Shown: piece after piece, positions 1 through 64,000 of the stretch
Position numbering within the stretch: the stretch's first letter is position 1
Layout of the letters: each line of letters begins with the position of its first letter
IMG/VR virus record: IMGVR_UViG_3300030328_001039
Coordinates: 1-64,000 of that record
Length of the DNA stretch: 64,000 nucleotides
Source of the DNA: a virus
Strand: one strand, 5' to 3'
The notes under the pieces: generated by a model
Databases searched by the model: none
The model's input: only the letters and a program-made list of their open reading frames with translations
Told to the model about the DNA's origin: nothing
Position numbers and translations under genes: made by a program

Positions 1-1542
1 GAGAACATCACACCTGAGAAACTACCTGAAGGCTTCATGGTTGTCGAACCTGCTGGCTCTCGTCTCTCTCACATCTATGCCCACTGCCGTGGTGTTGGCG
101 TTGCTTATGCTATCACTCCTTCAGTAACTGTGGGTGACCGCTGGGTTGAGGCTGCTGCTGGTTGGGTTGTCAGAGACAATGAGCACAAGTTTACTCCTAA
201 GCCGTATGCTCCTCATGCTTATCTTGATGACTTCTCTCGTGGACTCAAGGATGGTAACTTGTACTGGCGAAAGCAACAGGGCTGGTTCTCCACCTTCTTC
301 CATCAGTGGGTCAGTCTGCCATACAGCAAACCATCCGATGTGTCATACCTTGCTGGTATGTTCTGTGCTTGGTTACCTAAAGCCATGCTTGCTCTTGGAC
401 TTGGTGAGATGCGACACGCTCGTAGCCTCAAGACCAATGCTAATGCAGAACTGTTTGCTACAATGACTGCTTGTATTGGTAGCGATGTATGGAAGAAAAT
501 CAACAACACTCCTCACCTTGACTCTACTCGTGGTCACTACTATGCAGCGATAGGTCACATCGAAGTGGACTGGGCTGACTGTGCAAAGATGCTTCGCTTC
601 TTGAACAAGCACTATCGTAAGGGGTGGTCATCCTCATACGGTGGCCCGAAGTGGGGCGACTCTATGTTGATGGGTGCTGAGATATGTGATGCCATACAAG
701 CGTTCACTGCTCAACCTGATGCTACTACTCTTGGACAACTGATTGTAGTTGTGAACAAGGGTGAGAATGCAGTACACAACAATGGTTCACTGTTCAACAA
801 GTGGCTCAGCAAGTATGCTTTCGATGCTGGTACTGCTGGTTTCAATCCACGAAGAGACATGAATGCTATGGCCTCAGTCTTTGAGATGGCTCGTGAGTTC
901 CTTGACCCTGAACTTGAAGAGAGTCGTACTCAGTGGGAGAGTGCTTCTCCACCTGAGAATGACTGGGGTAGCCTACTAGATTATGTTGAGAAGAAAACTC
1001 CAGCCTACTGGCGTAAGACTCCTATTGCTTCAAGCAAGAATGTTCACGAGGCTCTTCGTAATGTCATGGAGATTCTACCAGTTGGGTGGAGACATGGTGA
1101 CAAAGGTAGCCATAACAACCCAATGAATAAGGACTTCATTATGTGTGGTGTATCTACTTGCCAGCAGTGTTCTAAGCATCTAACTTGGGCTGCTCACAAT
1201 CCTAACGAAGTGGCTCATACACAGTTGGTTGAACTCAAGTCACTGTTCGATGAGCACAGTGCTTCACTGATGATTGCCCCTCCTCCTGTTGATGTATGGT
1301 TGGTTGGCTCTCAAGGTGAGACTCGTACCAGTATCAAGGAGCAGATTGCTCTCATCAAAGCGAAAGAGTTCCTACCTACAGCGAAGGAGTTCAATGCTCT
1401 GTATGAAGCGATTGACCCTACTGACCCTGACACTCCTGAAATGATGCTGATACTGAACAAGTATCTAGCGAAGCAGGGTGATGGGCTAGAGGATTTCCTC
1501 AAGGCTATGACTGAGGATGAAGTAAAGGAAGTGAAAGAATGA
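1..1542 (+). CDS. 5'-truncated protein with PEP-utiliser (His phosphocarrier/swivel)-like motif plus large uncharacterised C-terminal domain
   Basis: Frame is open from base 1 (ENITPEKLPEGFMVVEPAGSRLSHIYAHCRGVGVAY). The G-x-x-x-S-H...R-x-x-G-V pattern resembles the GGxTSHAAIvAR.lGiP signature of PPDK/PEP synthase/EI mobile domains. Downstream motifs YGGPKW, HNNGSLFNKW and a Cys cluster. Confidence 0.55.
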   Translation, partial: ENITPEKLPEGFMVVEPAGSRLSHIYAHCRGVGVAYAITPSVTVGDRWVEAAAGWVVRDNEHKFTPKPYAPHAYLDDFSRGLKDGNLYWRKQQGWFSTFFHQWVSLPYSKPSDVSYLAGMFCAWLPKAMLALGLGEMRHARSLKTNANAELFATMTACIGSDVWKKINNTPHLDSTRGHYYAAIGHIEVDWADCAKMLRFLNKHYRKGWSSSYGGPKWGDSMLMGAEICDAIQAFTAQPDATTLGQLIVVVNKGENAVHNNGSLFNKWLSKYAFDAGTAGFNPRRDMNAMASVFEMAREFLDPELEESRTQWESASPPENDWGSLLDYVEKKTPAYWRKTPIASSKNVHEALRNVMEILPVGWRHGDKGSHNNPMNKDFIMCGVSTCQQCSKHLTWAAHNPNEVAHTQLVELKSLFDEHSASLMIAPPPVDVWLVGSQGETRTSIKEQIALIKAKEFLPTAKEFNALYEAIDPTDPDTPEMMLILNKYLAKQGDGLEDFLKAMTEDEVKEVKE

Positions 1543-2741
1543 ATTGGATGAACAATAGTAAAGCAGGTTGTCACACTGGTAACCCAGTTGTGTTTGAGAT
1601 TGATGGTGTAGCGATACACGCTGGTGGTCACAGTCGTAATGGTGGCTGGCATCGTATGACTCCTATGCCTGACCTAGCGATTGGGCCAGCACAAGTAATG
1701 GAGAACTCTCGTGCTACTGTCGCACCTACTGGTTGGTCATGTCAAGGTTACATTGGTGGTGGTACACCACAGATTATCAGTATCGACTGGCCTGACTTCT
1801 CCATCCCTCAAGATGTTCACCGTGAGTTTTGGCTTGCACTTGTTGCTGACATAAAGGCTCAGGGTATCAAGACTGTATCTACTCAGTGTGTTGGTGGACA
1901 TGGTAGGACTGGTGTGCAGTTGTGTATTCTCGGCTACCTCATGGGCGATGATGGTTGTCTCAAGCAACCTGATGCTGCTTCTTTAATCGAGCATGTTCGT
2001 GACTTGTACTGCCACCATGCAGTCGAAGGTAAGTCACAACAGAAGTATGTTGCTGAAGTTCTACAGATACCTGAAGGTAAGTCTCTGTTTGCATCACTTG
2101 GTAACAACCGTGGTAACTTTACATTCTCAGATGAATCGAACATACCAAAGAAGAAGCAGAAGAAACCAAAGGCTGAGTATTGGGATGAAGTCGAGGATGA
2201 TGAAGGCGATGGATTCCCACCTTCATGGGAACTGTATTCTTGTGCAGTATGTACTAGCCATGAGTGGGTACACAAAGAAGATGGCGTACCTGAAGTGTGT
2301 GACAACTGTGGAGCACCTGAACTGATGCTTGCTACCGATGGTCTGTATGACATGGTAGATATATGTCCTAAGTGTGACAACACTGTATCACACTTTGGTA
2401 TGCACAGTGATGTATGTATTGTCTGTGCCGCTGAAGAGGATAAGGTCAAGACTCGTGATGGTATGGTTCAATGTAAGAAGTCTAAGAAGTTCTACCTACC
2501 TGAGTTCTTCAATGTAGACACATGGATTTCATATGATGCTGAGCGCAACGAGCGACTCAAGGCTAAGAAGAAAAAGAAAGGTAAGGGTAAGAGCAAAGGC
2601 AAGGACTACCCTGCTAAGAAGAAAAGCAAACTCGACAAGGAAATGGAAAGGCGTAAGGAGGAGGCTGCATCCATACAGGGGCTGGGTAAGTACGGCATGA
2701 CTGTAGAGGATGAGGACTGGCGAGACGACTTTACAGTTTGA
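1539..2741 (+). CDS. CX5R protein-tyrosine/dual-specificity phosphatase with C-terminal zinc fingers and Lys-rich tail
   Basis: WPD loop (IDWPDFSIP), P-loop QCVGGHGRTG, Q-loop-like VEGKSQQKYV; several CxxC pairs; ATGA overlap with upstream gene. Confidence 0.85.
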   Translation: MNWMNNSKAGCHTGNPVVFEIDGVAIHAGGHSRNGGWHRMTPMPDLAIGPAQVMENSRATVAPTGWSCQGYIGGGTPQIISIDWPDFSIPQDVHREFWLALVADIKAQGIKTVSTQCVGGHGRTGVQLCILGYLMGDDGCLKQPDAASLIEHVRDLYCHHAVEGKSQQKYVAEVLQIPEGKSLFASLGNNRGNFTFSDESNIPKKKQKKPKAEYWDEVEDDEGDGFPPSWELYSCAVCTSHEWVHKEDGVPEVCDNCGAPELMLATDGLYDMVDICPKCDNTVSHFGMHSDVCIVCAAEEDKVKTRDGMVQCKKSKKFYLPEFFNVDTWISYDAERNERLKAKKKKKGKGKSKGKDYPAKKKSKLDKEMERRKEEAASIQGLGKYGMTVEDEDWRDDFTV

Positions 2742-2743
2742 TT

Positions 2744-2762
2744 GTTGATATATAAAGGAACA
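2744..2762 (+). promoter_or_regulatory. Early promoter motif copy 1 (GTTGATATATAAAGGAACA)
   Basis: Repeated 19-mer with TATA core; ATG at 2778. Confidence 0.8.
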
Positions 2763-2777
2763 TTGGAGATAGATAAC

Positions 2778-3185
2778 ATGGCAGAATATGGAGAAGCAAG
2801 ACTACAAGTTAGAACACAGTTCGATACTAACCGAATACACATTCAGGGTGTAGGTGAACCTACCGTGAATCGTAAGTATGGTATTGCATTGGAACTACGA
2901 GCACCACCTGAATTGACTGACTGGCTAAGCGAACAAGAACCTACACTGGCAAGTCCAGCAAGTGGCTCTTTGTTGTATGCACCTATGTCAGTCATATCAT
3001 ATGTAGAGCAAGAAGGTACAGTGCAGATACTCATTGAAGGTGAAGAACTGAATCACCCAAAGGGTGCTATGCTTGATGTAAAGGATGAATCAACAGCAGT
3101 GTCTACACTAATCACATTCGTAAAGAACACTAACTCAGGTCTTGTGCTTGAGAGTGGTGAAGTATTTTCAACAGAAGAGGAGTGA
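2778..3185 (+). CDS. hypothetical protein
   Basis: ORF; start reassigned to ATG 2778, downstream of the promoter motif and GGAG. Confidence 0.7.
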   Translation: MAEYGEARLQVRTQFDTNRIHIQGVGEPTVNRKYGIALELRAPPELTDWLSEQEPTLASPASGSLLYAPMSVISYVEQEGTVQILIEGEELNHPKGAMLDVKDESTAVSTLITFVKNTNSGLVLESGEVFSTEEE

Positions 3186-3802
3186 GTATAATGGCACAGC
3201 CCAAGATTTATGCAGACATGGAGAAGAGATTACTCTCCTTGATTGAGACTATGGTAGATGCAGAAGGACTGCATGTGTTACCTGAAGAAGTAAGTTTCTA
3301 CTTACATACACGAAGGAAAGCATTATCCTCTTCTTCATGTAGAGCACAAGACACAGCAAGTAAACATCTAACATGGATTACATATCATCAAAACATAGTA
3401 CAGAACACTCCGTTTGTTGATGGTATTGCATGGGAGATATGTTACCAAGCACTAGCGTTGAAGTATGGTGTATCGGTTGATGCAATCAATTGTATTGACA
3501 TGGGTATATCAGCCGACCCAGCCAAGTCCGTAATTAAGATTAGAGGATTGAAGCCTATGCTTACATCAGAGAATAAGACTTCACCTGAGTTTGTTGCTTA
3601 TGCTAATGCTCATGCAGAAGAGTTCGGTTGGGATATTGCTGAACTCCATCCACCCGCACTAGCACTATCGCTAGAGGACATGAACCAGTTCGATGATTTG
3701 ATAGCAAGTGTGCTTTCGGACATGGGAGTAGAAGGCAACACGCCAACTTTCCTAGATGTTATGATGGGCGGAGACATAGGAGAAGATGTATTCCTCGCAT
3801 GA
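3182..3802 (+). CDS. hypothetical protein
   Basis: 206-aa ORF, GTGA overlap, GAGGAG SD. Confidence 0.7.
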   Translation: MSIMAQPKIYADMEKRLLSLIETMVDAEGLHVLPEEVSFYLHTRRKALSSSSCRAQDTASKHLTWITYHQNIVQNTPFVDGIAWEICYQALALKYGVSVDAINCIDMGISADPAKSVIKIRGLKPMLTSENKTSPEFVAYANAHAEEFGWDIAELHPPALALSLEDMNQFDDLIASVLSDMGVEGNTPTFLDVMMGGDIGEDVFLA

Positions 3803-3835
3803 GAGAATTATGATAGTCGTTAGGAGAGTGAATGT

Positions 3836-4114
3836 ATGAGCGATAGCAATAAACTTGAGCGAAAGATAGCAGTGCTGGAGGGCATTATCAAAAATGTTTG
3901 TGACAATTATCCCTTTGAGCAGTGCAAATTATGCGAAGAGTTGTTCGACACAGATGAGTATTCCAATTGTCCTGACTGTCCTGAGTGCAGTGGTTGCACA
4001 GAAACAGTTGAGCAGTTGTATACCAATAGTGGCGGGGATATGTGGTGTAAGGAGTGTATAGAAATACAGCACGACATGGATGACCTCATGAGAGATTACA
4101 ATGAAAGTCGATGA
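3836..4114 (+). CDS. small Cys-rich (zinc-finger) protein
   Basis: CKLC, CPDCPECSGC, WCKEC motifs; GGAG SD. Confidence 0.7.
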   Translation: MSDSNKLERKIAVLEGIIKNVCDNYPFEQCKLCEELFDTDEYSNCPDCPECSGCTETVEQLYTNSGGDMWCKECIEIQHDMDDLMRDYNESR

Positions 4115-4122
4115 TTGGAGAA

Positions 4123-4141
4123 GTTGATATATAAAGCAACA
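4123..4141 (+). promoter_or_regulatory. Early promoter motif copy 2 (GTTGATATATAAAGCAACA)
   Basis: Intergenic copy of the repeated 19-mer. Confidence 0.8.
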
Positions 4142-4167
4142 ATGAATGAAACAGATGAAGCAAAGGA

Positions 4168-4764
4168 ATGATGAACATGACAAATGAAACAGATGATGTG
4201 AAGATAGTTGGGCGAAGTGGAATACCTAAGCCTACTGAAATGACACTGCAAGAAGTGATGAAGAAGTTTGAATACGCTCAGCATAGGAGTTGGTCTAATG
4301 ACACTATGTACTACAGCCCTGCATCGAGTTGGATGAAGGGAGAATACTTGGCGTTTATGCACAATCCCACAGGGATTATTTTAGCACACCAGTCTAACAG
4401 ACATGGTAGCGGTACTGTAACTACATACAAACTAGATGGTACTATGACTAGCGATGCTGTATTCGGCGTGGCGGTTGCTAAGGGTAGTTTTGGAAAGATG
4501 ACTGAGAAGATGGATGAAGTAGACTCAGACAGGATGAACTGGGATGTGGTGCGTGTTAGACCTAAACCCATATTCAGTAGTTGCTACAGCACTATGTATA
4601 TCTTCGATGGTAGCAGCAGATATTACAACGGTGATTTGAGTATGATATTCGACAAAGTAGATGTGCTACAGAAGGGATGCAAGGTCATTAAGAGTAAGTA
4701 TTCAATTGAAGGTAAGATAACCAAATTAGAAAAGACAAACGATGTAAAGGAGATGATTGTATGA
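4168..4764 (+). CDS. hypothetical protein
   Basis: 198-aa ORF after promoter motif. Confidence 0.7.
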   Translation: MMNMTNETDDVKIVGRSGIPKPTEMTLQEVMKKFEYAQHRSWSNDTMYYSPASSWMKGEYLAFMHNPTGIILAHQSNRHGSGTVTTYKLDGTMTSDAVFGVAVAKGSFGKMTEKMDEVDSDRMNWDVVRVRPKPIFSSCYSTMYIFDGSSRYYNGDLSMIFDKVDVLQKGCKVIKSKYSIEGKITKLEKTNDVKEMIV

Positions 4765-6329
4765 GTGGAGAATGGAAAGGCTGGCAAAGTTGGGATAGAT
4801 ATGAGAAAGCAGGTATTGTAGAAAACGCTGTAGATTTCAGCGAAGAAGCGATTATCGTAGACCACGCTGTTGGGAGAACGAAGAAGGCTATTGGTAAGTG
4901 CTGGCCTATGGATGCAGCAGTTGCCTACACGCTGATGAAGGCTGGCCCTGATACTGGGCTGACATGGAGTGACATGGTGAACAACTACACTCGTGCTGCT
5001 GCTGTGATGATGACAGGTAAAGTTGGTTGGGGCACAGTACCTAAACCAAGTGTTGATACTTGCGGTCATGATGAAGTTACTGGCTACAAGCATTTCATGG
5101 GAACACCGACTCTGTATAGTGATGGTGACGGTGACGGTGATGGTGAACTCTACATACAAACTGGGTGGGGTTCAGATAATATCGGCAAATGGTTCACTGA
5201 AGTGGGTGACAAACTCAAGGAGTTAGGGCATGACCCAGTTGCATTATCAGAGAAGTATTCCGTTATTCGTATGTCTAAGAACTACCCAATTGCTCACTTT
5301 ACTATGGCGACAGATGAGTTCTTTTCTGAACTGATAGATGCTTTCCAAGACTTCTTCGGTGATGTGACTATTCGACCTGCTAGTAACGGCAGTACGATTT
5401 TCAGGGCAGTAAACCATACTTACGGTGAATGTAAGTGGGCTGATAAAGACAAGGAGTGCAGACACCACGATAGACCTACTGAAACCATGTGGGCTATGCG
5501 AAGGCAAATCAATAATGGTACTGGTTTCATTACTGCATGGAGTCGTGCTCCGTGTCATGGTGGCTGGAACAGTCATCAATGGGCTAAACCACAGCAAGAC
5601 ATGGTTGCTAAGAATGTAGTCTCATGGGATGAGATGCGTAGAGGAATGTCTCAGGCTGTACCTGAAGAAGATGTAATCAAATACATTCGTGAATCTTTGA
5701 CTCGTATGCTAAAGCGTAATGACAACATTGTTTCTAAGACTGGCAAGGGTAGGACTTCTCAGCACTCATGGTCTGACTGGAGTTGGCTTGCTGAAATGAC
5801 TGCTTATGTGAAGAACACTAGCAGCAAGAATCGTAAAGAGGGCGATGTTGAGAACGGTTGGAAATACACCAAGGTTCGTTCTCGTAAGTCCTTTGGTCAC
5901 GAGATTGCTGACTTCGTTTGGAAGCCAGTTGATGTTATCAAAGATTATGTGGTTGGGCGTAAAGAAGTAAGCGACTGGAATGCTTCAGGTATTATGACAA
6001 ACCTTCGCTTCTCTACCAAGCAGCAGTGTATCGACTTCATGGAGGCTATTTCCAATGCTCACCTTGATGGTGGCGGTCACTTTGCTAATCGTACTCACGA
6101 TGGACTAGAGAAGAATGACAATGGTGCATGGAGCATTCGCTCTATCGAAATCAATGTAGTCATGTATGGTCGTGTAGACCCTGAAGATTACTTATCCCCT
6201 CAAGAAGTTGTGGCTATGTGGCGACAAGGAGCACCTGCTGTACTTGCAGAGCACAAGCCTAACTTTGAGAAAACACCTTCTTACACTGTAAAACAAGCCC
6301 CACCTAAAGAAGAGGCGGCTGTTGAGTGA
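4761..6329 (+). CDS. hypothetical protein (522 aa, Trp-rich, DGDGDGDG segment)
   Basis: Long ORF, ATGA overlap, GGAG SD; no family recognised. Confidence 0.75.
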   Translation: MSGEWKGWQSWDRYEKAGIVENAVDFSEEAIIVDHAVGRTKKAIGKCWPMDAAVAYTLMKAGPDTGLTWSDMVNNYTRAAAVMMTGKVGWGTVPKPSVDTCGHDEVTGYKHFMGTPTLYSDGDGDGDGELYIQTGWGSDNIGKWFTEVGDKLKELGHDPVALSEKYSVIRMSKNYPIAHFTMATDEFFSELIDAFQDFFGDVTIRPASNGSTIFRAVNHTYGECKWADKDKECRHHDRPTETMWAMRRQINNGTGFITAWSRAPCHGGWNSHQWAKPQQDMVAKNVVSWDEMRRGMSQAVPEEDVIKYIRESLTRMLKRNDNIVSKTGKGRTSQHSWSDWSWLAEMTAYVKNTSSKNRKEGDVENGWKYTKVRSRKSFGHEIADFVWKPVDVIKDYVVGRKEVSDWNASGIMTNLRFSTKQQCIDFMEAISNAHLDGGGHFANRTHDGLEKNDNGAWSIRSIEINVVMYGRVDPEDYLSPQEVVAMWRQGAPAVLAEHKPNFEKTPSYTVKQAPPKEEAAVE

Positions 6330-6652
6330 TGAAAGAAGATAAAGAGAAGTACAGGAATGCCGAGTTGAAACCCTCTGCCATCACTCCTGATGGTATGTGG
6401 GTACTCCCTGATGGTCACAAGTGTGACCTCCGGCATGTTCAATTACAACTCCCTGATGGGAGGGGCGAGGAGTGGGTATTAGGTGTTATACTATCGGCAG
6501 AGGGAATCTACGAAGTATGCCCTGAGTGCCAGCAAGAACTCAAAGAAGGGATGGTTCTCATCATGGAGAAGCATCACTACTTGGTTGTGCGCTGCTGTGA
6601 CAAACTCCTACTGTATCAAAACCAAAAGATAAACCTAGACATATGGATGTGA
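6326..6652 (+). CDS. small zinc-ribbon-like protein
   Basis: CPEC ... RCC motifs; overlap with upstream stop. Confidence 0.65.
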   Translation: MMKEDKEKYRNAELKPSAITPDGMWVLPDGHKCDLRHVQLQLPDGRGEEWVLGVILSAEGIYEVCPECQQELKEGMVLIMEKHHYLVVRCCDKLLLYQNQKINLDIWM

Positions 6653-6656
6653 AATT

Positions 6657-7376
6657 ATGACAGAAGAATATGAACCTGAATTACAAGTATGGGCGTTAGA
6701 ACACTTTAACCAAATGGCTGAGAAGGCTGTATGGCGACCTGATGGAACTGGCTGTAGATACCGTAAGGTAGACGAGCAGACACTGCAACTTGAGCATAGG
6801 GTAGACCACCCTGACTCAGAAGCACATCACAATCGCATTACTGGATTGTTTGCCTCAGTTAATATCAACATGATAGACGATAGCCCAATGATTACCAGTG
6901 CTGCTTTATCAGCCGAGGATGCTTTCAGACAAGAAATGCAAGAGCGTCAAGCGGTTGCTGCTTCATGGACTACAGAGGATGGTACTAGATTAGCAGACTT
7001 ACCATTAGAGCAAGCCTATCCAGTTTTCATTGGTAATAGAGAAGTGCTCCTAGATAACGGAGAGACACACACAGTAGAAGATTGGGGAGTTGCTGTACCA
7101 ACTGATGAAGGTGATACAATCACAATGAATCCTGATGACTACAATTTACTTGCTGGTGACTCATTGTTCATGCGTTACCGTATAACAGATACTGATACTT
7201 ACATGATTGCTATGACTAGGCAGCAGATGTATGATGCTGCTGAGTCAGGAGAACTCGGCGCATTAGTAGGTGCTACTTGTCCTGATAGCGGAGACAAAGT
7301 TCCTCCGTGGATGTGGGGTACATACTGTGCTAGAGTATCAGAAGCAGACCTGTTCCTTGGAGATGAAGAAGAGTGA
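6657..7376 (+). CDS. hypothetical acidic protein
   Basis: 239-aa ORF in tightly packed operon. Confidence 0.7.
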   Translation: MTEEYEPELQVWALEHFNQMAEKAVWRPDGTGCRYRKVDEQTLQLEHRVDHPDSEAHHNRITGLFASVNINMIDDSPMITSAALSAEDAFRQEMQERQAVAASWTTEDGTRLADLPLEQAYPVFIGNREVLLDNGETHTVEDWGVAVPTDEGDTITMNPDDYNLLAGDSLFMRYRITDTDTYMIAMTRQQMYDAAESGELGALVGATCPDSGDKVPPWMWGTYCARVSEADLFLGDEEE

Positions 7377-7558
7377 TTGGTGGCTACTGGCAGAACAAGC
7401 ATACCTTTCGTTTAGCAGAGATAGTTGCTGAACCTATCGCTGCTGTCTTTGAATTACGCTACCTAGAAAGTACAATAGAGAATCAACGATGGTGTGCTCG
7501 TGATTTACATAGGCACTGGGAATACATTGGTGATGAACCTATAGATGAAGAGGAATAG
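7373..7558 (+). CDS. hypothetical protein
   Basis: 61-aa ORF filling operon gap, GTGA overlap. Confidence 0.55.
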   Translation: MIGGYWQNKHTFRLAEIVAEPIAAVFELRYLESTIENQRWCARDLHRHWEYIGDEPIDEEE

Positions 7559-7560
7559 AC

Positions 7561-7821
7561 ATGACTGAGAAAGTAGTGTGGCAATCGAGTAGCCTTGAGG
7601 CTAAGTGGAAAGATGGTAGAGGCGATGTAAGGTTGGCTCATGTAAACTTCTACGGTAAAGACTGGATTGACCTACGCATTCTTCGTGATGGTAAACAGCA
7701 CACTAGACACGGAGTTCGCTTGTCTATAGAACAGGCAACTGAGATGCTACCACGACTCATAGAAGCAATTGAGAGTATCAAGGATGCACAAGAGCAAGCA
7801 GATAGAAAAGACGATTCTTGA
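7561..7821 (+). CDS. PC4/p15-like ssDNA-binding transcriptional coactivator-family protein
   Basis: FYGKDWIDLRILRDGKQHTRHGVRLSIEQ matches the PC4 pattern F.GK..vDiR......PtkkGisL. Confidence 0.75.
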   Translation: MTEKVVWQSSSLEAKWKDGRGDVRLAHVNFYGKDWIDLRILRDGKQHTRHGVRLSIEQATEMLPRLIEAIESIKDAQEQADRKDDS

Positions 7822-7822
7822 A

Positions 7823-7841
7823 GTTGATATATAAAGCAACA
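7823..7841 (+). promoter_or_regulatory. Early promoter motif copy 3 (GTTGATATATAAAGCAACA)
   Basis: Intergenic copy; ATG at 7856. Confidence 0.8.
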
Positions 7842-7855
7842 CTAAAGACCACTTC

Positions 7856-8083
7856 ATGGAAAGAGCAGCCAGTGTCAGCCATGTGGAATACGAAGTGATT
7901 GCATTACTTCGTGACAGCATAGACCTAGCATCACTGAAAGAAGTGATGGTTACTGATGATGTTACTGAGAAGCGTTGGTCTACTGGTGTAGCCAATGTTT
8001 GTGAGTTACTAGATAACATGTGTAACAGACGCATACATAAGTTGCCCAAGACACATACTGAATACAAAGAGAAGGTGAAGTAA
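7856..8083 (+). CDS. hypothetical protein
   Basis: 75-aa ORF directly after promoter motif. Confidence 0.65.
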   Translation: MERAASVSHVEYEVIALLRDSIDLASLKEVMVTDDVTEKRWSTGVANVCELLDNMCNRRIHKLPKTHTEYKEKVK

Positions 8084-8164
8084 ATGGAGTTTGAAATAGG
8101 ACTGATAAGAATGACAGATGAACATAATGAAATGCCATACATTGGTGAGTTTATAGGTGAGTGA
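8084..8164 (+). CDS. possible 26-aa micro-ORF (MEFEIGLIRMTDEHNEMPYIGEFIGE)
   Basis: Read manually; AGGTGA SD upstream, abuts both neighbours. Confidence 0.35.
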   Translation: MEFEIGLIRMTDEHNEMPYIGEFIGE

Positions 8165-8591
8165 CAGCATGAGTTTCTTCTTTGAGCCTGAGAAAGCATC
8201 TTGTAAAGTCTACGAAGGTAGAACTTGTGTAGAGTCTCTGTTGAATTATATCACTAAGTTACCCGACACCATAGAAGATGGCACTATTAATGGGAATCAT
8301 AACAAATGGAAAGAAACACTTGTCATAGACTTACACAAGATAGACAAAAACAATCACTTGGCATATGGTAAAGGACAGATGGGAGTTCAGATTACATCCG
8401 AAGGTAGAGTGATAGACTACACATGGGCTTTCGGTCAAAAGACTACTCGTAGGCTACAGAATTGGTGTAAAGGTAAACTGTATAACACGAAGGGTGGTAC
8501 ACTTATCGCTGTAACTATGCACTCTAAAGACTGGGTTATTGCAGATGACTGTTTCAAGACGGTATCAGATGAAAGCATGGAGGAGGAGTGA
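8157..8591 (+). CDS. hypothetical protein
   Basis: ORF; alternative start ATG 8169 after GGTGAG. Confidence 0.65.
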   Translation: MSDSMSFFFEPEKASCKVYEGRTCVESLLNYITKLPDTIEDGTINGNHNKWKETLVIDLHKIDKNNHLAYGKGQMGVQITSEGRVIDYTWAFGQKTTRRLQNWCKGKLYNTKGGTLIAVTMHSKDWVIADDCFKTVSDESMEEE

Positions 8592-8965
8592 AGATGATTG
8601 ATGAAAGCAAATATACAGGGCACACACCTGCACCGTGGGAGATTTATGGCGAGCGCATCTGTGCTCAAGATGCATGTGATAGGTATAGGAATGTAGGTGG
8701 TGATATTGCGACTGTAATTGATGAAGTCAATACTCATCTCATAGCAGACGCACCACTTCTTTTAGCAGAAGTCTTGCGGTTGCGTGAAGTGATTGACAAA
8801 GAACACCCTACATTTGATTGGGCATCAAGACAAACGATAGCGAACCTTGATGCAGAAGTCAAGCGGTTGCGTGAAATGTATGAAGATGCAAACCGTTACC
8901 TCGACTTAATGGTTGAGCGATTTGGTATTGAAGCGTTGGTGGAAATGGTAGGTGAAGAAGAATGA
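8588..8965 (+). CDS. phage protein of the HTPGPW...LIAAAP type with internal duplication
   Basis: GHTPAPWEI ... HLIADAPLLLAEV motif common in tailed-virus accessory proteins; AEVxRLRE duplicated. Confidence 0.65.
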   Translation: MKMIDESKYTGHTPAPWEIYGERICAQDACDRYRNVGGDIATVIDEVNTHLIADAPLLLAEVLRLREVIDKEHPTFDWASRQTIANLDAEVKRLREMYEDANRYLDLMVERFGIEALVEMVGEEE

Positions 8966-9243
8966 ATGAAAAGAAGTATACCCCAAAGGTATTGCATACT
9001 AGCGTAGATGGTAAGTCATACATATGCGGTGACAAGGTAGAAGGTTCGTGGCATGATAGATGTTTGAACGATAGGTTCGCAAGAACTCTACCTTTGTGTG
9101 AAGGCTGTGAAGAAGTGAAGGGTCAGAGAACAACCGTGACCTTTGTACCACCTACAACAAAAGAGAACATGCTCTCTTCTCCAAGTATCATTGACTTTGA
9201 TGCTGGAGAATTGTATGTCAAAGATTACAGGAGGGATGCTTGA
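8962..9243 (+). CDS. hypothetical Cys-containing protein
   Basis: 93-aa ORF, ATGA overlap. Confidence 0.6.
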   Translation: MNEKKYTPKVLHTSVDGKSYICGDKVEGSWHDRCLNDRFARTLPLCEGCEEVKGQRTTVTFVPPTTKENMLSSPSIIDFDAGELYVKDYRRDA

Positions 9244-9803
9244 TGGGTGGACTTATTGTAGAATGTGAAAGATGTAAGAAGTCAATGCAAAGGAGTTCAT
9301 TCAATTCAAAGCGAAGATTATGTCACGATTGTCTTTACAAAGGCGTATGGACTAAAACAGATAACAAGTATGCTGCTGTAGCAAATGATGAATTGACTAA
9401 GAAGCAGTTGGTAAAAAAACTGGATAAGATGGATAAGAAGATGGAGAAGATACTTGACGCTCAAAAGTTGTTAGACGAAGGTATATCAGAAACCATCCAA
9501 ACAAAGGTAGATGTAGCGATAGAAGCAGCACTCAAGGACATTGGTGATAAAGCAGCATTGGAGCACGCTGATGATTTTATTGAACTCAAAGCAGGTATAG
9601 AGGCTTTACAGAAAGAACATGAGGATAAAATGAAAACGCTACTCGCTTCAGTTAATTCTCGTATCATACAACTAAAAATTGATGTTGAAAGTAAAATCAA
9701 CCTACTCACTAAGAGGCAAAGAGAACTCAGGCATCATGCTAAGAAGCGAGATTGGCCTCTTACACAAGAGGGTATGACTCATTCAAGATTCGACCTTGAT
9801 TGA
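9240..9803 (+). CDS. zinc-finger plus coiled-coil protein
   Basis: CERC...CHDC followed by heptad-like helical region. Confidence 0.65.
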   Translation: MMGGLIVECERCKKSMQRSSFNSKRRLCHDCLYKGVWTKTDNKYAAVANDELTKKQLVKKLDKMDKKMEKILDAQKLLDEGISETIQTKVDVAIEAALKDIGDKAALEHADDFIELKAGIEALQKEHEDKMKTLLASVNSRIIQLKIDVESKINLLTKRQRELRHHAKKRDWPLTQEGMTHSRFDLD

Positions 9804-9817
9804 TATATAAAGCAACA
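9799..9817 (+). promoter_or_regulatory. Early promoter motif copy 4 (ATTGATATATAAAGCAACA)
   Basis: Copy with one mismatch; ATG at 9833. Confidence 0.75.
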
Positions 9818-9832
9818 ATGAATGGTGATAAT

Positions 9833-10399
9833 ATGGAATGGACTGATGGAACTGGTAAAGCATTGAGTAAACTAGGTAGTGAACTTAGTAAGAGCGAGAA
9901 GGATAAGCGTGACCCTGAAGTGGAATACTACGCTGACCCTCAACTGTATGTCATGGATTTGAACACTGGTGCTGCTGTACTGATTGAGACTGATACTAAC
10001 AACACTAGGGGCAAGACTCACGGCAGAGGCTATCGAAAGTGTGCTCAGGTTGAGCAAAGAATGCCAGCCAAGTTTCCTCAGAAGAAAGCGATAACTCGCT
10101 TATTGGCTATGGCTATCCGTAACTTTGTACCTACAGATACTGACCCCACTTTCTACAGTGTGGTAGTTGAGAATGCTATCAAGGACATAGCAGCCATGCT
10201 TACCAATGATTCTGAATGGAACATTGAAGAAGAGAAGCACGCTCCAGCATTGAACAAGGCTATCAGTAAACTGATGGATGAAACACTTAGCACTCGTGCT
10301 GGTGATACACTACTCAATGTCAAGGTCACTGAAATAGAGACAGCCATGATGGATGTTTCCGCTATCAAGGAGAATAAGAAAGACAAACTGACAAACTGA
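9833..10399 (+). CDS. hypothetical protein
   Basis: Start reassigned to ATG 9833 (GGTGA upstream, promoter spacing). Confidence 0.7.
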   Translation: MEWTDGTGKALSKLGSELSKSEKDKRDPEVEYYADPQLYVMDLNTGAAVLIETDTNNTRGKTHGRGYRKCAQVEQRMPAKFPQKKAITRLLAMAIRNFVPTDTDPTFYSVVVENAIKDIAAMLTNDSEWNIEEEKHAPALNKAISKLMDETLSTRAGDTLLNVKVTEIETAMMDVSAIKENKKDKLTN

Positions 10400-10412
10400 A
10401 GGAGGATAAGAT

Positions 10413-10667
10413 ATGACAATGAATGACCATCAAGACAGTGAGAACTTTGGTTACAACCGTACTTGGAAAGAGATTGAAGATTTGCTATGGGAGGCTGAGC
10501 GAAAACAGAATCACCACTTAATGGCACTTAGGCGTAAAGGTCTGACTAAGGAACAAAAGGTTCAGCACATGAGAGATTTCAAAGGACTACAAGGAGTCAT
10601 CTATGGACTCCGCTGGGTTCTCGGTGATTTGAAAATAACAAGAAAGAAGGTGTTAGGCGATGAGTAA
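10413..10667 (+). CDS. hypothetical protein
   Basis: 84-aa ORF with GGAGG SD. Confidence 0.7.
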   Translation: MTMNDHQDSENFGYNRTWKEIEDLLWEAERKQNHHLMALRRKGLTKEQKVQHMRDFKGLQGVIYGLRWVLGDLKITRKKVLGDE

Positions 10668-10854
10668 GAAGAAAGACTTAGAGAAGATGGTAAAGATACA
10701 GAAGGCTACAATCAAGATTTTGACAGCGAACCTTGAAGCGTTTGATAAGAAGGTCAAGGAGTTAGAAAGAGAGAATCAATCGCTTCGTGTACGATTGCAT
10801 GAGACTGGTGGCTTCAACTTTATGAAAAATGTGTGGGATAAAGATGAGCGATAA
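10660..10854 (+). CDS. small coiled-coil protein
   Basis: 64-aa ORF with heptad pattern. Confidence 0.6.
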   Translation: MSKKKDLEKMVKIQKATIKILTANLEAFDKKVKELERENQSLRVRLHETGGFNFMKNVWDKDER

Positions 10855-11182
10855 GGCAGAAATATTGGCTCGTGCTATAGCAGCGCACGCTGGTGTAGAT
10901 AGAGGTATGGAACTAGCATTGGCTATGGGTCTAAAGGGAGGCGAGTATGCTTCCGCTAAGGCTCTATCAATCAAGGTAGCAGGTGATGACAGGTGGATAA
11001 ATCAGAGAAGCCCTCATGGTTTAATGGTGGACTGCTTGTATCTATGTGCTAAGCGTAAGGGTATCAAGACCAGTGCCATCAAGATTCGTGACTTGTCGTT
11101 TGAGATATTTGGAGTGGGTACTCAGCCTCGACCAAACAGTTGGCAGAGCGACTTCACTGATTTCATAGAGGCTTGGTTATGA
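10844..11182 (+). CDS. single cyclin-repeat TFB/TFIIB-like protein
   Basis: RSPHGLMVDCLYLCAKRKGIKTS...IFGV resembles the TFB repeat GrsP.glaAaalYia....g...tq.eia...gV; no N-terminal zinc ribbon or B-reader. Confidence 0.6.
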   Translation: MSDKAEILARAIAAHAGVDRGMELALAMGLKGGEYASAKALSIKVAGDDRWINQRSPHGLMVDCLYLCAKRKGIKTSAIKIRDLSFEIFGVGTQPRPNSWQSDFTDFIEAWL

Positions 11183-12450
11183 CGAAGTTTGCATTACTTG
11201 CTGATATACATGAGCGTATAAGACTGAATAATTCACATGAAGTTAGGCTACAACAGTTATCACGATTGAAGAATGCTGACGATGCTATAGTATTCTTTCA
11301 GTTCTTGTTCCCATCAGTTCCTACTCAAAACCCAATCCGACTAATCGCTTATGAAGCAGCATCGTTTTATGATGTAGTTAAAGACATGCTACCTGAAGAA
11401 CAACCTTGGATGACAGTAGCATCGGAGAGTGCTAACTACGGTTCAAGGGATTATGACACTAAGTATGTTCGTGCTTTACTCAATGTAGAAAAGTCCTTTA
11501 CTGCAATAGCGAAGCAGTTCAATGAAAAGGAGGCACGCTTACTTTGGAGGTGGGCTTTTTCCTCATGTGGTATGGGGGGTGCTCCTCTTATGACAAGGAG
11601 AACATTTTTTGGTATACTGGCTCGCATACACGGTTTACCAACTCATGTCTTACAAGCGAACATGAACATCGCCACTATTGCTAAAGTCTACAATCAGAAA
11701 GACAGCATACTTGGGCTTGAAAGATGGTGGGAATATGCTATGCCCCCAGCACCTATGCGTTGGAAAGCCTATACATCACTCGCTCCTCCTGAAGAGAAAC
11801 ACTTAGCAGTGGTTGTTCCTGAAGGTAGAATTGTATACGCTTACAAAGGAGAGATTCGTAACAGAGCAGGGATTAGACAACCTACTACTCACAATACTTT
11901 CAAAGATATAGATGCGTACTTTGAGTTAGTAATTGATGATGTTGATTACTATCCGAGTGTACTTGACCAAGTGATGCAAAAAAATCCTGACGAATCGTTT
12001 TCTAGTCGCTCAGATTGTCAAATGAATACAGACGAGCACTGGGATGATATTGTTAATCATTTACATTCACCCGATGTAAGATGTGTTAGACTCATCAAGC
12101 CTGAGCAGAAGTTCAAGCCTGATGGTATCGGTGGGTATGTAATGCACGCTGACCGAACTAAAGTATTCCTCAAAGCAAGTATACACGAGAAAGGCATTGA
12201 GTTTGATGGATTAATCACGCTTAGTGCAATAGATGGTATTGACGACTTCGTACCAGTAGCAACTACTGACGACATAAATGTGAAAGGTTACTCCGGTATC
12301 AGTGAAGGGTGCTGGGTTGTAGAAGTAGCAGCAGTGCGAGTAAGTGAGAAAGGACAACTAATCAATTTCACAGTGATAGGTTTAAGAGAGGACTTGGGTA
12401 TTCGTGATGTTACCCAGTTCACAGAACTTGTAGGGAGAGGAATGGAATGA
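11179..12450 (+). CDS. ATP-dependent DNA ligase-like protein, apparently catalytically degenerate
   Basis: Ligase-like N-terminus (KFALLADIHERI), PAPM (PMLA-like), VRLIKPEQKFKPDG (motif IV-like) and OB-fold end VVEV...GLREDL; KxDG motif I reads VVPEG with no Lys. Confidence 0.6.
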   Translation: MTKFALLADIHERIRLNNSHEVRLQQLSRLKNADDAIVFFQFLFPSVPTQNPIRLIAYEAASFYDVVKDMLPEEQPWMTVASESANYGSRDYDTKYVRALLNVEKSFTAIAKQFNEKEARLLWRWAFSSCGMGGAPLMTRRTFFGILARIHGLPTHVLQANMNIATIAKVYNQKDSILGLERWWEYAMPPAPMRWKAYTSLAPPEEKHLAVVVPEGRIVYAYKGEIRNRAGIRQPTTHNTFKDIDAYFELVIDDVDYYPSVLDQVMQKNPDESFSSRSDCQMNTDEHWDDIVNHLHSPDVRCVRLIKPEQKFKPDGIGGYVMHADRTKVFLKASIHEKGIEFDGLITLSAIDGIDDFVPVATTDDINVKGYSGISEGCWVVEVAAVRVSEKGQLINFTVIGLREDLGIRDVTQFTELVGRGME

Positions 12451-12611
12451 AAGAAACAAAATGCGGTAAGTGTGGTTGTAATTTAGACAAAGAGCACTTT
12501 GAAGGAAAAGAAGAAGTTAGCCTGATAATAGACACTGACGAGACTGGAATGATAACAGATGTTCAGTTTTGGTGTGCTGCTTGTACGAGTGGGGAGGGAA
12601 TAAACGGATGA
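12447..12611 (+). CDS. 54-aa zinc-finger micro-protein (MKETKCGKCGC...WCAAC)
   Basis: Read manually; ATGA overlaps at both ends; two CxxC. Confidence 0.6.
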   Translation: MKETKCGKCGCNLDKEHFEGKEEVSLIIDTDETGMITDVQFWCAACTSGEGING

Positions 12612-13051
12612 TGCAGACAGATGATAAAACAGGATTTGGTATAGGTATAGGCTACATACTAGGCCAACTCAAGTTCAATACCTATGTGAGTAAGGACTCA
12701 GAAGCAAAGGTGGGTTTCAGGGTTAGGCGTTCAGTTACTTGGAGGACAGAGCCATCACTACATGTTATCCCCTACATTCAACAGGTGTTAGACATAGGTG
12801 ATTTCCTTGCTCATGAGTTTGACATGCAGGGCTTTACATCTAACAGAGCGCAGTTGAGACTCCGCTTACTACTACAGACTATCAATAAAGAATACCCTAT
12901 ACTCAACGCCTTCGCTGACAGCGTAGGTTACCACATGTGGACATTTGTGCATGACAACCCTCCGCCTAATGATTATGAGGAGTTCCTCTCTTGGGCTGAG
13001 GCATACGACACTGAGCACGAACAAGTGTCCTACGAAGAGGACTCAAATTGA
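12608..13051 (+). CDS. hypothetical protein, possibly degenerate LAGLIDADG-like fold
   Basis: GYILGQLKFNTYVSKD...GFRVRRSVTW loosely resembles a LAGLIDADG helix-strand layout without catalytic acids; weak. Confidence 0.5.
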   Translation: MMQTDDKTGFGIGIGYILGQLKFNTYVSKDSEAKVGFRVRRSVTWRTEPSLHVIPYIQQVLDIGDFLAHEFDMQGFTSNRAQLRLRLLLQTINKEYPILNAFADSVGYHMWTFVHDNPPPNDYEEFLSWAEAYDTEHEQVSYEEDSN

Positions 13052-13052
13052 A

Positions 13053-13071
13053 GTTGATATATAAAGGAACA
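13053..13071 (+). promoter_or_regulatory. Early promoter motif copy 5 (GTTGATATATAAAGGAACA)
   Basis: Copy upstream of RFC ATG 13087. Confidence 0.8.
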
Positions 13072-13086
13072 ATAAAGGTGAAAAAC

Positions 13087-14022
13087 ATGGAGAACAGTAC
13101 CGAGCCACTGGTATTAGAGGATATAGCAGGTCAAACTGCATTCGTATCTGACGCTATGGGCTGGCGTGATGGTGGTCAGTGGCCTCGTGCTGTTCTCCTC
13201 CACGGTATGCAAGGCACTGGTAAGTCTACTGCTGCTAAGGTTATGCTCCGTGAGAAGATGGGCGACTACTTTGACCCAATGAATTACATTATCGTCAATG
13301 CCTCAGACGACAGAGGGCTTGACTACATTCGCAATCAACTCAAACAGATGAGTGCAGTCAAGGCTGTAGGCACTGACAAGAGAGGCATTATCGTAGACGA
13401 GGCTGACGGTCTTACCCCTGCTGCTCAAGATGCACTGAGAGGTATCATGGAGGAGTATGCTGACAATGTTATCTACATCTTCACTTGTAACGAGATTAGC
13501 AAAATCAAACCTGCTATCCAAAGCAGGTGTCTTGTGTATGAGTTCAAGCCTATCAGTCCTGAAGATGGGGCTGAGAGACTAAGGAATATCTTTTATCCAC
13601 AGACACACTATCAACAAACAACTAGATGTATAGAGGCTTACATGAGACTTATGAAGCATACTGGTGGGGATATGCGTAGTGCTATTGCTATCGCTGAAAT
13701 GCACACTTCTATGGACTCCTTAACCGATTCACTATCCGATGGGGGCAACCCATCTCAGGCTGCACTTGCTGCTATCAGTGGTGAGTACGGTGATATGAGA
13801 AAGCAATTCTATTCCATGCTTGACCGAGGACTTTCACTTACCTTTGTCATGCGAACATTCCATGAGAACCTGACCGAGTTCTTTGAGATGGATGAAGATA
13901 ATACATGGACAGTCATGGGTGTGCTGGGTGAAATGATACCCCACATGTATGAGTGGCCTATCGGTTCCTATTCCTTTGTTGATTGCCTAGTGGCAAGACT
14001 ACGAAAGGAGGTGAAGGTTTGA
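13087..14022 (+). CDS. rfcS: replication factor C small subunit (clamp loader)
   Basis: Walker A GMQGTGKS, NASDDRG, Walker B DEADGLT..AQDALR, SRC motif. Confidence 0.92.
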   Translation: MENSTEPLVLEDIAGQTAFVSDAMGWRDGGQWPRAVLLHGMQGTGKSTAAKVMLREKMGDYFDPMNYIIVNASDDRGLDYIRNQLKQMSAVKAVGTDKRGIIVDEADGLTPAAQDALRGIMEEYADNVIYIFTCNEISKIKPAIQSRCLVYEFKPISPEDGAERLRNIFYPQTHYQQTTRCIEAYMRLMKHTGGDMRSAIAIAEMHTSMDSLTDSLSDGGNPSQAALAAISGEYGDMRKQFYSMLDRGLSLTFVMRTFHENLTEFFEMDEDNTWTVMGVLGEMIPHMYEWPIGSYSFVDCLVARLRKEVKV

Positions 14023-15365
14023 CAGAAGAATACGAAAATGTTAATGAAGAAGTAAACGAAGAAGCAGGTACTGTGTTACCCGATGGTGTCTTGGAGAGGC
14101 TGGAGCAATATGCTACCCGTACTAAGCAAGAACTCAAAGATGTGGTAGCCAAGTTCCGTGAACAGATTGAGAGCGAACATGGTTGTAGCGACCCAAGCCA
14201 AGAAGATGAGGACTTACTCATCGACTGGGCTGAACAGATGTTCATTGAGACAAGGAATGTAGGTAGAGGCGGTACAGTAATGGCTGGCTCTGTGCCATTC
14301 GTAGGGTGCTTTGTCGGTGTCGATGATAAGAGGCGTGACCGTAGAAGCAACCTTGTTAATCGTGCTAAGCGTGATTTCACTCTTGACCCACTTTCTGCTG
14401 TGACTAGCGGTATGGTTGGTCACTATGTCAAGAAAATCAATCAAGGTACCGATGGAGTATGGTGCTTAGAAAGCAACAACGGTACAGTTCTTACAGAGAC
14501 TCCAGTAGTTGAAGTTCCTGAGCATTCATTTGTTGCAGATGGTGAGCGTATTTGTTTGCTTGCTAAGAGTGGCCGACCAAAGGCTATGACAATGAATGGT
14601 CGTAACTACTACTTCTTGGGTGCTCCCGAAGATGAGTTCACTAATGATGGTGCTATTCAACTATGGAGACTTGACATGCAAGGCGAAGATGCTGATGCAG
14701 AAGTCCTGATTGGAGAGCCTTGCCGTATCATGGCACGCCCTCCGAGTGAGAAGGCTGCTGAAGGATTCAAAGATGTGCTGTCTACCAGTATGGGTACAGC
14801 GAAGATGATTGAGTACACTGATGAGTTCGTTAATGAGAACATGCGTGGATTACTCAAGCCGTTCAAGTTTTGGACTGATGGTGAACTACACTCTCACTTC
14901 ACAGCACTAGAAGATTTGGTAGAAGCGTTTGAGGCTGGCAGTCGTACCTTCACTATCAACGGTGAACAGGGGCGCAGTGGCCCAGTTATACTGACTAAAG
15001 GTACAGTCAATCGTATGTCTACTGAGCCTCGTGACAACCAGTATGACGAAGATGGGCGAGGTTACTCACTCACTCTTACATCTACTGCTTTACAGAGTCT
15101 ACATGGTAGCAAGGATGCAGCAGATGTAATGTGCTGGATTGGTAGTGCTGCTAATGATTTGGTTGCGCCATTCGTGGCTAGAACAGATGATGAGACTATT
15201 CCTTATGCAGAGCGTTCCACAGTATTGGTGTGTGGCCGTGTCGCTGTAAAGCGTAAAGACGGTACTGACATTCCAAGTATCAAGGTCATGGGAGTCTTTG
15301 CTGATGCAAGACGCATCAGAAGAAGGCAGACTGGTGGAGATACTGGCGAAGGACAATTCAATTGA
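14019..15365 (+). CDS. putative RPA-like OB-fold ssDNA-binding protein
   Basis: TTG start after GGAGGTGA; C-terminal OB-like strands (ILTKGTV...STVLVCGRV...SIKVMGVF); lies between RFC and a recombinase-like ATPase. Confidence 0.55.
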   Translation: MTEEYENVNEEVNEEAGTVLPDGVLERLEQYATRTKQELKDVVAKFREQIESEHGCSDPSQEDEDLLIDWAEQMFIETRNVGRGGTVMAGSVPFVGCFVGVDDKRRDRRSNLVNRAKRDFTLDPLSAVTSGMVGHYVKKINQGTDGVWCLESNNGTVLTETPVVEVPEHSFVADGERICLLAKSGRPKAMTMNGRNYYFLGAPEDEFTNDGAIQLWRLDMQGEDADAEVLIGEPCRIMARPPSEKAAEGFKDVLSTSMGTAKMIEYTDEFVNENMRGLLKPFKFWTDGELHSHFTALEDLVEAFEAGSRTFTINGEQGRSGPVILTKGTVNRMSTEPRDNQYDEDGRGYSLTLTSTALQSLHGSKDAADVMCWIGSAANDLVAPFVARTDDETIPYAERSTVLVCGRVAVKRKDGTDIPSIKVMGVFADARRIRRRQTGGDTGEGQFN

Positions 15366-15376
15366 GGTGACAAATA

Positions 15377-16378
15377 ATGGCGGGATTTGGTAAGACGAAA
15401 GAAGCAAACAATGCAGAAAAAGAAGAGAAGGTACTGGAGGAAACTCCAGCGGTCAAGCGTACTGACGCTGACCCCTTTGCCTCTCTACGCAATGAACTAG
15501 AGATGATGGACAATACACCACAGACTCATATCTTCATGGGTATCGCAGGGCATGACAACACTGGTAAGACGGCTATCGTAACTGATGCCTTTACTAAGTG
15601 GTTGGCTGCTCCTGAGAGAACAGAACAGGAGAAAGAAATGCAACTGTGGATTATGGACTTTGAAGGTGGGGGTGCTGCTAACAAGTCAGCATTCCATCGT
15701 GACAATGACAACATCAAGATTTTTGAGCCGTGGGTTATGATGAAGAATGACAGCACTGCTTACAACTATCCTGAGACACATCTTCGTGTCATGGGTATCA
15801 CTCAGTTCGCTAATGATATTGCTCAGAAGCAGCGTGACCCCGAATACACTGGCCCTCGTCTGTGGGGATTCCATGTTACTGGGGTAGACCTTTGGGATAG
15901 CGTATGTGTAAACTGTATGCGTATCGTAGATTTGAACATCGCTAAGGATGGTATTGAGGCTGCTGACTGGAATAAGAAGGTAGGCCACCAGTGGGATTGG
16001 GCTATTCGTAAGACTCGGTTTCACCAACTCACTGGGCTATGCCGTGGCTTGGTAAAGTCAGGAGTGCGTGTCTTTTGGGAGACTCACCTACGATTGACTA
16101 ACTACTCTTGGGGTAAGAATGAGGACACTGCTGCTACATGGCGACCTGACTGGGAGAAGGCAAGTAACAACTTTGTCTATCAGATACTAATTTGTGAGCG
16201 TCAAGATACTCTTGACGAGGACACTGGTGATGTAGTCAAGTCCGAATACACTATTCGATTTGACAAGAGCAAAACCAATGCACGACTACAAGGACAGAAG
16301 AGGACTACACTCGTTACTGAGGCAGGTAAAGAACCACAGTGGTTCGGACTACCTGAACTCTATGACGGTACACTTTGA
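15377..16378 (+). CDS. Sak4/AAA_24-like RecA-fold ATPase (single-strand annealing/recombination)
   Basis: Walker A AGHDNTGKT, MDFEGG; adjacent to SSB-like gene. Confidence 0.7.
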   Translation: MAGFGKTKEANNAEKEEKVLEETPAVKRTDADPFASLRNELEMMDNTPQTHIFMGIAGHDNTGKTAIVTDAFTKWLAAPERTEQEKEMQLWIMDFEGGGAANKSAFHRDNDNIKIFEPWVMMKNDSTAYNYPETHLRVMGITQFANDIAQKQRDPEYTGPRLWGFHVTGVDLWDSVCVNCMRIVDLNIAKDGIEAADWNKKVGHQWDWAIRKTRFHQLTGLCRGLVKSGVRVFWETHLRLTNYSWGKNEDTAATWRPDWEKASNNFVYQILICERQDTLDEDTGDVVKSEYTIRFDKSKTNARLQGQKRTTLVTEAGKEPQWFGLPELYDGTL

Positions 16379-16386
16379 TATTCTCA

Positions 16387-16526
16387 TGGGGGTTTTGGCA
16401 GACTAAAAACGGTAAAGGTGTTTGACGCAGTAACAGGTCTTTTCCCAACTAAATAGTTGTAGACAGTTACTTTATGCCAATGGGGGCTTTCCTTTCCCCT
16501 CATACCGTTCCCCCACCTAGAGGTGA
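16387..16526 (+). ncRNA. candidate structured cis-regulatory RNA upstream of the clamp gene
   Basis: Eight nested complementary segments found by eye in the only long intergenic gap of the RFC-to-XPF run. Confidence 0.5.
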
Positions 16527-16530
16527 TAAC

Positions 16531-17286
16531 ATGACTAAGATACAGATTGACAGAAAACAGTTGTTGGATTTCCTATCCGACTTTGGTAAAAACGCTGAGG
16601 ACTTGCGTATCAAGTTCGCTGATGGTAAGATGACAGCCTCGGTAGCATTCATTTCTCACTACTTGTCTAAGACGAGAAAGGTAGAGGGTTCTATACTAGA
16701 GGCAGGTACACTAGATATTACTGAACTTGTCAAGGTTCGACAGTTCATCAAGGCTGCAAAGAATGACTTAGTGACCATCAGGCAAACAGGTTCAGCAAAG
16801 ACACTGAACATTACTTGTGGTTCGTCTAAGATTTCTATGCCTACATCTTCTACGATTGTCAGTGCTGCTAAGGCTGTGTTGTTTCAGAAGTTGATTGATG
16901 AGGCAGTCGAATCTAAGTGGACTAAGTTTCATTCATGCGACCTGAATACATCAGGAGTCATCACATTGGATGAGTTGTCTACTGTGTCAAAGATGAGAGG
17001 TATTCTCAACAGCACTCCTATCTTCAAGATTACAGCAAACCCAAGTGAGAATGAGTTTCTCATATCATCAGGTAAGCGACATGAAACGAAGTTGTTCACT
17101 ACGCTTGAGTTGCGTGATTCTACTGGCCCAGTTACAGGCAGCGTGAGTTCTACATTTGGTTCATGGTTCATGGATAACATAGCACTGCTTGGCAAAGGAG
17201 AGGCTACTATACACATGGGTGAGACGACTATCATAGCACTTGAGAAGGATGATGATTTACTGGTGATTATAGACCAAAGGGTGTGA
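16531..17286 (+). CDS. putative PCNA-like DNA polymerase sliding clamp (divergent)
   Basis: About 251 aa with two similar helix/strand halves, ends LLVIIDQRV; located between the RFC operon and polB; AGGTGA SD. Confidence 0.6.
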   Translation: MTKIQIDRKQLLDFLSDFGKNAEDLRIKFADGKMTASVAFISHYLSKTRKVEGSILEAGTLDITELVKVRQFIKAAKNDLVTIRQTGSAKTLNITCGSSKISMPTSSTIVSAAKAVLFQKLIDEAVESKWTKFHSCDLNTSGVITLDELSTVSKMRGILNSTPIFKITANPSENEFLISSGKRHETKLFTTLELRDSTGPVTGSVSSTFGSWFMDNIALLGKGEATIHMGETTIIALEKDDDLLVIIDQRV

Positions 17287-17290
17287 TTGA

Positions 17291-17437
17291 ATGAACACAG
17301 CAGAATTGATGGAATTGATAGAAGAAAGAGATGTAACAGCAGCAAGAGTTTGGAAACTAGAAAATGAACTATCTATTGTTGTTAAAAGGCTAAATGAATT
17401 AAATAAACAGATTAAAGATGGTAATGTGATAGAATGA
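17291..17437 (+). CDS. 48-aa coiled-coil micro-protein
   Basis: Read manually (MNTAELMELIEERD...NVIE); ATGA overlap with polB start. Confidence 0.5.
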   Translation: MNTAELMELIEERDVTAARVWKLENELSIVVKRLNELNKQIKDGNVIE

Positions 17438-19848
17438 TTATTGACTGGTATTACCCTGCTGAGTCTGACAACTTTGGAGAGCCTAATCTATACTTGCGTA
17501 CTCGTGACAAGCATGGTACGCTGCAAGAAGAGCACATATGGCCTGAAGATGATAGGTATGTAAAGCCGCATTGTTGGATTCCAGTAGATACTCCTGAGTG
17601 GAAACTCAATCGTATGATGGGTAGATACCCCAGTGCTAAGATTCATCGAGACATTCGTACCAAAGGTATTGACAAGAAACCACTGATGAAAGTCGAGGTA
17701 GACAAACCCACAGACCTTTGGGATATTAAGGATGAAATGCCTACTTATGAAGCAGACTTGAATTATCTCGACCAAGTGTTACTGCAACTATATCCTGACA
17801 AACTACCTGAGTTCAAGCCTCGTGTATGGTACTTTGATTTGGAGTGGGACACAAAGGAGGACTTCACATCAGTTATGGCTGTAGTGGATAGCGACCTTGA
17901 CACTCCTGTTGTATTCGCATGGGCTGATTGGGAGAAAACTAACTGCCCTCAGCCTACACGCTCGACCCCAAGTGGCCCGATAGATAAAGAAGTCCGAGGT
18001 CAAAAATACACTCTCTTCAATCACTCTTCTGAAGCAGAAATGCACGAGAGTTTCATCAAGTTCTTACACAAGCGTGACCCCGATATTCTCGTAGCCCATG
18101 CTATCATGTGGGCTGACTTACCACACCTTATGCGTAGACTCAAAGACCCTGACCAACTTTCACCACTTGGTCAAGTGATTAGACCATTCAAGGGTAGAGA
18201 CGGTTACAAAGATACTCAACAGCCTATCAAGGGTAGAATATGTTTTGACTCAGCAGCACCTTGGAAATCAGGTAGTGGCTTTGAATCCTTATGGCAGAAG
18301 TCAGGTAGAGGACAATTACCTAATCGTAAGTTGAATACCATAGCAGAGCGACTTGAACTTGGTAGCAAACTGACTGAGGAAATTGAGGGTATGACTGTTC
18401 ACAATGGTTGGTACGAATACTGGAGTGACTTCGTAGATTACTGTCTCCTTGACACTACGCTACTGCGTGACATTGACAAGAAACTCAATGCCATTGATTT
18501 CTTCGTAGCAGTACAACAGTTATGTGGTGTATCATTTGCCAGCACACACAAGGTCACTCGATACTTTAGAGGTCTTGTTGGTAGGAGGACTAAAATGAAA
18601 GCCAAGAGTGCTATCAATAATAGGCGTGAAGCATTGACTGCTGCACACATACCTGACCCTATTCCCGGTAGACATGAGGGTGTAGCCATTGTAGACTATG
18701 CCTCACTATATCCAAACATCATTCTCAGTGACAATTTATGTTACACTACTAAGCGTGACCATCCGACTACCACTACCAAGACATTGGATAATGGTTCACA
18801 CTGGTGTCAGAAAGAGAAGGGTCTGCTACCTTCTATTGTTGAAGAAATGCTCGCTCTTCGTGCTGAATACAAAAGGCTCATGCGTGACGCTATAGACCCT
18901 GATGAGAAGTTGGGGTACGACATGATGCAGACCGCAGCAAAAGTCCTTGTCAATGCCCTATACGGTATGACGGGAATGAAGTCTGTTCAAGGTATGTGGA
19001 TTGATAATGATATAGCAGCCGCTATCACATACAGAGGGCGTGAGGCTATCCAACATTTGCTAAAGGAGAGTGAAGAGCAGGGCTACAAGTCACTGTATGG
19101 TCATACTGATTCAGCGTTTATTCAAGTTCCATTCGATGATGCTGAGCCACTCGCTAAGCATCTTACTCAAACTGCGAAGGATAAGTTGAACTTACCAACA
19201 ATGGAGGTTGAACTTGAAGCATACTTTGACTACTGGATTACTGCTCCAGTGAAAAACCGTTACTTCGGTATCAAGGTGTGGCCTGAAAAGAGCAAGGGTG
19301 AAATGAAGATTAGTGGTTATGAAATCAAAGCCTCTAGTTCTTCACGGATTACCAAACGCATTCAAGAAGTGGCTATGCAAATGATAGGCACTGGTAAAGA
19401 CGAAGAGGCTGTGACTGATGTACTGAGAGAAGTAAGCCTCCAAGTTAGAAACGGTGAAATACCAATTGAAGATGTGGCTTGCTCTTCTCGATTGACTATG
19501 GCTTTCAAAGATTACAAGAGCCTACCAGCACCAGCAAAGGCTGCTATGTATTACAATGAACATGTCGCTACTAATGCCGATGAAAGATGGGCTAAGGGTG
19601 ACAGTGTATCATGGATTTATGTCAAGGGCTTCAACAATGATGTACCTGACTATTACACTCTCAACGGGGAGAAGAAGAAGGTAGACTTCGTTGCTTTCCG
19701 TGATAAGTCTGAGTTGAAGAACTACACCATAGACTGGGATAAAGTGCTCAGTGTAATGGTTAAGTCTAAACTCATGCGAATATACGAGAGCCTTGACTGG
19801 GAACTAGATGCTGCCGCTGGAGCGACTATGCCTAAGTCATATTTTTAA
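17434..19848 (+). CDS. polB: family B DNA polymerase
   Basis: ExoI FDLEW, ExoIII YCLLD, motif A DYASLYPNII, motif B KVLVNALYG, motif C YGHTDS, KNRY. Confidence 0.97.
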   Translation: MIIDWYYPAESDNFGEPNLYLRTRDKHGTLQEEHIWPEDDRYVKPHCWIPVDTPEWKLNRMMGRYPSAKIHRDIRTKGIDKKPLMKVEVDKPTDLWDIKDEMPTYEADLNYLDQVLLQLYPDKLPEFKPRVWYFDLEWDTKEDFTSVMAVVDSDLDTPVVFAWADWEKTNCPQPTRSTPSGPIDKEVRGQKYTLFNHSSEAEMHESFIKFLHKRDPDILVAHAIMWADLPHLMRRLKDPDQLSPLGQVIRPFKGRDGYKDTQQPIKGRICFDSAAPWKSGSGFESLWQKSGRGQLPNRKLNTIAERLELGSKLTEEIEGMTVHNGWYEYWSDFVDYCLLDTTLLRDIDKKLNAIDFFVAVQQLCGVSFASTHKVTRYFRGLVGRRTKMKAKSAINNRREALTAAHIPDPIPGRHEGVAIVDYASLYPNIILSDNLCYTTKRDHPTTTTKTLDNGSHWCQKEKGLLPSIVEEMLALRAEYKRLMRDAIDPDEKLGYDMMQTAAKVLVNALYGMTGMKSVQGMWIDNDIAAAITYRGREAIQHLLKESEEQGYKSLYGHTDSAFIQVPFDDAEPLAKHLTQTAKDKLNLPTMEVELEAYFDYWITAPVKNRYFGIKVWPEKSKGEMKISGYEIKASSSSRITKRIQEVAMQMIGTGKDEEAVTDVLREVSLQVRNGEIPIEDVACSSRLTMAFKDYKSLPAPAKAAMYYNEHVATNADERWAKGDSVSWIYVKGFNNDVPDYYTLNGEKKKVDFVAFRDKSELKNYTIDWDKVLSVMVKSKLMRIYESLDWELDAAAGATMPKSYF

Positions 19849-19857
19849 GGTGATAAA

Positions 19858-19995
19858 ATGACTAAAACAAGACAAACAAAATTAACGGAGTATGGAATGA
19901 CATTTGAAGGACAGACAAAACTCACTGAGTTTGGTATGACTTTTGAGGCTGATATAAAAAGGAACAGTAAAGACCAAGTTGGTGAAGAGGAATGA
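19858..19995 (+). CDS. 45-aa tandem PIP-box-like micro-protein
   Basis: MTKTRQTKLTEYGMTFEGQTKLTEFGMTFEADIKRNSKDQVGEEE; AAGGTGA SD; the repeat copies differ almost only synonymously; ATGA overlap with next gene. Confidence 0.7.
   Translation: MTKTRQTKLTEYGMTFEGQTKLTEFGMTFEADIKRNSKDQVGEEE
19948..19966 (+). promoter_or_regulatory. degenerate early promoter motif copy (GCTGATATAAAAAGGAACA)
   Basis: Two mismatches to the 19-mer; next ATG 19992. Confidence 0.4.
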
Positions 19996-20459
19996 CATCG
20001 TTTAGAATGAAGTGTGCAAAGATAGCAGCGACAGTAGTAAATCTACTTGCTGAGAAGAATGAACAGTATGGTGATAGCGCATTTGACCCTATCCGATTCT
20101 TTAGCGACCTACCCCCTGATGCTGGTTTAAGAGTGAGGATTGATGATAAACTCAGTAGACTCATGCGAGGGAGTGATACCATTGAGTCTGACATTGATGT
20201 GATTGAGGACTTGATTGGTTACTTCATTCTACTACGATTGACAATGGAGGATAAAAGACCTGAACCACAGCCACTTTCAGAAGGAGCAGAAGGAGAGTTA
20301 GACTACTACAGAAACAAGGACTTCGACCCTTATCACCCTCAAGGGGGAATAGGGGGCGACCATAGCCCATTTATCCCACCTGAAAAGATTTCTACCGGGG
20401 AAAGAATAGTAAGAAGGTACAACAAGTTCGGTGGTGAAGATGAGGTTCAACCCGAATGA
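19992..20459 (+). CDS. DUF1599/Nmad1-like all-alpha NTP-pyrophosphatase-fold protein
   Basis: KNEQYGDS...RIDDKLSRL...EDLIGYFILL signature. Confidence 0.7.
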   Translation: MTSFRMKCAKIAATVVNLLAEKNEQYGDSAFDPIRFFSDLPPDAGLRVRIDDKLSRLMRGSDTIESDIDVIEDLIGYFILLRLTMEDKRPEPQPLSEGAEGELDYYRNKDFDPYHPQGGIGGDHSPFIPPEKISTGERIVRRYNKFGGEDEVQPE

Positions 20460-21528
20460 GACTACTGTTCACTGGTGCGAAGCGTGTGATGTAGTAGTGA
20501 AAGATGCTGACGAAGGCAAAGGTTGCTCAATCTGTAACGACTATGACTGCATTGTAGAGAAGTCAATGAATACTTTTCCTGAGTACCTAGTAGATACTCA
20601 GTACCCTTATCCTGAAATGTTTGAGTCGTATGACAAGAGCGCATACAACTGGCAACCTAGCATGGAGGATAAGATACTCCGTGTAACTAAGTCATCGCTA
20701 GGTACTTTTGATTTCTGTCCTAAGCAGTATTATTTTCAAAACATACTAGGAATGAGGGGTGAAGAACAAGACCATCACATTCGTGGGTCAAATGTTCACG
20801 ATGCAGTGGAGTGGTTTTGGAAAGAGTCACACACAAGTCTACCAGTTGTTAATGAAATGATAAACGAGGGAAAGGTAAACACTGCTAAGATGGAGTTGCG
20901 TAAAGCACTACCCAAGCCTCCAACTCCCTATGTCTATGGTGAAGAGCCTCAACTTAATCAGTATGTAGACTGGCAATTTGAAAGGCTATTACAAATGCAG
21001 AACAATCCTAAAGATTGGTTTCCTATTGCTAATGAAGTAGAGATTCATTCAACAAGAGTAGTGGTAGCCACTGATGGTAGAGTAATACCAATTCACATGA
21101 AGGGGTTCATTGACCGTATCTTCATTGATGATGACCATACTGGTATCATTCTAATGGAGTTGAAAACTGGTAAGTGGGTAGACCGTAAGCGTTCTTCTAT
21201 GCGTGCTGAAATGCAGTTCTATCGTATGATGCTAGAGCATAGCCCTCACATCGAATACCTACCTGTTGTCGGCTGGGGCTGGCAGTTTCCGGGCGGGGGT
21301 ATCAATGGTGGCGAAGGTGCTATGTGGGATTACGAGAGCGTAAAAGGGCCGGGTGGTCGGTACGCTCCTAAGACTGTAGAGAAGAGGCTTGTACGCTTGA
21401 TTGATGCACATTTGAATGATGATTTCCCTGCTGAGGCTCACGAAGCGAAGTGTGCTTGGTGTGACTTTATGGAAATGTGTCCAGCGTGGATGGGTGATTT
21501 AGCAATCGACCCTGATGATATGAGGTGA
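20431..21528 (+). CDS. Cas4/RecB-like PD-(D/E)XK exonuclease with Fe-S cysteines
   Basis: CPKQYY, GSNVH, GFIDRI, ELKTG, QFY, CAWCDFMEMCP. Confidence 0.85.
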   Translation: MVKMRFNPNETTVHWCEACDVVVKDADEGKGCSICNDYDCIVEKSMNTFPEYLVDTQYPYPEMFESYDKSAYNWQPSMEDKILRVTKSSLGTFDFCPKQYYFQNILGMRGEEQDHHIRGSNVHDAVEWFWKESHTSLPVVNEMINEGKVNTAKMELRKALPKPPTPYVYGEEPQLNQYVDWQFERLLQMQNNPKDWFPIANEVEIHSTRVVVATDGRVIPIHMKGFIDRIFIDDDHTGIILMELKTGKWVDRKRSSMRAEMQFYRMMLEHSPHIEYLPVVGWGWQFPGGGINGGEGAMWDYESVKGPGGRYAPKTVEKRLVRLIDAHLNDDFPAEAHEAKCAWCDFMEMCPAWMGDLAIDPDDMR

Positions 21529-21532
21529 GAGA

Positions 21533-21832
21533 ATGGATAAAGAAGGACTAGATACGATTTCATTGTTGCTACAAATGTCATTAGAGAAGTTATGGCCTAA
21601 GTATGAGTTTTCCGTAGAAACATCGCTTCTCCCCACTGGTAAGCGTATCATAGTCAAGTCAATGTCTCAACTAATCATTGAAGATTATAATGAAGAATCT
21701 GATGTAAAGGATAGACACATCTGCTTCTTCATCGCTATTCATCCATCTAAATTAACACTAGAGCATATTAGGAATACATACGACACTATCGTTAGTAAAG
21801 TGATATACGAAATGGCATTGATAGAGGGGTGA
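21533..21832 (+). CDS. hypothetical protein
   Basis: 99-aa ORF, GAGGTGA SD. Confidence 0.65.
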   Translation: MDKEGLDTISLLLQMSLEKLWPKYEFSVETSLLPTGKRIIVKSMSQLIIEDYNEESDVKDRHICFFIAIHPSKLTLEHIRNTYDTIVSKVIYEMALIEG

Positions 21833-21836
21833 AAGA

Positions 21837-22952
21837 ATGAGTTTCATCACACTTGATTTCCCTCGTGAAGTCCTTGAGATAGCCTCTAATGGTAAACAAG
21901 GTGGTCGTTATTGCGTAAAGAATTGGAGTGAGTTAGAAAGATACTGGAAAGGTAAGAACGGCAGTGGTAATGTATACTTCACAGCCTACGGTTACCGAGC
22001 CACTAAGCCACCGAGAAACCACAGAGTAGATTATGACACACCTATTATCCGTCACTTTGTCATGGACTTTGATTGTAAGGACTTCAAACAAAGAGGCGCT
22101 GAGGTTGATTTTTCATTCATGCACGAGCAGGTTAAAAGGCTACATCGTTTTCTACTGAGAGAGAACACTCGCCACTTTGTTTGGTTCAGTGGTGGTGGTT
22201 TCCATATTTGGATTCCTCTAAAGAATACACATACCCCATCGGATGGTTACAGTGTTGCTAGAGTAAAAGAAGGTGGTAGAAAACTGATAGCAGCATGGCA
22301 TAAGAAACTCAACTTATCATGTAACGACCCTACAGTTGCTTTCGACACATCAGGCATGATTCGTATACCTAACTCCTACAACTCTAGGAGAGGCTGCTGG
22401 AGTATACCACTGGATTCAGATTCCATTCTCAATCTAACTCACGATGATTTGATGGAGAGAGCACAAGACCCGATTAGTGGGTACATAGAAAATGGTGAAA
22501 ACGATATTGCTATAACAGTGGCTCAGCGTAAAAGCCCGTTCAAAAAAACTGTTGAGAAAGTAGACGGTCTACCTGACATTACACTAGGCGATATTATTGT
22601 ATTACCATGCCTTGCTCAATCAGCATTAGGTGAAGGTAACCCTACCCACAAGGCGAGGTTTCACTTAGCATCATATCTTGCCGCAAGACTACGATGGTTC
22701 TATCCCCCTGATGCAGTAGATGATGAGATAAAGGCTGAGCATGTTAATCGTATATGTGCTATCATAGAAGAACAGGGATGGGTAGATTACTCCCCTCGTG
22801 TTACTCGTGAGCAGGTAGAGAACATTGTATTCGGTGGTGCTGGTAACAACGGTTACTCAGCAGCGTCATGCGCTACACTTGAATACGATGGACTATGCAG
22901 CGGAAGATGCCGCTATTATGATGGCAGCATAGGTGATTCAAATGAAAATTAG
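21837..22952 (+). CDS. archaeo-eukaryotic primase, PriS catalytic domain fused to PriL-like Fe-S domain
   Basis: DFD, SGGGFH, D..GMIRIPNSYN; C-terminal LPC...H.ARFHLASYL...SCATL...LC...C. Confidence 0.88.
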   Translation: MSFITLDFPREVLEIASNGKQGGRYCVKNWSELERYWKGKNGSGNVYFTAYGYRATKPPRNHRVDYDTPIIRHFVMDFDCKDFKQRGAEVDFSFMHEQVKRLHRFLLRENTRHFVWFSGGGFHIWIPLKNTHTPSDGYSVARVKEGGRKLIAAWHKKLNLSCNDPTVAFDTSGMIRIPNSYNSRRGCWSIPLDSDSILNLTHDDLMERAQDPISGYIENGENDIAITVAQRKSPFKKTVEKVDGLPDITLGDIIVLPCLAQSALGEGNPTHKARFHLASYLAARLRWFYPPDAVDDEIKAEHVNRICAIIEEQGWVDYSPRVTREQVENIVFGGAGNNGYSAASCATLEYDGLCSGRCRYYDGSIGDSNEN

Positions 22953-23181
22953 ACAACATAGAATGCACGCTAATCTCTGCTTTAATTGCGGTAATGTTTT
23001 AGGTAGAACTAATAACAACAAAAGAATGATGATGTTGTGTTCAACATGTAATAAGAATGTAGACTTACTACCCGAAGAATACCGTTGTAAAGGTGAGACA
23101 AGAAAAGGTAACAGATGTAGAACAGCGGTCTATGATGGCACAGGTTATTGTCGAAATCATAAGCATCAGGAGGAGGAGTAA
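22941..23181 (+). CDS. small double zinc-finger protein
   Basis: CFNC...CSTC and RCKGETRKGNRC...YCRNH; start approximate (ORF track gives 22933). Confidence 0.6.
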
Positions 23182-23891
23182 TGCCTAAGCCTGATTTAAT
23201 CATAGACTCTAATGAAAGGGGTAGCCTTTGTGAATCAATAGAGCGTAGGGCTAAGAAAGAAGGTTTGAATGTCATTAGACAACCATTAGTAGTGGGTGAT
23301 TACTTACTAGGTGCTGCTTGTGTAGAAGCAAAGAGTGTCACCGACTTGTTTCAATCGAGTCACAGCGGTCACCTATGGCGACAGTTAGACAACATGGATG
23401 CCAACTACGAGCGATTCTTTTTAGTCATACATGGTTCGATTGCCAAGTATGTCGCATTCGCTAAGAAGCAAGGCAGGTTCTTGACACACAGTAGAGTGCA
23501 GAATGAACTCACTGGTACTATCGCTCGTATCATGGCTGATTTTGAATGTCAGGTATTCTTCACTCCAAACATCAGCGAGGCTGCTATGTTCGTCACTAAA
23601 CTACACAATAAGTTACACAAGCCAGCGAGTAAGCATGGTGCTCATGCTATTCGTAGAGTATCTACAAACGATGTACGGGTAGACATGTTGCTAACAATTC
23701 CGGGTGTCGGTGCTGAGTTAGCAGAGCGTCTACTAGAGAAATGTGGTAACCTAGAAGAGATGTGTTTCCCTGAATCCCTGAAGCAAGTTAAGGGGCTGGG
23801 TGATAAGAAAAGACAACTCATTGTTGAGGTTTTGACCAGCGAATCACCAGTCCACATACAACGAAGTGTTAGGCGCAAGAGGGGTATTTAA
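23181..23891 (+). CDS. XPF/ERCC4 (Hef-like) structure-specific endonuclease with HhH motifs
   Basis: IDSNE, GDY, VEAKS.TDL; tandem HhH IPGVG and VKGLG. Confidence 0.88.
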   Translation: MPKPDLIIDSNERGSLCESIERRAKKEGLNVIRQPLVVGDYLLGAACVEAKSVTDLFQSSHSGHLWRQLDNMDANYERFFLVIHGSIAKYVAFAKKQGRFLTHSRVQNELTGTIARIMADFECQVFFTPNISEAAMFVTKLHNKLHKPASKHGAHAIRRVSTNDVRVDMLLTIPGVGAELAERLLEKCGNLEEMCFPESLKQVKGLGDKKRQLIVEVLTSESPVHIQRSVRRKRGI

Positions 23892-23909
23892 GGCAGCATC
23901 GTACTCCTA

Positions 23910-24010
23910 ATTGTCCGGGTTGTCCGTTGTCTTGTCTATACTTACATGTTTATAGAGTGTATGAATTAAGAATATAATGTTCAGACGGTACATCGGACAA
24001 TCAAGACAAC
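23910..24010. repeat. inverted TTGTC/GACAA boxes flanking an AT-rich core (candidate replication origin)
   Basis: Four TTGTC on the left (23911-23936), two GACAA on the right (23994-24010); 8-bp inverted pairs ATTGTCCG/CGGACAAT and GTTGTCTT/AAGACAAC. Confidence 0.55.
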
Positions 24011-24021
24011 CAATATTGATA

Positions 24022-24040
24022 GTTGATATATAAAGGAACA
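24022..24040 (+). promoter_or_regulatory. Early promoter motif copy 6 (GTTGATATATAAAGGAACA)
   Basis: Copy upstream of helicase ATG 24057. Confidence 0.8.
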
Positions 24041-24056
24041 GTTAGAGTTGAGAGAT

Positions 24057-25463
24057 ATGAGAGAAGCACAAGATTACATGGCAGTCAAGCGATACCCTGT
24101 CTTTGATGGGTATGTAGATAGGTTTAGTAGAACAAGTATAGATAATGACATACCAGCGATGTTATCCTTCTTCTACATACAAGGTCAGATAGCAGCCCCT
24201 TTCATTCGTATTCCGTGGGATGCAAGTCACCTTGACCCTCGTGTTCATGTCTTTTGGATTCAGCCATCAAGAACTGGTAAGTCAGTAGCATGGGAGTTCG
24301 TAGGCGATGTACTCAAAGACTGTGGCTTACATCAGGACATGTATACATCAGGTTCAGATGCTGGACTAATCGGCGGTGTCACCAACGAGACAGTCGTGGA
24401 TGAGAAAGGGAACAAGGAGCAGGTAGCAGTTCAAACAGAAGGTATGCTTGCTGGACAGAAGGCTCTCAACTTTGACGAAGGGAGTATCATTCTCAACCCC
24501 GGTAAGCACTCACAAGAGACTGTTCTGTATCTACAGTCAGCGTGTAACCCGATTGGCAGTAACTCAAACATACTGGTCAAGCACTTGAGTGGTAGAAGAA
24601 TAGAAACCGAGTCGCTTGTCTCACTGTGGATTACTACCTACCCACCTGCTGGTGTCAAAGAGTATGTTTTGACAAAGGGTATTTTCCAGCGTGTTCTATT
24701 GTATTGGTCTGATTGGGATATGGATAGGCGTATGGGGGTCAGTATGAAGCGTATGGAGAGAGCCTTCACAAAGACTCCTAAGCAGAAGTTATCCTACGAG
24801 GAAATCATTGACTATTTCACTGGGCTTGAGAAGCGACTGCGTGACCGAGTTCTCAATCTAACTGAGATTTCATTCACTGAATGGGATGGCATGACTCGTG
24901 AAGAGCAAGAAGATGTAGTTCAGTCAGTTATGCACGAAATGTTCACAGCAGATGAATCATTCTATGTGGCTACATATGACTTAGTAGAGGACTTGTATTC
25001 CCTACTGGATGGATTGAACTTCGCTATCGGAAATGTTGTTGCTTCTTTCATACCTGCTATGGAGAACTACTCAGTTATCCTTGCTACTCACATCGCTATG
25101 ATGGATGAGAAGTGGGTTATCACTGGCGAGCATCTTGACATGGCTAAGGAAATTATCTACGACCTGTTCAAGAACCTAATTCTGTGGCTTGAGGGTGAAG
25201 TTGAAGTTGGTGCTAAGCAAACTGAGAAGGCTAACCATGCAAAGAATTGGATGACTGCTTACAACACAATCGCCCCAGTTGAACTGGATAAGAAGGGCGA
25301 GGGCTGGCGAAAGAAGTCAGCAGTCATCAAGCAGTATTGTGTCGCTGAGCAAGTGACTCGTGGTACTGCATTCAATCGCTTCTCAAAGTGGGGTGCTCAC
25401 TTATTCGATGCGGCTAAGGATGGTTCTACTGTATACATTCGTCAGAAGGAGGCGGAAGCATGA
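24057..25463 (+). CDS. MCM-like AAA+ replicative helicase (compact)
   Basis: Walker A QPSRTGKS, MCM-type SGSDAGLIGG, Walker B FDEG, GIFQR arginine-finger-like, C-terminal wHTH-like region. Confidence 0.75.
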   Translation: MREAQDYMAVKRYPVFDGYVDRFSRTSIDNDIPAMLSFFYIQGQIAAPFIRIPWDASHLDPRVHVFWIQPSRTGKSVAWEFVGDVLKDCGLHQDMYTSGSDAGLIGGVTNETVVDEKGNKEQVAVQTEGMLAGQKALNFDEGSIILNPGKHSQETVLYLQSACNPIGSNSNILVKHLSGRRIETESLVSLWITTYPPAGVKEYVLTKGIFQRVLLYWSDWDMDRRMGVSMKRMERAFTKTPKQKLSYEEIIDYFTGLEKRLRDRVLNLTEISFTEWDGMTREEQEDVVQSVMHEMFTADESFYVATYDLVEDLYSLLDGLNFAIGNVVASFIPAMENYSVILATHIAMMDEKWVITGEHLDMAKEIIYDLFKNLILWLEGEVEVGAKQTEKANHAKNWMTAYNTIAPVELDKKGEGWRKKSAVIKQYCVAEQVTRGTAFNRFSKWGAHLFDAAKDGSTVYIRQKEAEA

Positions 25464-25714
25464 TACAGTGGATGATTAAAAGAACAATAGGATTCATGGG
25501 TAGAGTCTATGTGTTTTTAGATAAGTTTCTAAAACATGAGACAAGCCCGATACTCGGTGTTGAGATAGATGAGGACTTACAAAATATGACACGGAGAGAA
25601 CTATGCAAACACATAGAGAAGAAGTTTGGCTGGGATGAAGATACCTTTTGGAATCTTGAATCTACACAGAAGATTAGGTTGTGCTGTCAAGTAGCAAGGG
25701 AGAGGATGAAATGA
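25460..25714 (+). CDS. hypothetical protein
   Basis: 84-aa ORF, ATGA overlap, GGAGG SD. Confidence 0.65.
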   Translation: MIQWMIKRTIGFMGRVYVFLDKFLKHETSPILGVEIDEDLQNMTRRELCKHIEKKFGWDEDTFWNLESTQKIRLCCQVARERMK

Positions 25715-25875
25715 AGTGTGTCTGTTGTGATAACGAAGCAAAGTTTAGTGACAACACTGCTGTAGGTGTAAGGCATTTTTGTACCGAGAAGTGCTGGGCT
25801 GAATACAACGGCCTTGAAGTAAAACCCGAAGGACACTACGGGCTGATTAAGAAAGAAGTAGGATGGTGGGCTTAG
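25711..25875 (+). CDS. small TRASH/YHS-like zinc-binding protein
   Basis: CVCC...FCTEKC; ATGA overlap. Confidence 0.55.
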   Translation: MKCVCCDNEAKFSDNTAVGVRHFCTEKCWAEYNGLEVKPEGHYGLIKKEVGWWA

Positions 25876-25948
25876 TGAATGAAGAAAACTTAGTAGTAAG
25901 AATCGAGACTGAAGAATGGATTTACTGGGAATACAAGGAGGCGTAAAT

Positions 25949-26569
25949 ATGAGTGACATAATGGCATTGGATATTGAGACTGGTAACTACTCTTGGGAAA
26001 TAGGCGGTTGGGATAAACATAGCCTGTTTGAGCCTACAGTTGTAGCAACATGGGATGGTATAGAGGGTAATGTGTTTGCTAAGCAGCATATAGAAATGGC
26101 AAATGCTACTGTTCATGACTTACACCCTCGTACTCTTGGTGACCATTTGCAGAAACACATTGACGGTGGTGGTAAGATACTGGGTCACAATATTCGTGGT
26201 TTCGATTTGCCAGTTCTAAACGCTGCACTGGACTGCTGGACTGCTGGTGATTTGATGAGCAAAAGTGAAAGTATCATTGACACCAAGATGCTAGTTGATA
26301 AAGCAGCATTGAGCGTGGGTAAAGTTCACACCACACTTGACACTCTTGTACGCACTACTCTTGATTTGTCAAAGAGTATGCAGAGTAGCGATGCGCCATT
26401 AGCATGGCGTGAAGGTAAGTATCTTGAGGTAGCCGACTACTGCCTGAAAGATTGTCAATTGACTTACGACCTATACAAGTATGGTTGTGACAATGGCATT
26501 GTAAAGAGTCGTAGTATGGCTGACGGCTCTATAGTTGAAATTGAGGTTGATTGGAATGACGGAGAATAA
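25949..26569 (+). CDS. DEDD/RNase H-like 3'-5' exonuclease (YprB/RNase_H_2-like)
   Basis: ALDIET, GHNIRGFDL, YCLKD. Confidence 0.85.
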   Translation: MSDIMALDIETGNYSWEIGGWDKHSLFEPTVVATWDGIEGNVFAKQHIEMANATVHDLHPRTLGDHLQKHIDGGGKILGHNIRGFDLPVLNAALDCWTAGDLMSKSESIIDTKMLVDKAALSVGKVHTTLDTLVRTTLDLSKSMQSSDAPLAWREGKYLEVADYCLKDCQLTYDLYKYGCDNGIVKSRSMADGSIVEIEVDWNDGE

Positions 26570-28031
26570 TACAACACAAAGGCTAAACATAGAAGCAGTA
26601 AAGCGTATCGCTGAAACTGTAAGAACGACACTTGGGCCACTAGGCATGGACAAGATGATGGTAGACGGTGGTGGTAATGTTATCGTAACTAACGATGGTG
26701 CTACTATCCTACGAGAACTTGACACTGCTCACCCTGCTGCTAAGATGGTAGTAGAGGTATCTAAGATGCAAGAGGCAAATGCATACGATGGTACTACTAG
26801 CACAGTTGTACTAGCGAGTTCAATGCTCGCCAATTCAGAGAACTTATTCATTAAAGGACTACACCCTAATGTGGTTATCAAAGGCTATGCAGCAGCACGA
26901 AATATGGCTATTAAATGTCTTGATGGTATGCCTAATGCTGAGGGAGACTTACAGAAGATAGCAAAGACTGCAATCACTGGTAAATCCCTTGAAACATCAG
27001 AGGATAGAGTCGCTGACTTGTGTGTAGAAACAATAGAAGCAGTTGGAGACGCTCGTGAGGTAAGGACACTCGCTGCTCCCGGTGGCTCTTTGGCTGACTC
27101 TTACCTGTACCGTGGTGTAGTTCTCAATAAGGACTTCATTGGTGGCGGCGATGAGTTCAACAACTGGGCAAACGAAGATGGTGTAGAAGTATTACTACTC
27201 AATGGTGGGCTTACAGAGGGCAAGGATAGCACAAATGTATCTGTTCAAGTATCTGATGCTAACTCTTACAATCAAGTACAAGCGATGGGGCGTGACAAAT
27301 TACTTGCTGCTTCTAAGGCAGTGGTAAGCAGTGGTGCTAATGTGGTTCTATGCCGTGACGCAATTCACGATACCGCCATAGCATATCTACGCAAGCAAGG
27401 TATATCTGTAGTACAGAGAGTACCTGAGAGTACAATGCGTAGACTGTCAAATGAATTAGGAACACCCACGCATATGTTCCCTGACGCTACATCTACAACT
27501 GGTGCTGCTTTTATTTCTCGTGAGTCATACAACGATGTACCCTATCTATTCTTACACGCACAAAACAAAGAGGCTACGCTAGTATTGTTTGGTGCTACTC
27601 AATCTACTCTTGATGAGATTCAGCGTGGATTTGATGACGCTCTAGGGGTTGTATCATTGATTAAGAATGGTGATTCTATGCGCTATGGTGGTGGTTCTAC
27701 TTATCTTGCTATTGCTATGCACTTGCGTGCAAATGCTAGTGAAGTAGGTGGTCGTGCTCAAATGGCAATAGAAGCCTTTGCAGACGCACTTGAAGCAATC
27801 CCTGCTACCATCGCTGAAAATGCTGGTTATGATTCGCTTGATACTGTCTTAGCGATGAGACATGCTTTACCTGAGCCTTATGGCCCTGATGTGGAGAATG
27901 GTGGGATTAAACAAATGAAGGGAGTATTAGAACCAACATCGCTTATTCGTAGTGCCATCAATGGTGCCACTGAAGTTGCTAGTGCTATTCTACGCATTGA
28001 TGATGTAATCGGGCGTAGAGGTGCTGAGTGA
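26556..28031 (+). CDS. ths: group II chaperonin (thermosome subunit)
   Basis: RTTLGPLGMDKM, TNDGATIL, DGTTS, AFADALE.IP..IAENAG, ILRIDD. Confidence 0.95.
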   Translation: MTENNTTQRLNIEAVKRIAETVRTTLGPLGMDKMMVDGGGNVIVTNDGATILRELDTAHPAAKMVVEVSKMQEANAYDGTTSTVVLASSMLANSENLFIKGLHPNVVIKGYAAARNMAIKCLDGMPNAEGDLQKIAKTAITGKSLETSEDRVADLCVETIEAVGDAREVRTLAAPGGSLADSYLYRGVVLNKDFIGGGDEFNNWANEDGVEVLLLNGGLTEGKDSTNVSVQVSDANSYNQVQAMGRDKLLAASKAVVSSGANVVLCRDAIHDTAIAYLRKQGISVVQRVPESTMRRLSNELGTPTHMFPDATSTTGAAFISRESYNDVPYLFLHAQNKEATLVLFGATQSTLDEIQRGFDDALGVVSLIKNGDSMRYGGGSTYLAIAMHLRANASEVGGRAQMAIEAFADALEAIPATIAENAGYDSLDTVLAMRHALPEPYGPDVENGGIKQMKGVLEPTSLIRSAINGATEVASAILRIDDVIGRRGAE

Positions 28032-28195
28032 TGGGCAGACTCCTTGACAAACTCAAGGTAAAATGTAGGGCTTGTTTACACGAGCATATACCAAGAAGGC
28101 TACAAGCCCGTTACCTAGATGGTAAGCGTGAGCGAATAAGTCTATGGCAGTGCAAAGAATGCGGTCACATTTGGCAAGATAGTGCCTTCAAGTAA
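28031..28195 (+). CDS. 54-aa TFS/RpoM-type zinc-ribbon micro-protein
   Basis: Read manually: MGRLLDKLKVKCRACLHEHIPRRLQARYLDGKRERISLWQCKECGHIWQDSAFK; TGATG overlap with thermosome stop. Confidence 0.65.
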   Translation: MGRLLDKLKVKCRACLHEHIPRRLQARYLDGKRERISLWQCKECGHIWQDSAFK

Positions 28196-28200
28196 CCGTA

Positions 28201-30816
28201 TCACGGTAATTGTCCACCAACAGTAGGTGCAACATGAGTTGCTAGGTAATCTACAAGTCTGTTGATTGCATCTTCTGTTGTAGGCGGAGGCCCAGCAGCG
28301 GGATTCCAATGAGCCGGATTAGCAGGGTTGTAAGCGTGACCGGCTGCGGCTACTGTGTCGGTTGAAGTGAATGTAATTGTATCAGTTCCCGCAGTAGTGG
28401 TAATGGCTGTTGCACCAGCCCCTACGAGCGTCAGTGTATCATCTGCTGCGTCTGCTACTACATCCGTTTGACCCGCTACTGCTATGGTCTTGAATGCTAA
28501 ACTTGCACCACCACCGCCACTTGCAGCAGCCCACTTAACACCGGATGCTTCGCCGCTATCGGCTGTTAGAACATGATTGTTAGTTCCTACCGCTAGGCGT
28601 GTAAGAGTATTGTTAGCAGTTGCTACGAAAATATCACCCTTTGCATTAACATCAGTTTCCATAACTGCACCTGCTGCGTTTACAGTTGTTGCATCAGTCA
28701 CATCTGCACTCGCAGAAATACCGTCTAACTTAGTTTTGTCACCATTAGCAAATGCACCCTCGGAAGGTTTAGGTTGAAGTGTGGAGATTGTTACTCCTTT
28801 AACACCAGCAAGGTCAGTCAATTCTGAGTCCATCAAAGCACCTGCGGCAGTTACATTTGTAGCGTTAATATCACTTGTTAAAGCAACAGTGCCTGTAGCA
28901 TTTGGTAGAGTAATAGTTCTATCAGCGTCAGGGTTTGATACAGTTAGCGTAGTCTCGTGAGCGTTTGCTGCTGAGCCTTCAAAGACAACATTAACATCTA
29001 CACCAAGATTGACATTAGTATCAATAAGCACTCTCTCAGTTCCCGCTGTGTGCATAGAAATAGTATCAGCATCGGATGAAGTTTCTACATCTACCTTAGT
29101 ATCAGCATCAGCATCGGCTATGTTACTGGGGGTAGACCCGCCCAGTGCCGCTATAGAAGTAGCAGTTACAGTTTTGAGATTATTAGAATCATCAATATCC
29201 CTAACGAACACTAAGTCACCTGATGCTATAGAGCCACTTGTGATAGCACTCAATGACCCTGATAAAGCAGTCTTGATATTTGCTTCATCAGTAACATCGG
29301 CAGCAGTCTCTATGTTTGTGAGTTTAGTACGCTCGCCTGAAGTTATGATAGCACCTGAACCAGCGTTGCTTACATCACTTAGTTCAGTAACACTGTCTGT
29401 AGCGTGTAGAACTTTCTTATCAGTTCCGGCATCATCAGTGAAGTAAAGTCTGTTAGGTGCATCATCCTTTACCCATAGTAAACCCTTACCAGCAGCCGTT
29501 GTATGACCTGTAGCGGCTACATTGGCTTTCTCATCTATGACTAACCCAGTAGGGTCAATCAACCCAGTAACTGTGAGTTTACCATTCACTGTAAGTGTAG
29601 AAGTACCAGTAGTCCAAAACAACTTAGCATCACTTGTGTGGCTACCTGAACCATCAGACAACTGGACTAAACCTGTTGCACCACTTGCTAGGTGAGTAAC
29701 AGTAGAACTGTGAATTACCTTTACCCAAGCAGTGCCGTTGTATACGAACATAACTGCCTCTGTGTTAGCCATTCCTATGTTCACTCCACTGGGGTCAAAG
29801 GTGACAACACCAGCCCCTGTGTTACTTACGATAACCGTGTGACCGGGAGGGAATGTTCCTGTTGGGGTCAAACTCTTAGAACTACCACCACTGAATGCGA
29901 ATACCTGTGCATCATCGAACTCAAAGTTACGACTCGCTGTTAAGGATAAAATACGATTTGGCCCAAGTAAGTGCGTGTGTCTGTTAGAACCATCTTTAGC
30001 ACTAAAGTATAGATTTGGTAGTCCATCATCTTCATTGTAAGACAACCACATAACACCATTATTACCGAAATCACCATGTTGCCCTGAACCATGTATTTGT
30101 TCTAACGCAGTGTGTGTATTCAAATGGTCGGTAGAGTTAGGTGCGCCCGTAGTTACGGGAGACAAATAGAACGGAGAAGGTCTGATGAATACTCTCTTAT
30201 CGTTAATTTCATCAATGTCTAAGTAAAGGTCATTAGCAGTAGCAGCACCGCTGTTATACGAAGCCCTTACGGTAGCCAATACCAAAGACTGTTTGTTATG
30301 AGCAGGGGTACTACCCCCATCCATTCTTAGATATGAGTTAGTAATCCCACTATCTAAATCTGCATAAGCACCAGCAGCAGTAGTAACTGCTGTAGTTTGC
30401 ACCCATTTTGCGCCATGTGCGGTAGCAATAATAGCAAACAAACACTCTTTGTCCGGTGAACCAGTCAAGACAGTATGACTTGTACCTGCTAATTTATCAC
30501 TTGAAGTTGTTGTCAAATCAAGAGTTACATCTCCACCTGAACCATTGTCTATGGCGTAAGGCACACCGTCAAGAATCACACTACAAGCCTTGATTGTAAC
30601 TTGATGGTCAGCACCACTACTCACTGCACCCGGTAGATTAGCGGGAGTAATACGGTCACCAGTAGGGCTACCATATGCTGTATCATATGGATTTAGTATA
30701 CCGTTTCCGTGTAGTCCTTCGTAGATATTAGTCAGTGATGGTGACAGTATATGGTCACCATCTCTTAGTCCGTCATTCGCCCCTGCTGTATGTCCTGATA
30801 TTGGATTCTGCCCCAT
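28201..30816 (-). CDS. tail fibre protein
   Basis: Gly/Ala/Thr-rich 871 aa; repeated (E/D)xTKLxxI...ADVTD and NVxAAGAxM segments typical of marine-virus fibres; last gene of tail module. Confidence 0.75.
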   Translation of the reverse strand: MGQNPISGHTAGANDGLRDGDHILSPSLTNIYEGLHGNGILNPYDTAYGSPTGDRITPANLPGAVSSGADHQVTIKACSVILDGVPYAIDNGSGGDVTLDLTTTSSDKLAGTSHTVLTGSPDKECLFAIIATAHGAKWVQTTAVTTAAGAYADLDSGITNSYLRMDGGSTPAHNKQSLVLATVRASYNSGAATANDLYLDIDEINDKRVFIRPSPFYLSPVTTGAPNSTDHLNTHTALEQIHGSGQHGDFGNNGVMWLSYNEDDGLPNLYFSAKDGSNRHTHLLGPNRILSLTASRNFEFDDAQVFAFSGGSSKSLTPTGTFPPGHTVIVSNTGAGVVTFDPSGVNIGMANTEAVMFVYNGTAWVKVIHSSTVTHLASGATGLVQLSDGSGSHTSDAKLFWTTGTSTLTVNGKLTVTGLIDPTGLVIDEKANVAATGHTTAAGKGLLWVKDDAPNRLYFTDDAGTDKKVLHATDSVTELSDVSNAGSGAIITSGERTKLTNIETAADVTDEANIKTALSGSLSAITSGSIASGDLVFVRDIDDSNNLKTVTATSIAALGGSTPSNIADADADTKVDVETSSDADTISMHTAGTERVLIDTNVNLGVDVNVVFEGSAANAHETTLTVSNPDADRTITLPNATGTVALTSDINATNVTAAGALMDSELTDLAGVKGVTISTLQPKPSEGAFANGDKTKLDGISASADVTDATTVNAAGAVMETDVNAKGDIFVATANNTLTRLAVGTNNHVLTADSGEASGVKWAAASGGGGASLAFKTIAVAGQTDVVADAADDTLTLVGAGATAITTTAGTDTITFTSTDTVAAAGHAYNPANPAHWNPAAGPPPTTEDAINRLVDYLATHVAPTVGGQLP

Positions 30817-31160
30817 TACTTCACCTCAATTAGAATCTGTATTCGTATCTCGTTTGATGCTGTTTTATTAAACGCTGCTATCGTATGCCTTGCTATTGGT
30901 ATCGTATTCAGAGCACCTCTGAATTGAACAAAGACTTCTCGTAAGTCCTCGTTAAATGTGTGATTTGCCCCTAAGAAGCCCTCCACTAGCAAAGAAGAAT
31001 CGCTGACTATTCGTACTGTAGGATTGATAACTTTAGCAGGTCTACCTGCTGCCCCGTCACTTTTTGTTGCAGGGTTACCATCGAAACCAATAACCATCTC
31101 ATTGATGTTATCAGCAATAGTCTCAATTAACAATCGTCTTACATGATTTGATACTGGCAT
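30816..31160 (-). CDS. putative tail-tip/baseplate small protein
   Basis: 114-aa ORF between hub-like gene and fibre. Confidence 0.55.
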   Translation of the reverse strand: MPVSNHVRRLLIETIADNINEMVIGFDGNPATKSDGAAGRPAKVINPTVRIVSDSSLLVEGFLGANHTFNEDLREVFVQFRGALNTIPIARHTIAAFNKTASNEIRIQILIEVK

Positions 31161-32588
31161 CTACTCACCTCTATTTACAAACTTCAAAGTCTTGCTGCCA
31201 CCAACGGATTCTTTGTCGCCACTTCTACCTACGACACCTCGACCCATACCTCTACCAATGATGAAACCATCGCCTGATACACCGTGGCCTACTACCTCTG
31301 TGATAACAACTGATATGATTTCTAAGTCACCGAATAAAGCCATGTTCTTCTCAACAATCTGCTCGATTGAATCTTCTAGGTCGCCTGTATTTTTAGTGCC
31401 TTCAAGCAATCCTTGTAGTACACCTTCTACACCACTCTCTACACTCAAGAATACAAGGTCGGCAGTATTACTAGCGAGTTTGTGTCTAACCTCTACCAAT
31501 ATCTTTCTCTGACCATCGTACTCAATAATCATACCCGGTCTTAAATCCCAAGAGTTAGGGTGACCAATACTTGTTAAATTACCAAGCATGACTGAGTTGG
31601 CTTTGAGTATGTTACGCCCTACTTCTCTTGCTTGCTCGTTACTGCGTACAGTAAAATCACCGACAACTTGCGGCTCTTCTAATACCTCTCCGGCACGACC
31701 TGACTGCTTTTCTGAATTGTTTACCTCTGCGTAAGCAGTATCGTTTACAGCCGTAGCCACGCCTTCTACAATAACTCGATTTGATATGTTCTCAACTGGG
31801 TTGTTGATAGCAGGGCCAACACGAGCGTTAGCGTCTATGAATCTACTCTTTTCTTCAAATTGGAATGGAACATAAAGCAAGTTACCAAACCTGTCAAAGT
31901 GAATAACCCTACCGTCATGGCGACTAATAAATCGCATAGCATCTACAAGTGTTATGCCGTGGAAATCTACACCAAGGAAACTACTACTGTGAAGCCTTCT
32001 ATCTACCTCAGAGTTGCTTGGACTCATAGGTAGTGCTATGTTCACGGATGTAAGAGAGTCAGCAATATCTTTACTAATGCGTAATGCCAAGTCTGTAGTT
32101 CTTAAACCAGCATCAATAGACTGTCCAAAGTGTGCTTGTCTACCTACAAATCCAAGCGACTCTAGTGTTTTACCCTTGGTGTTTCTAACAGCGAATGTAG
32201 TACCAGTGCCGCTAGAAATTACTGAAGATGTTCGTAGTCTCTCATGCTCAGCATCTTTACCATAAAGCAGCACTGGTTTGTTTTTGTCAGTGTCGCTGGT
32301 GATTGATGAATCTAAGTAAACAATTGCTCCCTCGTAGTTTCTACCATGCGTACCTGTATGTTTTAGAATTACAGAATCTTGCAGTTCGGTCAAGGTGTAA
32401 GTATGCGGGGTGGCGATACCATAGTTAGCAGTCTTGCGCTGCCTCACTGTGACTTTCTTCTCCAAGTTTCTCTGTGGGGTATACTCACCAAGATGCAGAG
32501 CATTATCCACAAACTTTGGTTTACGAACCGCTTTCATTACAGCATCTGTATCTGCTGTCGCTCGCTTGTCCTTGAGTAAACCCATCAC
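31161..32588 (-). CDS. putative tail-tip hub protein
   Basis: HFDRFGNLLY, NRVIVEG, LRPGMII...LVEVRH motifs typical of hub/Tal-like proteins; position. Confidence 0.6.
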   Translation of the reverse strand: MMGLLKDKRATADTDAVMKAVRKPKFVDNALHLGEYTPQRNLEKKVTVRQRKTANYGIATPHTYTLTELQDSVILKHTGTHGRNYEGAIVYLDSSITSDTDKNKPVLLYGKDAEHERLRTSSVISSGTGTTFAVRNTKGKTLESLGFVGRQAHFGQSIDAGLRTTDLALRISKDIADSLTSVNIALPMSPSNSEVDRRLHSSSFLGVDFHGITLVDAMRFISRHDGRVIHFDRFGNLLYVPFQFEEKSRFIDANARVGPAINNPVENISNRVIVEGVATAVNDTAYAEVNNSEKQSGRAGEVLEEPQVVGDFTVRSNEQAREVGRNILKANSVMLGNLTSIGHPNSWDLRPGMIIEYDGQRKILVEVRHKLASNTADLVFLSVESGVEGVLQGLLEGTKNTGDLEDSIEQIVEKNMALFGDLEIISVVITEVVGHGVSGDGFIIGRGMGRGVVGRSGDKESVGGSKTLKFVNRGE

Positions 32589-35500
32589 GCATCACCACTG
32601 TGGTCTGATGTGTTGAACGATACATCTTCTTTATGCCCTTTACTATGCAGCGATTGACTGAACCTTGATTTAACAGTGTAGTCCTTACCTTGTCCTGTTC
32701 TTCTAGGAGCATCGCTCTTGAAATGCTGTAGGGTATTTTCACTTATGACAAGTCTAGTAACGCTACTCTTTAATGTCGTTTTGTCAAAGCCAGTAACCCC
32801 CGTACCCGGCAACTTCGGGCCTTTTGACACCGGCAGAGTGTCACTGCTAGACTCAACTAAGTACACTGGTTGGTACGGGGCTGATGTGTTAGGGTTAGTA
32901 GCACGCATGTATGACCCACTGCTCGCTCTACCGCTTGGTGTTGAGTAGGTAAACAACCCATACTTACCACCAGCAGTGGCGGTAAATGCAGTGCTACCAT
33001 TTTGTTTACTGCCGCTGTGTAGAGCCAATGCTGGTCTAAATACTGCTATGTGTTGATTGTCAAGTAATCGAATAGGTCTGAGCATAAACTGCACAGCATC
33101 ATCAGTCATGTTTGTTGGGTTTGCTATCGAACTTGTTGTTTGGTATGGATTGCTTGTTTTATTACCACTCATACCGCTGCGCCCCCATCCTGTATCATCG
33201 AATGGACTGGCGAAACTACGAGCCTCCAAGATGTAAGTTCCACCCATTGATTTGAAGTTAGAAGTATGACTAAATCTCATTACACCACCATGAGGTTGAG
33301 CAGCAAACGATAGCGTAGTCAAGTCATAGTGACCCAGCGTTTGAGAGCCTGACTGCATACCACCCTGTAGCACAACTCTTTGTCCTACACCTCTGTTAGT
33401 GTGTAGGCTATGTGCCTCTGAGTTAATGGCTACCATGTTGCTATTACTGCCAGTCAAAGATTCTATTGTATCACCGTCTATACCAATTCTTGGAGAAGAG
33501 CGAGAAATAGCATCTTTGTGTACTGATGTACCACTGATTGATTCTACCTTGTCGCTCACTGTTGCTTCAGGTTTTAACAAACCATCCTCGTCTACCTCTA
33601 GTCTACTACTGATACCTCTTACAATTTCACTTGCTTGCAGTACATCGTTTCTTGGGCGAATTAGACCTTCACCAAATGTAGGTTCTGCTGTGTTACCTGA
33701 TAATACTATACCTGAGTTTTCGTAGACAGCACTGAGTTCTACCAATCTATCTTCGTTAAACTGAGTTGGGAATCGCACACCACGACCATTACCCATATCT
33801 CCTACTCGCATAGCGTTTGTAGGAGCAAATACATCGACTAAGGTAGTGTCTGTATTATTGTTACCAGTGTTCTTTCTACCACCGAATCTAGGAATAGTGA
33901 CTGTAGGTGATGACAATACATTACCGTTAGTGAAATTGACAATACCCTTCAAGTCAAAGATAGGCTTACCGTTATTCCAAACTCGCTCAAATGGTGTACG
34001 ACCATTGGCTCTATCATATTCGTATGCGTCTCCAGCATCCCAAGATGGGTTAATACCGAAACTACGAACTGGGAATCTTCGTACATCTTCACCACGAGTA
34101 TTGCCCCACCAATCAATCAGATAATACGATACGGCATCTTTGTAATACAACTTCCCCATACCAGCGGAATCGCCCCACCAATCTCTTAGTACAGTGCTCG
34201 CATTTCTTATGGTACGAATAGCACAACCAAATCCTCTTGTCATTCTACGCCCCTCGCTGTAACGAACTTGCCATTCGTACTTGTCAGCGTTCAACATACC
34301 CGCTGCTGTAGTGCTACGCTCGATAATACCAACATAGGTTGTTGGTAAGTTAGTATTGCTTTGTGTTGTATCTCCACCAGCGTAAAGCCACCCGTTGCTT
34401 GTTATGGCTTCGTATTCTACCAGTGGCCCTGCTTTGTAGCCTACTGCAAAGTTACTTGCTCCTGAGTGAGTGGCTTGCTCTTGGTATGCACGCATACCAT
34501 AATGACCCCATTGAGGTCTATTCCAAGCCTGTCTTAACCCAAAGCGATAACCAAACGGATAGGTACGAAGAGTGCTTAACGAACCAATGCTTACACCGCT
34601 AGAAACCGCATAAGTACCAGCATCGTCATCATCCTCCCAATGTGTACCGGCAGCATGTGCATAACTTTGCGGTAAATGCCATGCTGCTGCTGACATAGCG
34701 TAGCCATCCAATCGACTAACTAATGCTCCACCACGACTACCGCAAGGCCAAAAGTTCGTCAGCATAGCAGTTGGCCCGCCTTGAGATGAAATACCAGTCA
34801 TACTGTGTATGTTTGCAGCGGTATCAATTGACCCATCGCCGCCTACATACACAGTATCTCCAGTTACCAAGTTACTGCTTTCAAATATCTTGGTGTAAAG
34901 TGTAATGTTAGCACTACTAACAGTGTTTACTCTACCAAGAACTCTACCCTTTGCGAATAGCACATCATTTGAAGATACACCACTAACAGTTGTGGTCATT
35001 GTTATCACTGTAACAGTAGTGGTAGTAATAGTATGAACAGTTCCAGCGAGTGGTTGAGGGGGCTTTGGTGTTTTCATTTGTAGAGAGAATGGGCCATGAC
35101 TTGCGGTGTAATTAACATCCTGATAGTGTATTGTCTCAAAATGCTGTGGCATACTGTTGTATGCTGCATTGTTTACTGCTCTATCCGTTGTGTGATTTAC
35201 ACCGTTTGTAATCCATGTTCTACTTGCATCGGAATAGAAAGTATGAGGGCGACCCAAATTAGGACTCCAAGCACATAGGTATGCATCGGTTAGGAAAAGA
35301 CTGTTTGTATCTCTTGTACCACTTAGTAACTGTCCTAGATTCTTTGTCATTACACTTTCACTATCTATCTTGAGAATATCATTAACAGATTTTGTAGAGT
35401 ACGGTTTGCTTAATGTCAGTTTAGTACCACTCGTTAATGTAACACCTGTAGGTAGATGGAATATATCAGGCTCATTCATAGTACCTGAACTGTGTGTTGT

Positions 35501-38500
35501 ACCTTGCCTTCTTGTGTAAGTAAATGATACAGTTTCTCCCGTATCAGGGTCAATATACTGTAATTTTTGACCATAATACGGTATCTCAGGGAATAGTGAA
35601 CAGTCATCAACTTGTATAGTAGTAGAAGAACTATGATTTCCTACTACTTTACAAGTAGGAGTAAGACTGACATTCTCCATTATCTTTGAGTAAATATCAG
35701 GGTATATGCTAGGATAACCAGCCAGTGTCAATTGAGCACCTATTGCTCCATAACTCGCACGACAGAACTGATAGTAATTGTCGATACGATACAAGGCGAG
35801 ATGCCTGAAACCAACAGCAGATGCATCAGATGGAGTGCCTTGGTGCATGATACTCCACCACGGAATGTTAGTTGTAAATCCGGGTGTAGCGTCTTTGAAA
35901 GAAACTTCAGATGTAGTAGGGTGATATGGGTGACCTCTACGAGTAAAGTGAGGACTTTCGCTACCTTGAACTCCAAGTGGATTATAAAGCAGCATCGGAG
36001 GGATGTTGGTAAACTGGCTACCGTGGTCAGGGTCGTGGTCTAGTATGACCTCATTCAAGAATATCTCACAGCCTCTTACATCAGCCAATGTAGCCTCGGA
36101 CAATATTAGTGTCACACCACCAATATTAGCAGAGTTAGTTAGTGTGGCGTGTCGCTCTTCATCGTACTTTATTCCTATTACAAGAGCAACTTGCTGACTT
36201 GTGAGACTCGATAATTCTGTACCAGCAGTTGGTAAGCCTGTAGAGTCAGCATTGTTACGATGGAATCCTGTGATTTGTTGTGAGCGCAAGTTTGGTTGGA
36301 TGACAATTTGATACGCCCCAACTTCAGCAGGGTCAGGGAAATGATTGGCTTGAGTATAATTACCCCCAGCCTCAAGCACAATAGAGTGTCCTCCGGCCTT
36401 ATTCATATCTCCAGCAGTGCCTTTTGATGCTAGTATACCGTAACCGTCATACTTGATTTTTGTCTCAAACATTAGGGTAAATGCACCACCGTGAATGTCA
36501 CTCGGCCCTGATGGGTTGGTAGTAAGTGAACCTACTCTTAATGCTGGGTTAAGAGGGAATATTCTCTCTTCAACTGCTGTGGGTATTGATGTTTGATTAT
36601 TTGTTGTACCATCTATTTCAACTAAGTTTTCAGCCAATGAAGTGTAATCTTCGTCACCTAGAGCAGCAAGCCTATCTGAGTTTGCCTTGTCATACAAACC
36701 TGCATACGAAGGATGCGCCCAATGACCCGGCATCATAGGCATAGTAGCATTGACGAAGTGATGACCCATACGAGGAATAGGCATTGGAGTTAGTTGTGGT
36801 TTGCTGTATCTTGAATGAATAGTGGTTTGAGAGTCACCATCAAAGTATAGAGTGTGAGCCATGTCGGGACTGTTACCACTTACTTCTGCGTGGTCACGCA
36901 ATCTTCTTGCTGCGAATATACGAGTGCTACCCGCTGGGATATAGTAAGAAGGAGTAATCGTCAATGTTGTTGTAGCAGGTGGGTTATCAGCAAGGAATTG
37001 GTCAAAGTCAATATCTCCTACCACGCCTTTGAACAAATTAACCTCACCACCAGTTCCGATAGAAGTATACGACACAACAACACTTTCACCCGCTGGATTT
37101 GCGATGCGAAGGAATCTACGGTCACCAGCCACCTCTTTTGTTCCAAATCCAGCATCGAATATAGAAGGAGTAATAGTAGCACTAGCAGTTAGAATAGGAC
37201 TGGCGAAACTACTGACCGTCAAATCTTGATTTACCACACCAGCAGCATGAGTGTAAGTTACTGGGAACTTTTCAGTGTGGCTGTGACCCATCTTAGTGAT
37301 GTGGAAATACAGTGCTCTGTCTTGCTGCTCGTAAGAACTGCGTAGTGAGTTATTGCGTGTCGCCTCTACCCATCCATCACGAGTAGACTCAGGGAAGTTT
37401 TCTCCTTGCGATATGTGTTCCCATCCTACTTCGTTCATAGTTGGCCCTTTTCTCGGCGCCTTCACTACATTGTCAAACAAATGACCAATATGAGAAGCAC
37501 CCAAATCAGGATGAATCATACCACCGTCACCAACGGTTTCAGTTTGGTACGCTTGGATTGGGTCAAAGCCACTACGGACAAGGATATTTCCGGGTATAGA
37601 TTCAGGGTCGGGTAACTGAATCTCAAAGTTAGGAGCGATACCGCTGTTGGCTGGAACTGGCTGTAAACCACTTGCTAGTCTAGTCGATGTTGGTTTATAC
37701 GCTCTGATAATAATACCTAAAGGAGAGCCGCCTTCTAGTGTGTGTACCTGTCCTGTATCATCAACAACGGTAATATCTTCAAATTGTATTTCTTCATTTG
37801 GTATCTCAAGTATACCACCAAGAGCAATAGGGTGCTCTTTTGCTAATGTAGGGTGTGCTATCTCTTGTGCCTGTAGAACTGGCATCATGGCTGAGTTTGT
37901 TGTCTCAAAAGAAAATCGAATGTTACCATACAACTTCTCTCCCATTTGATGAGCAGTTCCGGCAGCATCACCTACTACTGCATTTTTAACACGAGTAATC
38001 CACGGAACTGCTCCTAAACCACGAGCATTTGATGCTGGCATAGTAACTGTACCACCATCCATTCGTTTCCACACAATATGTTCTGTGCTGAAGTTTTTGT
38101 GAGGTGTGCGTTTAAGCACATCGTAAGCGTTTACATCACCAGCCCAAAATACTTCAGATTGATTAGTACCTACATTATGAACCATGTTAGCAGAAGGATT
38201 TGTATTCGCTGTAATAAAATCAGTAGCAAGATTTCTTTCCGCTATATCTCCTTCGTGATTTATAATACCTACATTTTTGTCAATATCGAAGAATAAATCG
38301 CCTGTTTCAGCAAAGCAAGGCTCTGCGTTTGACAATGAAGTATCAGCAGATATACTACCATGTAGGTAGAACTGAGCATCGAAAGGTGCGTTATCCAAAG
38401 CACTTGTTGCTGTATAATCAGCAATTGTAGGCGGTGCTGTGGCATCAACAATCAAAGCCTCAACATTTGGCCCAGCGTTTGCTGGAGCGATAAATCTGTC

Positions 38501-41500
38501 AGCGTTATGGAATCTCTCATCCCATTGAGTAGTACCACCGGCCAAAAGATAATCACCAGTAGCAGTGTATGAATCTCTATCTTTCCTCGCTACTAAACTA
38601 AGTTCACCCTCATGTGCTACTACTAACAACGCACGAGCGTAAGTACCTTGAGGGTGAACCAACTCTTTCTGTAACTCAGGCATAGTTCGCATCACTGGTG
38701 GGTTGTTGAACTGAGCACCGTCAGCCCAGCCTACGACATATGAGCCGAATGCCACTGGGTCATCTACAGAGAAACTTACTTGGTCTGCTTCTGTATCACC
38801 GTCACTTGGGAAATTGTCAAGACTGCGACCCGGTATATCGGTAGGAGGCATACTTTCAGGCGAGTTAGGTAGAGGAGTGGTATGTGGTAAATGTCCTAGT
38901 ATAGTCGCACAAGATGATGCGCCACCATATGGTGAGAACCCAAGCATAGAATGCCAAGCACCTAGACCAGCAGAATAACCACCGTCTACTGGTAAAGTGT
39001 TGAGATAAGAGTACCTTTCACCATGCCACCCAACAGCACCAACTGGTTTTGTTCTATCTATTGCATCAACGATACCGCTAAAGTGAACTGCTCCTATTCC
39101 TTTCTGAAGGTATCTTTCAAAGTCAGCAGAGTTGTCTACACCAAGAGTTGAACTCTTTGACCATATCCATATTTTTGTACCAGTAGTAGGGGCAGGGTGA
39201 GGTAGACTTACTCCTCCTACATTTGAACCATTTTGAGTATTAAACGGGGTAGTGGTGTTAGCATAAATACGCCAAGCCTCACCATCTTCAAACGCTTTCA
39301 AACCTGTGATTTTATTGTTAGATAAAAAGAATCTACAGAATAAATCGCTACCGTTTCTATAGGTAGCACGACTGTGATAACAAGCCCATGCTGCCGTTTT
39401 TACACTAGACGATACAACACCGCCATAATCAGTATCTGCTTCAGTACGCAACCAACCCGAAGTAGGTATACGATTAACAATAGATTGAGTAGCAGTATCA
39501 CTAGCATTGGTATAACCCGTTATTTGTAAATCAATGAAACAGTCACCTGCTTTGAGATTTGATGCTAATGATGCCGTATTACCCAGTGTGTTGTGTGTAT
39601 GCGTAATGGTTACACCGCTGTTTGATGCATTAGGGTTAGGAGATACAGTAATACTAGAACCAGTAAAACTGACAACAACGGTGTTGGCTTGTAACCCAGT
39701 ACCAGTTACAGTTTGCCCCGCTTGCATATTAGGAGGGAATGTACCAGTTACAGGAATTAATGGGTCATTGTTAGTGATATTTCCAGTAAATGTAGATGTA
39801 GTCAAAATACTTCTAGTCATAGCCTGTCCGCTAACTACATTGTTTGAATAACCTAATCCCGCAACCTGAGCATGTGGGGTCACACCACCCGCCCCTCCGC
39901 CGTAAACACTTGATGGTATAGCGGTAGACTCAGCCGCAATCCAACCATAGCGGTCTTGTTTAGTAGAGTTACCCATAGATGGCATGAATGTTCCACCTAT
40001 TGCCTTCAAAGCACCTTTACCGGGGAATGTATTGATTGCTCCTCCGAGTAAACATGCTAACTCTTCTCCATTTTGACAACGGGTAGCATCTACTACAATG
40101 TATTCGTGGTCTACATCACCTTGGACTAATGTTTCCGCTGCAAAAGCAGGTGAACCTGAGTTGTCATTTGAGTAAAGCATCCTTGTAGCCAAAGTCCCTG
40201 CTACTCTAAACGCAGTTTTGTTAATTTGAGTTGTAGTGGTTTGGGCTGGAACTCTAGCGTCATCTGCTTCTCTTGGTGGATTCATGGTAATTTGATTATC
40301 CATCCACGAGCCACCGGGATGGTTACCATTATCCATATGCCAACACAAATCAGCATTTTTAACCATACCATGACCATAAAACATAGCGTGTCTACTTGGT
40401 TGAGCCACAGAGTATGCTCGTGCAACATTATCGGTAAAGTTACCAAAACTGTTGTAATGCTTAAACGCAGCAGCGGTAAATGAACTACCATAGTTTCTAC
40501 CACTTTCGGGTCGCTCCCTCAAAAATACAGTATCAGGAATACCAAGTGATGATTCCCAATTAAACACTTGGCGGTAGTGGTAACTGTGCTTGAGTAATTG
40601 AGTAGCAGCACGCTCAGGCATATAATCGCCATCTGAATTATGAATGTGATTTGGTAAGAAGGCACGACCACCAACCCCGCTTGACATATTTGGTACTTTT
40701 GACCAGCCATTACCAGTGCTAATAGCCGAACCGGGGTGTGGCTCAAAAGTATTATTTGGAGTGGCAGACTCTTGTGTTAATGGGAATGCTTGACCCGGCC
40801 CAAATATAATGAAAGTTGTTTTATTTTCTGTTCCATCTCTATGGTCTTGATACCTCGCAGTCGGGTGTGCAAAGCGTAATACCATAGGAGAAGGAACTTG
40901 CATATGCACGCCAGCAGTATATGGAGCAGCATTGGGGTGAATGTTACTTGGGGTATGCGAGCCTCGTTTTAGGTCTTGAGAAAGAATACTATCTTTGTTG
41001 TAAACTGGTGGGTTAATACTACCACGATGTTGCTTTAACAACGCAGTTGCTGGGAAAAATGCCATGATAGCGTTACAGTCAATTGTAGAGAAAGATGAAA
41101 GAATCTCATTGGCATTTTGAATGCCCGATGAACCAGTCGGCCCATTTGCATACGGATGTGTATTATGCTCCGAATAGTCATTTTGAGTACCATCATTTAT
41201 GTCAATAGTAGCCCCACTAAACCCACCGCCAAAGAATAGAGGAACATAGTTATCAGGGCTATCACGAGCACCTGTAAAACGAATAATTGGTACAGAATGT
41301 ACGCTACCAAGAGAGCGTTTACCAGCAAACAAAAATGCCCTTCTAGTGTCATTGTATTTCTGTATAACAATAGTACCACTTGGATTCGATGAAGGCCAAT
41401 CCTCACTTCTCAAGTTCGCATCACTAATTGCCTTGAATGTACTTTCAGCAGCGGCTAATGTTGTTCCTCGGCTTTCAGCAATTGCTGTGTGTTTGTTGTA

Positions 41501-44500
41501 ACTTATTGGGGTTTGAGTACCAAAAGAGTCTACTCTTGTTAAGTCATTTGATGAACCATTGAAAACATGATTTACATTGGATTCTTCGCCCGATGGTTTA
41601 GCAAAATGCCACATAGCATTGTCACTATGTAGAGTTATAGCCGCACCTGCGTGGCCTATAGCACTCATCTTTAGCGTTGGATTGTCAAGATTTGGTAGAA
41701 TTAAGTCACCACTGGATTCAATGAAGTTCTCTCCTATCAAGTTTTTACGCCATGTGTTAGTATCAATTGGGTTGTTTTGTGAGTCTACTATATTTGGAGT
41801 GGGTGTGTTAGAGTTATGGCCTCTACCGCTTGTTGTAATTTGTAAAACACTTGATGGTATATACCCACAGTTTACGCTACGCCCACTATCTATCAAATCA
41901 TTAGTTACTGGTCTATCCCCAGTGCCTCCTATAGACACTCCTTCATCGTCAAGTTTCAAACTCTCAACTTCACCATATTCAATATGACTGGCTCTAATAC
42001 CTGTATCTTGGGATAGACTTGCTGTAAAGAAGTTAGATATGGGTTCAATGTCATTTTTCGTATTGTAAGCCTTAATTTTAATTGACTCTTCAGTGATACC
42101 CCACTCAGCAAATGTTCTACCGTCAGCGGCGTACATTTCTGTGCAATCAAAGAAATGCCCTTTTTGTTTGTTAGGGTTATCTAAGTTGATAGCAAAAGCA
42201 GTTACAGCAGCCATTAATTCATCTGTTATCAGTGTAGTCCAATTAGCAACTGGTGTGATAAGTGCTGATGTAGATTCAGTTGTTTCGCCTACAACATAAT
42301 CACCAGCCTCAAAGACCGGAGCACTGATAGTAGACGAAGAGTGATGTTTATGCCTTGAAACATATGTATCACCGACAACACCGTGGAAAACATGAGTGCC
42401 AGTTTTATCATTCCTTGTTCGATGAGTATAGGAGTACATATTACCCCAGTTACCGTTGATGGATTCTATTAGTGTGAATTGAGCGTTAGTACCTCCTATA
42501 CCACTTACGCTGATTGTATCTCCGTTAATGTAACCACCTTCACCAAGGGATGTAATAGTAACACTTGTGACTGCATTACTACCATTTGTATTGATACTCA
42601 AAGTCATTCCACTACCACTACCGCCTACTCCTATAGCATCTGCATTTGTTTGACCTGCTGTATAACCTGAACCACCAGCGGTTATAGTGGCTGCACCCAT
42701 GTGATTGAATGGGTCTGACAAATGTATGACACCATCTTCAGCAGGGAATCCCATATAGCCTAAAATATCGTGATGGTCACAAGCGTCATATGGAGCATAG
42801 GGGGTGACAGTAATTGTTTGATTCGCCACACTGTAAACTACATTTGCGTTGTAAGAAGCATTTGGAGCAGGTGCTCCTCTCCAATAGTTACCTCTCCAAC
42901 TTGCTAAATTAGCGTTATCAGGTATAGCAGGGAATCTACCAGTTGGGTCACTTATACCATGCATATGTTTTCCAATTGTAAAGCCGCCTTGAGAGCAGTC
43001 TTTGTGATTGAAATAGATAGCAATTTCATTATCCAAAGTTTTTGGTAAAGTTGTATTATCTAAAGCAAAATTGTCACCCATATTTTTGTAAATGTAACGC
43101 AGTCCGTGACTTACTCCTCTATGGTCTTGAAGGCGTAGCCCATAGAGATTGGTGTCTCCTATGTTTTCAGGGAATGTATCAGGTGTAGGTACATGACCTG
43201 TGTATGTAGAAGCCGGGTCTGTGTTACTTACTGTTGTTAGTAAGCCATAATCGTTAGCAAATCTATTATCTCCCTTTCTACCGAATCCCCACTTACCCGC
43301 ATCAGGAGCAAAGCCCGGAATACCAGCCGCTACAAGACCACCAAAGTTTATTCTTGCTACGGCATTAGTACCCACTCTCAATCCTTCAGTAAATGATGTG
43401 TTGAATCCTTCTACTTCAAGAGATTCAGTGTTGAGTGTATTATGGTTTTGACCGCTACCGCTATGCGCTGATACGGCACGCAATCTTGGTGTTGTAGTTT
43501 CATCGTGATTGTTAGAAAACTCCCCTTTTGGTGCTACTGCTTGCATTGATTCATCGGGTTGCGTATACTGTCGTAGAGAAGTAATAGGAGCAAAAGGTCT
43601 GCCGTGTTTATTTAGCGGCATCGGTGCTGGGTGCATATTTTCTCCACTTATTTCATCAGGCATACACCAAAATGTTCTGAATCTACCTCCGTGGCCTATC
43701 ATAAACTCAGGTCTGTAAGGTAATTGCCCCTTACTATTGTCGAGCCATACACAGAAATTACGGCCAGTAGCACCCGGTACAGTGCTGTGAATAATTATTG
43801 AAAATCCTTCTTCGCTACCATCTATATTTTTAACAACCCTACCAAGGTGAGCACGAATGTAACCCATGTGAGTTCCTTTATCGTGAGACTCAAACGCCTT
43901 GTCCTCATCCCACCATACAGCGGGGTCGTGAGTAGAACCAGTTGTAGCAAAGTCAGCCTCACCAGCAACTTTTACGGGATATTGTTTGTTGTTATTATCG
44001 CTGTGGGTGCGCCCTTTTTTAGCAGCAGCCTGATTTATCATACGAACTACTTCAGTCGCTGCTGCTTCGACATTAGTAATACCATCCTTAACGGCAACCT
44101 CTCCTAAATCAATAGTCATCCTTCTTGTGAAATCCATTTGAGTCCACTGAGGCAAGTGTTGTAGTCTTGTTTCATTCATGTTAGATAAATCAAGAGCCTC
44201 AGACCTAATGCCCTTTAATGCAAGGAATGCTGGGATTACACGAGTTCCATCCGGTGTATCGAAGAGAGTAGATGTTTCATCGTTAGTATTGTTAATGTTT
44301 AATGTAAAACTACCTTTGCCATCACCAGCCACAAAAGGCGGTGTTGCTGTAGGTAAGTCATTGACCCTTCTATCAGCGATAAAAATTGTATCTCCATCTT
44401 TGTATAGACTGTTACCATGCCTTCTTACTGTGGCTGTAGCCACTGCTCCACTTGATATTACAACATCTACAGTCATTCCTTTTCCTTTACCATCAGATGT

Positions 44501-47500
44501 TGTTCTTACATTAAAGAAAGTACCATTGTTGTAAGTAGACCCACCTGCTTTCAAAGTCAATGTTTTTCCTTTCTTTATTCGATGCTGCATTAAAGCCTTG
44601 ACTAAAATATCATTTGATGAAAATAATTTTCTTGTCTTTTTATGCTCTTTATTTGCATGGTATATTGTAACTGCTGCATTATTTGTTCTTGATGCAATAC
44701 TATCACCAAGAGCACGCTCTTTTGCTAATGGCCCACCAGTGTGGAAACCTGTATGTATGAAATGACCGTGGGCTTTACCATAAATCATACTCTGAGTCAT
44801 GGTAGTTAATGTGTTAATCAAAGATGTACCTGTGTGTGTGAATACTTTGAAAACAGCATTGTTATTTCCACCAGTGACTCTTATTTTTGATTCAAAGCCC
44901 CCACCACCGACTCTTGAAGTTAAATAGCCGCTACCGGGAGTATTAACAGCAATAGTAGTAATTTGACCGGATGTTGTAGTAATATCTACAGTTAATCCAG
45001 TACCTCCAGCGTTTATAGCAGTTGTAGCCACATTAGTAGTTGTACCTGATGGGTAACCAGTACCATTTTGTCTGTTAAATGATGATTGCCCTTGCACTGG
45101 TTCTATTCTTGAAACAATACCTTTTACTGGTTCTAGCATTTCACTTGCCATATTGTTAGCAATATTATGAGCATAAGCACTTTCCATAAAATTAGAATGC
45201 TGATACTCTCTGATGTATTTATTTTGAGAAGGATAACCATTAGCAACATCTACTTGGGTAATAAATGGATTTTGACTGCCACCATTGTACTTGATAGAAT
45301 AATAACTTAAATCAACTTCATCAGTTCCATCGGCTACATTCTGAGAAGTAGACAATCTTTCAAAGCCAATTTCAGCAGCCTTCGGAGATGTTTGAACTTG
45401 CATATGTATGTCTTGGAATGCTATGAACTCACGGTCATGCGCTACATCGTATAACAATACACGAGCGTGTCCTTCTGTTGCTAAGTACGGGTCAAGATAA
45501 GCAATTGTTGGTGGGTTACTAATACCAAGGTTAGTGTAATTTAACTCAATTGTTTTATTCACATGCTGAACAAAATTACGAGCAGTATCAATACAACTGT
45601 CTCCAATCAAGAAGTTTTCAAGTGGTATAGAATCACGAGGCTCAGCCGCCATTAAACCTAAACCACCGTTGAAGCCTTTCCAAACAAGTGCTTCATTTAG
45701 CACACCACGACTCTTAGCAAACATCCCTTGAACAGCATGGGGATTATTGTAAGTCATATTCATCCATATTGTATCTCCCCTACGCAAACCACCTTGGGCG
45801 TAAGGAAATAGCCAAGTTCTGTTTAGACAAGCCTCTTCATCATTTACCATCATTGAATGACAACCAGTTCTAAGGTAGACAAACTCTGTAGCAGAAAGAG
45901 CCGCTGCTCCTAACATAGCGGTTAGGCTGGTTTTGTTAGCAGTAGGTACTGCTGCTTTAAGATGAACTATCCCAGCAGTCTGAGGAATAGTAACTGGATT
46001 ACCCAAAATTATACTCTCATTTATGTAATCAACTTGTCCTAGTATTGTTACTTTAACTACTTCTCCATCCTTATGATGCTCAGCATAAAGCCAGTCCTCA
46101 TGTTGGACATTTAGATTAAAAGTGTTTGATTGAAGTATTTCGCTCTTTTGTATGCTTAGTGTAATTTGGTCATCACCACCAATTAACGCACTAATTTGCC
46201 AAGGTGCTGAATAATGAACTGGTCTACCAGTATGTGACATGTTTACTGTATTATCCAATAATGTGTTGTACTTGTCACTTGAAAAGAAAACATCATATCC
46301 ATATTTAGTAAGGGTGGCGACTTCTCCCTTCAAAGTGTCGTTGTCAAGATAAGATGGAATTGAATTGTTTTCCTTTGTCATTACTATAATACTTGAGAGT
46401 GTATCAAGAGAATCAGTAGGAGTTGTACCACTGGTAACCAGCGTGCTTTTGTTTTTGTTACCTTCTCCAAAGTAAACAAATGTATTAGTGCCAATTTCTA
46501 AACTATAGTGTGCTTGACCCATTTCCCATTTATAATCAGCGTTTATAGCATTAGGTTGCCTTTCAATATTCGGGAACTTATCTACATCTTCTTGACTCAT
46601 AATAAGATGAGCGAATCCAGTATAAACAGACCCGTTCATAATAGGCTCTACACTCAGAATAGTTCCCGCTGCACGCTTAGATTGAATCTTTGCTGCGTGA
46701 GGATTTGATAGTGGCCCTGCTTTGAACTCTACTGCACTTACATACTGGCGTAAACCATAGTCAATATTGCCGCCTTGTGTTTTTGCACTAGCAGCATCGT
46801 AGTAATATTCACTTCTATTTTCAAAGTCAGCAGCGGCATTAAGAGCATCACCTTTGAGTGGGACTAAGACTTCTGAATCGTATATATTCCCTATGAGTAA
46901 AGGTAAACCTACCACTGCTTCACCTACAAATGTTTCAGATACATACGAATCTTCTTTTACAATTTCTATGTAACCATCTGTTGCTGGGTTATTAGAATAT
47001 ATAGCCCATGCGCCTGATGGTAAAAATACTCTACGGTAGAGCAGTACATCATCTACATTGAAATATTTATCAGATGATGTGTCACCTGCTGGGTACATTT
47101 TAGGATTAGTCACATAGATTCGATAAGTAGAAGTAAGTATCTCAAAATTAGTAATGTTAGACTGATTATTTCTCTCATTACTAAGTATGCTCTTTGCGAA
47201 TGCTCCGTATGCACTTCTATCAGAAGGAGGCATATCTTGGTATCTACGACCAACTGGAGATGGATTCCATGTATGCGCTGTCATAGTAGGGTCAATATGT
47301 AGTTTCAAAGAGTTGTCAGGGCTTGGATAACTGTTACGGAATCTATCTACAAAGAATTGCCCTCTAAACAAAGGAATCTCTACTAGCGCACGAGTAGAAG
47401 CAAATTGAGTTCCAAGTTGATAGTCATGCGATATATTATCCATAGATTGGAACATTCTGTCATTTACAGTCGTACCATCTGACTGCAAGTTTTCGACAAA

Positions 47501-50500
47501 GAAATGCCCGTCTCCCATAATAATTTCACCAAGCGGGAAATCTTGAGACTGAGTACCTGTTAAAGCCCCAGCATCTTTACGCAATCCACTACCAACTACC
47601 CAGTCTTGGAATGTAGCAACTGCGTTACCATTTGGTAAAAGGAATCTTCGTGTACTAACAGTAGAATCATCAAACAAAAAGCAAGACCCGTTCTTACTCT
47701 GATACTCTGCATTTGCTCCGTTCTTCAAATATATTCTCCCAACTTTAGGGAATGGGTATGTACCCCAACTTGCTAAATCAGGCGACTCATTGTTCAGAGG
47801 AGATACTTCTATGAACTGAGTTTCGTTACTTGAACTCAAATCAACTCTTACTTTAGTAGCAAGACAAGAGAAACCTCTTCTGCTACTGTAAGGTAAATGT
47901 GCTAGTGTGCTTCTGTCAAACGATGGCTTTGTGTCATACGCCCCTTGACCCACTCCTCCTAGTGTTACACTCACAACTGGTGCGTTAGGGTCTATCTCTT
48001 TGACAACATGAGAGTCAGGACTACCTGAGCCTAACTCATTGATACTACGAGTCGCTGCTACATCAGAAAGACCTACACAGTTTACCACTGTGAAACGCCC
48101 TTCATCGCCTTCTATCTGCTCAACACCACGCAATTTTGAGCGACCCATAAGGAACATTACAACGGCTATGTTACTAGAGTCAGGTCTATCCCCTGTTGAG
48201 TAAATGTACTGTAATTGATTAGTTCTAGTTCTATCAGATGGCTGAATAAAGAAGCGATGTGTAACTCCAACTAGAGTTGTAATTTCTACATTGTCAATAA
48301 TGTCAAACATCTCATGTATGGCAGAGGCAGAAGAAGTTACACCAATATCAAATTGACCAGCACTTGGGCTACCGTGAACAGTATGAGGAGTCATACGATT
48401 GAACTCAGATGTAATCTCTAAAGCGTCAGCGTTTTGCACTCTTTCAATAAGTATGCGATGGAAAACAGAGTCGTGCTGAGCCTTTGTTGTATGAGACGCA
48501 GTAAGACTTTGAGGAGTAGTATTACCATTAGTGGTTGTTGCTGTAAAATTAGCAGGTGTGAGTCTCTCGTCTAATTCAACATCAGCCTCAAATCCTTCGC
48601 TATTATCCCCAACTAGAGAATGAGAGAAATTAATAGAGCCTAAGTTTCCTTCTTTTGATTTACCAACATCAATGTAGCCACCGGGGGAGTAAAGTGTAGC
48701 AGTTCCAGCAGCAACATCTGTGGCTATGTCATCGTAAACATATACCCCACTTGCTACTTCATAATTTGAAGCAGGTACAGTTTTTTCGACCATTAACATT
48801 GGTGCGGTTTTACTCATTGATGCGCCTGTAAAATCAATTGCGTTGTAGTGTACTTCTACATATGGTGCTAAGCCACGAGAAGCAAGAGTGGGTACATGTA
48901 AAAGAGCAATACGGCTATTTCTTGAAGGGTGTAGATGGAACTTACGAACATTACTATCAACATTATCTAAGTCTGACGGAACTGGCCCTTTCAAAACAAA
49001 CGGTAGTGGGTTAAAGTTACGAGCACCAGTCTTAGAACCACCAATTGCTATCAAAGTTCTATTAGCCCCTGCTAGACCATTTGATACTATTTCGTGCGGA
49101 GCACTTGAGTTCACAACTGTCTTGATTTCAAACGCTGCTGTGTCTTTGTAATAATCAACTTGAGAATTAATAGGGAACATTTTGTCAATGCCTTTTGTAG
49201 CAGCATCGTACATCAGCGTAAGAATGTCTGAATTACCAGCCTGTTGGTCTAGGTTTTCCTCGTTAGCACGAGGCATCATTCTAAGATATGAATGTCCTTC
49301 AATATGATTTAGAATATGGCGACCTGAATGACCTATCTGAAAACTTTCGTCTAAATCTGTAGGCCATGCTACAGCAAATGGATTATCAGTATCAACAGCG
49401 GTTGTAGACATACGGCTTGAATATGCCATAGCGTGTTGCTCATACTCACCTTCATCAATCAACATTTGACCTGCTCTATCAATCAACTGAGTAGCAAGGT
49501 GCGGTGGTTGATACGGGCGACCTGTACCATTTTCAATTAAACAATCTGCTGAAATAACAACAAACGAGTTTGCTCCATTAGCAGAAGTGTGAGTAGAGTG
49601 AAGAATAGGTCGCAATCCATTGGTGTTTGTTGTATTTTTGAAATCTAAATGAACGCTTGATACCAATAATTCGCCTGATGAGATATTGATACGGTGCAGT
49701 CGCACACGCTCAGGTGGTTTGCCGTTTGGCTTCTTTGAGTTTTGATTTATCGAGCCGGGATTAATGAGAAGATTGTAAGGAACATGAGGCACAAGATGAT
49801 TAGTAGTCGTACCGGGAGTGCTGTATCTGTCAATAACAGAATAGTCACCAGTTGAGTATGGGGAGATTGTGAAATCAACATAAGTGTCTGTAATTGTTTT
49901 ACCAGTCAAAGCATTAGCCAAAGACTGAGCATCAGCAGTGGGTATGGTGATAGCAGTGAGGTCATTTTCAGTAACCCCTGAGTCACTGTATGTAGAATCT
50001 ATACTGCTAATAGTGTAAACAGTATCTAGCGGTGAGATAGGCTCTTCAAATCTAAATAATGATATGGTTCTGTCACTTACCATTGAAGGATTACGAGTTA
50101 TCATTTCGTTACTAAATGAAGAAGAGACATGAATACCCTCAATTACACCTCTAAACTCACCGCCCTTTCCTCCAATGTAAACATGAGAGTTTTTACTCTT
50201 CAAAGCACTACCAATAGGAATATTTTGATTGGCAACTAAATCACCATTTACATAGATTTCAGCGTTACTTTGATTAATACACGCAACGATATGGTATAAC
50301 GGTCTTTGATTTCTGCTTAACGATGTTGCTTTATCTTTACCACTATCAAAACGATTGTATGAATCATCTAAACCACCAAATGTTGTAACTGGGTAAACTT
50401 GACCATCGTAGCCGTTTGTTTCAGGTTGAGCACTACGGAGTAAAACTTTGAAATCACCAATAGAAGAAGATGTAAGATTGGCTTCAAACTCAATTGGGCC

Positions 50501-50791
50501 GGGTGTATCGACAGTACCCATGCTTAGCCTAAACTGACCGTCTTTCATCAGAATAACACCACCGCAGTCCGGTACAACCCATGCTTCAATAGCAAGTCCA
50601 CTGCCTAACGCATCAGCAATCATACCTCGCCCTGATGAATGAGATACGATTTCTTCAGAACTTCTTCTAGTGATGGCTGTCTCTTTATCGTAATCTTGCC
50701 CTAACTTGCTAAAATTACCTTGAGGGATAATCACGCTGTCGCTTACTCCGTCAAAAAATAAAGCGTGATTAGATTGAAGCATAATTGGCAT
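32585..50791 (-). CDS. giant (6068 aa) virion tail/adhesin-like protein with N-terminal LamG/concanavalin-like domain
   Basis: Uninterrupted 18.2-kb ORF; FDGVSDSV...IEAWV...YHIVA...IYVNG...YIGG..GEFRGVIE LamG pattern; inserted Gly-rich beta modules. Confidence 0.8.
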   Translation of the reverse strand: MPIMLQSNHALFFDGVSDSVIIPQGNFSKLGQDYDKETAITRRSSEEIVSHSSGRGMIADALGSGLAIEAWVVPDCGGVILMKDGQFRLSMGTVDTPGPIEFEANLTSSSIGDFKVLLRSAQPETNGYDGQVYPVTTFGGLDDSYNRFDSGKDKATSLSRNQRPLYHIVACINQSNAEIYVNGDLVANQNIPIGSALKSKNSHVYIGGKGGEFRGVIEGIHVSSSFSNEMITRNPSMVSDRTISLFRFEEPISPLDTVYTISSIDSTYSDSGVTENDLTAITIPTADAQSLANALTGKTITDTYVDFTISPYSTGDYSVIDRYSTPGTTTNHLVPHVPYNLLINPGSINQNSKKPNGKPPERVRLHRINISSGELLVSSVHLDFKNTTNTNGLRPILHSTHTSANGANSFVVISADCLIENGTGRPYQPPHLATQLIDRAGQMLIDEGEYEQHAMAYSSRMSTTAVDTDNPFAVAWPTDLDESFQIGHSGRHILNHIEGHSYLRMMPRANEENLDQQAGNSDILTLMYDAATKGIDKMFPINSQVDYYKDTAAFEIKTVVNSSAPHEIVSNGLAGANRTLIAIGGSKTGARNFNPLPFVLKGPVPSDLDNVDSNVRKFHLHPSRNSRIALLHVPTLASRGLAPYVEVHYNAIDFTGASMSKTAPMLMVEKTVPASNYEVASGVYVYDDIATDVAAGTATLYSPGGYIDVGKSKEGNLGSINFSHSLVGDNSEGFEADVELDERLTPANFTATTTNGNTTPQSLTASHTTKAQHDSVFHRILIERVQNADALEITSEFNRMTPHTVHGSPSAGQFDIGVTSSASAIHEMFDIIDNVEITTLVGVTHRFFIQPSDRTRTNQLQYIYSTGDRPDSSNIAVVMFLMGRSKLRGVEQIEGDEGRFTVVNCVGLSDVAATRSINELGSGSPDSHVVKEIDPNAPVVSVTLGGVGQGAYDTKPSFDRSTLAHLPYSSRRGFSCLATKVRVDLSSSNETQFIEVSPLNNESPDLASWGTYPFPKVGRIYLKNGANAEYQSKNGSCFLFDDSTVSTRRFLLPNGNAVATFQDWVVGSGLRKDAGALTGTQSQDFPLGEIIMGDGHFFVENLQSDGTTVNDRMFQSMDNISHDYQLGTQFASTRALVEIPLFRGQFFVDRFRNSYPSPDNSLKLHIDPTMTAHTWNPSPVGRRYQDMPPSDRSAYGAFAKSILSNERNNQSNITNFEILTSTYRIYVTNPKMYPAGDTSSDKYFNVDDVLLYRRVFLPSGAWAIYSNNPATDGYIEIVKEDSYVSETFVGEAVVGLPLLIGNIYDSEVLVPLKGDALNAAADFENRSEYYYDAASAKTQGGNIDYGLRQYVSAVEFKAGPLSNPHAAKIQSKRAAGTILSVEPIMNGSVYTGFAHLIMSQEDVDKFPNIERQPNAINADYKWEMGQAHYSLEIGTNTFVYFGEGNKNKSTLVTSGTTPTDSLDTLSSIIVMTKENNSIPSYLDNDTLKGEVATLTKYGYDVFFSSDKYNTLLDNTVNMSHTGRPVHYSAPWQISALIGGDDQITLSIQKSEILQSNTFNLNVQHEDWLYAEHHKDGEVVKVTILGQVDYINESIILGNPVTIPQTAGIVHLKAAVPTANKTSLTAMLGAAALSATEFVYLRTGCHSMMVNDEEACLNRTWLFPYAQGGLRRGDTIWMNMTYNNPHAVQGMFAKSRGVLNEALVWKGFNGGLGLMAAEPRDSIPLENFLIGDSCIDTARNFVQHVNKTIELNYTNLGISNPPTIAYLDPYLATEGHARVLLYDVAHDREFIAFQDIHMQVQTSPKAAEIGFERLSTSQNVADGTDEVDLSYYSIKYNGGSQNPFITQVDVANGYPSQNKYIREYQHSNFMESAYAHNIANNMASEMLEPVKGIVSRIEPVQGQSSFNRQNGTGYPSGTTTNVATTAINAGGTGLTVDITTTSGQITTIAVNTPGSGYLTSRVGGGGFESKIRVTGGNNNAVFKVFTHTGTSLINTLTTMTQSMIYGKAHGHFIHTGFHTGGPLAKERALGDSIASRTNNAAVTIYHANKEHKKTRKLFSSNDILVKALMQHRIKKGKTLTLKAGGSTYNNGTFFNVRTTSDGKGKGMTVDVVISSGAVATATVRRHGNSLYKDGDTIFIADRRVNDLPTATPPFVAGDGKGSFTLNINNTNDETSTLFDTPDGTRVIPAFLALKGIRSEALDLSNMNETRLQHLPQWTQMDFTRRMTIDLGEVAVKDGITNVEAAATEVVRMINQAAAKKGRTHSDNNNKQYPVKVAGEADFATTGSTHDPAVWWDEDKAFESHDKGTHMGYIRAHLGRVVKNIDGSEEGFSIIIHSTVPGATGRNFCVWLDNSKGQLPYRPEFMIGHGGRFRTFWCMPDEISGENMHPAPMPLNKHGRPFAPITSLRQYTQPDESMQAVAPKGEFSNNHDETTTPRLRAVSAHSGSGQNHNTLNTESLEVEGFNTSFTEGLRVGTNAVARINFGGLVAAGIPGFAPDAGKWGFGRKGDNRFANDYGLLTTVSNTDPASTYTGHVPTPDTFPENIGDTNLYGLRLQDHRGVSHGLRYIYKNMGDNFALDNTTLPKTLDNEIAIYFNHKDCSQGGFTIGKHMHGISDPTGRFPAIPDNANLASWRGNYWRGAPAPNASYNANVVYSVANQTITVTPYAPYDACDHHDILGYMGFPAEDGVIHLSDPFNHMGAATITAGGSGYTAGQTNADAIGVGGSGSGMTLSINTNGSNAVTSVTITSLGEGGYINGDTISVSGIGGTNAQFTLIESINGNWGNMYSYTHRTRNDKTGTHVFHGVVGDTYVSRHKHHSSSTISAPVFEAGDYVVGETTESTSALITPVANWTTLITDELMAAVTAFAINLDNPNKQKGHFFDCTEMYAADGRTFAEWGITEESIKIKAYNTKNDIEPISNFFTASLSQDTGIRASHIEYGEVESLKLDDEGVSIGGTGDRPVTNDLIDSGRSVNCGYIPSSVLQITTSGRGHNSNTPTPNIVDSQNNPIDTNTWRKNLIGENFIESSGDLILPNLDNPTLKMSAIGHAGAAITLHSDNAMWHFAKPSGEESNVNHVFNGSSNDLTRVDSFGTQTPISYNKHTAIAESRGTTLAAAESTFKAISDANLRSEDWPSSNPSGTIVIQKYNDTRRAFLFAGKRSLGSVHSVPIIRFTGARDSPDNYVPLFFGGGFSGATIDINDGTQNDYSEHNTHPYANGPTGSSGIQNANEILSSFSTIDCNAIMAFFPATALLKQHRGSINPPVYNKDSILSQDLKRGSHTPSNIHPNAAPYTAGVHMQVPSPMVLRFAHPTARYQDHRDGTENKTTFIIFGPGQAFPLTQESATPNNTFEPHPGSAISTGNGWSKVPNMSSGVGGRAFLPNHIHNSDGDYMPERAATQLLKHSYHYRQVFNWESSLGIPDTVFLRERPESGRNYGSSFTAAAFKHYNSFGNFTDNVARAYSVAQPSRHAMFYGHGMVKNADLCWHMDNGNHPGGSWMDNQITMNPPREADDARVPAQTTTTQINKTAFRVAGTLATRMLYSNDNSGSPAFAAETLVQGDVDHEYIVVDATRCQNGEELACLLGGAINTFPGKGALKAIGGTFMPSMGNSTKQDRYGWIAAESTAIPSSVYGGGAGGVTPHAQVAGLGYSNNVVSGQAMTRSILTTSTFTGNITNNDPLIPVTGTFPPNMQAGQTVTGTGLQANTVVVSFTGSSITVSPNPNASNSGVTITHTHNTLGNTASLASNLKAGDCFIDLQITGYTNASDTATQSIVNRIPTSGWLRTEADTDYGGVVSSSVKTAAWACYHSRATYRNGSDLFCRFFLSNNKITGLKAFEDGEAWRIYANTTTPFNTQNGSNVGGVSLPHPAPTTGTKIWIWSKSSTLGVDNSADFERYLQKGIGAVHFSGIVDAIDRTKPVGAVGWHGERYSYLNTLPVDGGYSAGLGAWHSMLGFSPYGGASSCATILGHLPHTTPLPNSPESMPPTDIPGRSLDNFPSDGDTEADQVSFSVDDPVAFGSYVVGWADGAQFNNPPVMRTMPELQKELVHPQGTYARALLVVAHEGELSLVARKDRDSYTATGDYLLAGGTTQWDERFHNADRFIAPANAGPNVEALIVDATAPPTIADYTATSALDNAPFDAQFYLHGSISADTSLSNAEPCFAETGDLFFDIDKNVGIINHEGDIAERNLATDFITANTNPSANMVHNVGTNQSEVFWAGDVNAYDVLKRTPHKNFSTEHIVWKRMDGGTVTMPASNARGLGAVPWITRVKNAVVGDAAGTAHQMGEKLYGNIRFSFETTNSAMMPVLQAQEIAHPTLAKEHPIALGGILEIPNEEIQFEDITVVDDTGQVHTLEGGSPLGIIIRAYKPTSTRLASGLQPVPANSGIAPNFEIQLPDPESIPGNILVRSGFDPIQAYQTETVGDGGMIHPDLGASHIGHLFDNVVKAPRKGPTMNEVGWEHISQGENFPESTRDGWVEATRNNSLRSSYEQQDRALYFHITKMGHSHTEKFPVTYTHAAGVVNQDLTVSSFASPILTASATITPSIFDAGFGTKEVAGDRRFLRIANPAGESVVVSYTSIGTGGEVNLFKGVVGDIDFDQFLADNPPATTTLTITPSYYIPAGSTRIFAARRLRDHAEVSGNSPDMAHTLYFDGDSQTTIHSRYSKPQLTPMPIPRMGHHFVNATMPMMPGHWAHPSYAGLYDKANSDRLAALGDEDYTSLAENLVEIDGTTNNQTSIPTAVEERIFPLNPALRVGSLTTNPSGPSDIHGGAFTLMFETKIKYDGYGILASKGTAGDMNKAGGHSIVLEAGGNYTQANHFPDPAEVGAYQIVIQPNLRSQQITGFHRNNADSTGLPTAGTELSSLTSQQVALVIGIKYDEERHATLTNSANIGGVTLILSEATLADVRGCEIFLNEVILDHDPDHGSQFTNIPPMLLYNPLGVQGSESPHFTRRGHPYHPTTSEVSFKDATPGFTTNIPWWSIMHQGTPSDASAVGFRHLALYRIDNYYQFCRASYGAIGAQLTLAGYPSIYPDIYSKIMENVSLTPTCKVVGNHSSSTTIQVDDCSLFPEIPYYGQKLQYIDPDTGETVSFTYTRRQGTTHSSGTMNEPDIFHLPTGVTLTSGTKLTLSKPYSTKSVNDILKIDSESVMTKNLGQLLSGTRDTNSLFLTDAYLCAWSPNLGRPHTFYSDASRTWITNGVNHTTDRAVNNAAYNSMPQHFETIHYQDVNYTASHGPFSLQMKTPKPPQPLAGTVHTITTTTVTVITMTTTVSGVSSNDVLFAKGRVLGRVNTVSSANITLYTKIFESSNLVTGDTVYVGGDGSIDTAANIHSMTGISSQGGPTAMLTNFWPCGSRGGALVSRLDGYAMSAAAWHLPQSYAHAAGTHWEDDDDAGTYAVSSGVSIGSLSTLRTYPFGYRFGLRQAWNRPQWGHYGMRAYQEQATHSGASNFAVGYKAGPLVEYEAITSNGWLYAGGDTTQSNTNLPTTYVGIIERSTTAAGMLNADKYEWQVRYSEGRRMTRGFGCAIRTIRNASTVLRDWWGDSAGMGKLYYKDAVSYYLIDWWGNTRGEDVRRFPVRSFGINPSWDAGDAYEYDRANGRTPFERVWNNGKPIFDLKGIVNFTNGNVLSSPTVTIPRFGGRKNTGNNNTDTTLVDVFAPTNAMRVGDMGNGRGVRFPTQFNEDRLVELSAVYENSGIVLSGNTAEPTFGEGLIRPRNDVLQASEIVRGISSRLEVDEDGLLKPEATVSDKVESISGTSVHKDAISRSSPRIGIDGDTIESLTGSNSNMVAINSEAHSLHTNRGVGQRVVLQGGMQSGSQTLGHYDLTTLSFAAQPHGGVMRFSHTSNFKSMGGTYILEARSFASPFDDTGWGRSGMSGNKTSNPYQTTSSIANPTNMTDDAVQFMLRPIRLLDNQHIAVFRPALALHSGSKQNGSTAFTATAGGKYGLFTYSTPSGRASSGSYMRATNPNTSAPYQPVYLVESSSDTLPVSKGPKLPGTGVTGFDKTTLKSSVTRLVISENTLQHFKSDAPRRTGQGKDYTVKSRFSQSLHSKGHKEDVSFNTSDHSGDA

Positions 50792-50800
50792 TTTATCACC

Positions 50801-52042
50801 TCAAATAATCATGTCAATCGGAGCAAAGACCATTTGGAATGTATAGTGTTGCTCACCAGCATTGTACCCAACATCAAACTTCTGTATTGTACCTTGAATG
50901 CCAGTGGTTTCATCTGTTGTACTAAAATCTACATTTGCTGACTTTGTATTACCCGATGCTATTTTTTCATTTGTATCTACAAAAAGACCAGTCTGAATCA
51001 TAAAGTTACGAACACTATATTTTTTACCACCATCGGCAGTAATCATTGAGTTGTAAGGTATTTGTAAACCAATAGGATAATCGCCGTTAAATAAACCATC
51101 AAAGGCTAAAACACCACCTGCTACAATACCAGCGGCTAAACCAACACCGCCAGTTGCCACACCAACTGCTAAGCCAGCAACTAAAGCAGCAGTGCCTCTG
51201 TCTGTATTGTGTAAGATACCATACAAGTCTTGCACTTTATCTCCAGCCGATTTATTGTTCAAATCAGTTGCGCTTGAACCTCCACTGAATGGTCGATGAT
51301 ATGGTGCATAGTTGTCAGCATCTACGAACCATTTCACGCTATCATTAACTAACATCGCACCATTAACGCCTTGTGTAAGTGTAAGTTTTGAACTACCAGC
51401 AGCAGGTGCAAACTCAGATGTTGATACAGAGCCAGTGATTGTTGAGTTTAGATGACTTGCTCCTAATGCTGTAACGACAGAAGCAGCGATATGTGCTGGT
51501 GTTGTTGATGAAGAATGAGTGTATACTTTTGTACCGGATGGAGAATTAGTGTCTGTTACGACATTTGAAACACCGGGGTTTGAAAAGTTCTTACTGTTGT
51601 CAGGCACAAAATGAATAGTCTCTGTTGTAGTGACGCTGCTATCAGCAGATTGCTTTTCCTTTAACTCCAGTTTTTCTAAATTATTAAAAAAAACTGAGTT
51701 TGCTATTTGTACGAACTTACCAACGCTAGTAGTTTCTGCTTGATTAACTGCAAAATCAATTACACTGGTAGCAGCGGTGGCAGATGATGAGCGTCTGTTT
51801 ACATCATCGTCTGTAAAAATACCCTCAATAACAATTGTAGAATTAACCATGTTCAAATCAATACCTATTCTTGACCCTCCAAATAATGGTATAGGCATTC
51901 CACCAACTTTACGCTCTACACTGAGAGCAATAGAGAGTGCTTGGAGTTCCATAGGAGGGAACGGTTTGTCACCAATACCTATTTTGTGACCTATTCCTCC
52001 GTCAAAATGGAGGCGAATAGGTGTACCATATCCGTCACTCAT
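50801..52042 (-). CDS. putative distal tail protein with hydrophobic Gly/Ala segment
   Basis: Directly after tape measure; AALVAGLAVGVATGGVGLAAGIVAGGVLAF segment. Confidence 0.55.
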   Translation of the reverse strand: MSDGYGTPIRLHFDGGIGHKIGIGDKPFPPMELQALSIALSVERKVGGMPIPLFGGSRIGIDLNMVNSTIVIEGIFTDDDVNRRSSSATAATSVIDFAVNQAETTSVGKFVQIANSVFFNNLEKLELKEKQSADSSVTTTETIHFVPDNSKNFSNPGVSNVVTDTNSPSGTKVYTHSSSTTPAHIAASVVTALGASHLNSTITGSVSTSEFAPAAGSSKLTLTQGVNGAMLVNDSVKWFVDADNYAPYHRPFSGGSSATDLNNKSAGDKVQDLYGILHNTDRGTAALVAGLAVGVATGGVGLAAGIVAGGVLAFDGLFNGDYPIGLQIPYNSMITADGGKKYSVRNFMIQTGLFVDTNEKIASGNTKSANVDFSTTDETTGIQGTIQKFDVGYNAGEQHYTFQMVFAPIDMII

Positions 52043-53355
52043 CTACCCGACCTCATTGTTGAGCCACCGCTTGCACGAGCAATCTCTTGTTGGATGGCAT
52101 TACTCATTTTTCTTGCGAACTCACGCTTGTCAGTTCTGTCTGTCATGCCTGATGGATTGATTGTAATATTGTAGGTATTACCGCCCCCTGTTCCAGTACC
52201 ACCGTTAATTTCAACTGGTATAGAACGGTTACCTGAAAGCGGAACTACAGCCTCAGTGCCGTGTAACATTACCGGGTAACCCGACTCAGGCCCAGTCGCT
52301 ATACCACCTTCAGCGAATCCCATCATTTCTAAACCCGCATCAACAATTTTACCACCATATTCCCACACCTTTTCGATTGCTTTGAGAATTGGTTTTATTG
52401 TATCATATAATATATCTAGTGCTAACGCAAAAGCCTCAAGTACAGGTGAAAAGATATTTTCCCAAGTCCATTCAAATGCTGACACTACAGCATCCCAAAC
52501 AACTTTTAGATTTTCCATACCCTCTACTATACCCGGCCCTGCTGCCTCCCATAGAGCACCAAGAGTGTTATCCCAAGCCATTTTCATACCGCTTGTGAAT
52601 ACATTCCAATATATTCCGAGAACCTCAAAACCAGCCTTCATTGGCGGGCCGACTAGATTCCAAAGTGGTACAACTATAGCATCCCAAATCTTTTTCATAC
52701 CATCTGCGAGTAAATCCCACCCTTCACCGATAGCACTTATACCAGTCATCATTGGTGTGCCGACTAGATTCCACAAAGGAACTGTGATGTTATTCCAAGC
52801 CAAGGCCATACCAGCCATGATTGTGTCCCAAAGTAAACCAATCGCAGTTAAGCCAGCCGTGATAGGAATACCCACTAAGTTCCAAAGAGGCACAATCAAA
52901 TTATCCCATAATAATTTCATTCCTTTAACAAGACCATCCCATAAGATACCTATTACAACAAGACCGCCTTCAATAACTGGGCCAACTAGACTCCATAACG
53001 GTACTATTATTTCTTGCCACATTAAGTCCATTCCTACCATGAGAATATCCCATGCTATCTTTAATGCATCAAACGCAAGGCCAAGCGTGTCCATTATGAA
53101 CTGCCCTATTGTCATTATAATAGGCTCAGAGAACTCCCAAAGTGCTTGGAAAATTGGCATGATATGTTCATTAAACCAATCTTTGACAACTTGAAACTTC
53201 TCTTTTATGAATGTAACAGCACCAGCAAAAGCACCAGTTATTGCTGCAATTGCACTACCAAATATACCACCAAGAGCACCAAAGATACCTGAGACTACAC
53301 CTGCACCGCTTGACAACCCACTAAGGGCTACGGTTAGGCCAGCCAGTGCTACCAT
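52039..53355 (-). CDS. tape measure protein
   Basis: Trp-periodic amphipathic 37-aa repeats; C-terminal GFAEGG...HGTEAVVPL motif; follows chaperone pair. Confidence 0.85.
   Translation of the reverse strand: MVALAGLTVALSGLSSGAGVVSGIFGALGGIFGSAIAAITGAFAGAVTFIKEKFQVVKDWFNEHIMPIFQALWEFSEPIIMTIGQFIMDTLGLAFDALKIAWDILMVGMDLMWQEIIVPLWSLVGPVIEGGLVVIGILWDGLVKGMKLLWDNLIVPLWNLVGIPITAGLTAIGLLWDTIMAGMALAWNNITVPLWNLVGTPMMTGISAIGEGWDLLADGMKKIWDAIVVPLWNLVGPPMKAGFEVLGIYWNVFTSGMKMAWDNTLGALWEAAGPGIVEGMENLKVVWDAVVSAFEWTWENIFSPVLEAFALALDILYDTIKPILKAIEKVWEYGGKIVDAGLEMMGFAEGGIATGPESGYPVMLHGTEAVVPLSGNRSIPVEINGGTGTGGGNTYNITINPSGMTDRTDKREFARKMSNAIQQEIARASGGSTMRSGR
52540..53100 (-). repeat. 111-bp (37-aa) tandem repeats in tape measure
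   Basis: PLW(N/S)LVG codons recur near 52650, 52761, 52872 and 52983; outer limits approximate. Confidence 0.8.
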
Positions 53356-53633
53356 CAGAAGTCCTCCCTATTTAGGAAATCATAGTCAAGAGACACTGTT
53401 TCTCGACTGCCATTTTTCGCTGACTGCGATGCTCTTTTGTTTGCTTTCTCCTCTTCTTCACGAGCAATTGTCGCCCAAGTATAGGATTGATAGAATTGCT
53501 GTGGAGTCATCTCATGTACCTCTTTTATTGAAATTGTATAATGCTTTGCTACAATGTATGCTTTCATCTCAAGAGAGAGTTCTAAATCGGCAGGTGTCTC
53601 TATGACTTTGCGACTCAGGAAATCCCGAATCAC
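53355..53633 (-). CDS. tail assembly chaperone, downstream (gpT-like) part
   Basis: Between chaperone and tape measure; EVHEMTPQQF motif; in -1 frame relative to upstream gene. Confidence 0.6.
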   Translation of the reverse strand: MIRDFLSRKVIETPADLELSLEMKAYIVAKHYTISIKEVHEMTPQQFYQSYTWATIAREEEEKANKRASQSAKNGSRETVSLDYDFLNREDF

Positions 53634-54007
53634 TTCTTCCCGCCTTTGGTAAACCCCCCTGCCATCATTTCACCCAGTTCGTTAGGACTTGGTAGGAGTG
53701 CAGATATTTGTTCACCAATGTGACCCTTGAGTTTCAATAAGTCATCATTTGACATGGCTGGGTTAGTTCGCACTACCCAGTTTGAAAAAGCGTATTTGTA
53801 AAAGCCTTCTAGGTTTAGAGACATTTGACCATCTTTACCGATGTTAAACATTTCTTGTGCAGCCTTTTGAATGTCGAAGAAAGAAACATCACGCACCCAA
53901 ACCTCCATGATAATATCAGGATTATCGGGGTCTACGCTAATTTCGTGTTTCTGTTCATCATGCCGTCTCATCAAAAGATTCTTGTTTGCTACTACTGTTT
54001 TCGTCAT
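53630..54007 (-). CDS. tail assembly chaperone (gpG-like)
   Basis: Position between tail tube and tape measure; ATG 54007 after GGTGAG. Confidence 0.6.
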   Translation of the reverse strand: MTKTVVANKNLLMRRHDEQKHEISVDPDNPDIIMEVWVRDVSFFDIQKAAQEMFNIGKDGQMSLNLEGFYKYAFSNWVVRTNPAMSNDDLLKLKGHIGEQISALLPSPNELGEMMAGGFTKGGKK

Positions 54008-54524
54008 CTGTCTCACCATTGGTCACAGCCGCTTCAGCGGGGGTGTCCGACTCAACTTCAGCAGCCGCTTCAGCGGGGGCTTCAGTCTCAGTCGTGGACT
54101 CGGATATGCCTTCATCGTCACGCTTCAAGCGTAGAGCGATTTCGGCTTTTGTGCCGTAGACAGGTAGCCCACGGTCTTTGCATAGTGCCTGAAGTTCCTT
54201 GAGGGTCATAGCGTCATAGGTCAGGTCTGTTGGAAAATCTTCGCTATCACCAATCTCTTCAGGTGTAGCCAATTCTGATGTTGCTTCATATACTTCTTCT
54301 GTTGGCTCTTCAGCAATATCTTGCTCATCCACTGTAGGTAAAAGTGCAGTAACTGCATCTTCAATAAGTTCTACTGAGCGCATTTTACCAGCAGAAATAA
54401 TGTCATCCCTAGAATATGCATCGGCTGGGAGGTCAGGGAGATTAAGTTGCATAGCGTACCAAAAAGCGTACTCTTCGTGAGACAGTTCTCCGTATTTTTT
54501 TGCTCGTTGTGCTGGTGTTACCAT
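53958..54524 (-). CDS. acidic SAP-domain protein
   Basis: YDAMTLKELQALCKDRGLPVYGTKAEIALRL is a canonical SAP motif. Confidence 0.8.
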   Translation of the reverse strand: MVTPAQRAKKYGELSHEEYAFWYAMQLNLPDLPADAYSRDDIISAGKMRSVELIEDAVTALLPTVDEQDIAEEPTEEVYEATSELATPEEIGDSEDFPTDLTYDAMTLKELQALCKDRGLPVYGTKAEIALRLKRDDEGISESTTETEAPAEAAAEVESDTPAEAAVTNGETDDENSSSKQESFDETA

Positions 54525-54535
54525 GTTAAATCACC

Positions 54536-56545
54536 TCAAGAATGTAGTATCGTGTCTCTTGAAACAACACGCAAAGCCTTTGGTAAAATCTTCAAAGGTG
54601 CTTTGATTACGCCCTTATCTTCAGGAATTGGTAGTGGCGCTTCTGTGATGTAGAAGTCATCCACTATAATGTCAATCTGCTCACGAGGAGTGGTAGACCC
54701 CGGTTTTGTAAAGGATAAGCGAATCATATTATCAGAACTTGATGGGTGGTCTACTGCCCTTCGCATCTTATGATAGAATACTGGGTCATCTACAATAATC
54801 TCACAGTCCATGCTGTACTCAGTTTTACCCTCAATAGCAAGTGAAGCGTTACGAGAGCCACCGAATGGGATTTGGTCAGTAACACTGTCGGATGTAGCAG
54901 CACCGTTGATGGTGTAGAATTGCTGCACTCCAGTGTTACCAGTAATAGTGAATGAAACAACTTGACCTATGTTTACTCCAGCAATTACAACTGTTCCGTT
55001 GTAGAACATGTATGGCTTTTGTGTACCCTTCTCAATACCAGCCTCTTTTCTCTTCGCAAGAGTAGATGCAGTCTCTTCAAACATACGATGAGTTTTGTAT
55101 CGGTCACCTTTTGTACCAGTTGAGTAATTAGATACAGCAGTGGTTTCAAGACGACCAGTATCTGTGTAGCATAGTGCTGAATCAAAGTTTACGCTAAGTC
55201 GAAGAGCAGCATCTGTATCAGCAGTCATAGAGAAATCTTTGACCTTGCACCCCTTAAACACACGAGTGAGTTGCTTAGGGTCTGTTGTTCCTCCGTCTGT
55301 AACATCAGCATCAGCACCCTCTACATCTCTTCTACGAATGCTTACCTCCATAGCAAAGGATGGTACGCTATCACGAGAATAAAGCAAACGACTGATAGGG
55401 AATGTAAGAGCACCTGTTGATGCACGATGAGGGCTACCAGTATTGGTTGCTCCTCCTCCTTCTTGATAGCGAATGATACGCACTTGACAACCATCAGCGT
55501 GACCGTAACAAAGACCATCATCTAGGAAAATAGTAGTACCATTAATAGCAGCGATTCTACGAATCTCATTCTTTTGAGTGGTGTCAAAGAAGTCATCTCC
55601 TTCAATATTCACCGCACCAAAAGCAGCACCAGTCGCTGTTGTGCCTTCACGGTGAGTTATAATATCCTCTACTGTTGTGTCGATGATAAGAATGTAATCA
55701 CCTGCTTGAGCACCCGAAGTACCACCAAGAGGATTTGACGGGGCGGTAAACTCAAGCGCACCGTCTACTGTAATCAGAGACTGTCCTTTTTCGACAGCAC
55801 CGTTTAGAGCACGAGTAGCACTCATAAGTGAATTATACAGACCCGCAGCAGCACCGTTTGCCATGTAAGATATAGACTCCATACCTAAGCAATAATACAA
55901 CCATCGTGGATTGTGTAGATTGACTTCAAATGACCCACCTTCGTTTAGGAAACGACCCGGTACTTGCACCGCAGTATCACGGCCAAGTCCTACAATGTGG
56001 TAACGCTTGAGGTCTACTTTTGTTTCAGGTAGAGTAACAGTAGCAGCAAGACCGAGGAACTGGTCAGTAAGCACACGCTCACTACTAGAGGCCGCTGTAA
56101 TATTCCATCCAGTCATATTTGCATCAAAGGTTGGTGTGCCAAAAGAGTTGATGATGAGTACATCGTTTGTGTTAGAATTACCAATTCCTGATTTCAAAGC
56201 AGGTGTAACGGTTAATTCCGTTCCATTTGAAGAGTGATTTTTGTGCTCTAATACAGTGTAAGTGCGACCAGTATCGTGAGAATCGTCTGCCGTGAAGTTT
56301 GCCTTACCAATAATAGAGATTTTACAACCAACAAGCATACCAACTGGGTATCGTAAAAGCCCCCCAGTACAAGGTAAAGCAGAGCCACCGCCTGAAAATC
56401 CAATAACACTGGTGTTTGAATTAGCATCTGTGGACACATGTTTGAACAAAAACGATGAGCCAAATCCATTGTGTTTTAGTTCTAATGCTGTTTCGTGACC
56501 GAATGAGACTTCGGTTAAATCCCCTTTGTATACTGTAGATGGCAT
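54536..56545 (-). CDS. major tail tube protein with inserted domains
   Basis: 669 aa, follows terminator-like gene; GCKVKDFSMT, FTITGNTG, EGKTEYSM tube-like motifs; no sheath gene seen. Confidence 0.65.
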   Translation of the reverse strand: MPSTVYKGDLTEVSFGHETALELKHNGFGSSFLFKHVSTDANSNTSVIGFSGGGSALPCTGGLLRYPVGMLVGCKISIIGKANFTADDSHDTGRTYTVLEHKNHSSNGTELTVTPALKSGIGNSNTNDVLIINSFGTPTFDANMTGWNITAASSSERVLTDQFLGLAATVTLPETKVDLKRYHIVGLGRDTAVQVPGRFLNEGGSFEVNLHNPRWLYYCLGMESISYMANGAAAGLYNSLMSATRALNGAVEKGQSLITVDGALEFTAPSNPLGGTSGAQAGDYILIIDTTVEDIITHREGTTATGAAFGAVNIEGDDFFDTTQKNEIRRIAAINGTTIFLDDGLCYGHADGCQVRIIRYQEGGGATNTGSPHRASTGALTFPISRLLYSRDSVPSFAMEVSIRRRDVEGADADVTDGGTTDPKQLTRVFKGCKVKDFSMTADTDAALRLSVNFDSALCYTDTGRLETTAVSNYSTGTKGDRYKTHRMFEETASTLAKRKEAGIEKGTQKPYMFYNGTVVIAGVNIGQVVSFTITGNTGVQQFYTINGAATSDSVTDQIPFGGSRNASLAIEGKTEYSMDCEIIVDDPVFYHKMRRAVDHPSSSDNMIRLSFTKPGSTTPREQIDIIVDDFYITEAPLPIPEDKGVIKAPLKILPKALRVVSRDTILHS

Positions 56546-56556
56546 GTCGGCTCAAC

Positions 56557-57003
56557 TCAAGGCACTAACTCCGCAAAGATAACTACTTCTATCTGAAAGG
56601 TCATACGAAATAAAACCTTTGACCTATCAGATAAATCGGTACGGGTCTTGTAAACCATGCGGTCAAAGTTTATACCGTCACCTTTTCTTACGGAGTGAAT
56701 CAATCTTCTAATCTCATTCTCCATCAACTGAAGATGCTTTCTACCCTTTGATGTACGGGCATCAACTGTTATGTTGAGACGAGTGGTAACGAAGTCATAC
56801 AGCAACTCAGGTGCTTCTTCGTTGTGTGCTGTTTCGTAGCACAGAATATAGTCGTGGCGAGATAAATCAAGCCTCTTTCCACGCTCAGGAACAAGGGTAG
56901 CAATATCGGCTATGACTGGTTTGATGTTGCTAGTGTTAGCACGATTCCAGTCATTAAGAGTGCTAATAACCATATCAAGAGACTCAGTAAATGTAGCAAC
57001 CAT
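56557..57003 (-). CDS. putative tail terminator/completion protein
   Basis: 148 aa, position and size; ends FRMTFQIEVV. Confidence 0.55.
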   Translation of the reverse strand: MVATFTESLDMVISTLNDWNRANTSNIKPVIADIATLVPERGKRLDLSRHDYILCYETAHNEEAPELLYDFVTTRLNITVDARTSKGRKHLQLMENEIRRLIHSVRKGDGINFDRMVYKTRTDLSDRSKVLFRMTFQIEVVIFAELVP

Positions 57004-57007
57004 ATTA

Positions 57008-57343
57008 TCACTCCGCCTTCATTTTCTTGTACGCCTTCTTATCAGGCAGCAACAAACCACCCTTAAACACCAACTTTCTCTCAATTAGCATTGGTGATTC
57101 ACGGAGCATACGCTTATCGGCCTCTTTTAATGCAGCATCAATCTCAGACTGAGATGCTGCTTGGTTACCTTTTTTGTAACCATCATCAGTTTTTCTAATG
57201 CTATACATGCCTAATTCCTGTGCTTCTACCTTTTTACGGTAATTCTCAGGTCTTTGAGTAATAACCATTCGTAGTTCCTCTTGGTATTTTGGGTCTGACA
57301 TTTCAATAGTCAGCATTTCCAAAAACTCATCTTGAGGCTTCAT
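57008..57343 (-). CDS. hypothetical protein (head-tail region)
   Basis: 111-aa ORF. Confidence 0.6.
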   Translation of the reverse strand: MKPQDEFLEMLTIEMSDPKYQEELRMVITQRPENYRKKVEAQELGMYSIRKTDDGYKKGNQAASQSEIDAALKEADKRMLRESPMLIERKLVFKGGLLLPDKKAYKKMKAE

Positions 57344-57349
57344 ACGGCA

Positions 57350-58912
57350 TCACTCAAACACAACAATTTCAATATATCGGGCTAAGATAGCATCAACTTC
57401 AGCCCGTAGCAACTGAATCTTTGAAGTCAAATCTACATTCTGAGTTCCTTCAGGAATCAATACACTTCTGTCGTCTGACATTAAAACATCAATCGCCACC
57501 ATCTTTGTAGCAGCCTCTTCAATGGCTTTCTCTAAGTATCGCTCACCATAAATGTATGAGCACTTGATAGCATTCCATTCAAAGAAAGGATAGGAGTTGT
57601 TGAAGTAGATAATACCCATCTCATAGTCAGCCCACCAATCTCTTAGACGGGCGTTATCACCACTTGCTGAGCCACCTTGTAGGTCGATGGTAAAAGTGTG
57701 CTGAATGATTTCCCCACTAAGGTCACCGAGAGGACTACCTACAACAATAACGCATCCTGTAAATGATGTAGCGGTTTTACCAGTATATCTGAACACAGTG
57801 TCACCTTTTACACAGACACCAGCATGTGAAAAAGAATTGGTATCATCTACATTGACAGTAGTAGATACGATACTGGTAATAGTTGCTGTATGCTTAGTGG
57901 TTTGTTTGAGTTGAATATTGCTGTCAGTGGTAACAATAGAACAAGTTTCACCACCTTTACCAGCACGCATACTGGTGACCTTTATTTTACCAGTACCGTA
58001 ATCAGCATTTGCTGTAGCGAGGAACTCATTATCGACATTGATGTTGCTTGAAGAACCTTCTAATTTGTATGCTGGTGAAAACTCCACTGCTGCTTTATTT
58101 ACTCTGTCCTCTTTATTGATAAGGTCAGCAAGATTTTGTGCAGTTGTAGCAGGGTCAAAGTCAGCACGCCATTGATTAGTACCAGTGCCGATAGTCAATG
58201 TAGCAGCCGAGCCGTTACCTGTAGACATGATGATAGAGCCTGAAAGTGCTCTTACATCGTCAGGTATGTGAATACGAGCCTCAGCACTACAGATTTCTCG
58301 ATAGTCGTCTCCCTGCCATAATTCAAGACGAAGAATCTGTTGCACATTTCTAAACAGTAGAGGAGCAGTACCGACATAATCTGTATAGTATCTTCTCCTG
58401 TATGGCTTGTATGTATCGAAGTTAATGTACTCGGCACTCACAAGATATGGTCGCCAAGCGTTGTGTGTAAGATTGTCAATTTTATCCTGAGCCTCTTTGA
58501 TACGAGCCTCTACAACTGACCTTTTCATACCACGAGTTTTACCATTGGTAAACGATGCTGTGTTTTGAACATAGGTATTGTCAGCAGCCTGATAATCAGA
58601 AGCGGTGATTGTAGTATCAAAATTAAGTTCAACCCCATTTGCACTTGTGCTTATGGTTGTAATTACTCTCTCAATACCTAGTGGGTCAGCATCGGAGTAA
58701 ATGAGTATAGTGTCATCTTTTTGAAATCCCACAGTCCTGTAATCAGCACCAGTGACGAAAACGGTATTAGTAGTGCTATCTGCGCTAACAAGTACCGCAT
58801 CTTGAGGGCCAATTGAGAGGAAATCAGCAACTTTCTGTGCAGTAGTATAGACAATTGCCGTAGGGTCAAGTGGTCGTGTTTCAGCCTCACCGGGATTAAA
58901 AATTATTGGCAT
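57350..58912 (-). CDS. putative head-tail adaptor with large insertions
   Basis: YTTAQKVADFL N-terminus, IKEAQDKIDNLT, C-terminal SYIYG...IEEAATKMVAIDVL adaptor-like helices. Confidence 0.6.
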   Translation of the reverse strand: MPIIFNPGEAETRPLDPTAIVYTTAQKVADFLSIGPQDAVLVSADSTTNTVFVTGADYRTVGFQKDDTILIYSDADPLGIERVITTISTSANGVELNFDTTITASDYQAADNTYVQNTASFTNGKTRGMKRSVVEARIKEAQDKIDNLTHNAWRPYLVSAEYINFDTYKPYRRRYYTDYVGTAPLLFRNVQQILRLELWQGDDYREICSAEARIHIPDDVRALSGSIIMSTGNGSAATLTIGTGTNQWRADFDPATTAQNLADLINKEDRVNKAAVEFSPAYKLEGSSSNINVDNEFLATANADYGTGKIKVTSMRAGKGGETCSIVTTDSNIQLKQTTKHTATITSIVSTTVNVDDTNSFSHAGVCVKGDTVFRYTGKTATSFTGCVIVVGSPLGDLSGEIIQHTFTIDLQGGSASGDNARLRDWWADYEMGIIYFNNSYPFFEWNAIKCSYIYGERYLEKAIEEAATKMVAIDVLMSDDRSVLIPEGTQNVDLTSKIQLLRAEVDAILARYIEIVVFE

Positions 58913-59016
58913 TTCTTATCCCCCGTTACAAAACACTTCTTGGTTTTAGCCTCGGTTTTATCAACCTGCTTTGATTTAGCATCAAACCATTCATCAAGGA
59001 GTTTACAACGGGTCAT
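58903..59016 (-). CDS. possible 37-aa micro-protein
   Basis: Read manually (MTRCKLLDEWFDAK...); GGAGG SD, overlaps both neighbours. Confidence 0.45.
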   Translation of the reverse strand: MTRCKLLDEWFDAKSKQVDKTEAKTKKCFVTGDKKCQ

Positions 59017-59312
59017 GCTCTTGCCTCCTCATCAACAGAAGCAAGGTTGTATTCCATAGGTTTACTGCAACTACCGCAGTTTTCTCGCCATAGGAAATGA
59101 AGCATACCACAGTGTTGGCAGCGAGTGCCTGAGCCAATGTTTAGAACATCACTGGCCTCAAGATTACGCTTACGCTGTGTTTGAGTTACACCCTTTAGCG
59201 GGTTTTCCTCATCAATGACTTTACCAAGTAGAGTTTGTGCGTCAGAACGAATGCCTTGCTTTTGAAAACGCTCAATATCCGTTAGGTCAATTGATTGCTC
59301 TTTCAGTGACAT
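59013..59312 (-). CDS. zinc-ribbon protein
   Basis: CQHCG...CGSC. Confidence 0.7.
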   Translation of the reverse strand: MSLKEQSIDLTDIERFQKQGIRSDAQTLLGKVIDEENPLKGVTQTQRKRNLEASDVLNIGSGTRCQHCGMLHFLWRENCGSCSKPMEYNLASVDEEARA

Positions 59313-59327
59313 ACATACTCCTCACGC

Positions 59328-59501
59328 TCAACTGGTGGTGACAAATATGTAAATGTTGCCAAGAATATGATGCGGGTCGCAAGATACACATGTGTTAGAA
59401 GCAATAGCGGTGCTGATTGCAGTCGCTATAGCAGTCCTTGCTGTATCGTCATTGAAATCCTTTGGCGGATAAGGGCCAAGGATTGTCACGGTCTTTGCCA
59501 A
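59328..59501 (-). CDS. 57-aa hypothetical virion micro-protein
   Basis: Read manually; TTG start after GAGGTG; MAKTVTILGPYPPKDF...GNIYIFVTTS fills the gap. Confidence 0.55.
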   Translation of the reverse strand: MAKTVTILGPYPPKDFNDDTARTAIATAISTAIASNTCVSCDPHHILGNIYIFVTTS

Positions 59502-59512
59502 TTACAGCCACC

Positions 59513-59830
59513 TCAAGAGCGTCTGCCAATTACAAAGAAAGTACCAGCATTAGTGGTTTGACCTGTTAGCGGCGGCTCAATAGTAATTGTAGTACCATCA
59601 AAGGTTGCTATGTCCTCTGATGCACCTACAACTGCTGCGTATGAAGAGCCACCTGTAATATCTACATCTTGGTGCTTCAATACTTGTGCTGCGCTAAAGT
59701 TTACAATTATTGCATCAATTTCAGCCAGCATATCACCTAATGTAATAGATGTTTCACCTGCATCAAATGAGCCTGTTATAATCATTCTGTCTCCCATGTA
59801 AGTCGGTCTTGGGTCAATTGTTACTGCCAT
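59513..59830 (-). CDS. putative head-associated structural protein
   Basis: 105-aa beta-rich ORF downstream of capsid genes. Confidence 0.6.
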   Translation of the reverse strand: MAVTIDPRPTYMGDRMIITGSFDAGETSITLGDMLAEIDAIIVNFSAAQVLKHQDVDITGGSSYAAVVGASEDIATFDGTTITIEPPLTGQTTNAGTFFVIGRRS

Positions 59831-59832
59831 AT

Positions 59833-60207
59833 TTATTCATCTCCAGTTGTTTCTTCTTCTGCACTCTCTTCTATAAGTGCTTCTGTCTCCTCAGCACCGT
59901 CAGGACTCATAACAGTCTCGACAAGTTGTAGGAGAGTAGTTTTAGTTGCATAGCCTTTTGGCTTAATATCATACTTTGCGAGCCATGCTGCTATATCAGC
60001 ACGACTCCATCCAGCATCAGGAATATCATCACTACCTGACTCTACAGATTCATAGCCTTCTACGATAAAATCGTCACTAAGTCTATGCCCCCACTTATCA
60101 AGCCACGCTGTTGTGACTTCAATGGGTCTACCCCTTACAAAGTCGGGATAAGAAGCGTCTATATTTCTTGTAGTCCAAGAACGCCCCATGTAGGTTACTG
60201 TAGGCAT
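59833..60207 (-). CDS. HeH/Rho-N-like small protein
   Basis: WSRADIAAWLAKYDIKPKGYATKTTLLQLV; ATG 60207 after GAGGTG. Confidence 0.6.
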   Translation of the reverse strand: MPTVTYMGRSWTTRNIDASYPDFVRGRPIEVTTAWLDKWGHRLSDDFIVEGYESVESGSDDIPDAGWSRADIAAWLAKYDIKPKGYATKTTLLQLVETVMSPDGAEETEALIEESAEEETTGDE

Positions 60208-60217
60208 GAGGTTCACC

Positions 60218-60619
60218 TCAAGCCACGATAGCCATGAATCCAACTGTAGTATCAATGGTTGCTTCTGCGGTAAATGTGATTGTACCACCGCTTGCTACTG
60301 CTGTCAAAGACTTACCAGCCGCACCGCTACCACCAATGATAACGGATTGAACAATACTTGCATCTCCTCCAACTGTGAATACATTTGCATTTTGAACCAA
60401 AGTGCATTCTCCAACAATGAGTTTCAATCCAGCAACTGCATTTGTAGTGTTAGTGTTCTTTGCTTGGAATCCAGCAAGAGCACCCGGATAAGAGTCAGCC
60501 GCTGCTCCACCATCGAGCCATGCTGTACTGTCATTCGGGCTACCTGCGTAAAGGTCTAGTTCAGTCTTGACGGTCATTACTCCACCACTGCCTGTTGTTC
60601 TTTCAAAAGTTACTGCCAT
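60218..60619 (-). CDS. putative capsid decoration/cement protein
   Basis: Directly after MCP, small, Ala/Gly/Thr-rich; shares upstream element with MCP. Confidence 0.55.
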   Translation of the reverse strand: MAVTFERTTGSGGVMTVKTELDLYAGSPNDSTAWLDGGAAADSYPGALAGFQAKNTNTTNAVAGLKLIVGECTLVQNANVFTVGGDASIVQSVIIGGSGAAGKSLTAVASGGTITFTAEATIDTTVGFMAIVA

Positions 60620-60649
60620 ATTTTTTCATCTCCTATATTTTTTTTTATT
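60615..60649 (-). promoter_or_regulatory. A-rich AGGAGA translation-initiation element, copy A
   Basis: A-tract, TATAGGAGATG, A-tract, TATGGC; nearly identical to the element before MCP. Confidence 0.6.
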
Positions 60650-60653
60650 ATCC

Positions 60654-61829
60654 TCACTTCAAGTCACGGATGCTTGCCTGTGCTCCGAAGAAAGTAGTCC
60701 AAACTTCACCCATTGTGCGGTAAAGTCCTTCCTGTCCTAGTCTGTTGATAGCGAATGGGTCGCCAGTTTCGATACCGGACTCAAAGTATTGAGTAGGGAT
60801 TGCTGTGCTAAAGTACATGTAGTCAGTGTCTAAGAGGTACATTCTGCTTAGGCCATCTGTCTTTACAACATCCTTGGATGGAATGATAGGTACACCATTG
60901 TAGGTTGCTACAATGAAACCTGCTTCGATACCGGGTACACCCTTAACACCGTTGTAGGTTGGAGTAACTCTCTTCTCTTCCATGAACCTTTGCTGAGCCT
61001 GTAGCAATTGCTGTAGTCTCATTAGAGTGTCATATCCAGTTAGGATAACCTTTGGATTACCACCACGCTCCCAAACTTGCTGGAAGATTGTGTCAAGGTG
61101 GTCTAATGATAGAACACGCTTGTTACTTGCTGTAGTATCTGCTGCACAGTTTACTTCTGCACTAGCCCAAGCATTGTCTCTGCGGTCAATGCTGTAAATG
61201 TCAAGGTCACCGTCATCAGCGTGGTTGTTGCTGGATGTGGTTTTCAAGGTAGTTGCTGAACCTGCTCCGTTGCTTGCTTCAGCAGCGGTGATTCTGTCAA
61301 GTGATTCAAAGTTGTTACCTGCTGCTGTAGAACAGTCAGTCAAGAGCATCTTGTTTACCATTTCAGCGTGGTGCTTACCCATTTCTTCTTTGAGAACTGA
61401 GCGCATGTCGCCAAGGCCGTCATCCTTGTCAGCAAGGAATACTGCAACTTCGCTTACATCGAAAGAGTGAGCGATTGTCTTTGGCTTTGCTGCTACATGT
61501 TGGAAAGTAGGCTTAACAGTTTCAGGTAGTGTACCGTTTTCTGCGATTCCACCGTGTACTGCTCCGCTGTTAGGCTTCTCAGTGATGACTCTCCATCCAC
61601 TGCGCTCCCACGGCTTCTTTGGTAGAATTGAAAATGCGTTGAACTCTTGGTTCAACTGTGACCAAACTTTGCGACCATAGATTGCTTGGTATGTTCCAGC
61701 GGTGGTGCTTAGCATTGGTGCGTCTGCTTTGAGAAGTTCACTACCAGTGTAAGTGTAACCCATTGAGTTACCTGCTCCGTAGTAGTATCTTTCCATGTCT
61801 GTTACTGTGCGTACATAATTTCGTGCCAT
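60654..61829 (-). CDS. major capsid protein (HK97 fold)
   Basis: About 391 aa after protease; GGIAENGTLP, KPKTIAH, GGNPKVILTG, YNGVPII, EGLYRTMGE. Confidence 0.9.
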   Translation of the reverse strand: MARNYVRTVTDMERYYYGAGNSMGYTYTGSELLKADAPMLSTTAGTYQAIYGRKVWSQLNQEFNAFSILPKKPWERSGWRVITEKPNSGAVHGGIAENGTLPETVKPTFQHVAAKPKTIAHSFDVSEVAVFLADKDDGLGDMRSVLKEEMGKHHAEMVNKMLLTDCSTAAGNNFESLDRITAAEASNGAGSATTLKTTSSNNHADDGDLDIYSIDRRDNAWASAEVNCAADTTASNKRVLSLDHLDTIFQQVWERGGNPKVILTGYDTLMRLQQLLQAQQRFMEEKRVTPTYNGVKGVPGIEAGFIVATYNGVPIIPSKDVVKTDGLSRMYLLDTDYMYFSTAIPTQYFESGIETGDPFAINRLGQEGLYRTMGEVWTTFFGAQASIRDLK

Positions 61830-61856
61830 ATTTTTCATCTCCTATTTTTTTTATTT
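61825..61856 (-). promoter_or_regulatory. A-rich AGGAGA translation-initiation element, copy B
   Basis: A-tract, TAGGAGATG, A-tract, TATGGC before MCP start. Confidence 0.6.
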
Positions 61857-61864
61857 TGTGAGCC

Positions 61865-63253
61865 TTATTCGCCTCGGTATAGCCCTCCAGCCAATTGGTG
61901 AACTTCTTCCCAAGTCATGTTAGCCAAGTCTTGTGTGCTTGGTACATCAATAGTTGGTGAAGCAGACTTAGCGATTAATTCGCCTCCGCCATTAGATAGA
62001 GTGTCGATTCTCTCGTTGAGTGCTCCTAGAGCCTTCATTACCTCGTCAAGAGGAGCACGAGCGTCAAAGTTTGCAGCCTGAGCCTTTGCGATTTCTGCTT
62101 GAGATTCTTGTGCGAAGCGACCTTCAAAGTTTGCTTCAAGAGACTTGCGGAACTCTTCTTCTTGCTTTGCTGCTTTGAATACGCCATATGCTTCTTCAAT
62201 GCGGTGAGAATCAATGTTGTGACCTGTGACAAAGGCAGACTTTTCAAGACTGCCACCGCCACTTAGTCCAGCACGCTTGATAGCGTTAGTAGATGGGTTG
62301 CCTCCTTCTTGAGCACGACCCTTAACTTGTCCAGCAAAGTAATCAGCGCCATCGCCAATTGCTTCAGGAGTAGAACCGAGGTTTGCTTTTGCGACTCCAT
62401 CAAAGTGAGAGCGAGCAGCACCAGTATCTACACCAGCGGATTTCAAAGTGTTCTCCATCCAATCTAGGTATTCAGAAGTGATAACATCTGAAAACTCAGA
62501 TTTCATCTTGTCATCTTTCTTGTCGTCTTTCTCTTCATCTTTCTTCTCGTCTTTATCCATGTACTTCGCCTTCATTTTCTCGTCTTTCTCATCGTCAGAA
62601 GATTCTTCTTTCTTCTTCTTTTGAGCGTCTTTTAATGCTTGAGGTAGTTCTCCTTTCTCCATAGAGTCAAGTCTGCCTTCTAGTCGTGTTAGTACATCGT
62701 TCATTTGTTCCATTACTTCATCAGTCATTTTGTTCACCTTGTTTTTATCTTCTTTTAGTATGTTGAATGTGGCTTCGGGGTTAATTCCTTTTTCGCATAT
62801 TGTGATTTCGTGTAATTCTAGTTTTGATATTTCTTGATATGAGCCGTGGGATTTATCGCTTTTGTTTACTCGCTTGAATGCCTGTCCTCCGATGCTGAAT
62901 CCCGTTAGGTTTCCTTTTCGGATTTCGCTTGCTACTTCTCGTGCCTTCTCAATGTCGTTTCTTAATTGTACTACAACAAACATTCCAGCATCGTCTACTT
63001 CGCTTTTCCACAACCTCCCTTGATTATCTGTATAATTTGAAATTACTTCTCCTACTTGTATGTTTGAATGTGCTAGTTGGACATTTCTGTATTTTGGGTC
63101 GGACATAAACTTCTTGAAAGCGTCTTTCAATGCTGACCTTGTGATTAAATCCCCTTGTTTGTCTACGAGTTCAACTGAAGCATACCCTGCCACAATGAGG
63201 TCATTGACCCCCTTGAGGAGTTCGATACCATTCCTCCGCTGACTTCGCAACAC
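61865..63253 (-). CDS. prohead maturation protease fused to scaffold-like region
   Basis: IVAGYAS...DKQGDLI, catalytic His (LAHS), GFSIGG Ser motif, EITICEKGINPEA; charged coiled-coil C-terminal half. Confidence 0.88.
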   Translation of the reverse strand: MLRSQRRNGIELLKGVNDLIVAGYASVELVDKQGDLITRSALKDAFKKFMSDPKYRNVQLAHSNIQVGEVISNYTDNQGRLWKSEVDDAGMFVVVQLRNDIEKAREVASEIRKGNLTGFSIGGQAFKRVNKSDKSHGSYQEISKLELHEITICEKGINPEATFNILKEDKNKVNKMTDEVMEQMNDVLTRLEGRLDSMEKGELPQALKDAQKKKKEESSDDEKDEKMKAKYMDKDEKKDEEKDDKKDDKMKSEFSDVITSEYLDWMENTLKSAGVDTGAARSHFDGVAKANLGSTPEAIGDGADYFAGQVKGRAQEGGNPSTNAIKRAGLSGGGSLEKSAFVTGHNIDSHRIEEAYGVFKAAKQEEEFRKSLEANFEGRFAQESQAEIAKAQAANFDARAPLDEVMKALGALNERIDTLSNGGGELIAKSASPTIDVPSTQDLANMTWEEVHQLAGGLYRGE

Positions 63254-63297
63254 ACTAATTCACTCTCTGTTTGTTTACCTATATGAATAAAGCGGCA

Positions 63298-64000
63298 TCA
63301 CTCTTCTTCACCATACTTATTGAAATCGCTGTGCTGCTTGCCCTTTTTCCTCTTTTTGCGTTTGTTACGCAAATGGTCGTATTCTTCTTCGGAATCCTCT
63401 GTAGGTCGCTCTATCATATCCCAATCAGGCAGACTTTCTTCACTTGTCAGTGAAGTTGGCCCTCTAGGAGATTCAGTACCGTCTCCAACATTAATACCTA
63501 ATCCTTGAGCACCTACTCTACCTGACATTTTTTCTTTTTGTATAGTATCAATTCGCTCTGTAAGGTCATTAATACGAGTAATTGTTTTGAGCATTTTCTT
63601 CATATTCGGCTTGATGATATTCATTTCATCATCAGCATCAATGATACCAGCAGAGTTTTTCTCACTCTCCTTTCTATCTTTTTTTGAATGCATTGAATGG
63701 TAGTCCTTCTCAGGAATAATTTCTTCAACTATGCTTTCTTCTTTTTTATTGATACCTTTCATCATCAATGAAACAGCCTGATTCCATAGCGGTCTAACGC
63801 TTTCTGCTAGTTGTAGAGAGTAATCAGACTGGGCTAAAGCGCCCATAACTGACTGTGGAGAGTGCGCCCAATTTCCAGTATGACTGGATTCTGACTTGTA
63901 AATTACCTCGTCTAACCCATCAAAAACGATGGATATTTGGTTTTCTTTGAGGGTTATATCGTAAGGAACATGGATAATAGGATGAGATTTAGCCAAAAGA
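63298..64000 (-). CDS. C-terminal part of a gene truncated by the window edge
   Basis: Frame open to base 64000; function not recognisable from this part. Confidence 0.6.
   Translation of the reverse strand, partial: LLAKSHPIIHVPYDITLKENQISIVFDGLDEVIYKSESSHTGNWAHSPQSVMGALAQSDYSLQLAESVRPLWNQAVSLMMKGINKKEESIVEEIIPEKDYHSMHSKKDRKESEKNSAGIIDADDEMNIIKPNMKKMLKTITRINDLTERIDTIQKEKMSGRVGAQGLGINVGDGTESPRGPTSLTSEESLPDWDMIERPTEDSEEEYDHLRNKRKKRKKGKQHSDFNKYGEEE

What the first reader, a model, noticed from the sequence alone, without database searches (positions are those of the whole stretch)
16387..16530. Multi-helix structured RNA with an alternative RBS-sequestering hairpin upstream of the clamp-PolB genes
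In an operon where genes otherwise overlap or abut, a 152-nt gap folds by eye into nested helices: TGGGGG 16387-92 with CCCCCA 16510-15; TTTTGG 16393-98 with CTAAAA 16403-08; AACGGTA 16408-14 with TACCGTT 16503-09; GGTGT 16417-21 with ATGCC 16474-78; AGTAAC 16429-34 with GTTACT 16466-71; GTCT 16437-40 with AGAC 16461-64; CAACT-AAAT-AGTTG 16446-59; and TGGGGG 16481-86 with CCCTCA 16497-502. A competing hairpin CACC-TAGA-GGTG (16514-25) overlaps the outer helix and would mask the GGTGA Shine-Dalgarno of the clamp gene. Inference: an undescribed cis-regulatory RNA (switch, processing site or autoregulatory operator) or a small ncRNA.
Basis: partly seen in the sequence, partly recalled or inferred. 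Interest (0 to 1): 0.7.

Follow-up and report, generated by a model that had tools for sequence, protein, structure and literature searches.

The report
Knotted RNA in archaeal virus operon
A 130-base gap between two DNA-replication genes of an abundant ocean virus of archaea holds a real, conserved folded RNA with a pseudoknot that matches no known RNA family. Its job is unproven, but it most likely sets how much of the downstream replication proteins is made.

Summary
The gap 16379-16530 holds a genuine structured RNA on the + strand, at 16387-16515. In 47 distinct homologues from related uncultured marine viruses, three of them are kept by many compensatory changes: P1, P2 and P4. The long middle hairpin (P3) varies between clades. 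That pseudoknot covaries strongly (0 of 20,000 permutations reach the observed value). Folding energy alone is not significant (z -0.53).

The RNA matches no Rfam family and no tRNA. It is single-copy and always lies just after the stop codon of a conserved P-loop ATPase gene and 10-33 nt before the next start codon. Its presence or absence needs only one change on the ATPase tree, and no sampled carrier has lost it. Relatives without it have the ATPase stop abutting the PCNA start.

The virus looks like a magrovirus (a virus of Marine Group II archaea). The downstream gene has a PCNA fold.

The proposed RBS-masking hairpin is weak, barely competes with P1 and is not conserved. The best reading is a self-contained intercistronic RNA module acting in cis on the PCNA/PolB block. 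The mechanism is inferred, not shown. The scan has not noted this RNA before on other DNA.

The parts
15377..16378 (+). Upstream gene: a 333-aa, very conserved P-loop NTPase. It is probably the RecA/Sak4-like ('RadA-like') ATPase of the magrovirus replication module. Its TGA stop lies 8 nt before the RNA.
   Evidence: ORF list. There is no Pfam or PHROG hit. The Walker-A motif is seen in alignment A3. The nearest Atlas clusters carry PF13479 AAA_24 in 13-49% of members, which is a lead only. The magrovirus gene set is taken from PMC5434244. The AF2 model was poor (pLDDT 56).
16379..16386 (+). C/A-rich, G-free spacer between the stop codon and P1. It is 6-16 nt long in relatives.
   Evidence: Parsed homologues.
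16387..16392 (+). P1 5' strand. It pairs with 16510-16515 and closes the whole domain.
   Evidence: Compensatory variants occur in distant clades: a G-to-A change matched by C-to-U, and wholly different 7-10 bp helices. Four of 6 pairs show double changes.
16395..16400 (+). Pseudoknot (PK) 5' strand. It pairs with 16475-16480 in 6 Watson-Crick pairs and crosses P2.
   Evidence: There are 31 distinct PK helices. Observed complementarity is 5.10 against 3.90 for cross-paired sequences, 0/20000 permutations. The segment just 5' of P4 is the strictly best partner in 29 of 34 sequences, Wilcoxon p 8e-7.
16401..16407 (+). A-rich linker between the PK 5' strand and P2. It is conserved as an A-rich sequence.
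   Evidence: Alignments A4 and A5.
16408..16414 (+). P2 5' strand. It pairs with 16503-16509 and stacks on P1 through an unbroken 3' strand.
   Evidence: All 7 pairs show double compensatory changes, and 25 distinct helices are seen. RNAalifold recovers it independently.
16415..16474 (+). Junction J2/3 (16415-16428, with a U-rich motif) followed by the variable P3 hairpin. The P3 pairings are 16429-34/16466-71, 16437-40/16461-64 and 16446-50/16455-59.
   Evidence: The helices are read in the window. The region is 15-85 nt long and has no hairpin in some relatives. It shows no conserved pairing with the pre-P4 segment.
16475..16480 (+). Pseudoknot 3' strand, immediately 5' of P4.
16481..16502 (+). 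P4 hairpin: stem 16481-86/16497-502 and a pyrimidine-rich loop 16487-96.
   Evidence: A stem of at least 5 bp at this position occurs in 95% of 38 unique sequences against 37% of shuffles, with 26 distinct helices. Its G-U pairs would be A-C mismatches on the other strand.
16503..16515 (+). P2 3' strand (16503-09), continuous with the P1 3' strand (16510-15).
16516..16530 (+). Tail carrying the Shine-Dalgarno (16520-16526). The weak hairpin 16514-17/16522-25 is possible here.
   Evidence: Sequence and pairing probabilities.
16531..17286 (+). PCNA-type sliding clamp gene, 251 aa. The true start is ATG 16531, not the ATG at 16474.
   Evidence: AF2 pLDDT is 91.6. The top Foldseek hits are archaeal PCNA, E about 3e-12. 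Relative L003 has an in-frame TGA in the supposed N-terminal extension.
17434..19848 (+). Family B DNA polymerase. It lies in the same gene row, after a 48-codon ORF at 17291-17437.
   Evidence: Pfam DNA_pol_B, E 1.4e-46.

Best explanation
The gap encodes a self-contained RNA domain of about 129 nt (16387-16515) that is transcribed as part of the replication-operon mRNA of a magrovirus-like archaeal virus.

The fold. P1 closes the domain and stacks on P2 through an unbroken 3' strand. The 5'-strand bulge between P1 and P2 reaches across P2 to pair with the segment just before hairpin P4, forming a pseudoknot. A peripheral hairpin, P3, is free to vary.

Shown here: the fold, its strand, its single fixed location, and its retention in every sampled descendant of a split that needs only one change.

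Inferred: it works in cis as an intercistronic module. Relatives without it have the ATPase stop abutting the PCNA start, which suggests direct stop-start translational coupling. The module replaces that arrangement. A ribosome terminating 8 nt upstream should reach no more than its outermost pairs (inference). The next gene carries its own strong SD 1-22 nt past P1. The compact knotted fold is most plausibly a recognition platform for a viral or host factor, or a barrier to exonucleases. Either role would set the translation or stability of the PCNA/PolB part of the mRNA independently of the ATPase gene.

It is not a simple two-state RBS-masking switch.
For: Structure:
- Covariation in P1, P2 and P4 on an unfitted alignment and on the covariance-model alignment.
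- RNAalifold recovers P2 and part of P1 independently.
- P4 positional test.
- Pseudoknot permutation and positional controls.

Strand:
- All 68 covariance-model hits are on the + strand.
- 73 G-U pairs occur among 744 helix pairs.

Part of the mRNA rather than a separate gene:
- No promoter-like or terminator-like site lies in the gap.
- The 5' and 3' motifs are not repeated in the window.
- The flanking spacers are short.

Fixed role at this junction:
- One copy in the 95.7-kb genome.
- One copy at the same junction in each of five 95-100% complete relatives.
- None in five relatives that lack it at the junction.

Selection:
- RNA-bearing rows (44) and RNA-lacking rows (30) are separated by one branch of the ATPase tree, SH-aLRT 99, with no later loss.

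Replacement of abutting genes:
- In RNA-lacking relatives the stop and the ATG are 1-8 nt apart.

Modularity:
- The downstream gene can be PCNA, a 67-78 aa basic ORF or a 43-aa ORF, and the spacings vary.

Precedent, from established knowledge and not tested here: phage T4 controls replication genes through mRNA operators, namely the gene 32 pseudoknot leader, the gene 43 hairpin operator and RegA sites on genes 44 and 45.
Against: - No expression, end-mapping or binding data exist.
- The variable distance to the SD and the changing downstream gene argue against a mechanism that needs precise contact with the ribosome-binding site. They fit a free-standing RNA equally well.
- Few nucleotides are invariant, so no obvious ligand pocket or protein site can be named.
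- Folding energy is not significantly better than shuffles.
- The host assignment rests on gene content and on literature, not on a direct link.
Confidence: 0.5

Rival explanations
1. A stable non-coding RNA is cut out of the operon transcript and acts in trans. Possible roles are as a decoy, scaffold or guide in replication, or in host takeover. The flanking genes only provide its transcription.
For: The fold is self-contained and closed by P1. The spacers on both sides vary and are unstructured. The downstream gene differs between relatives. A conserved C-A precedes P1, and in the main clade a conserved N-C-C follows it. These could mark processing sites. Earlier notes of this scan describe other orphan pseudoknotted RNAs in marine archaeal viruses. 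Those notes are unchecked leads.
Against: It has no promoter or terminator of its own. It never moves from this one junction and is never duplicated. The N-C-C tail is missing in the most divergent clades. No transcript data exist.
Confidence: 0.22
2. A metabolite-sensing riboswitch, for example for a nucleotide-related ligand, controls the replisome genes.
For: The architecture is compact and pseudoknotted, with a peripheral variable helix and conserved junction strands (the U-U-G start of the PK, the A-rich linker and a U-rich J2/3), much like many aptamers. It lies directly upstream of a start codon.
Against: Very few positions are invariant. There is no conserved expression platform, because SD pairing is inconsistent. 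No Rfam riboswitch matches even at E up to 10. It occurs at one locus of one virus lineage only. From general knowledge, riboswitches are rare in archaea.
Confidence: 0.08
3. It is a two-state switch in which an alternative hairpin (16514-17/16522-25) competes with P1 and masks the Shine-Dalgarno of the clamp gene.
For: The hairpin exists in the window. In the main clade the C-N-C-C after P1 can pair with the G-G-U-G of the SD, with N being A or G. In the window's clade the SD is predicted to be about 60% paired, partly to this tail.
Against: It shares only two positions with P1 (16514, 16515), and it coexists with a four-pair P1 in the MFE fold. It has 3-5 pairs, with loops of 4-15 nt in relatives. 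N is U in several clades, which gives a mismatch. The tail is absent in the divergent clades. The SD is 93-99% open in the clade that uses an A-G-G-A-G SD. Covariation cannot be seen, because the SD is constrained.
Confidence: 0.07
4. An RNA-processing element that separates the upstream and downstream messages. It would be either a self-cleaving ribozyme or a tRNA-like punctuation signal cut by RNase P or tRNase Z.
For: The order PK5'-P2 5'-P3-PK3'-P4-P2 3' is the same strand order as in HDV-like ribozymes. The P1-P2 stack of 13 bp with an N-C-C tail loosely recalls an acceptor-like minihelix.
Against: The HDV hallmarks are absent. The first PK pair is U-A or C-G, not G-U. The P3 region varies from 15 to 85 nt instead of a fixed 3-bp P3 with a short loop. 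Only 0-2 nt lie between P4 and P2', leaving no room for a catalytic J4/2. No ribozyme family matches in Rfam. ARAGORN finds no tRNA-like gene.
Confidence: 0.08
5. It is not an RNA device at all. It would be a DNA-level element (origin, promoter, recombination site) or a neutral remnant of an insertion.
For: Folding energy is no better than shuffles. The element entered the lineage once.
Against: G-U pairs occur on one strand only, and all covariance-model hits are on one strand. Dozens of compensatory changes are seen in four helices, including a pseudoknot. No carrier among 44 distinct lineage members has lost it.
Confidence: 0.03

Closest known systems
Phage T4 translational operators of replication genes (gene 32 leader pseudoknot, gene 43 hairpin operator, RegA sites on genes 44 and 45)
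   Same: A structured element lies in the mRNA of a viral replication-gene cluster, just upstream of a ribosome-binding site. A pseudoknot could act as a nucleation or recognition site. This is an analogy from established knowledge.
   Different: There is no sequence or structural homology. The host is an archaeon. The fold is larger (four helices plus a pseudoknot), is closed on itself, and tolerates variable spacing to the SD. No binding protein is known.
HDV-like self-cleaving ribozymes
   Same: The interleaved strands have the same order: first helix 5', second helix 5', hairpin, first helix 3', hairpin, second helix 3'.
   Different: The G-U first pair, the fixed 3-bp P3 with its short loop, P1.1 and the J4/2 strand with the catalytic C are all missing. 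An extra outer helix pairs the would-be leader. There is no Rfam hit.
Orphan structured RNA motifs found by comparative genomics in marine phages and metagenomes (for example manA and wcaG RNAs in Rfam)
   Same: It was discovered through covariation in uncultured marine viruses, it has a complex fold, and its function is unknown.
   Different: It matches none of those families. It lies inside a replication operon of an archaeal virus, not a bacteriophage, and it is single-copy at one fixed junction.
Intercistronic mRNA stabiliser or insulator structures in bacterial operons (REP-type hairpins, 5' stem-loop protectors)
   Same: It sits between cistrons of one transcript and could give the two halves different stability or translation.
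   Different: Those are simple hairpins. This is a conserved pseudoknotted multi-helix domain, which implies a more specific recognition or mechanical role.

Membership tests
Any Rfam 15 family | Covariance-model score at or above the family's gathering threshold | tested here: not met
   There are 0 hits in the whole window. At E up to 10 on 16300-16600 only two chance snoRNA matches appear, 12-13 bits against thresholds of 40-50.
tRNA / tmRNA / tRNA-like element | Cloverleaf with D and T arms, or a tmRNA tag, recognisable by ARAGORN | tested here: not met
   No gene is found in the window. P2 closes a multiloop instead of being a T arm.
tRNA / tmRNA / tRNA-like element | 3' N-C-C-A after the acceptor-like stem | tested here: inconclusive
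   N-C-C followed by U, G or C is conserved in the main clade. It is absent in the divergent clades represented by L038, L039, L041, L060 and L089.
HDV-like ribozyme | Nested double-pseudoknot strand order | tested here: inconclusive
   The strand order of PK, P2, P3 and P4 agrees, but only one pseudoknot is seen.
HDV-like ribozyme | G-U first pair at the cleavage site, a constant 3-bp P3 with a short L3, P1.1, and J4/2 with a catalytic C | tested here: not met
   The first PK pair is U-A or C-G. The P3 region varies from 15 to 85 nt. Only 0-2 nt lie between P4 and P2'.
Translational riboswitch or RBS-sequestering switch | SD or start codon taken up in a pairing that is mutually exclusive with a helix of the sensor domain, conserved across members | tested here: not met
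   Two P1 positions are shared. The SD is on average 55% unpaired with inconsistent partners, and is fully open in one clade.
Translational riboswitch or RBS-sequestering switch | Ligand-dependent conformational change | not testable with these tools
   This needs in-line probing or SHAPE.
Autogenous protein-binding mRNA operator (T4 gene 32 / gene 43 type) | Specific binding of a protein encoded in the same regulon, and repression of translation | not testable with these tools
   Only the position upstream of the replication genes is shown.
Transcription terminator (bacterial intrinsic or archaeal oligo-T) | A T-run at the 3' end of the element | tested here: not met
   There is no terminator-like site in the gap and no T-run after P1 in the window. 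T5-T8 runs occur only inside the P4 loop, in about a third of relatives.
Magrovirus (virus of Marine Group II archaea), as genomic context | Replication module with PolB, sliding clamp, RFC-like clamp loader, RadA-like ATPase and nucleases, plus a thermosome gene in group A (PMC5434244) | tested here: met
   PolB, an AAA clamp-loader-like protein and a PD-(D/E)XK nuclease. PCNA fold. Thermosome-type Cpn60_TCP1 at E 1e-119 and an ERCC4 nuclease. Paper text. MCM, primase and capsid genes were not checked here.

The most novel reading that the evidence does not exclude
The domain is a sensor or catalyst in its own right. It would be a ligand- or protein-responsive pseudoknotted riboregulator, or a new ribozyme class, that tunes replisome production. 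That would make it the first complex regulatory RNA described for a virus of archaea.
Probability: 0.2. Interest if true: 0.85.

Novelty: new variant of a known kind. Interest (0 to 1): 0.64.

Why it matters
Magroviruses are among the most abundant archaeal viruses of the surface ocean, and neither they nor their hosts are cultured (PMC5434244). In the library searches made here, no structured regulatory RNA was found described for them.

This motif has about 47 distinct natural sequence variants and clear covariation in four helices, including a pseudoknot. It is therefore ready for chemical probing, structure determination and binding screens.

It also marks a point where one viral lineage replaced abutting ATPase and PCNA genes with an RNA device. 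This gives a concrete handle on how an archaeal virus balances its replisome components. It adds a new family to the short list of complex-fold RNAs connected with archaea.

Tried and rejected
Family and database searches
- Rfam at gathering and at permissive thresholds gave nothing.
- ARAGORN gave nothing.
- blastn of the region and tblastn of the ATPase against 50,697 phage records gave no match.
- Profile searches of the ATPase and PCNA against PDB sequences gave no meaningful hit.
- The AF2 model of the ATPase was too poor to search with (pLDDT 56).

Expression and host
- No RNA holder was listed among public runs, so no read mapping was done.
- A host-genome search for the motif was not possible.

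Structural ideas tested and dropped
- Kissing or long-range pairings were tested between the P1-P2 bulge, J2/3, the P3 region, the P4 loop and the SD tail. None showed signal except bulge with P3 region, which led to the pseudoknot.
- A U.A-U to C+.G-C base-triple reading of one clade's U-to-C change is better explained by PK covariation, C-G replacing U-A.

Functional ideas tested and dropped
- Stop-codon readthrough or frameshift stimulator: the downstream frame is not conserved and the lengths differ by non-multiples of 3.
- Repeated promoter motif: the 5' and 3' motifs are unique in the window.
- Second copies elsewhere in the genomes: none. A 17-bit hit in an RNA-lacking relative is AT-rich noise with broken pairs.

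Full report
**What is in the window**

The gene row from about 11.2 to 23 kb is packed head to tail. The 152-nt gap at 16379-16530 is an exception. It lies between a 333-aa ORF (15377-16378) and a 251-aa ORF whose likely start is ATG 16531, preceded by a strong Shine-Dalgarno at 16520-26.

The minimum-energy fold of the gap contains most of them. Its energy is ordinary, though: -40.6 kcal/mol against -38.6 +/- 3.7 for dinucleotide shuffles, z -0.53. The opposite strand scores about the same. Across 43 homologues the mean z is -1.22, and only 12% fall below -2. Thermodynamics alone therefore neither supports nor refutes the finding.

**Context**

- The downstream protein has no Pfam or PHROG hit. 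With a 31-sequence alignment it folds at pLDDT 91.6, and its best structural matches are archaeal PCNAs at E about 3e-12. It is a sliding clamp.
- A family B polymerase follows.
- A clamp-loader-like AAA protein lies upstream, and a PD-(D/E)XK nuclease lies downstream of the polymerase. An ERCC4 nuclease and a thermosome-type chaperonin (E 1e-119) also lie downstream.
- This gene set matches the replication module described for magroviruses, viruses assigned to Marine Group II archaea. In that description thermosome genes mark group A (PMC5434244).
- The upstream 333-aa protein is extremely conserved and has a Walker-A motif. A language-model lookup points to AAA_24 (Sak4/RecA-like) clusters. 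That fits the 'RadA-like ATPase' of that paper, but I could not confirm it.
- The record is a 95.7-kb virus genome estimated at 90% complete.
- Nothing similar is present among 50,697 deposited phage genomes.

**Relatives**

Protein-anchored searches gave:
- 21 viral contigs;
- 80 metagenome contigs;
- one contig binned in a bacterial MAG;
- 27 loci from a further viral scan, 18 on contigs already fetched and nine on new, more distant ones.

In every relative whose ATPase is at least about 68% identical to the window's, a homologous element starts 6-16 nt after the ATPase stop codon. In all more distant relatives the stop and the clamp ATG are 1-8 nt apart or overlap, and there is no element.

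On a tree of the ATPase, the 44 RNA-bearing and 30 RNA-lacking distinct sequences are separated by a single branch (SH-aLRT 99). The tree is unrooted, so this is one gain or one loss. No carrier has lost it since.

**Structure: P1, P2 and P4**

By eye, and then by an anchored parse, each homologue shows the same layout. P1 is followed by a bulge of 11-16 nt, then P2. On the 3' side, P2' runs directly into P1'.

P2 is rebuilt many times, with 25 distinct helices. P1 is a conserved G-run/C-run in the main clade. It carries compensatory changes in one clade and is replaced by unrelated 7-10 bp helices in the most divergent clades.

| Measure | MAFFT alignment of 43 unique sequences, not fitted to any structure | Covariance-model alignment, 47 distinct rows |
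|---|---|---|
| Cells forming standard pairs | 81.6% | 85.6% |
| Same, column shuffles | 68.4% | 69.7% |
| Covariation score | 0.439 | 0.466 |
| Same, shuffles | 0.213 (0/500 reach the observed value) | 0.204 |
| Same, slid partners (control that keeps relatedness) | at most 0.229 | at most 0.193 |
| P2 pairs with changes on both sides | 7 of 7 | 7 of 7 |
| P1 pairs with changes on both sides | 4 of 6 | 4 of 6 |

A covariance model built from the MAFFT alignment finds exactly one hit in each RNA-bearing source, always on the + strand. RNAalifold, predicting on its own, recovers all of P2 and part of P1.

P4 is poorly aligned by these programs, so I tested it by position. A perfect stem of at least 5 bp ending within 2 nt of P2' is present in 95% of 38 unique sequences, against 37% of dinucleotide shuffles of the same inner regions. 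It occurs as 26 distinct helices.

G-U pairs make up 73 of 744 helix pairs on the + strand. On the other strand they would be A-C mismatches. The element is therefore a sense-strand RNA.

**The pseudoknot**

I tested nine pairs of regions for complementarity that co-varies between homologues. One stood out: the P1-P2 bulge against the region before P4.

Inspection showed that the 5' half of the bulge always pairs with the few nucleotides immediately 5' of P4. In the window this is 16395-16400 with 16475-16480, six Watson-Crick pairs. The outer pairs are conserved and the inner ones change freely. Some clades extend the helix to 9-10 bp. In one clade a U-to-C change in the bulge is matched by an A-to-G change before P4.

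- With anchors defined only by P1 and P4, mean complementarity is 5.10 for true pairs and 3.90 for cross-paired sequences (0 of 20,000 permutations; 31 distinct helices).
- Within each sequence, the pre-P4 window is the strictly best partner of the bulge in 29 of 34 cases (Wilcoxon p 8e-7).

Because the bulge lies outside P2 and its partner lies inside, this is a true pseudoknot.
- the small hairpin 16393-98/16403-08, whose sequence is conserved but which shows little independent covariation;
- 16417-21/16474-78, which shows no covariation at all.

The long middle hairpin (16429-16471) is real in the window. However, it carries a deletion or a 23-nt insertion in 98%-identical relatives and is missing in others. 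It is a peripheral variable helix.

**What it is not**

- No Rfam family and no tRNA or tmRNA matches.
- No sigma-70-type promoter-like or intrinsic-terminator-like site lies in the gap, and its end motifs are not repeated in the window. The scan does not cover archaeal promoters.
- It is single-copy in this genome and in five near-complete relatives, always at the same junction.
- Five genomes of the RNA-lacking clade do not carry it elsewhere.
- The strand order PK-P2-P3-PK'-P4-P2' is that of HDV-like ribozymes, but the defining features are absent (see the membership table).
- It is not coding. The in-frame ATG at 16474 that gene callers use gives a 270-aa product. That extension is closed by a stop codon in relative L003, and the element's length varies by non-multiples of three.

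**The RBS-masking idea**

The hairpin 16514-17/16522-25 exists but shares only two positions with P1 (16514 and 16515). In the MFE fold it coexists with a four-pair P1.

Over 43 homologues the SD is on average 55% unpaired, and its partners differ (tail, coding region, or none). In the clade with a different SD it is 93-99% open. The distance from P1 to the SD ranges from 1 to 22 nt, and from P1 to the ATG from 10 to 33 nt.

The gene that follows may be PCNA, a 67-78 aa basic ORF or a 43-aa ORF. The C-C tail that could pair with the SD is missing in the divergent clades. A conserved two-state SD switch is therefore not supported. A modest, clade-specific effect cannot be excluded.

**How it most likely works**

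Shown: a compact, self-closing, pseudoknotted RNA domain has been under long purifying selection. It is embedded in the sense transcript at one fixed junction of the replication operon, in the place where relatives have abutting genes.

Inferred: it acts in cis on the distal part of the message. Two routes are possible. It could be a recognition platform for a viral or host factor, in analogy to the T4 gene 32, gene 43 and RegA operators of replication genes. Or it could be a barrier that gives the PCNA/PolB part a different stability or translation rate from the ATPase gene.

The modularity of the fold and the variable spacings make a processed, trans-acting RNA the main rival. A metabolite riboswitch and a processing element or ribozyme remain possible at lower odds. 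No expression data could be obtained (see Tried and rejected).

**Novelty**

No family in Rfam 15 matches. Full-text searches for magrovirus, and for archaeal virus plus riboswitch, turned up no description of such an element.

Lookups in this scan's notes by sequence found no earlier record of this RNA. Other unchecked notes report different orphan pseudoknotted RNAs in marine archaeal viruses. If those notes hold, such viruses may be a rich source of structured RNAs.

I rate it a new RNA family of a known general kind, a conserved structured element inside a viral operon. It has unusual features: an archaeal-virus host, a pseudoknotted multi-helix fold, and the replacement of abutting genes.

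Noticed in passing
L018:2768-3001, L013:2768-3001, L015:2400-2624, L040:2588-2821, L053:2642-2878, L052:2610-2813: In many RNA-bearing relatives a 67-78 aa basic ORF sits between the RNA and PCNA. It has a CxxC pair, a Q-x-x-L-x-x-x-F stretch that looks like a PIP box, and a conserved basic C-terminus. The window has no homologue (tblastn), and L050 keeps only a 9-codon remnant. It could be a PCNA-binding or nucleic-acid-binding factor linked to the RNA.
   Followed up: partly
L007:2865-2996 (same in L028): A different, unrelated 43-aa ORF occupies the same slot between the RNA and PCNA. The junction seems to be a hot spot for small-gene insertion.
   Followed up: no
window 16474-16530: Gene callers start PCNA at ATG 16474, giving a 270-aa product in the protein database. 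This extension overlaps P4, P2' and P1' of the RNA and is interrupted by an in-frame stop in relative L003. The real start is 16531.
   Followed up: yes
window 16386-16392 and 16480-16486: The same heptamer (A-T followed by five G) forms the 5' strands of both P1 and P4. The two G-runs could therefore swap their C-rich partners. I could not test whether such an alternative fold matters.
   Followed up: no
P4 loops of relatives, e.g. L005, L018, L020, L034, L040, L044, L050, L060: The P4 loop is pyrimidine-rich throughout. In about a third of family members it holds T5-T8 runs, which resemble archaeal oligo-T termination signals placed inside the fold. The window's loop has only T3 runs.
   Followed up: no
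L103 (NZQM01000111.1, 30-kb contig of a MAG labelled Parvibaculum sp.): This contig carries the ATPase (92% identical), the RNA (72.9 bits) and PCNA. It is probably a magrovirus contig misbinned into a bacterial MAG, not evidence for a bacterial host.
   Followed up: partly
window 26535-28031 and 23181-23891: There is a thermosome-type group II chaperonin gene (Pfam Cpn60_TCP1, E 1e-119) and an ERCC4/XPF-type nuclease with HhH motifs. Both are archaeal or eukaryotic in type and support the magrovirus (group A-like) assignment.
   Followed up: partly
tails after P1' in L013, L016, L018, L040, L052, L053, L059: A short Y-G-U-G-U motif follows the C-C tail in relatives whose next gene is the small basic ORF. 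It is absent in the window's clade.
   Followed up: no

Follow-up and report, generated by a model that had tools for sequence, protein, structure and literature searches.

What does the 45-codon open reading frame that directly follows the family B DNA polymerase gene (polB) of this virus encode, and what could so small a product do? The window (the whole 64,000-nt stretch of DNA that we analysed) is part of a 95.7-kb virus record whose gene set fits a magrovirus (order Magrovirales). Magroviruses are tailed viruses of marine Poseidoniales archaea, a host assignment that we take from the literature only, and their linear genomes of about 90–100 kb, divided into a replication and a morphogenesis arm, encode their own PolB, sliding clamp, clamp loader (RFC), primase and nucleases (PMC5434244, PMC10768690). 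The micro-ORF lies within a clamp-PolB-nuclease-primase operon, with a gene for a PCNA-fold clamp two genes upstream.

A micro-protein gene in the replication operon

The features of the locus are the following:

15377–16378 (+): gene encoding 333 aa, 5' of the clamp gene; in the RFC/clamp-loader gene position by synteny only, conserved in all related loci
16531–17286 (+): gene for a viral PCNA-fold sliding clamp of 251 aa (AlphaFold pLDDT 90; Foldseek), the candidate partner of the micro-protein
17434–19848 (+): polB, family B DNA polymerase (Pfam DNA_pol_B, 1e-46), with stop codon TAA at 19846–19848 and a conserved C-terminal aromatic tail
19847–19853 (+): Shine-Dalgarno-like AAGGTGA, 4 nt 5' of the micro-ORF ATG and overlapping the polB stop
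19858–19995 (+): micro-protein gene (P0001), 45 aa, from the ATG at 19858 to the stop codon TGA at 19993–19995, stop included; has homologues
19873–19911 (+): repeat copy 1, with the PIP-like core Q-T-K-L-T-E-Y-G at 19873–19896; AlphaFold one-turn helix at residues 9–12
19912–19950 (+): repeat copy 2, with the PIP-like core Q-T-K-L-T-E-F-G at 19912–19935; AlphaFold one-turn helix at residues 22–25
19984–19995 (+): 3' end of the micro-ORF (Glu-Glu-Glu-stop), within which the next gene has its GAAGAGGA ribosome site and its ATGA start overlap
19992–20459 (+): downstream gene, 155 aa, translationally coupled to the micro-ORF; phrog_1485

The ribosome site of the micro-ORF, which had been proposed when the sequence was first read, is of the same type as those of its neighbors: AGGTGA/GGGTGA-type sites likewise precede the RFC, clamp, orf99 and primase genes and occur at 17 of 34 gene starts, compared with a background of 10%. 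The C-terminal Gly-Glu-Glu-Glu of the micro-protein is accounted for by the ribosome site of the next gene, which sits there; EEE endings with the same cause occur in several other genes of the window. The micro-protein itself had no match in Pfam, PHROGs, PDB sequences or the ESM Atlas, and we found no earlier description of it in the literature searched. Sequence searches likewise gave no match for the viral clamp, for which the top Foldseek matches were archaeal PCNAs (E 1e-12, TM about 0.68), and the window copy of the 333-aa gene had no Pfam or PHROG match.

The tandem motif is maintained as protein

Tandem Repeats Finder resolved a 39-nt unit present in 1.9 copies with 81% matches (19871–19946), corresponding to the 13-aa tandem repeat that the sequence-only reading had described. 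As that reading had counted, the two 13-aa copies differ at six synonymous codons within the first 12 and by one Tyr/Phe replacement, to which a Gly/Ala replacement has to be added. By the Nei-Gojobori method, 7.0 of the 7.8 synonymous sites differ between copy 1 and copy 2, compared with 3.0 of the 31.2 non-synonymous sites. Differences so predominantly synonymous, far from what chance would give, point to constraint at the level of the protein and not of the DNA. Comparisons of orthologues point the same way (pN/pS 0.05–0.6), and the selection at the protein level that had been suggested from the two copies is borne out by both measures. The micro-protein gene is genuine.

Screening IMG/VR with two degenerate DNA patterns of the tandem motif returned 60 loci, about 49 of them clean small ORFs on as many contigs, where our own information-content estimate predicts about 1–2 loci by chance. 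The usual place of the gene is directly 3' of polB, and the family spans PolB identities from 100% down to about 36%. A profile search gave 29 matches, most of them proteins of 28–70 aa with both motifs. The conserved core, Q-T-x-L-x-E-aromatic, is nearly always present in two copies 13–15 residues apart, and Gln1, Leu4, Glu6 and aromatic7 are invariant or near-invariant in both copies (26 aligned members, about 49 loci), so that the Gln, Leu and aromatic positions first singled out in one virus are conserved across its relatives. The smallest members, of 29–30 aa, end immediately after motif 2 in aromatic-Leu/Ile-COOH. The tandem motif, found in three distinct gene neighborhoods, is the conserved unit of this family. 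In a single scan of genome contigs, the only member found was on a contig assigned to a Parvibaculum-labelled MAG, probably a mis-binned viral contig.

Polymerases of sister viruses end in the same motif

The Q-x-x-L-x-x-(F/Y) core had initially been likened to the PCNA-interacting peptide (PIP) box. In archaeal PolB, FEN1 and RFC-L, this box is C-terminal and reads Q-x-x-small hydrophobic-x-x-aromatic-aromatic (PMC3504372, PMC6881253). The motif of the micro-protein shares with it the spacing of Gln, Leu and the aromatic residue, the location in a terminal disordered region and, by prediction, a single helical turn at positions 4–7. It differs in that it is free of any enzyme, is tandem, has an invariant Glu6 and, in the window, continues as Gly-Met from position 8.

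The comparison gains from a group of magroviruses with a split PolB that also carry the micro-protein. In five of five such genomes, the extreme C-terminus of the PolB C-terminal part reads Q-x-x-L-x-E/D-W-F, nearly identical to the micro-protein motif, and the tandem micro-protein is encoded elsewhere in the same genome. Position 6 of the polymerase motif, where the micro-protein has its unusual Glu, is Glu in four of the five and Asp in the other, and thus acidic throughout. In both position and form, the polymerase motif is the classical PIP box of archaeal polymerases (PMC3504372). A 255-aa candidate clamp is encoded by the gene immediately 5' of PolB. Because the split-PolB C-terminus bears the same motif, the assignment of the micro-protein motif to the PIP type becomes much stronger than motif resemblance alone would make it. 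An RFC-S-like AAA+ gene lies nearby in this group, and the 266-aa gene 5' of the micro-ORF there is not detectably a clamp.

In the window's own genome, by comparison, no replisome protein was found to carry a canonical PIP motif. The window-type PolB ends in a conserved tail of the form hydrophobic-Pro-x-x-Tyr-Phe/Trp, at a position equivalent to the canonical PIP box of the related split PolBs, which makes it doubtful that this polymerase lacks a clamp-binding tail, as had been assumed. Given that the replisome proteins of this genome carry no canonical motif, the viral clamp here may use another tail, possibly the hydrophobic-Pro-x-x-Tyr-Phe tail of PolB. Among the termini of the other proteins of this genome and of the loci compared, the motif of the micro-protein occurred only on a 372-aa protein (genome coordinates 93383–94501), the entire C-terminus of which is conserved.

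A predicted free ligand of a PCNA-type clamp

AlphaFold, run with the 26-sequence alignment, predicted no tertiary fold for the micro-protein (pLDDT 66, pTM 0.25) and helices only as single turns, on L-T-E-Y and L-T-E-F, the same segment that forms the 3-10 turn of bound PIP boxes (PMC3504372). Both copies have Gln at position 1, an aliphatic residue at position 4 and an aromatic residue at position 7, and they lie near the termini of a chain predicted to be disordered, motif 1 starting at residue 6 and motif 2 being C-terminal in the 29–30-aa members. Thr-Glu at positions 5–6 resembles the Thr-Asp that raises the affinity of strong PIP boxes (PMC6881253).

We therefore favor, with a probability of roughly 0.55 for the reading as a whole, the view that the micro-ORF is a gene in its own right within the early/replication module of a magrovirus, that its product is probably intrinsically disordered, without a fold of its own, and that this product acts as an unattached, bivalent version of the clamp-binding polymerase tail, predicted from its sequence to occupy the PIP pocket of a PCNA-type clamp. 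What is conserved in the micro-protein would then be two motifs of the form basic-Arg-Gln-Thr-x-Leu-x-Glu-aromatic, followed by Gly-hydrophobic or hydrophobic residues. Each would dock as the polymerase tail does: the Q pocket would take up Gln, and the one-turn helix with the Leu and aromatic residues would fill the hydrophobic pocket that lies beneath the interdomain connector loop. Having no catalytic or DNA-binding domain, the micro-protein could only occupy, block or bridge clamps, and it might thus regulate or inhibit clamp clients by competition. If clamp binding occurs as predicted, host PCNA and the viral clamp would be about equally likely targets. Acting on host PCNA, the micro-protein would block host replication and repair while the virus runs on its own clamp, loader and PolB; acting on the viral clamp, it would tune the exchange of the polymerase or of other clients.

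Several observations sit uneasily with clamp binding. Position 8 is Gly in both window copies, neither aromatic nor hydrophobic; Met comes next, and other members have Leu, Ile, Met, Val, Phe, or Gly then a hydrophobic residue there. The net charge of the protein is negative, with only weakly basic residues beside the motifs, and for human PCNA negative flanks disfavor binding (PMC6881253). The same motif is present on bona fide clamp clients in the five split-PolB magroviruses, but not in the window's genome. Finally, by our own estimate, a spacing of 13–15 residues is too short to span two pockets of one ring, which are about 50 Å apart.

A further elaboration of the clamp-binding proposal, which we regard as possible but doubtful, is an orthogonal clamp system. 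The divergent viral clamp and the drifted PolB tail would form a separate pair, and the micro-protein would saturate, cross-link or, in its fused forms, tether to the membrane the PCNA of the host, shutting off the PolD-dependent replication and repair of the host and leaving viral replication unharmed.

Alternative explanations

Alternatively, the motif might be a tag or short linear motif recognized by something other than a clamp, perhaps by a partner linked to membranes or secretion, with the free tandem form serving as a decoy or regulator. We consider this unlikely, but the genomic contexts count in its favor. The gene neighborhoods are of three different kinds, and in the split-PolB group the micro-ORF always adjoins a lipobox lipoprotein gene. 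Diverged fusions of 142–144 aa (P0037, P0038, P0040, P0043, L053) carry the tandem motif ahead of a hydrophobic region and a Leu-Ala-Gly-Cys lipobox, and a single motif stands at the head of an unrelated protein of 125–129 aa (P0044–P0047). Conserved fusions of the tandem motif to a lipoprotein signal peptide would not be expected of a PCNA ligand; however, the n-region of a fused signal peptide stays in the cytoplasm, so that such a fusion is compatible with a cytoplasmic clamp as the target. Furthermore, no known targeting signal has this form, which is not a twin-arginine motif either; in most lineages the gene lies within the replisome operon with no membrane protein near; and the identical motif at the PolB C-terminus has an obvious explanation in clamp binding. 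We detected no homology between the 155-aa downstream gene of the window and the lipoprotein gene lying 3' of the micro-ORF in the split-PolB group, and thus the two virus groups do not share a conserved two-gene module.

It is less probable still that the two units form a miniature helical repeat of the DUF7487 type (PF24308), that is, a structural or oligomerizing module as opposed to a disordered ligand. The motif does resemble the DUF7487 repeat unit, with which it shares the core Lys/Arg-Gln-Thr-x-Leu-x-x-Tyr-Gly (Lys-Gln-Thr-x-Leu-Glu-Arg/Lys-Tyr-Gly in the units compared). Our profile search matched several DUF7487 proteins through multiple repeat matches (E 1e-6 to 4e-4), and hhalign of A6 against P0025 gave a probability of 40% (E 3e-4). 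In the opposite direction, none of 11 family members matched the Pfam DUF7487 model at E up to 10, and this genome encodes no such protein. DUF7487 has six to nine copies of a 19–23-aa unit in large proteins, compared with a period of 13–15 residues here, and the acidic residues are one position out of register. The AlphaFold model shows no packed fold, and the net acidic character of the micro-protein argues against a nucleic-acid-binding repeat. Our literature search on DUF7487 found nothing.

That the micro-peptide is a read-through or recoded C-terminal extension giving PolB a PIP tail, the second proposal of the sequence-only reading, is highly improbable. Its starting point holds, in that the micro-ORF is in frame with polB, just three sense codons beyond the stop, in the window and in L001–L006. 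Elsewhere, however, the offset is +1 (L007, L008, L034, L035, L040, L056, L067, L069) or +2 (L025, L028, L030, L038, L043, L055), and the polB stop (TAA or TGA) is kept in every lineage. Since the frame is 0, +1 or +2 depending on the lineage and the stop is always retained, read-through is refuted as a conserved mechanism. The micro-ORF is also provided with a ribosome site and an ATG of its own; an intervening gene separates it from polB in L070; the split-PolB viruses carry it about 10 kb away from polB; and PolB already has its conserved aromatic C-terminal tail. A single-sequence search for longer, fused forms of the micro-protein found none, and an alignment-based search recovered the lipoprotein fusions and no fusion to a polymerase or another replisome protein. 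Downstream of polB in the relatives, then, the micro-ORF is conserved, but neither the preservation of its frame nor natural fusions to PolB, both of which had been envisaged, was found.

The idea that the micro-ORF is non-functional (a chance ORF, an iteron-like DNA repeat or a spacer with ribosome sites) has next to no probability: the ORF is very short and the next gene's ribosome site accounts for its C-terminal Gly-Glu-Glu-Glu, but the differences between copies and between orthologues concentrate on synonymous sites, the motif persists at the amino-acid level despite divergence of the DNA, down to viruses with PolB only about 36% identical, and the family recurs in different contexts with different downstream genes.

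Relation to known clamp ligands and implications

Sliding clamps are hubs of replication, and few proteins block them; the clamp blockers p21(Cip1) of eukaryotes and TIP of Thermococcales are cellular examples. The PIP peptide of p21, a disordered protein, is a high-affinity competitive blocker of PCNA. Like the micro-protein in our reading, p21 is a PIP-bearing disordered polypeptide, and it blocks the access of clients to PCNA; its sequence resembles the micro-protein motif in the Arg-Gln-Thr start and in Thr-acidic-Phe at positions 5–7. The two are not homologous, however, and p21 has one motif, strongly basic flanks and a CDK-binding domain, whereas in the viral protein the motif is doubled and the flanks carry little charge. 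In phages T4 and RB69, which also have their own clamp, the short hydrophobic terminal peptides of gp43, gp33 and gp55 compete for one clamp pocket, gp33 being a small protein that uses the clamp as a platform. These peptides are clamp-binding, as is predicted for the micro-protein, but they are single and attached to functional domains, and the gp45 clamp is not a relative of PCNA by sequence.

TIP, the Thermococcales inhibitor of PCNA (PDB 5DA7), consists of a non-canonical PIP motif and, C-terminal to it, an amphipathic helix of 17 residues (PMC6204406). It is a small protein of the archaeal world that acts solely through binding PCNA, as the micro-protein may, and in longer members of the viral family (L025, L028, P0010, P0012) the motifs likewise precede a Lys/Leu-rich amphipathic stretch. 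The micro-protein of the window has no such helix, and TIP is encoded by cells or mobile elements, not by tailed viruses; phmmer against all PDB sequences (E up to 10) found no similarity to TIP.

Whatever its partner, the micro-protein clearly exemplifies a functional gene that is too small for the usual annotation cut-offs. The two forms of the magrovirus PolB tail, canonical PIP versus Pro-containing, make the co-evolution of clamp and clients directly testable. If the proposed role is correct, globally abundant ocean viruses would share a widespread family, seen on about 49 contigs, in which the clamp-binding tail of a polymerase has been turned into a gene of its own and doubled, yielding a minimal natural peptide ligand for an archaeal or viral PCNA. 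Under the orthogonal-clamp elaboration, archaea would have their first example of a PCNA poison encoded by a virus, made solely from the polymerase's own tail. The micro-protein would offer a handle on how uncultured viruses of Poseidoniales take over or organize replication.

The replisome operon and its micro-ORF

The gene set and genome size of the source record (linear, 95.7 kb; the window covers its first 64 kb) agree with published descriptions of magroviruses, tailed viruses whose assigned hosts are marine Poseidoniales archaea, in which the clamp and other replisome proteins need sensitive methods for detection (PMC5434244, PMC10768690). The plus-strand arm includes the following genes:

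15377-16378 (+), conserved 333-aa gene
16531-17286 (+), predicted PCNA-fold clamp, 251 aa (structure match, without sequence-level family match)
17434-19848 (+), family B DNA polymerase, polB (Pfam DNA_pol_B, 1e-46)
19858-19995 (+), micro-ORF, 45 aa
19992-20459 (+), 155-aa gene
further members of the arm (+), a PD-(D/E)XK nuclease and a primase-like gene

Sequence searches for family matches of the 251-aa protein found none; because its predicted fold (pLDDT 90) has archaeal PCNAs as top structural matches (E 1e-12, TM about 0.68), we consider it, on modelling grounds, a divergent PCNA-fold clamp. The gap between clamp and polB is occupied by a 48-aa ORF of uncertain coding status (17291-17437, +), with a stop overlapping the polB start (ATGA) and a tblastn match in the closest relative, L002, only (79%). 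The morphogenesis arm contains a single, uninterrupted 6068-aa ORF (32585-50791, -). DNA nearly identical to positions 19300-20500 occurs in marine, seawater and estuary metagenome runs from at least 12 studies (2014-2025); the lineage is widespread geographically and in time.

As the sequence-only reading had proposed, the micro-ORF directly follows polB (TAA at 19846-19848, in-frame ATG at 19858) and has its own Shine-Dalgarno sequence, AAGGTGA, overlapping the polB TAA; ribosome sites of this AGGTGA type also serve the clamp gene, the 333-aa gene, orf99 and the primase gene. The two tandem 13-codon copies, located at 19873-19911 and 19912-19950, differ at 7.0 of 7.8 synonymous sites versus only 3.0 of 31.2 non-synonymous sites, so that the repeat is kept as protein, not as DNA, bearing out the selection claimed earlier. 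The C-terminal Gly-Glu-Glu-Glu is largely accounted for by the GAAGAGGA ribosome site of the next gene and the ATGA start overlap. Glu-Glu-Glu ends in several genes of this arm (3' ends at 3185, 7376, 8591, 8965, 19995 and 23181) have the same cause, and conservation of such tails should not count as functional, because the ribosome site of the overlapping next gene is embedded in the last codons.

The micro-ORF is an accessory, stand-alone gene

Among loci retrieved via the PolB C-terminus, the eight closest relatives all carry the micro-ORF, in frame with polB in six (L001-L006) and in the +1 frame, with both aromatics now Trp, in two (L007 and L008; PolB identity 80%). It is absent in thirteen other PolB lineages (L009-L021), some of which have a small zinc-ribbon ORF in the slot behind polB. 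Two degenerate DNA patterns (two motifs 15-30 nt apart) run on IMG/VR yielded 60 loci, with about 1-2 expected by chance according to our estimate from information content; after removal of internal stops and low complexity, about 49 were clean small ORFs, about 38 of which start 4-13 nt past polB, extending the conservation of this position to PolBs only 36-46% identical to that of the window. All three frame offsets (0, 1 and 2) were seen, and the polB stop was always TAA or TGA. In L070-type genomes, a short homologue of the 155-aa gene lies between polB and the micro-ORF, and in the second magrovirus group, with a split PolB, the micro-ORF is located away from polB (L032, L033, L049, L051-L053, L060, L068, L074, L080, L081). 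The variable frame, constant polB stop and variable placement thus refute, as a conserved mechanism, the proposed read-through of polB into the micro-ORF; the micro-ORF stands alone as an accessory gene.

In L025 (contig NZQM01000111.1, 30 kb), the micro-ORF is 67 aa long and in the +2 frame; this contig shows magrovirus clamp-PolB-micro-ORF synteny though its MAG is labelled Parvibaculum, an alphaproteobacterium, and is probably a mis-binned viral contig. The slot behind polB appears to be a preferred site for small genes. In lineages without the tandem-motif gene, the first small ORF after polB is often a 4-Cys zinc-ribbon (L011, L012-L016, L018, L020), and three sequences (L070, L076, P0021) contain one Cys-x-x-Cys element in addition to the tandem motif.

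Anatomy of the micro-protein family

The family, as defined by two alignments (A4 and A6) and by searching 1.84 billion representative proteins with a profile, has a common layout: the N-terminus is short and charged, a linker of 5-8 residues separates motif 1 from motif 2, and motif 2 either ends the protein (members of 28-30 aa) or precedes a short tail or, in members of up to 69 aa, an amphipathic segment rich in Lys and Leu plus a tail. Arg(-1), Gln1, Thr2, Leu4, Glu6 and aromatic7 are conserved in both motifs, the Gln-to-Gln distance is 13-15 residues, and a few members have a single motif only. Orthologues show pN/pS of 0.05-0.6, versus 0.04-0.19 for the C-terminal third of PolB, with replacements mostly outside the motifs. 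AlphaFold, given a 26-sequence alignment, predicted no fold (pLDDT 66, pTM 0.25), only one-turn helices at residues 9-12 and 22-25, which are motif positions 4-7. The literature searched does not mention this tandem PIP-like (PCNA-interacting peptide) micro-protein.

Polymerase tails in split-PolB magroviruses

Magrovirus group B is characterised by a split PolB (PMC5434244). In the 86-90-kb genomes of the second, split-PolB group, the extreme C-terminus of the C-terminal PolB piece (PolB-CTD) reads Q-x-x-L-x-E/D-W-F in 5/5 genomes examined:

L086, 7320-8258, PolB-CTD with terminal PIP box
L087, 7175-8107, PolB-CTD with terminal PIP box
L088, 3165-4109, PolB-CTD with terminal PIP box
L089, 3521-4402, PolB-CTD with terminal PIP box
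L090, 3106-4140, PolB-CTD with terminal PIP box

Judged by sequence, this end is the canonical archaeal polymerase PIP box, the consensus and terminal location of which come from PMC3504372. The acidic position 6, unusual in PIP boxes, is common to this tail and the micro-protein, where it is invariant. Because the motif is shared, the micro-protein would amount to a pair of unattached copies of the putative clamp-binding tail of the polymerase. This comparison strengthens the PIP core originally claimed for the micro-ORF.

A 255-aa candidate clamp is encoded directly upstream of PolB in these split-PolB genomes, and farther upstream lie two ATPase genes, an RFC-S-like one of the AAA+ class and one of AAA type. 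The nuclease and two further proteins carry Trp-Phe or Trp-Leu tails, which suggests that several clients form a network around the clamp and bind it through their tails. The PD-(D/E)XK nuclease after PolB-CTD ends in Glu-Ser-Trp-Phe/Leu, a 409-412-aa protein in Trp-Phe-Phe-acidic, and a 208-aa protein in Gly-Leu-Ser-Arg-Trp-Leu-Asp.

Unsplit magrovirus PolBs (19800-19848 in the window; L009-L021; L030-L069) have a conserved hydrophobic-Pro-x-x-Tyr/Glu-Trp/Phe-COOH tail, with a Pro-Lys-Ala-Tyr-Gly-Trp-Trp variant. The tail in the window lineage keeps the two terminal aromatics, with Pro at position 4 and without Gln; we read this Pro-type tail as the positional equivalent of the split-PolB PIP box and probably a derived clamp-binding tail. 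None of the other proteins of this genome has the canonical motif at a terminus except one 372-aa protein without a family match, encoded outside the window (genome 93383-94501, -; L022:9384-10502, -), with Q-K-R-L-Y-E-F-G 18 residues from the C-terminus; two homologues (L023, L024) keep this motif, yet they conserve the entire C-terminal region as well.

A putative bivalent clamp ligand

The most economical reading is that the micro-protein is a disordered, bivalent ligand of the PIP pocket on a PCNA-type clamp, which, having no other domain, would act by competition for the clamp. If the target is host PCNA, it would block host clients in a p21- or TIP-like manner while the virus replicates with a clamp, loader and PolB of its own; this version fits the patchy occurrence of the accessory gene and the lack of the canonical motif in the replisome of this genome. 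If the target is the viral clamp, it would regulate the polymerase or client exchange, which fits the identity with the split-group PolB tail and the place in the replisome operon. Since pockets on one ring are, by our geometric estimate, about 50 Å apart, too far for the 13-15-residue spacing to bridge, the doubling more likely serves rebinding, avidity or the bridging of two rings.

Several features fit clamp binding poorly. The window motifs have Gly at position 8 and weakly charged flanks (compare PMC6881253). The micro-ORF of the split-PolB group always adjoins a lipobox lipoprotein gene; in diverged natural fusions (L053, P0037, P0038, P0040 and P0043) the tandem motif forms the cytoplasmic front of the lipoprotein signal peptide; and a single motif heads an unrelated 125-129-aa protein. 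This association could mean that the ligand is tethered to the membrane or that the motif has an entirely different partner. The tandem motif is fused to, or directly precedes, the lipoprotein at the following loci and in the following proteins:

L053, 5815-6243
L049, 5274-5881
P0037, P0038, P0040 and P0043

The lipoprotein, of roughly 120 aa and rich in N-glycosylation sequons, could be a surface protein of the superinfection-exclusion type.

A similar core is found in the repeat units of DUF7487 proteins (P0016, P0023, P0025, P0029, P0031), which have 6-9 tandem units of 19 or 23 aa with the core Lys/Arg-Gln-Thr-x-Leu-Glu-Lys/Arg-Tyr-Gly (hhalign probability 40%), but the repeat period differs, the Pfam DUF7487 model does not match the micro-proteins, for which no fold is predicted, and the literature searched yielded neither a structure nor a paper on DUF7487.

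The tandem-motif micro-proteins constitute a new and widespread family; their mode of action is most likely that of the known PIP-peptide clamp blockers.
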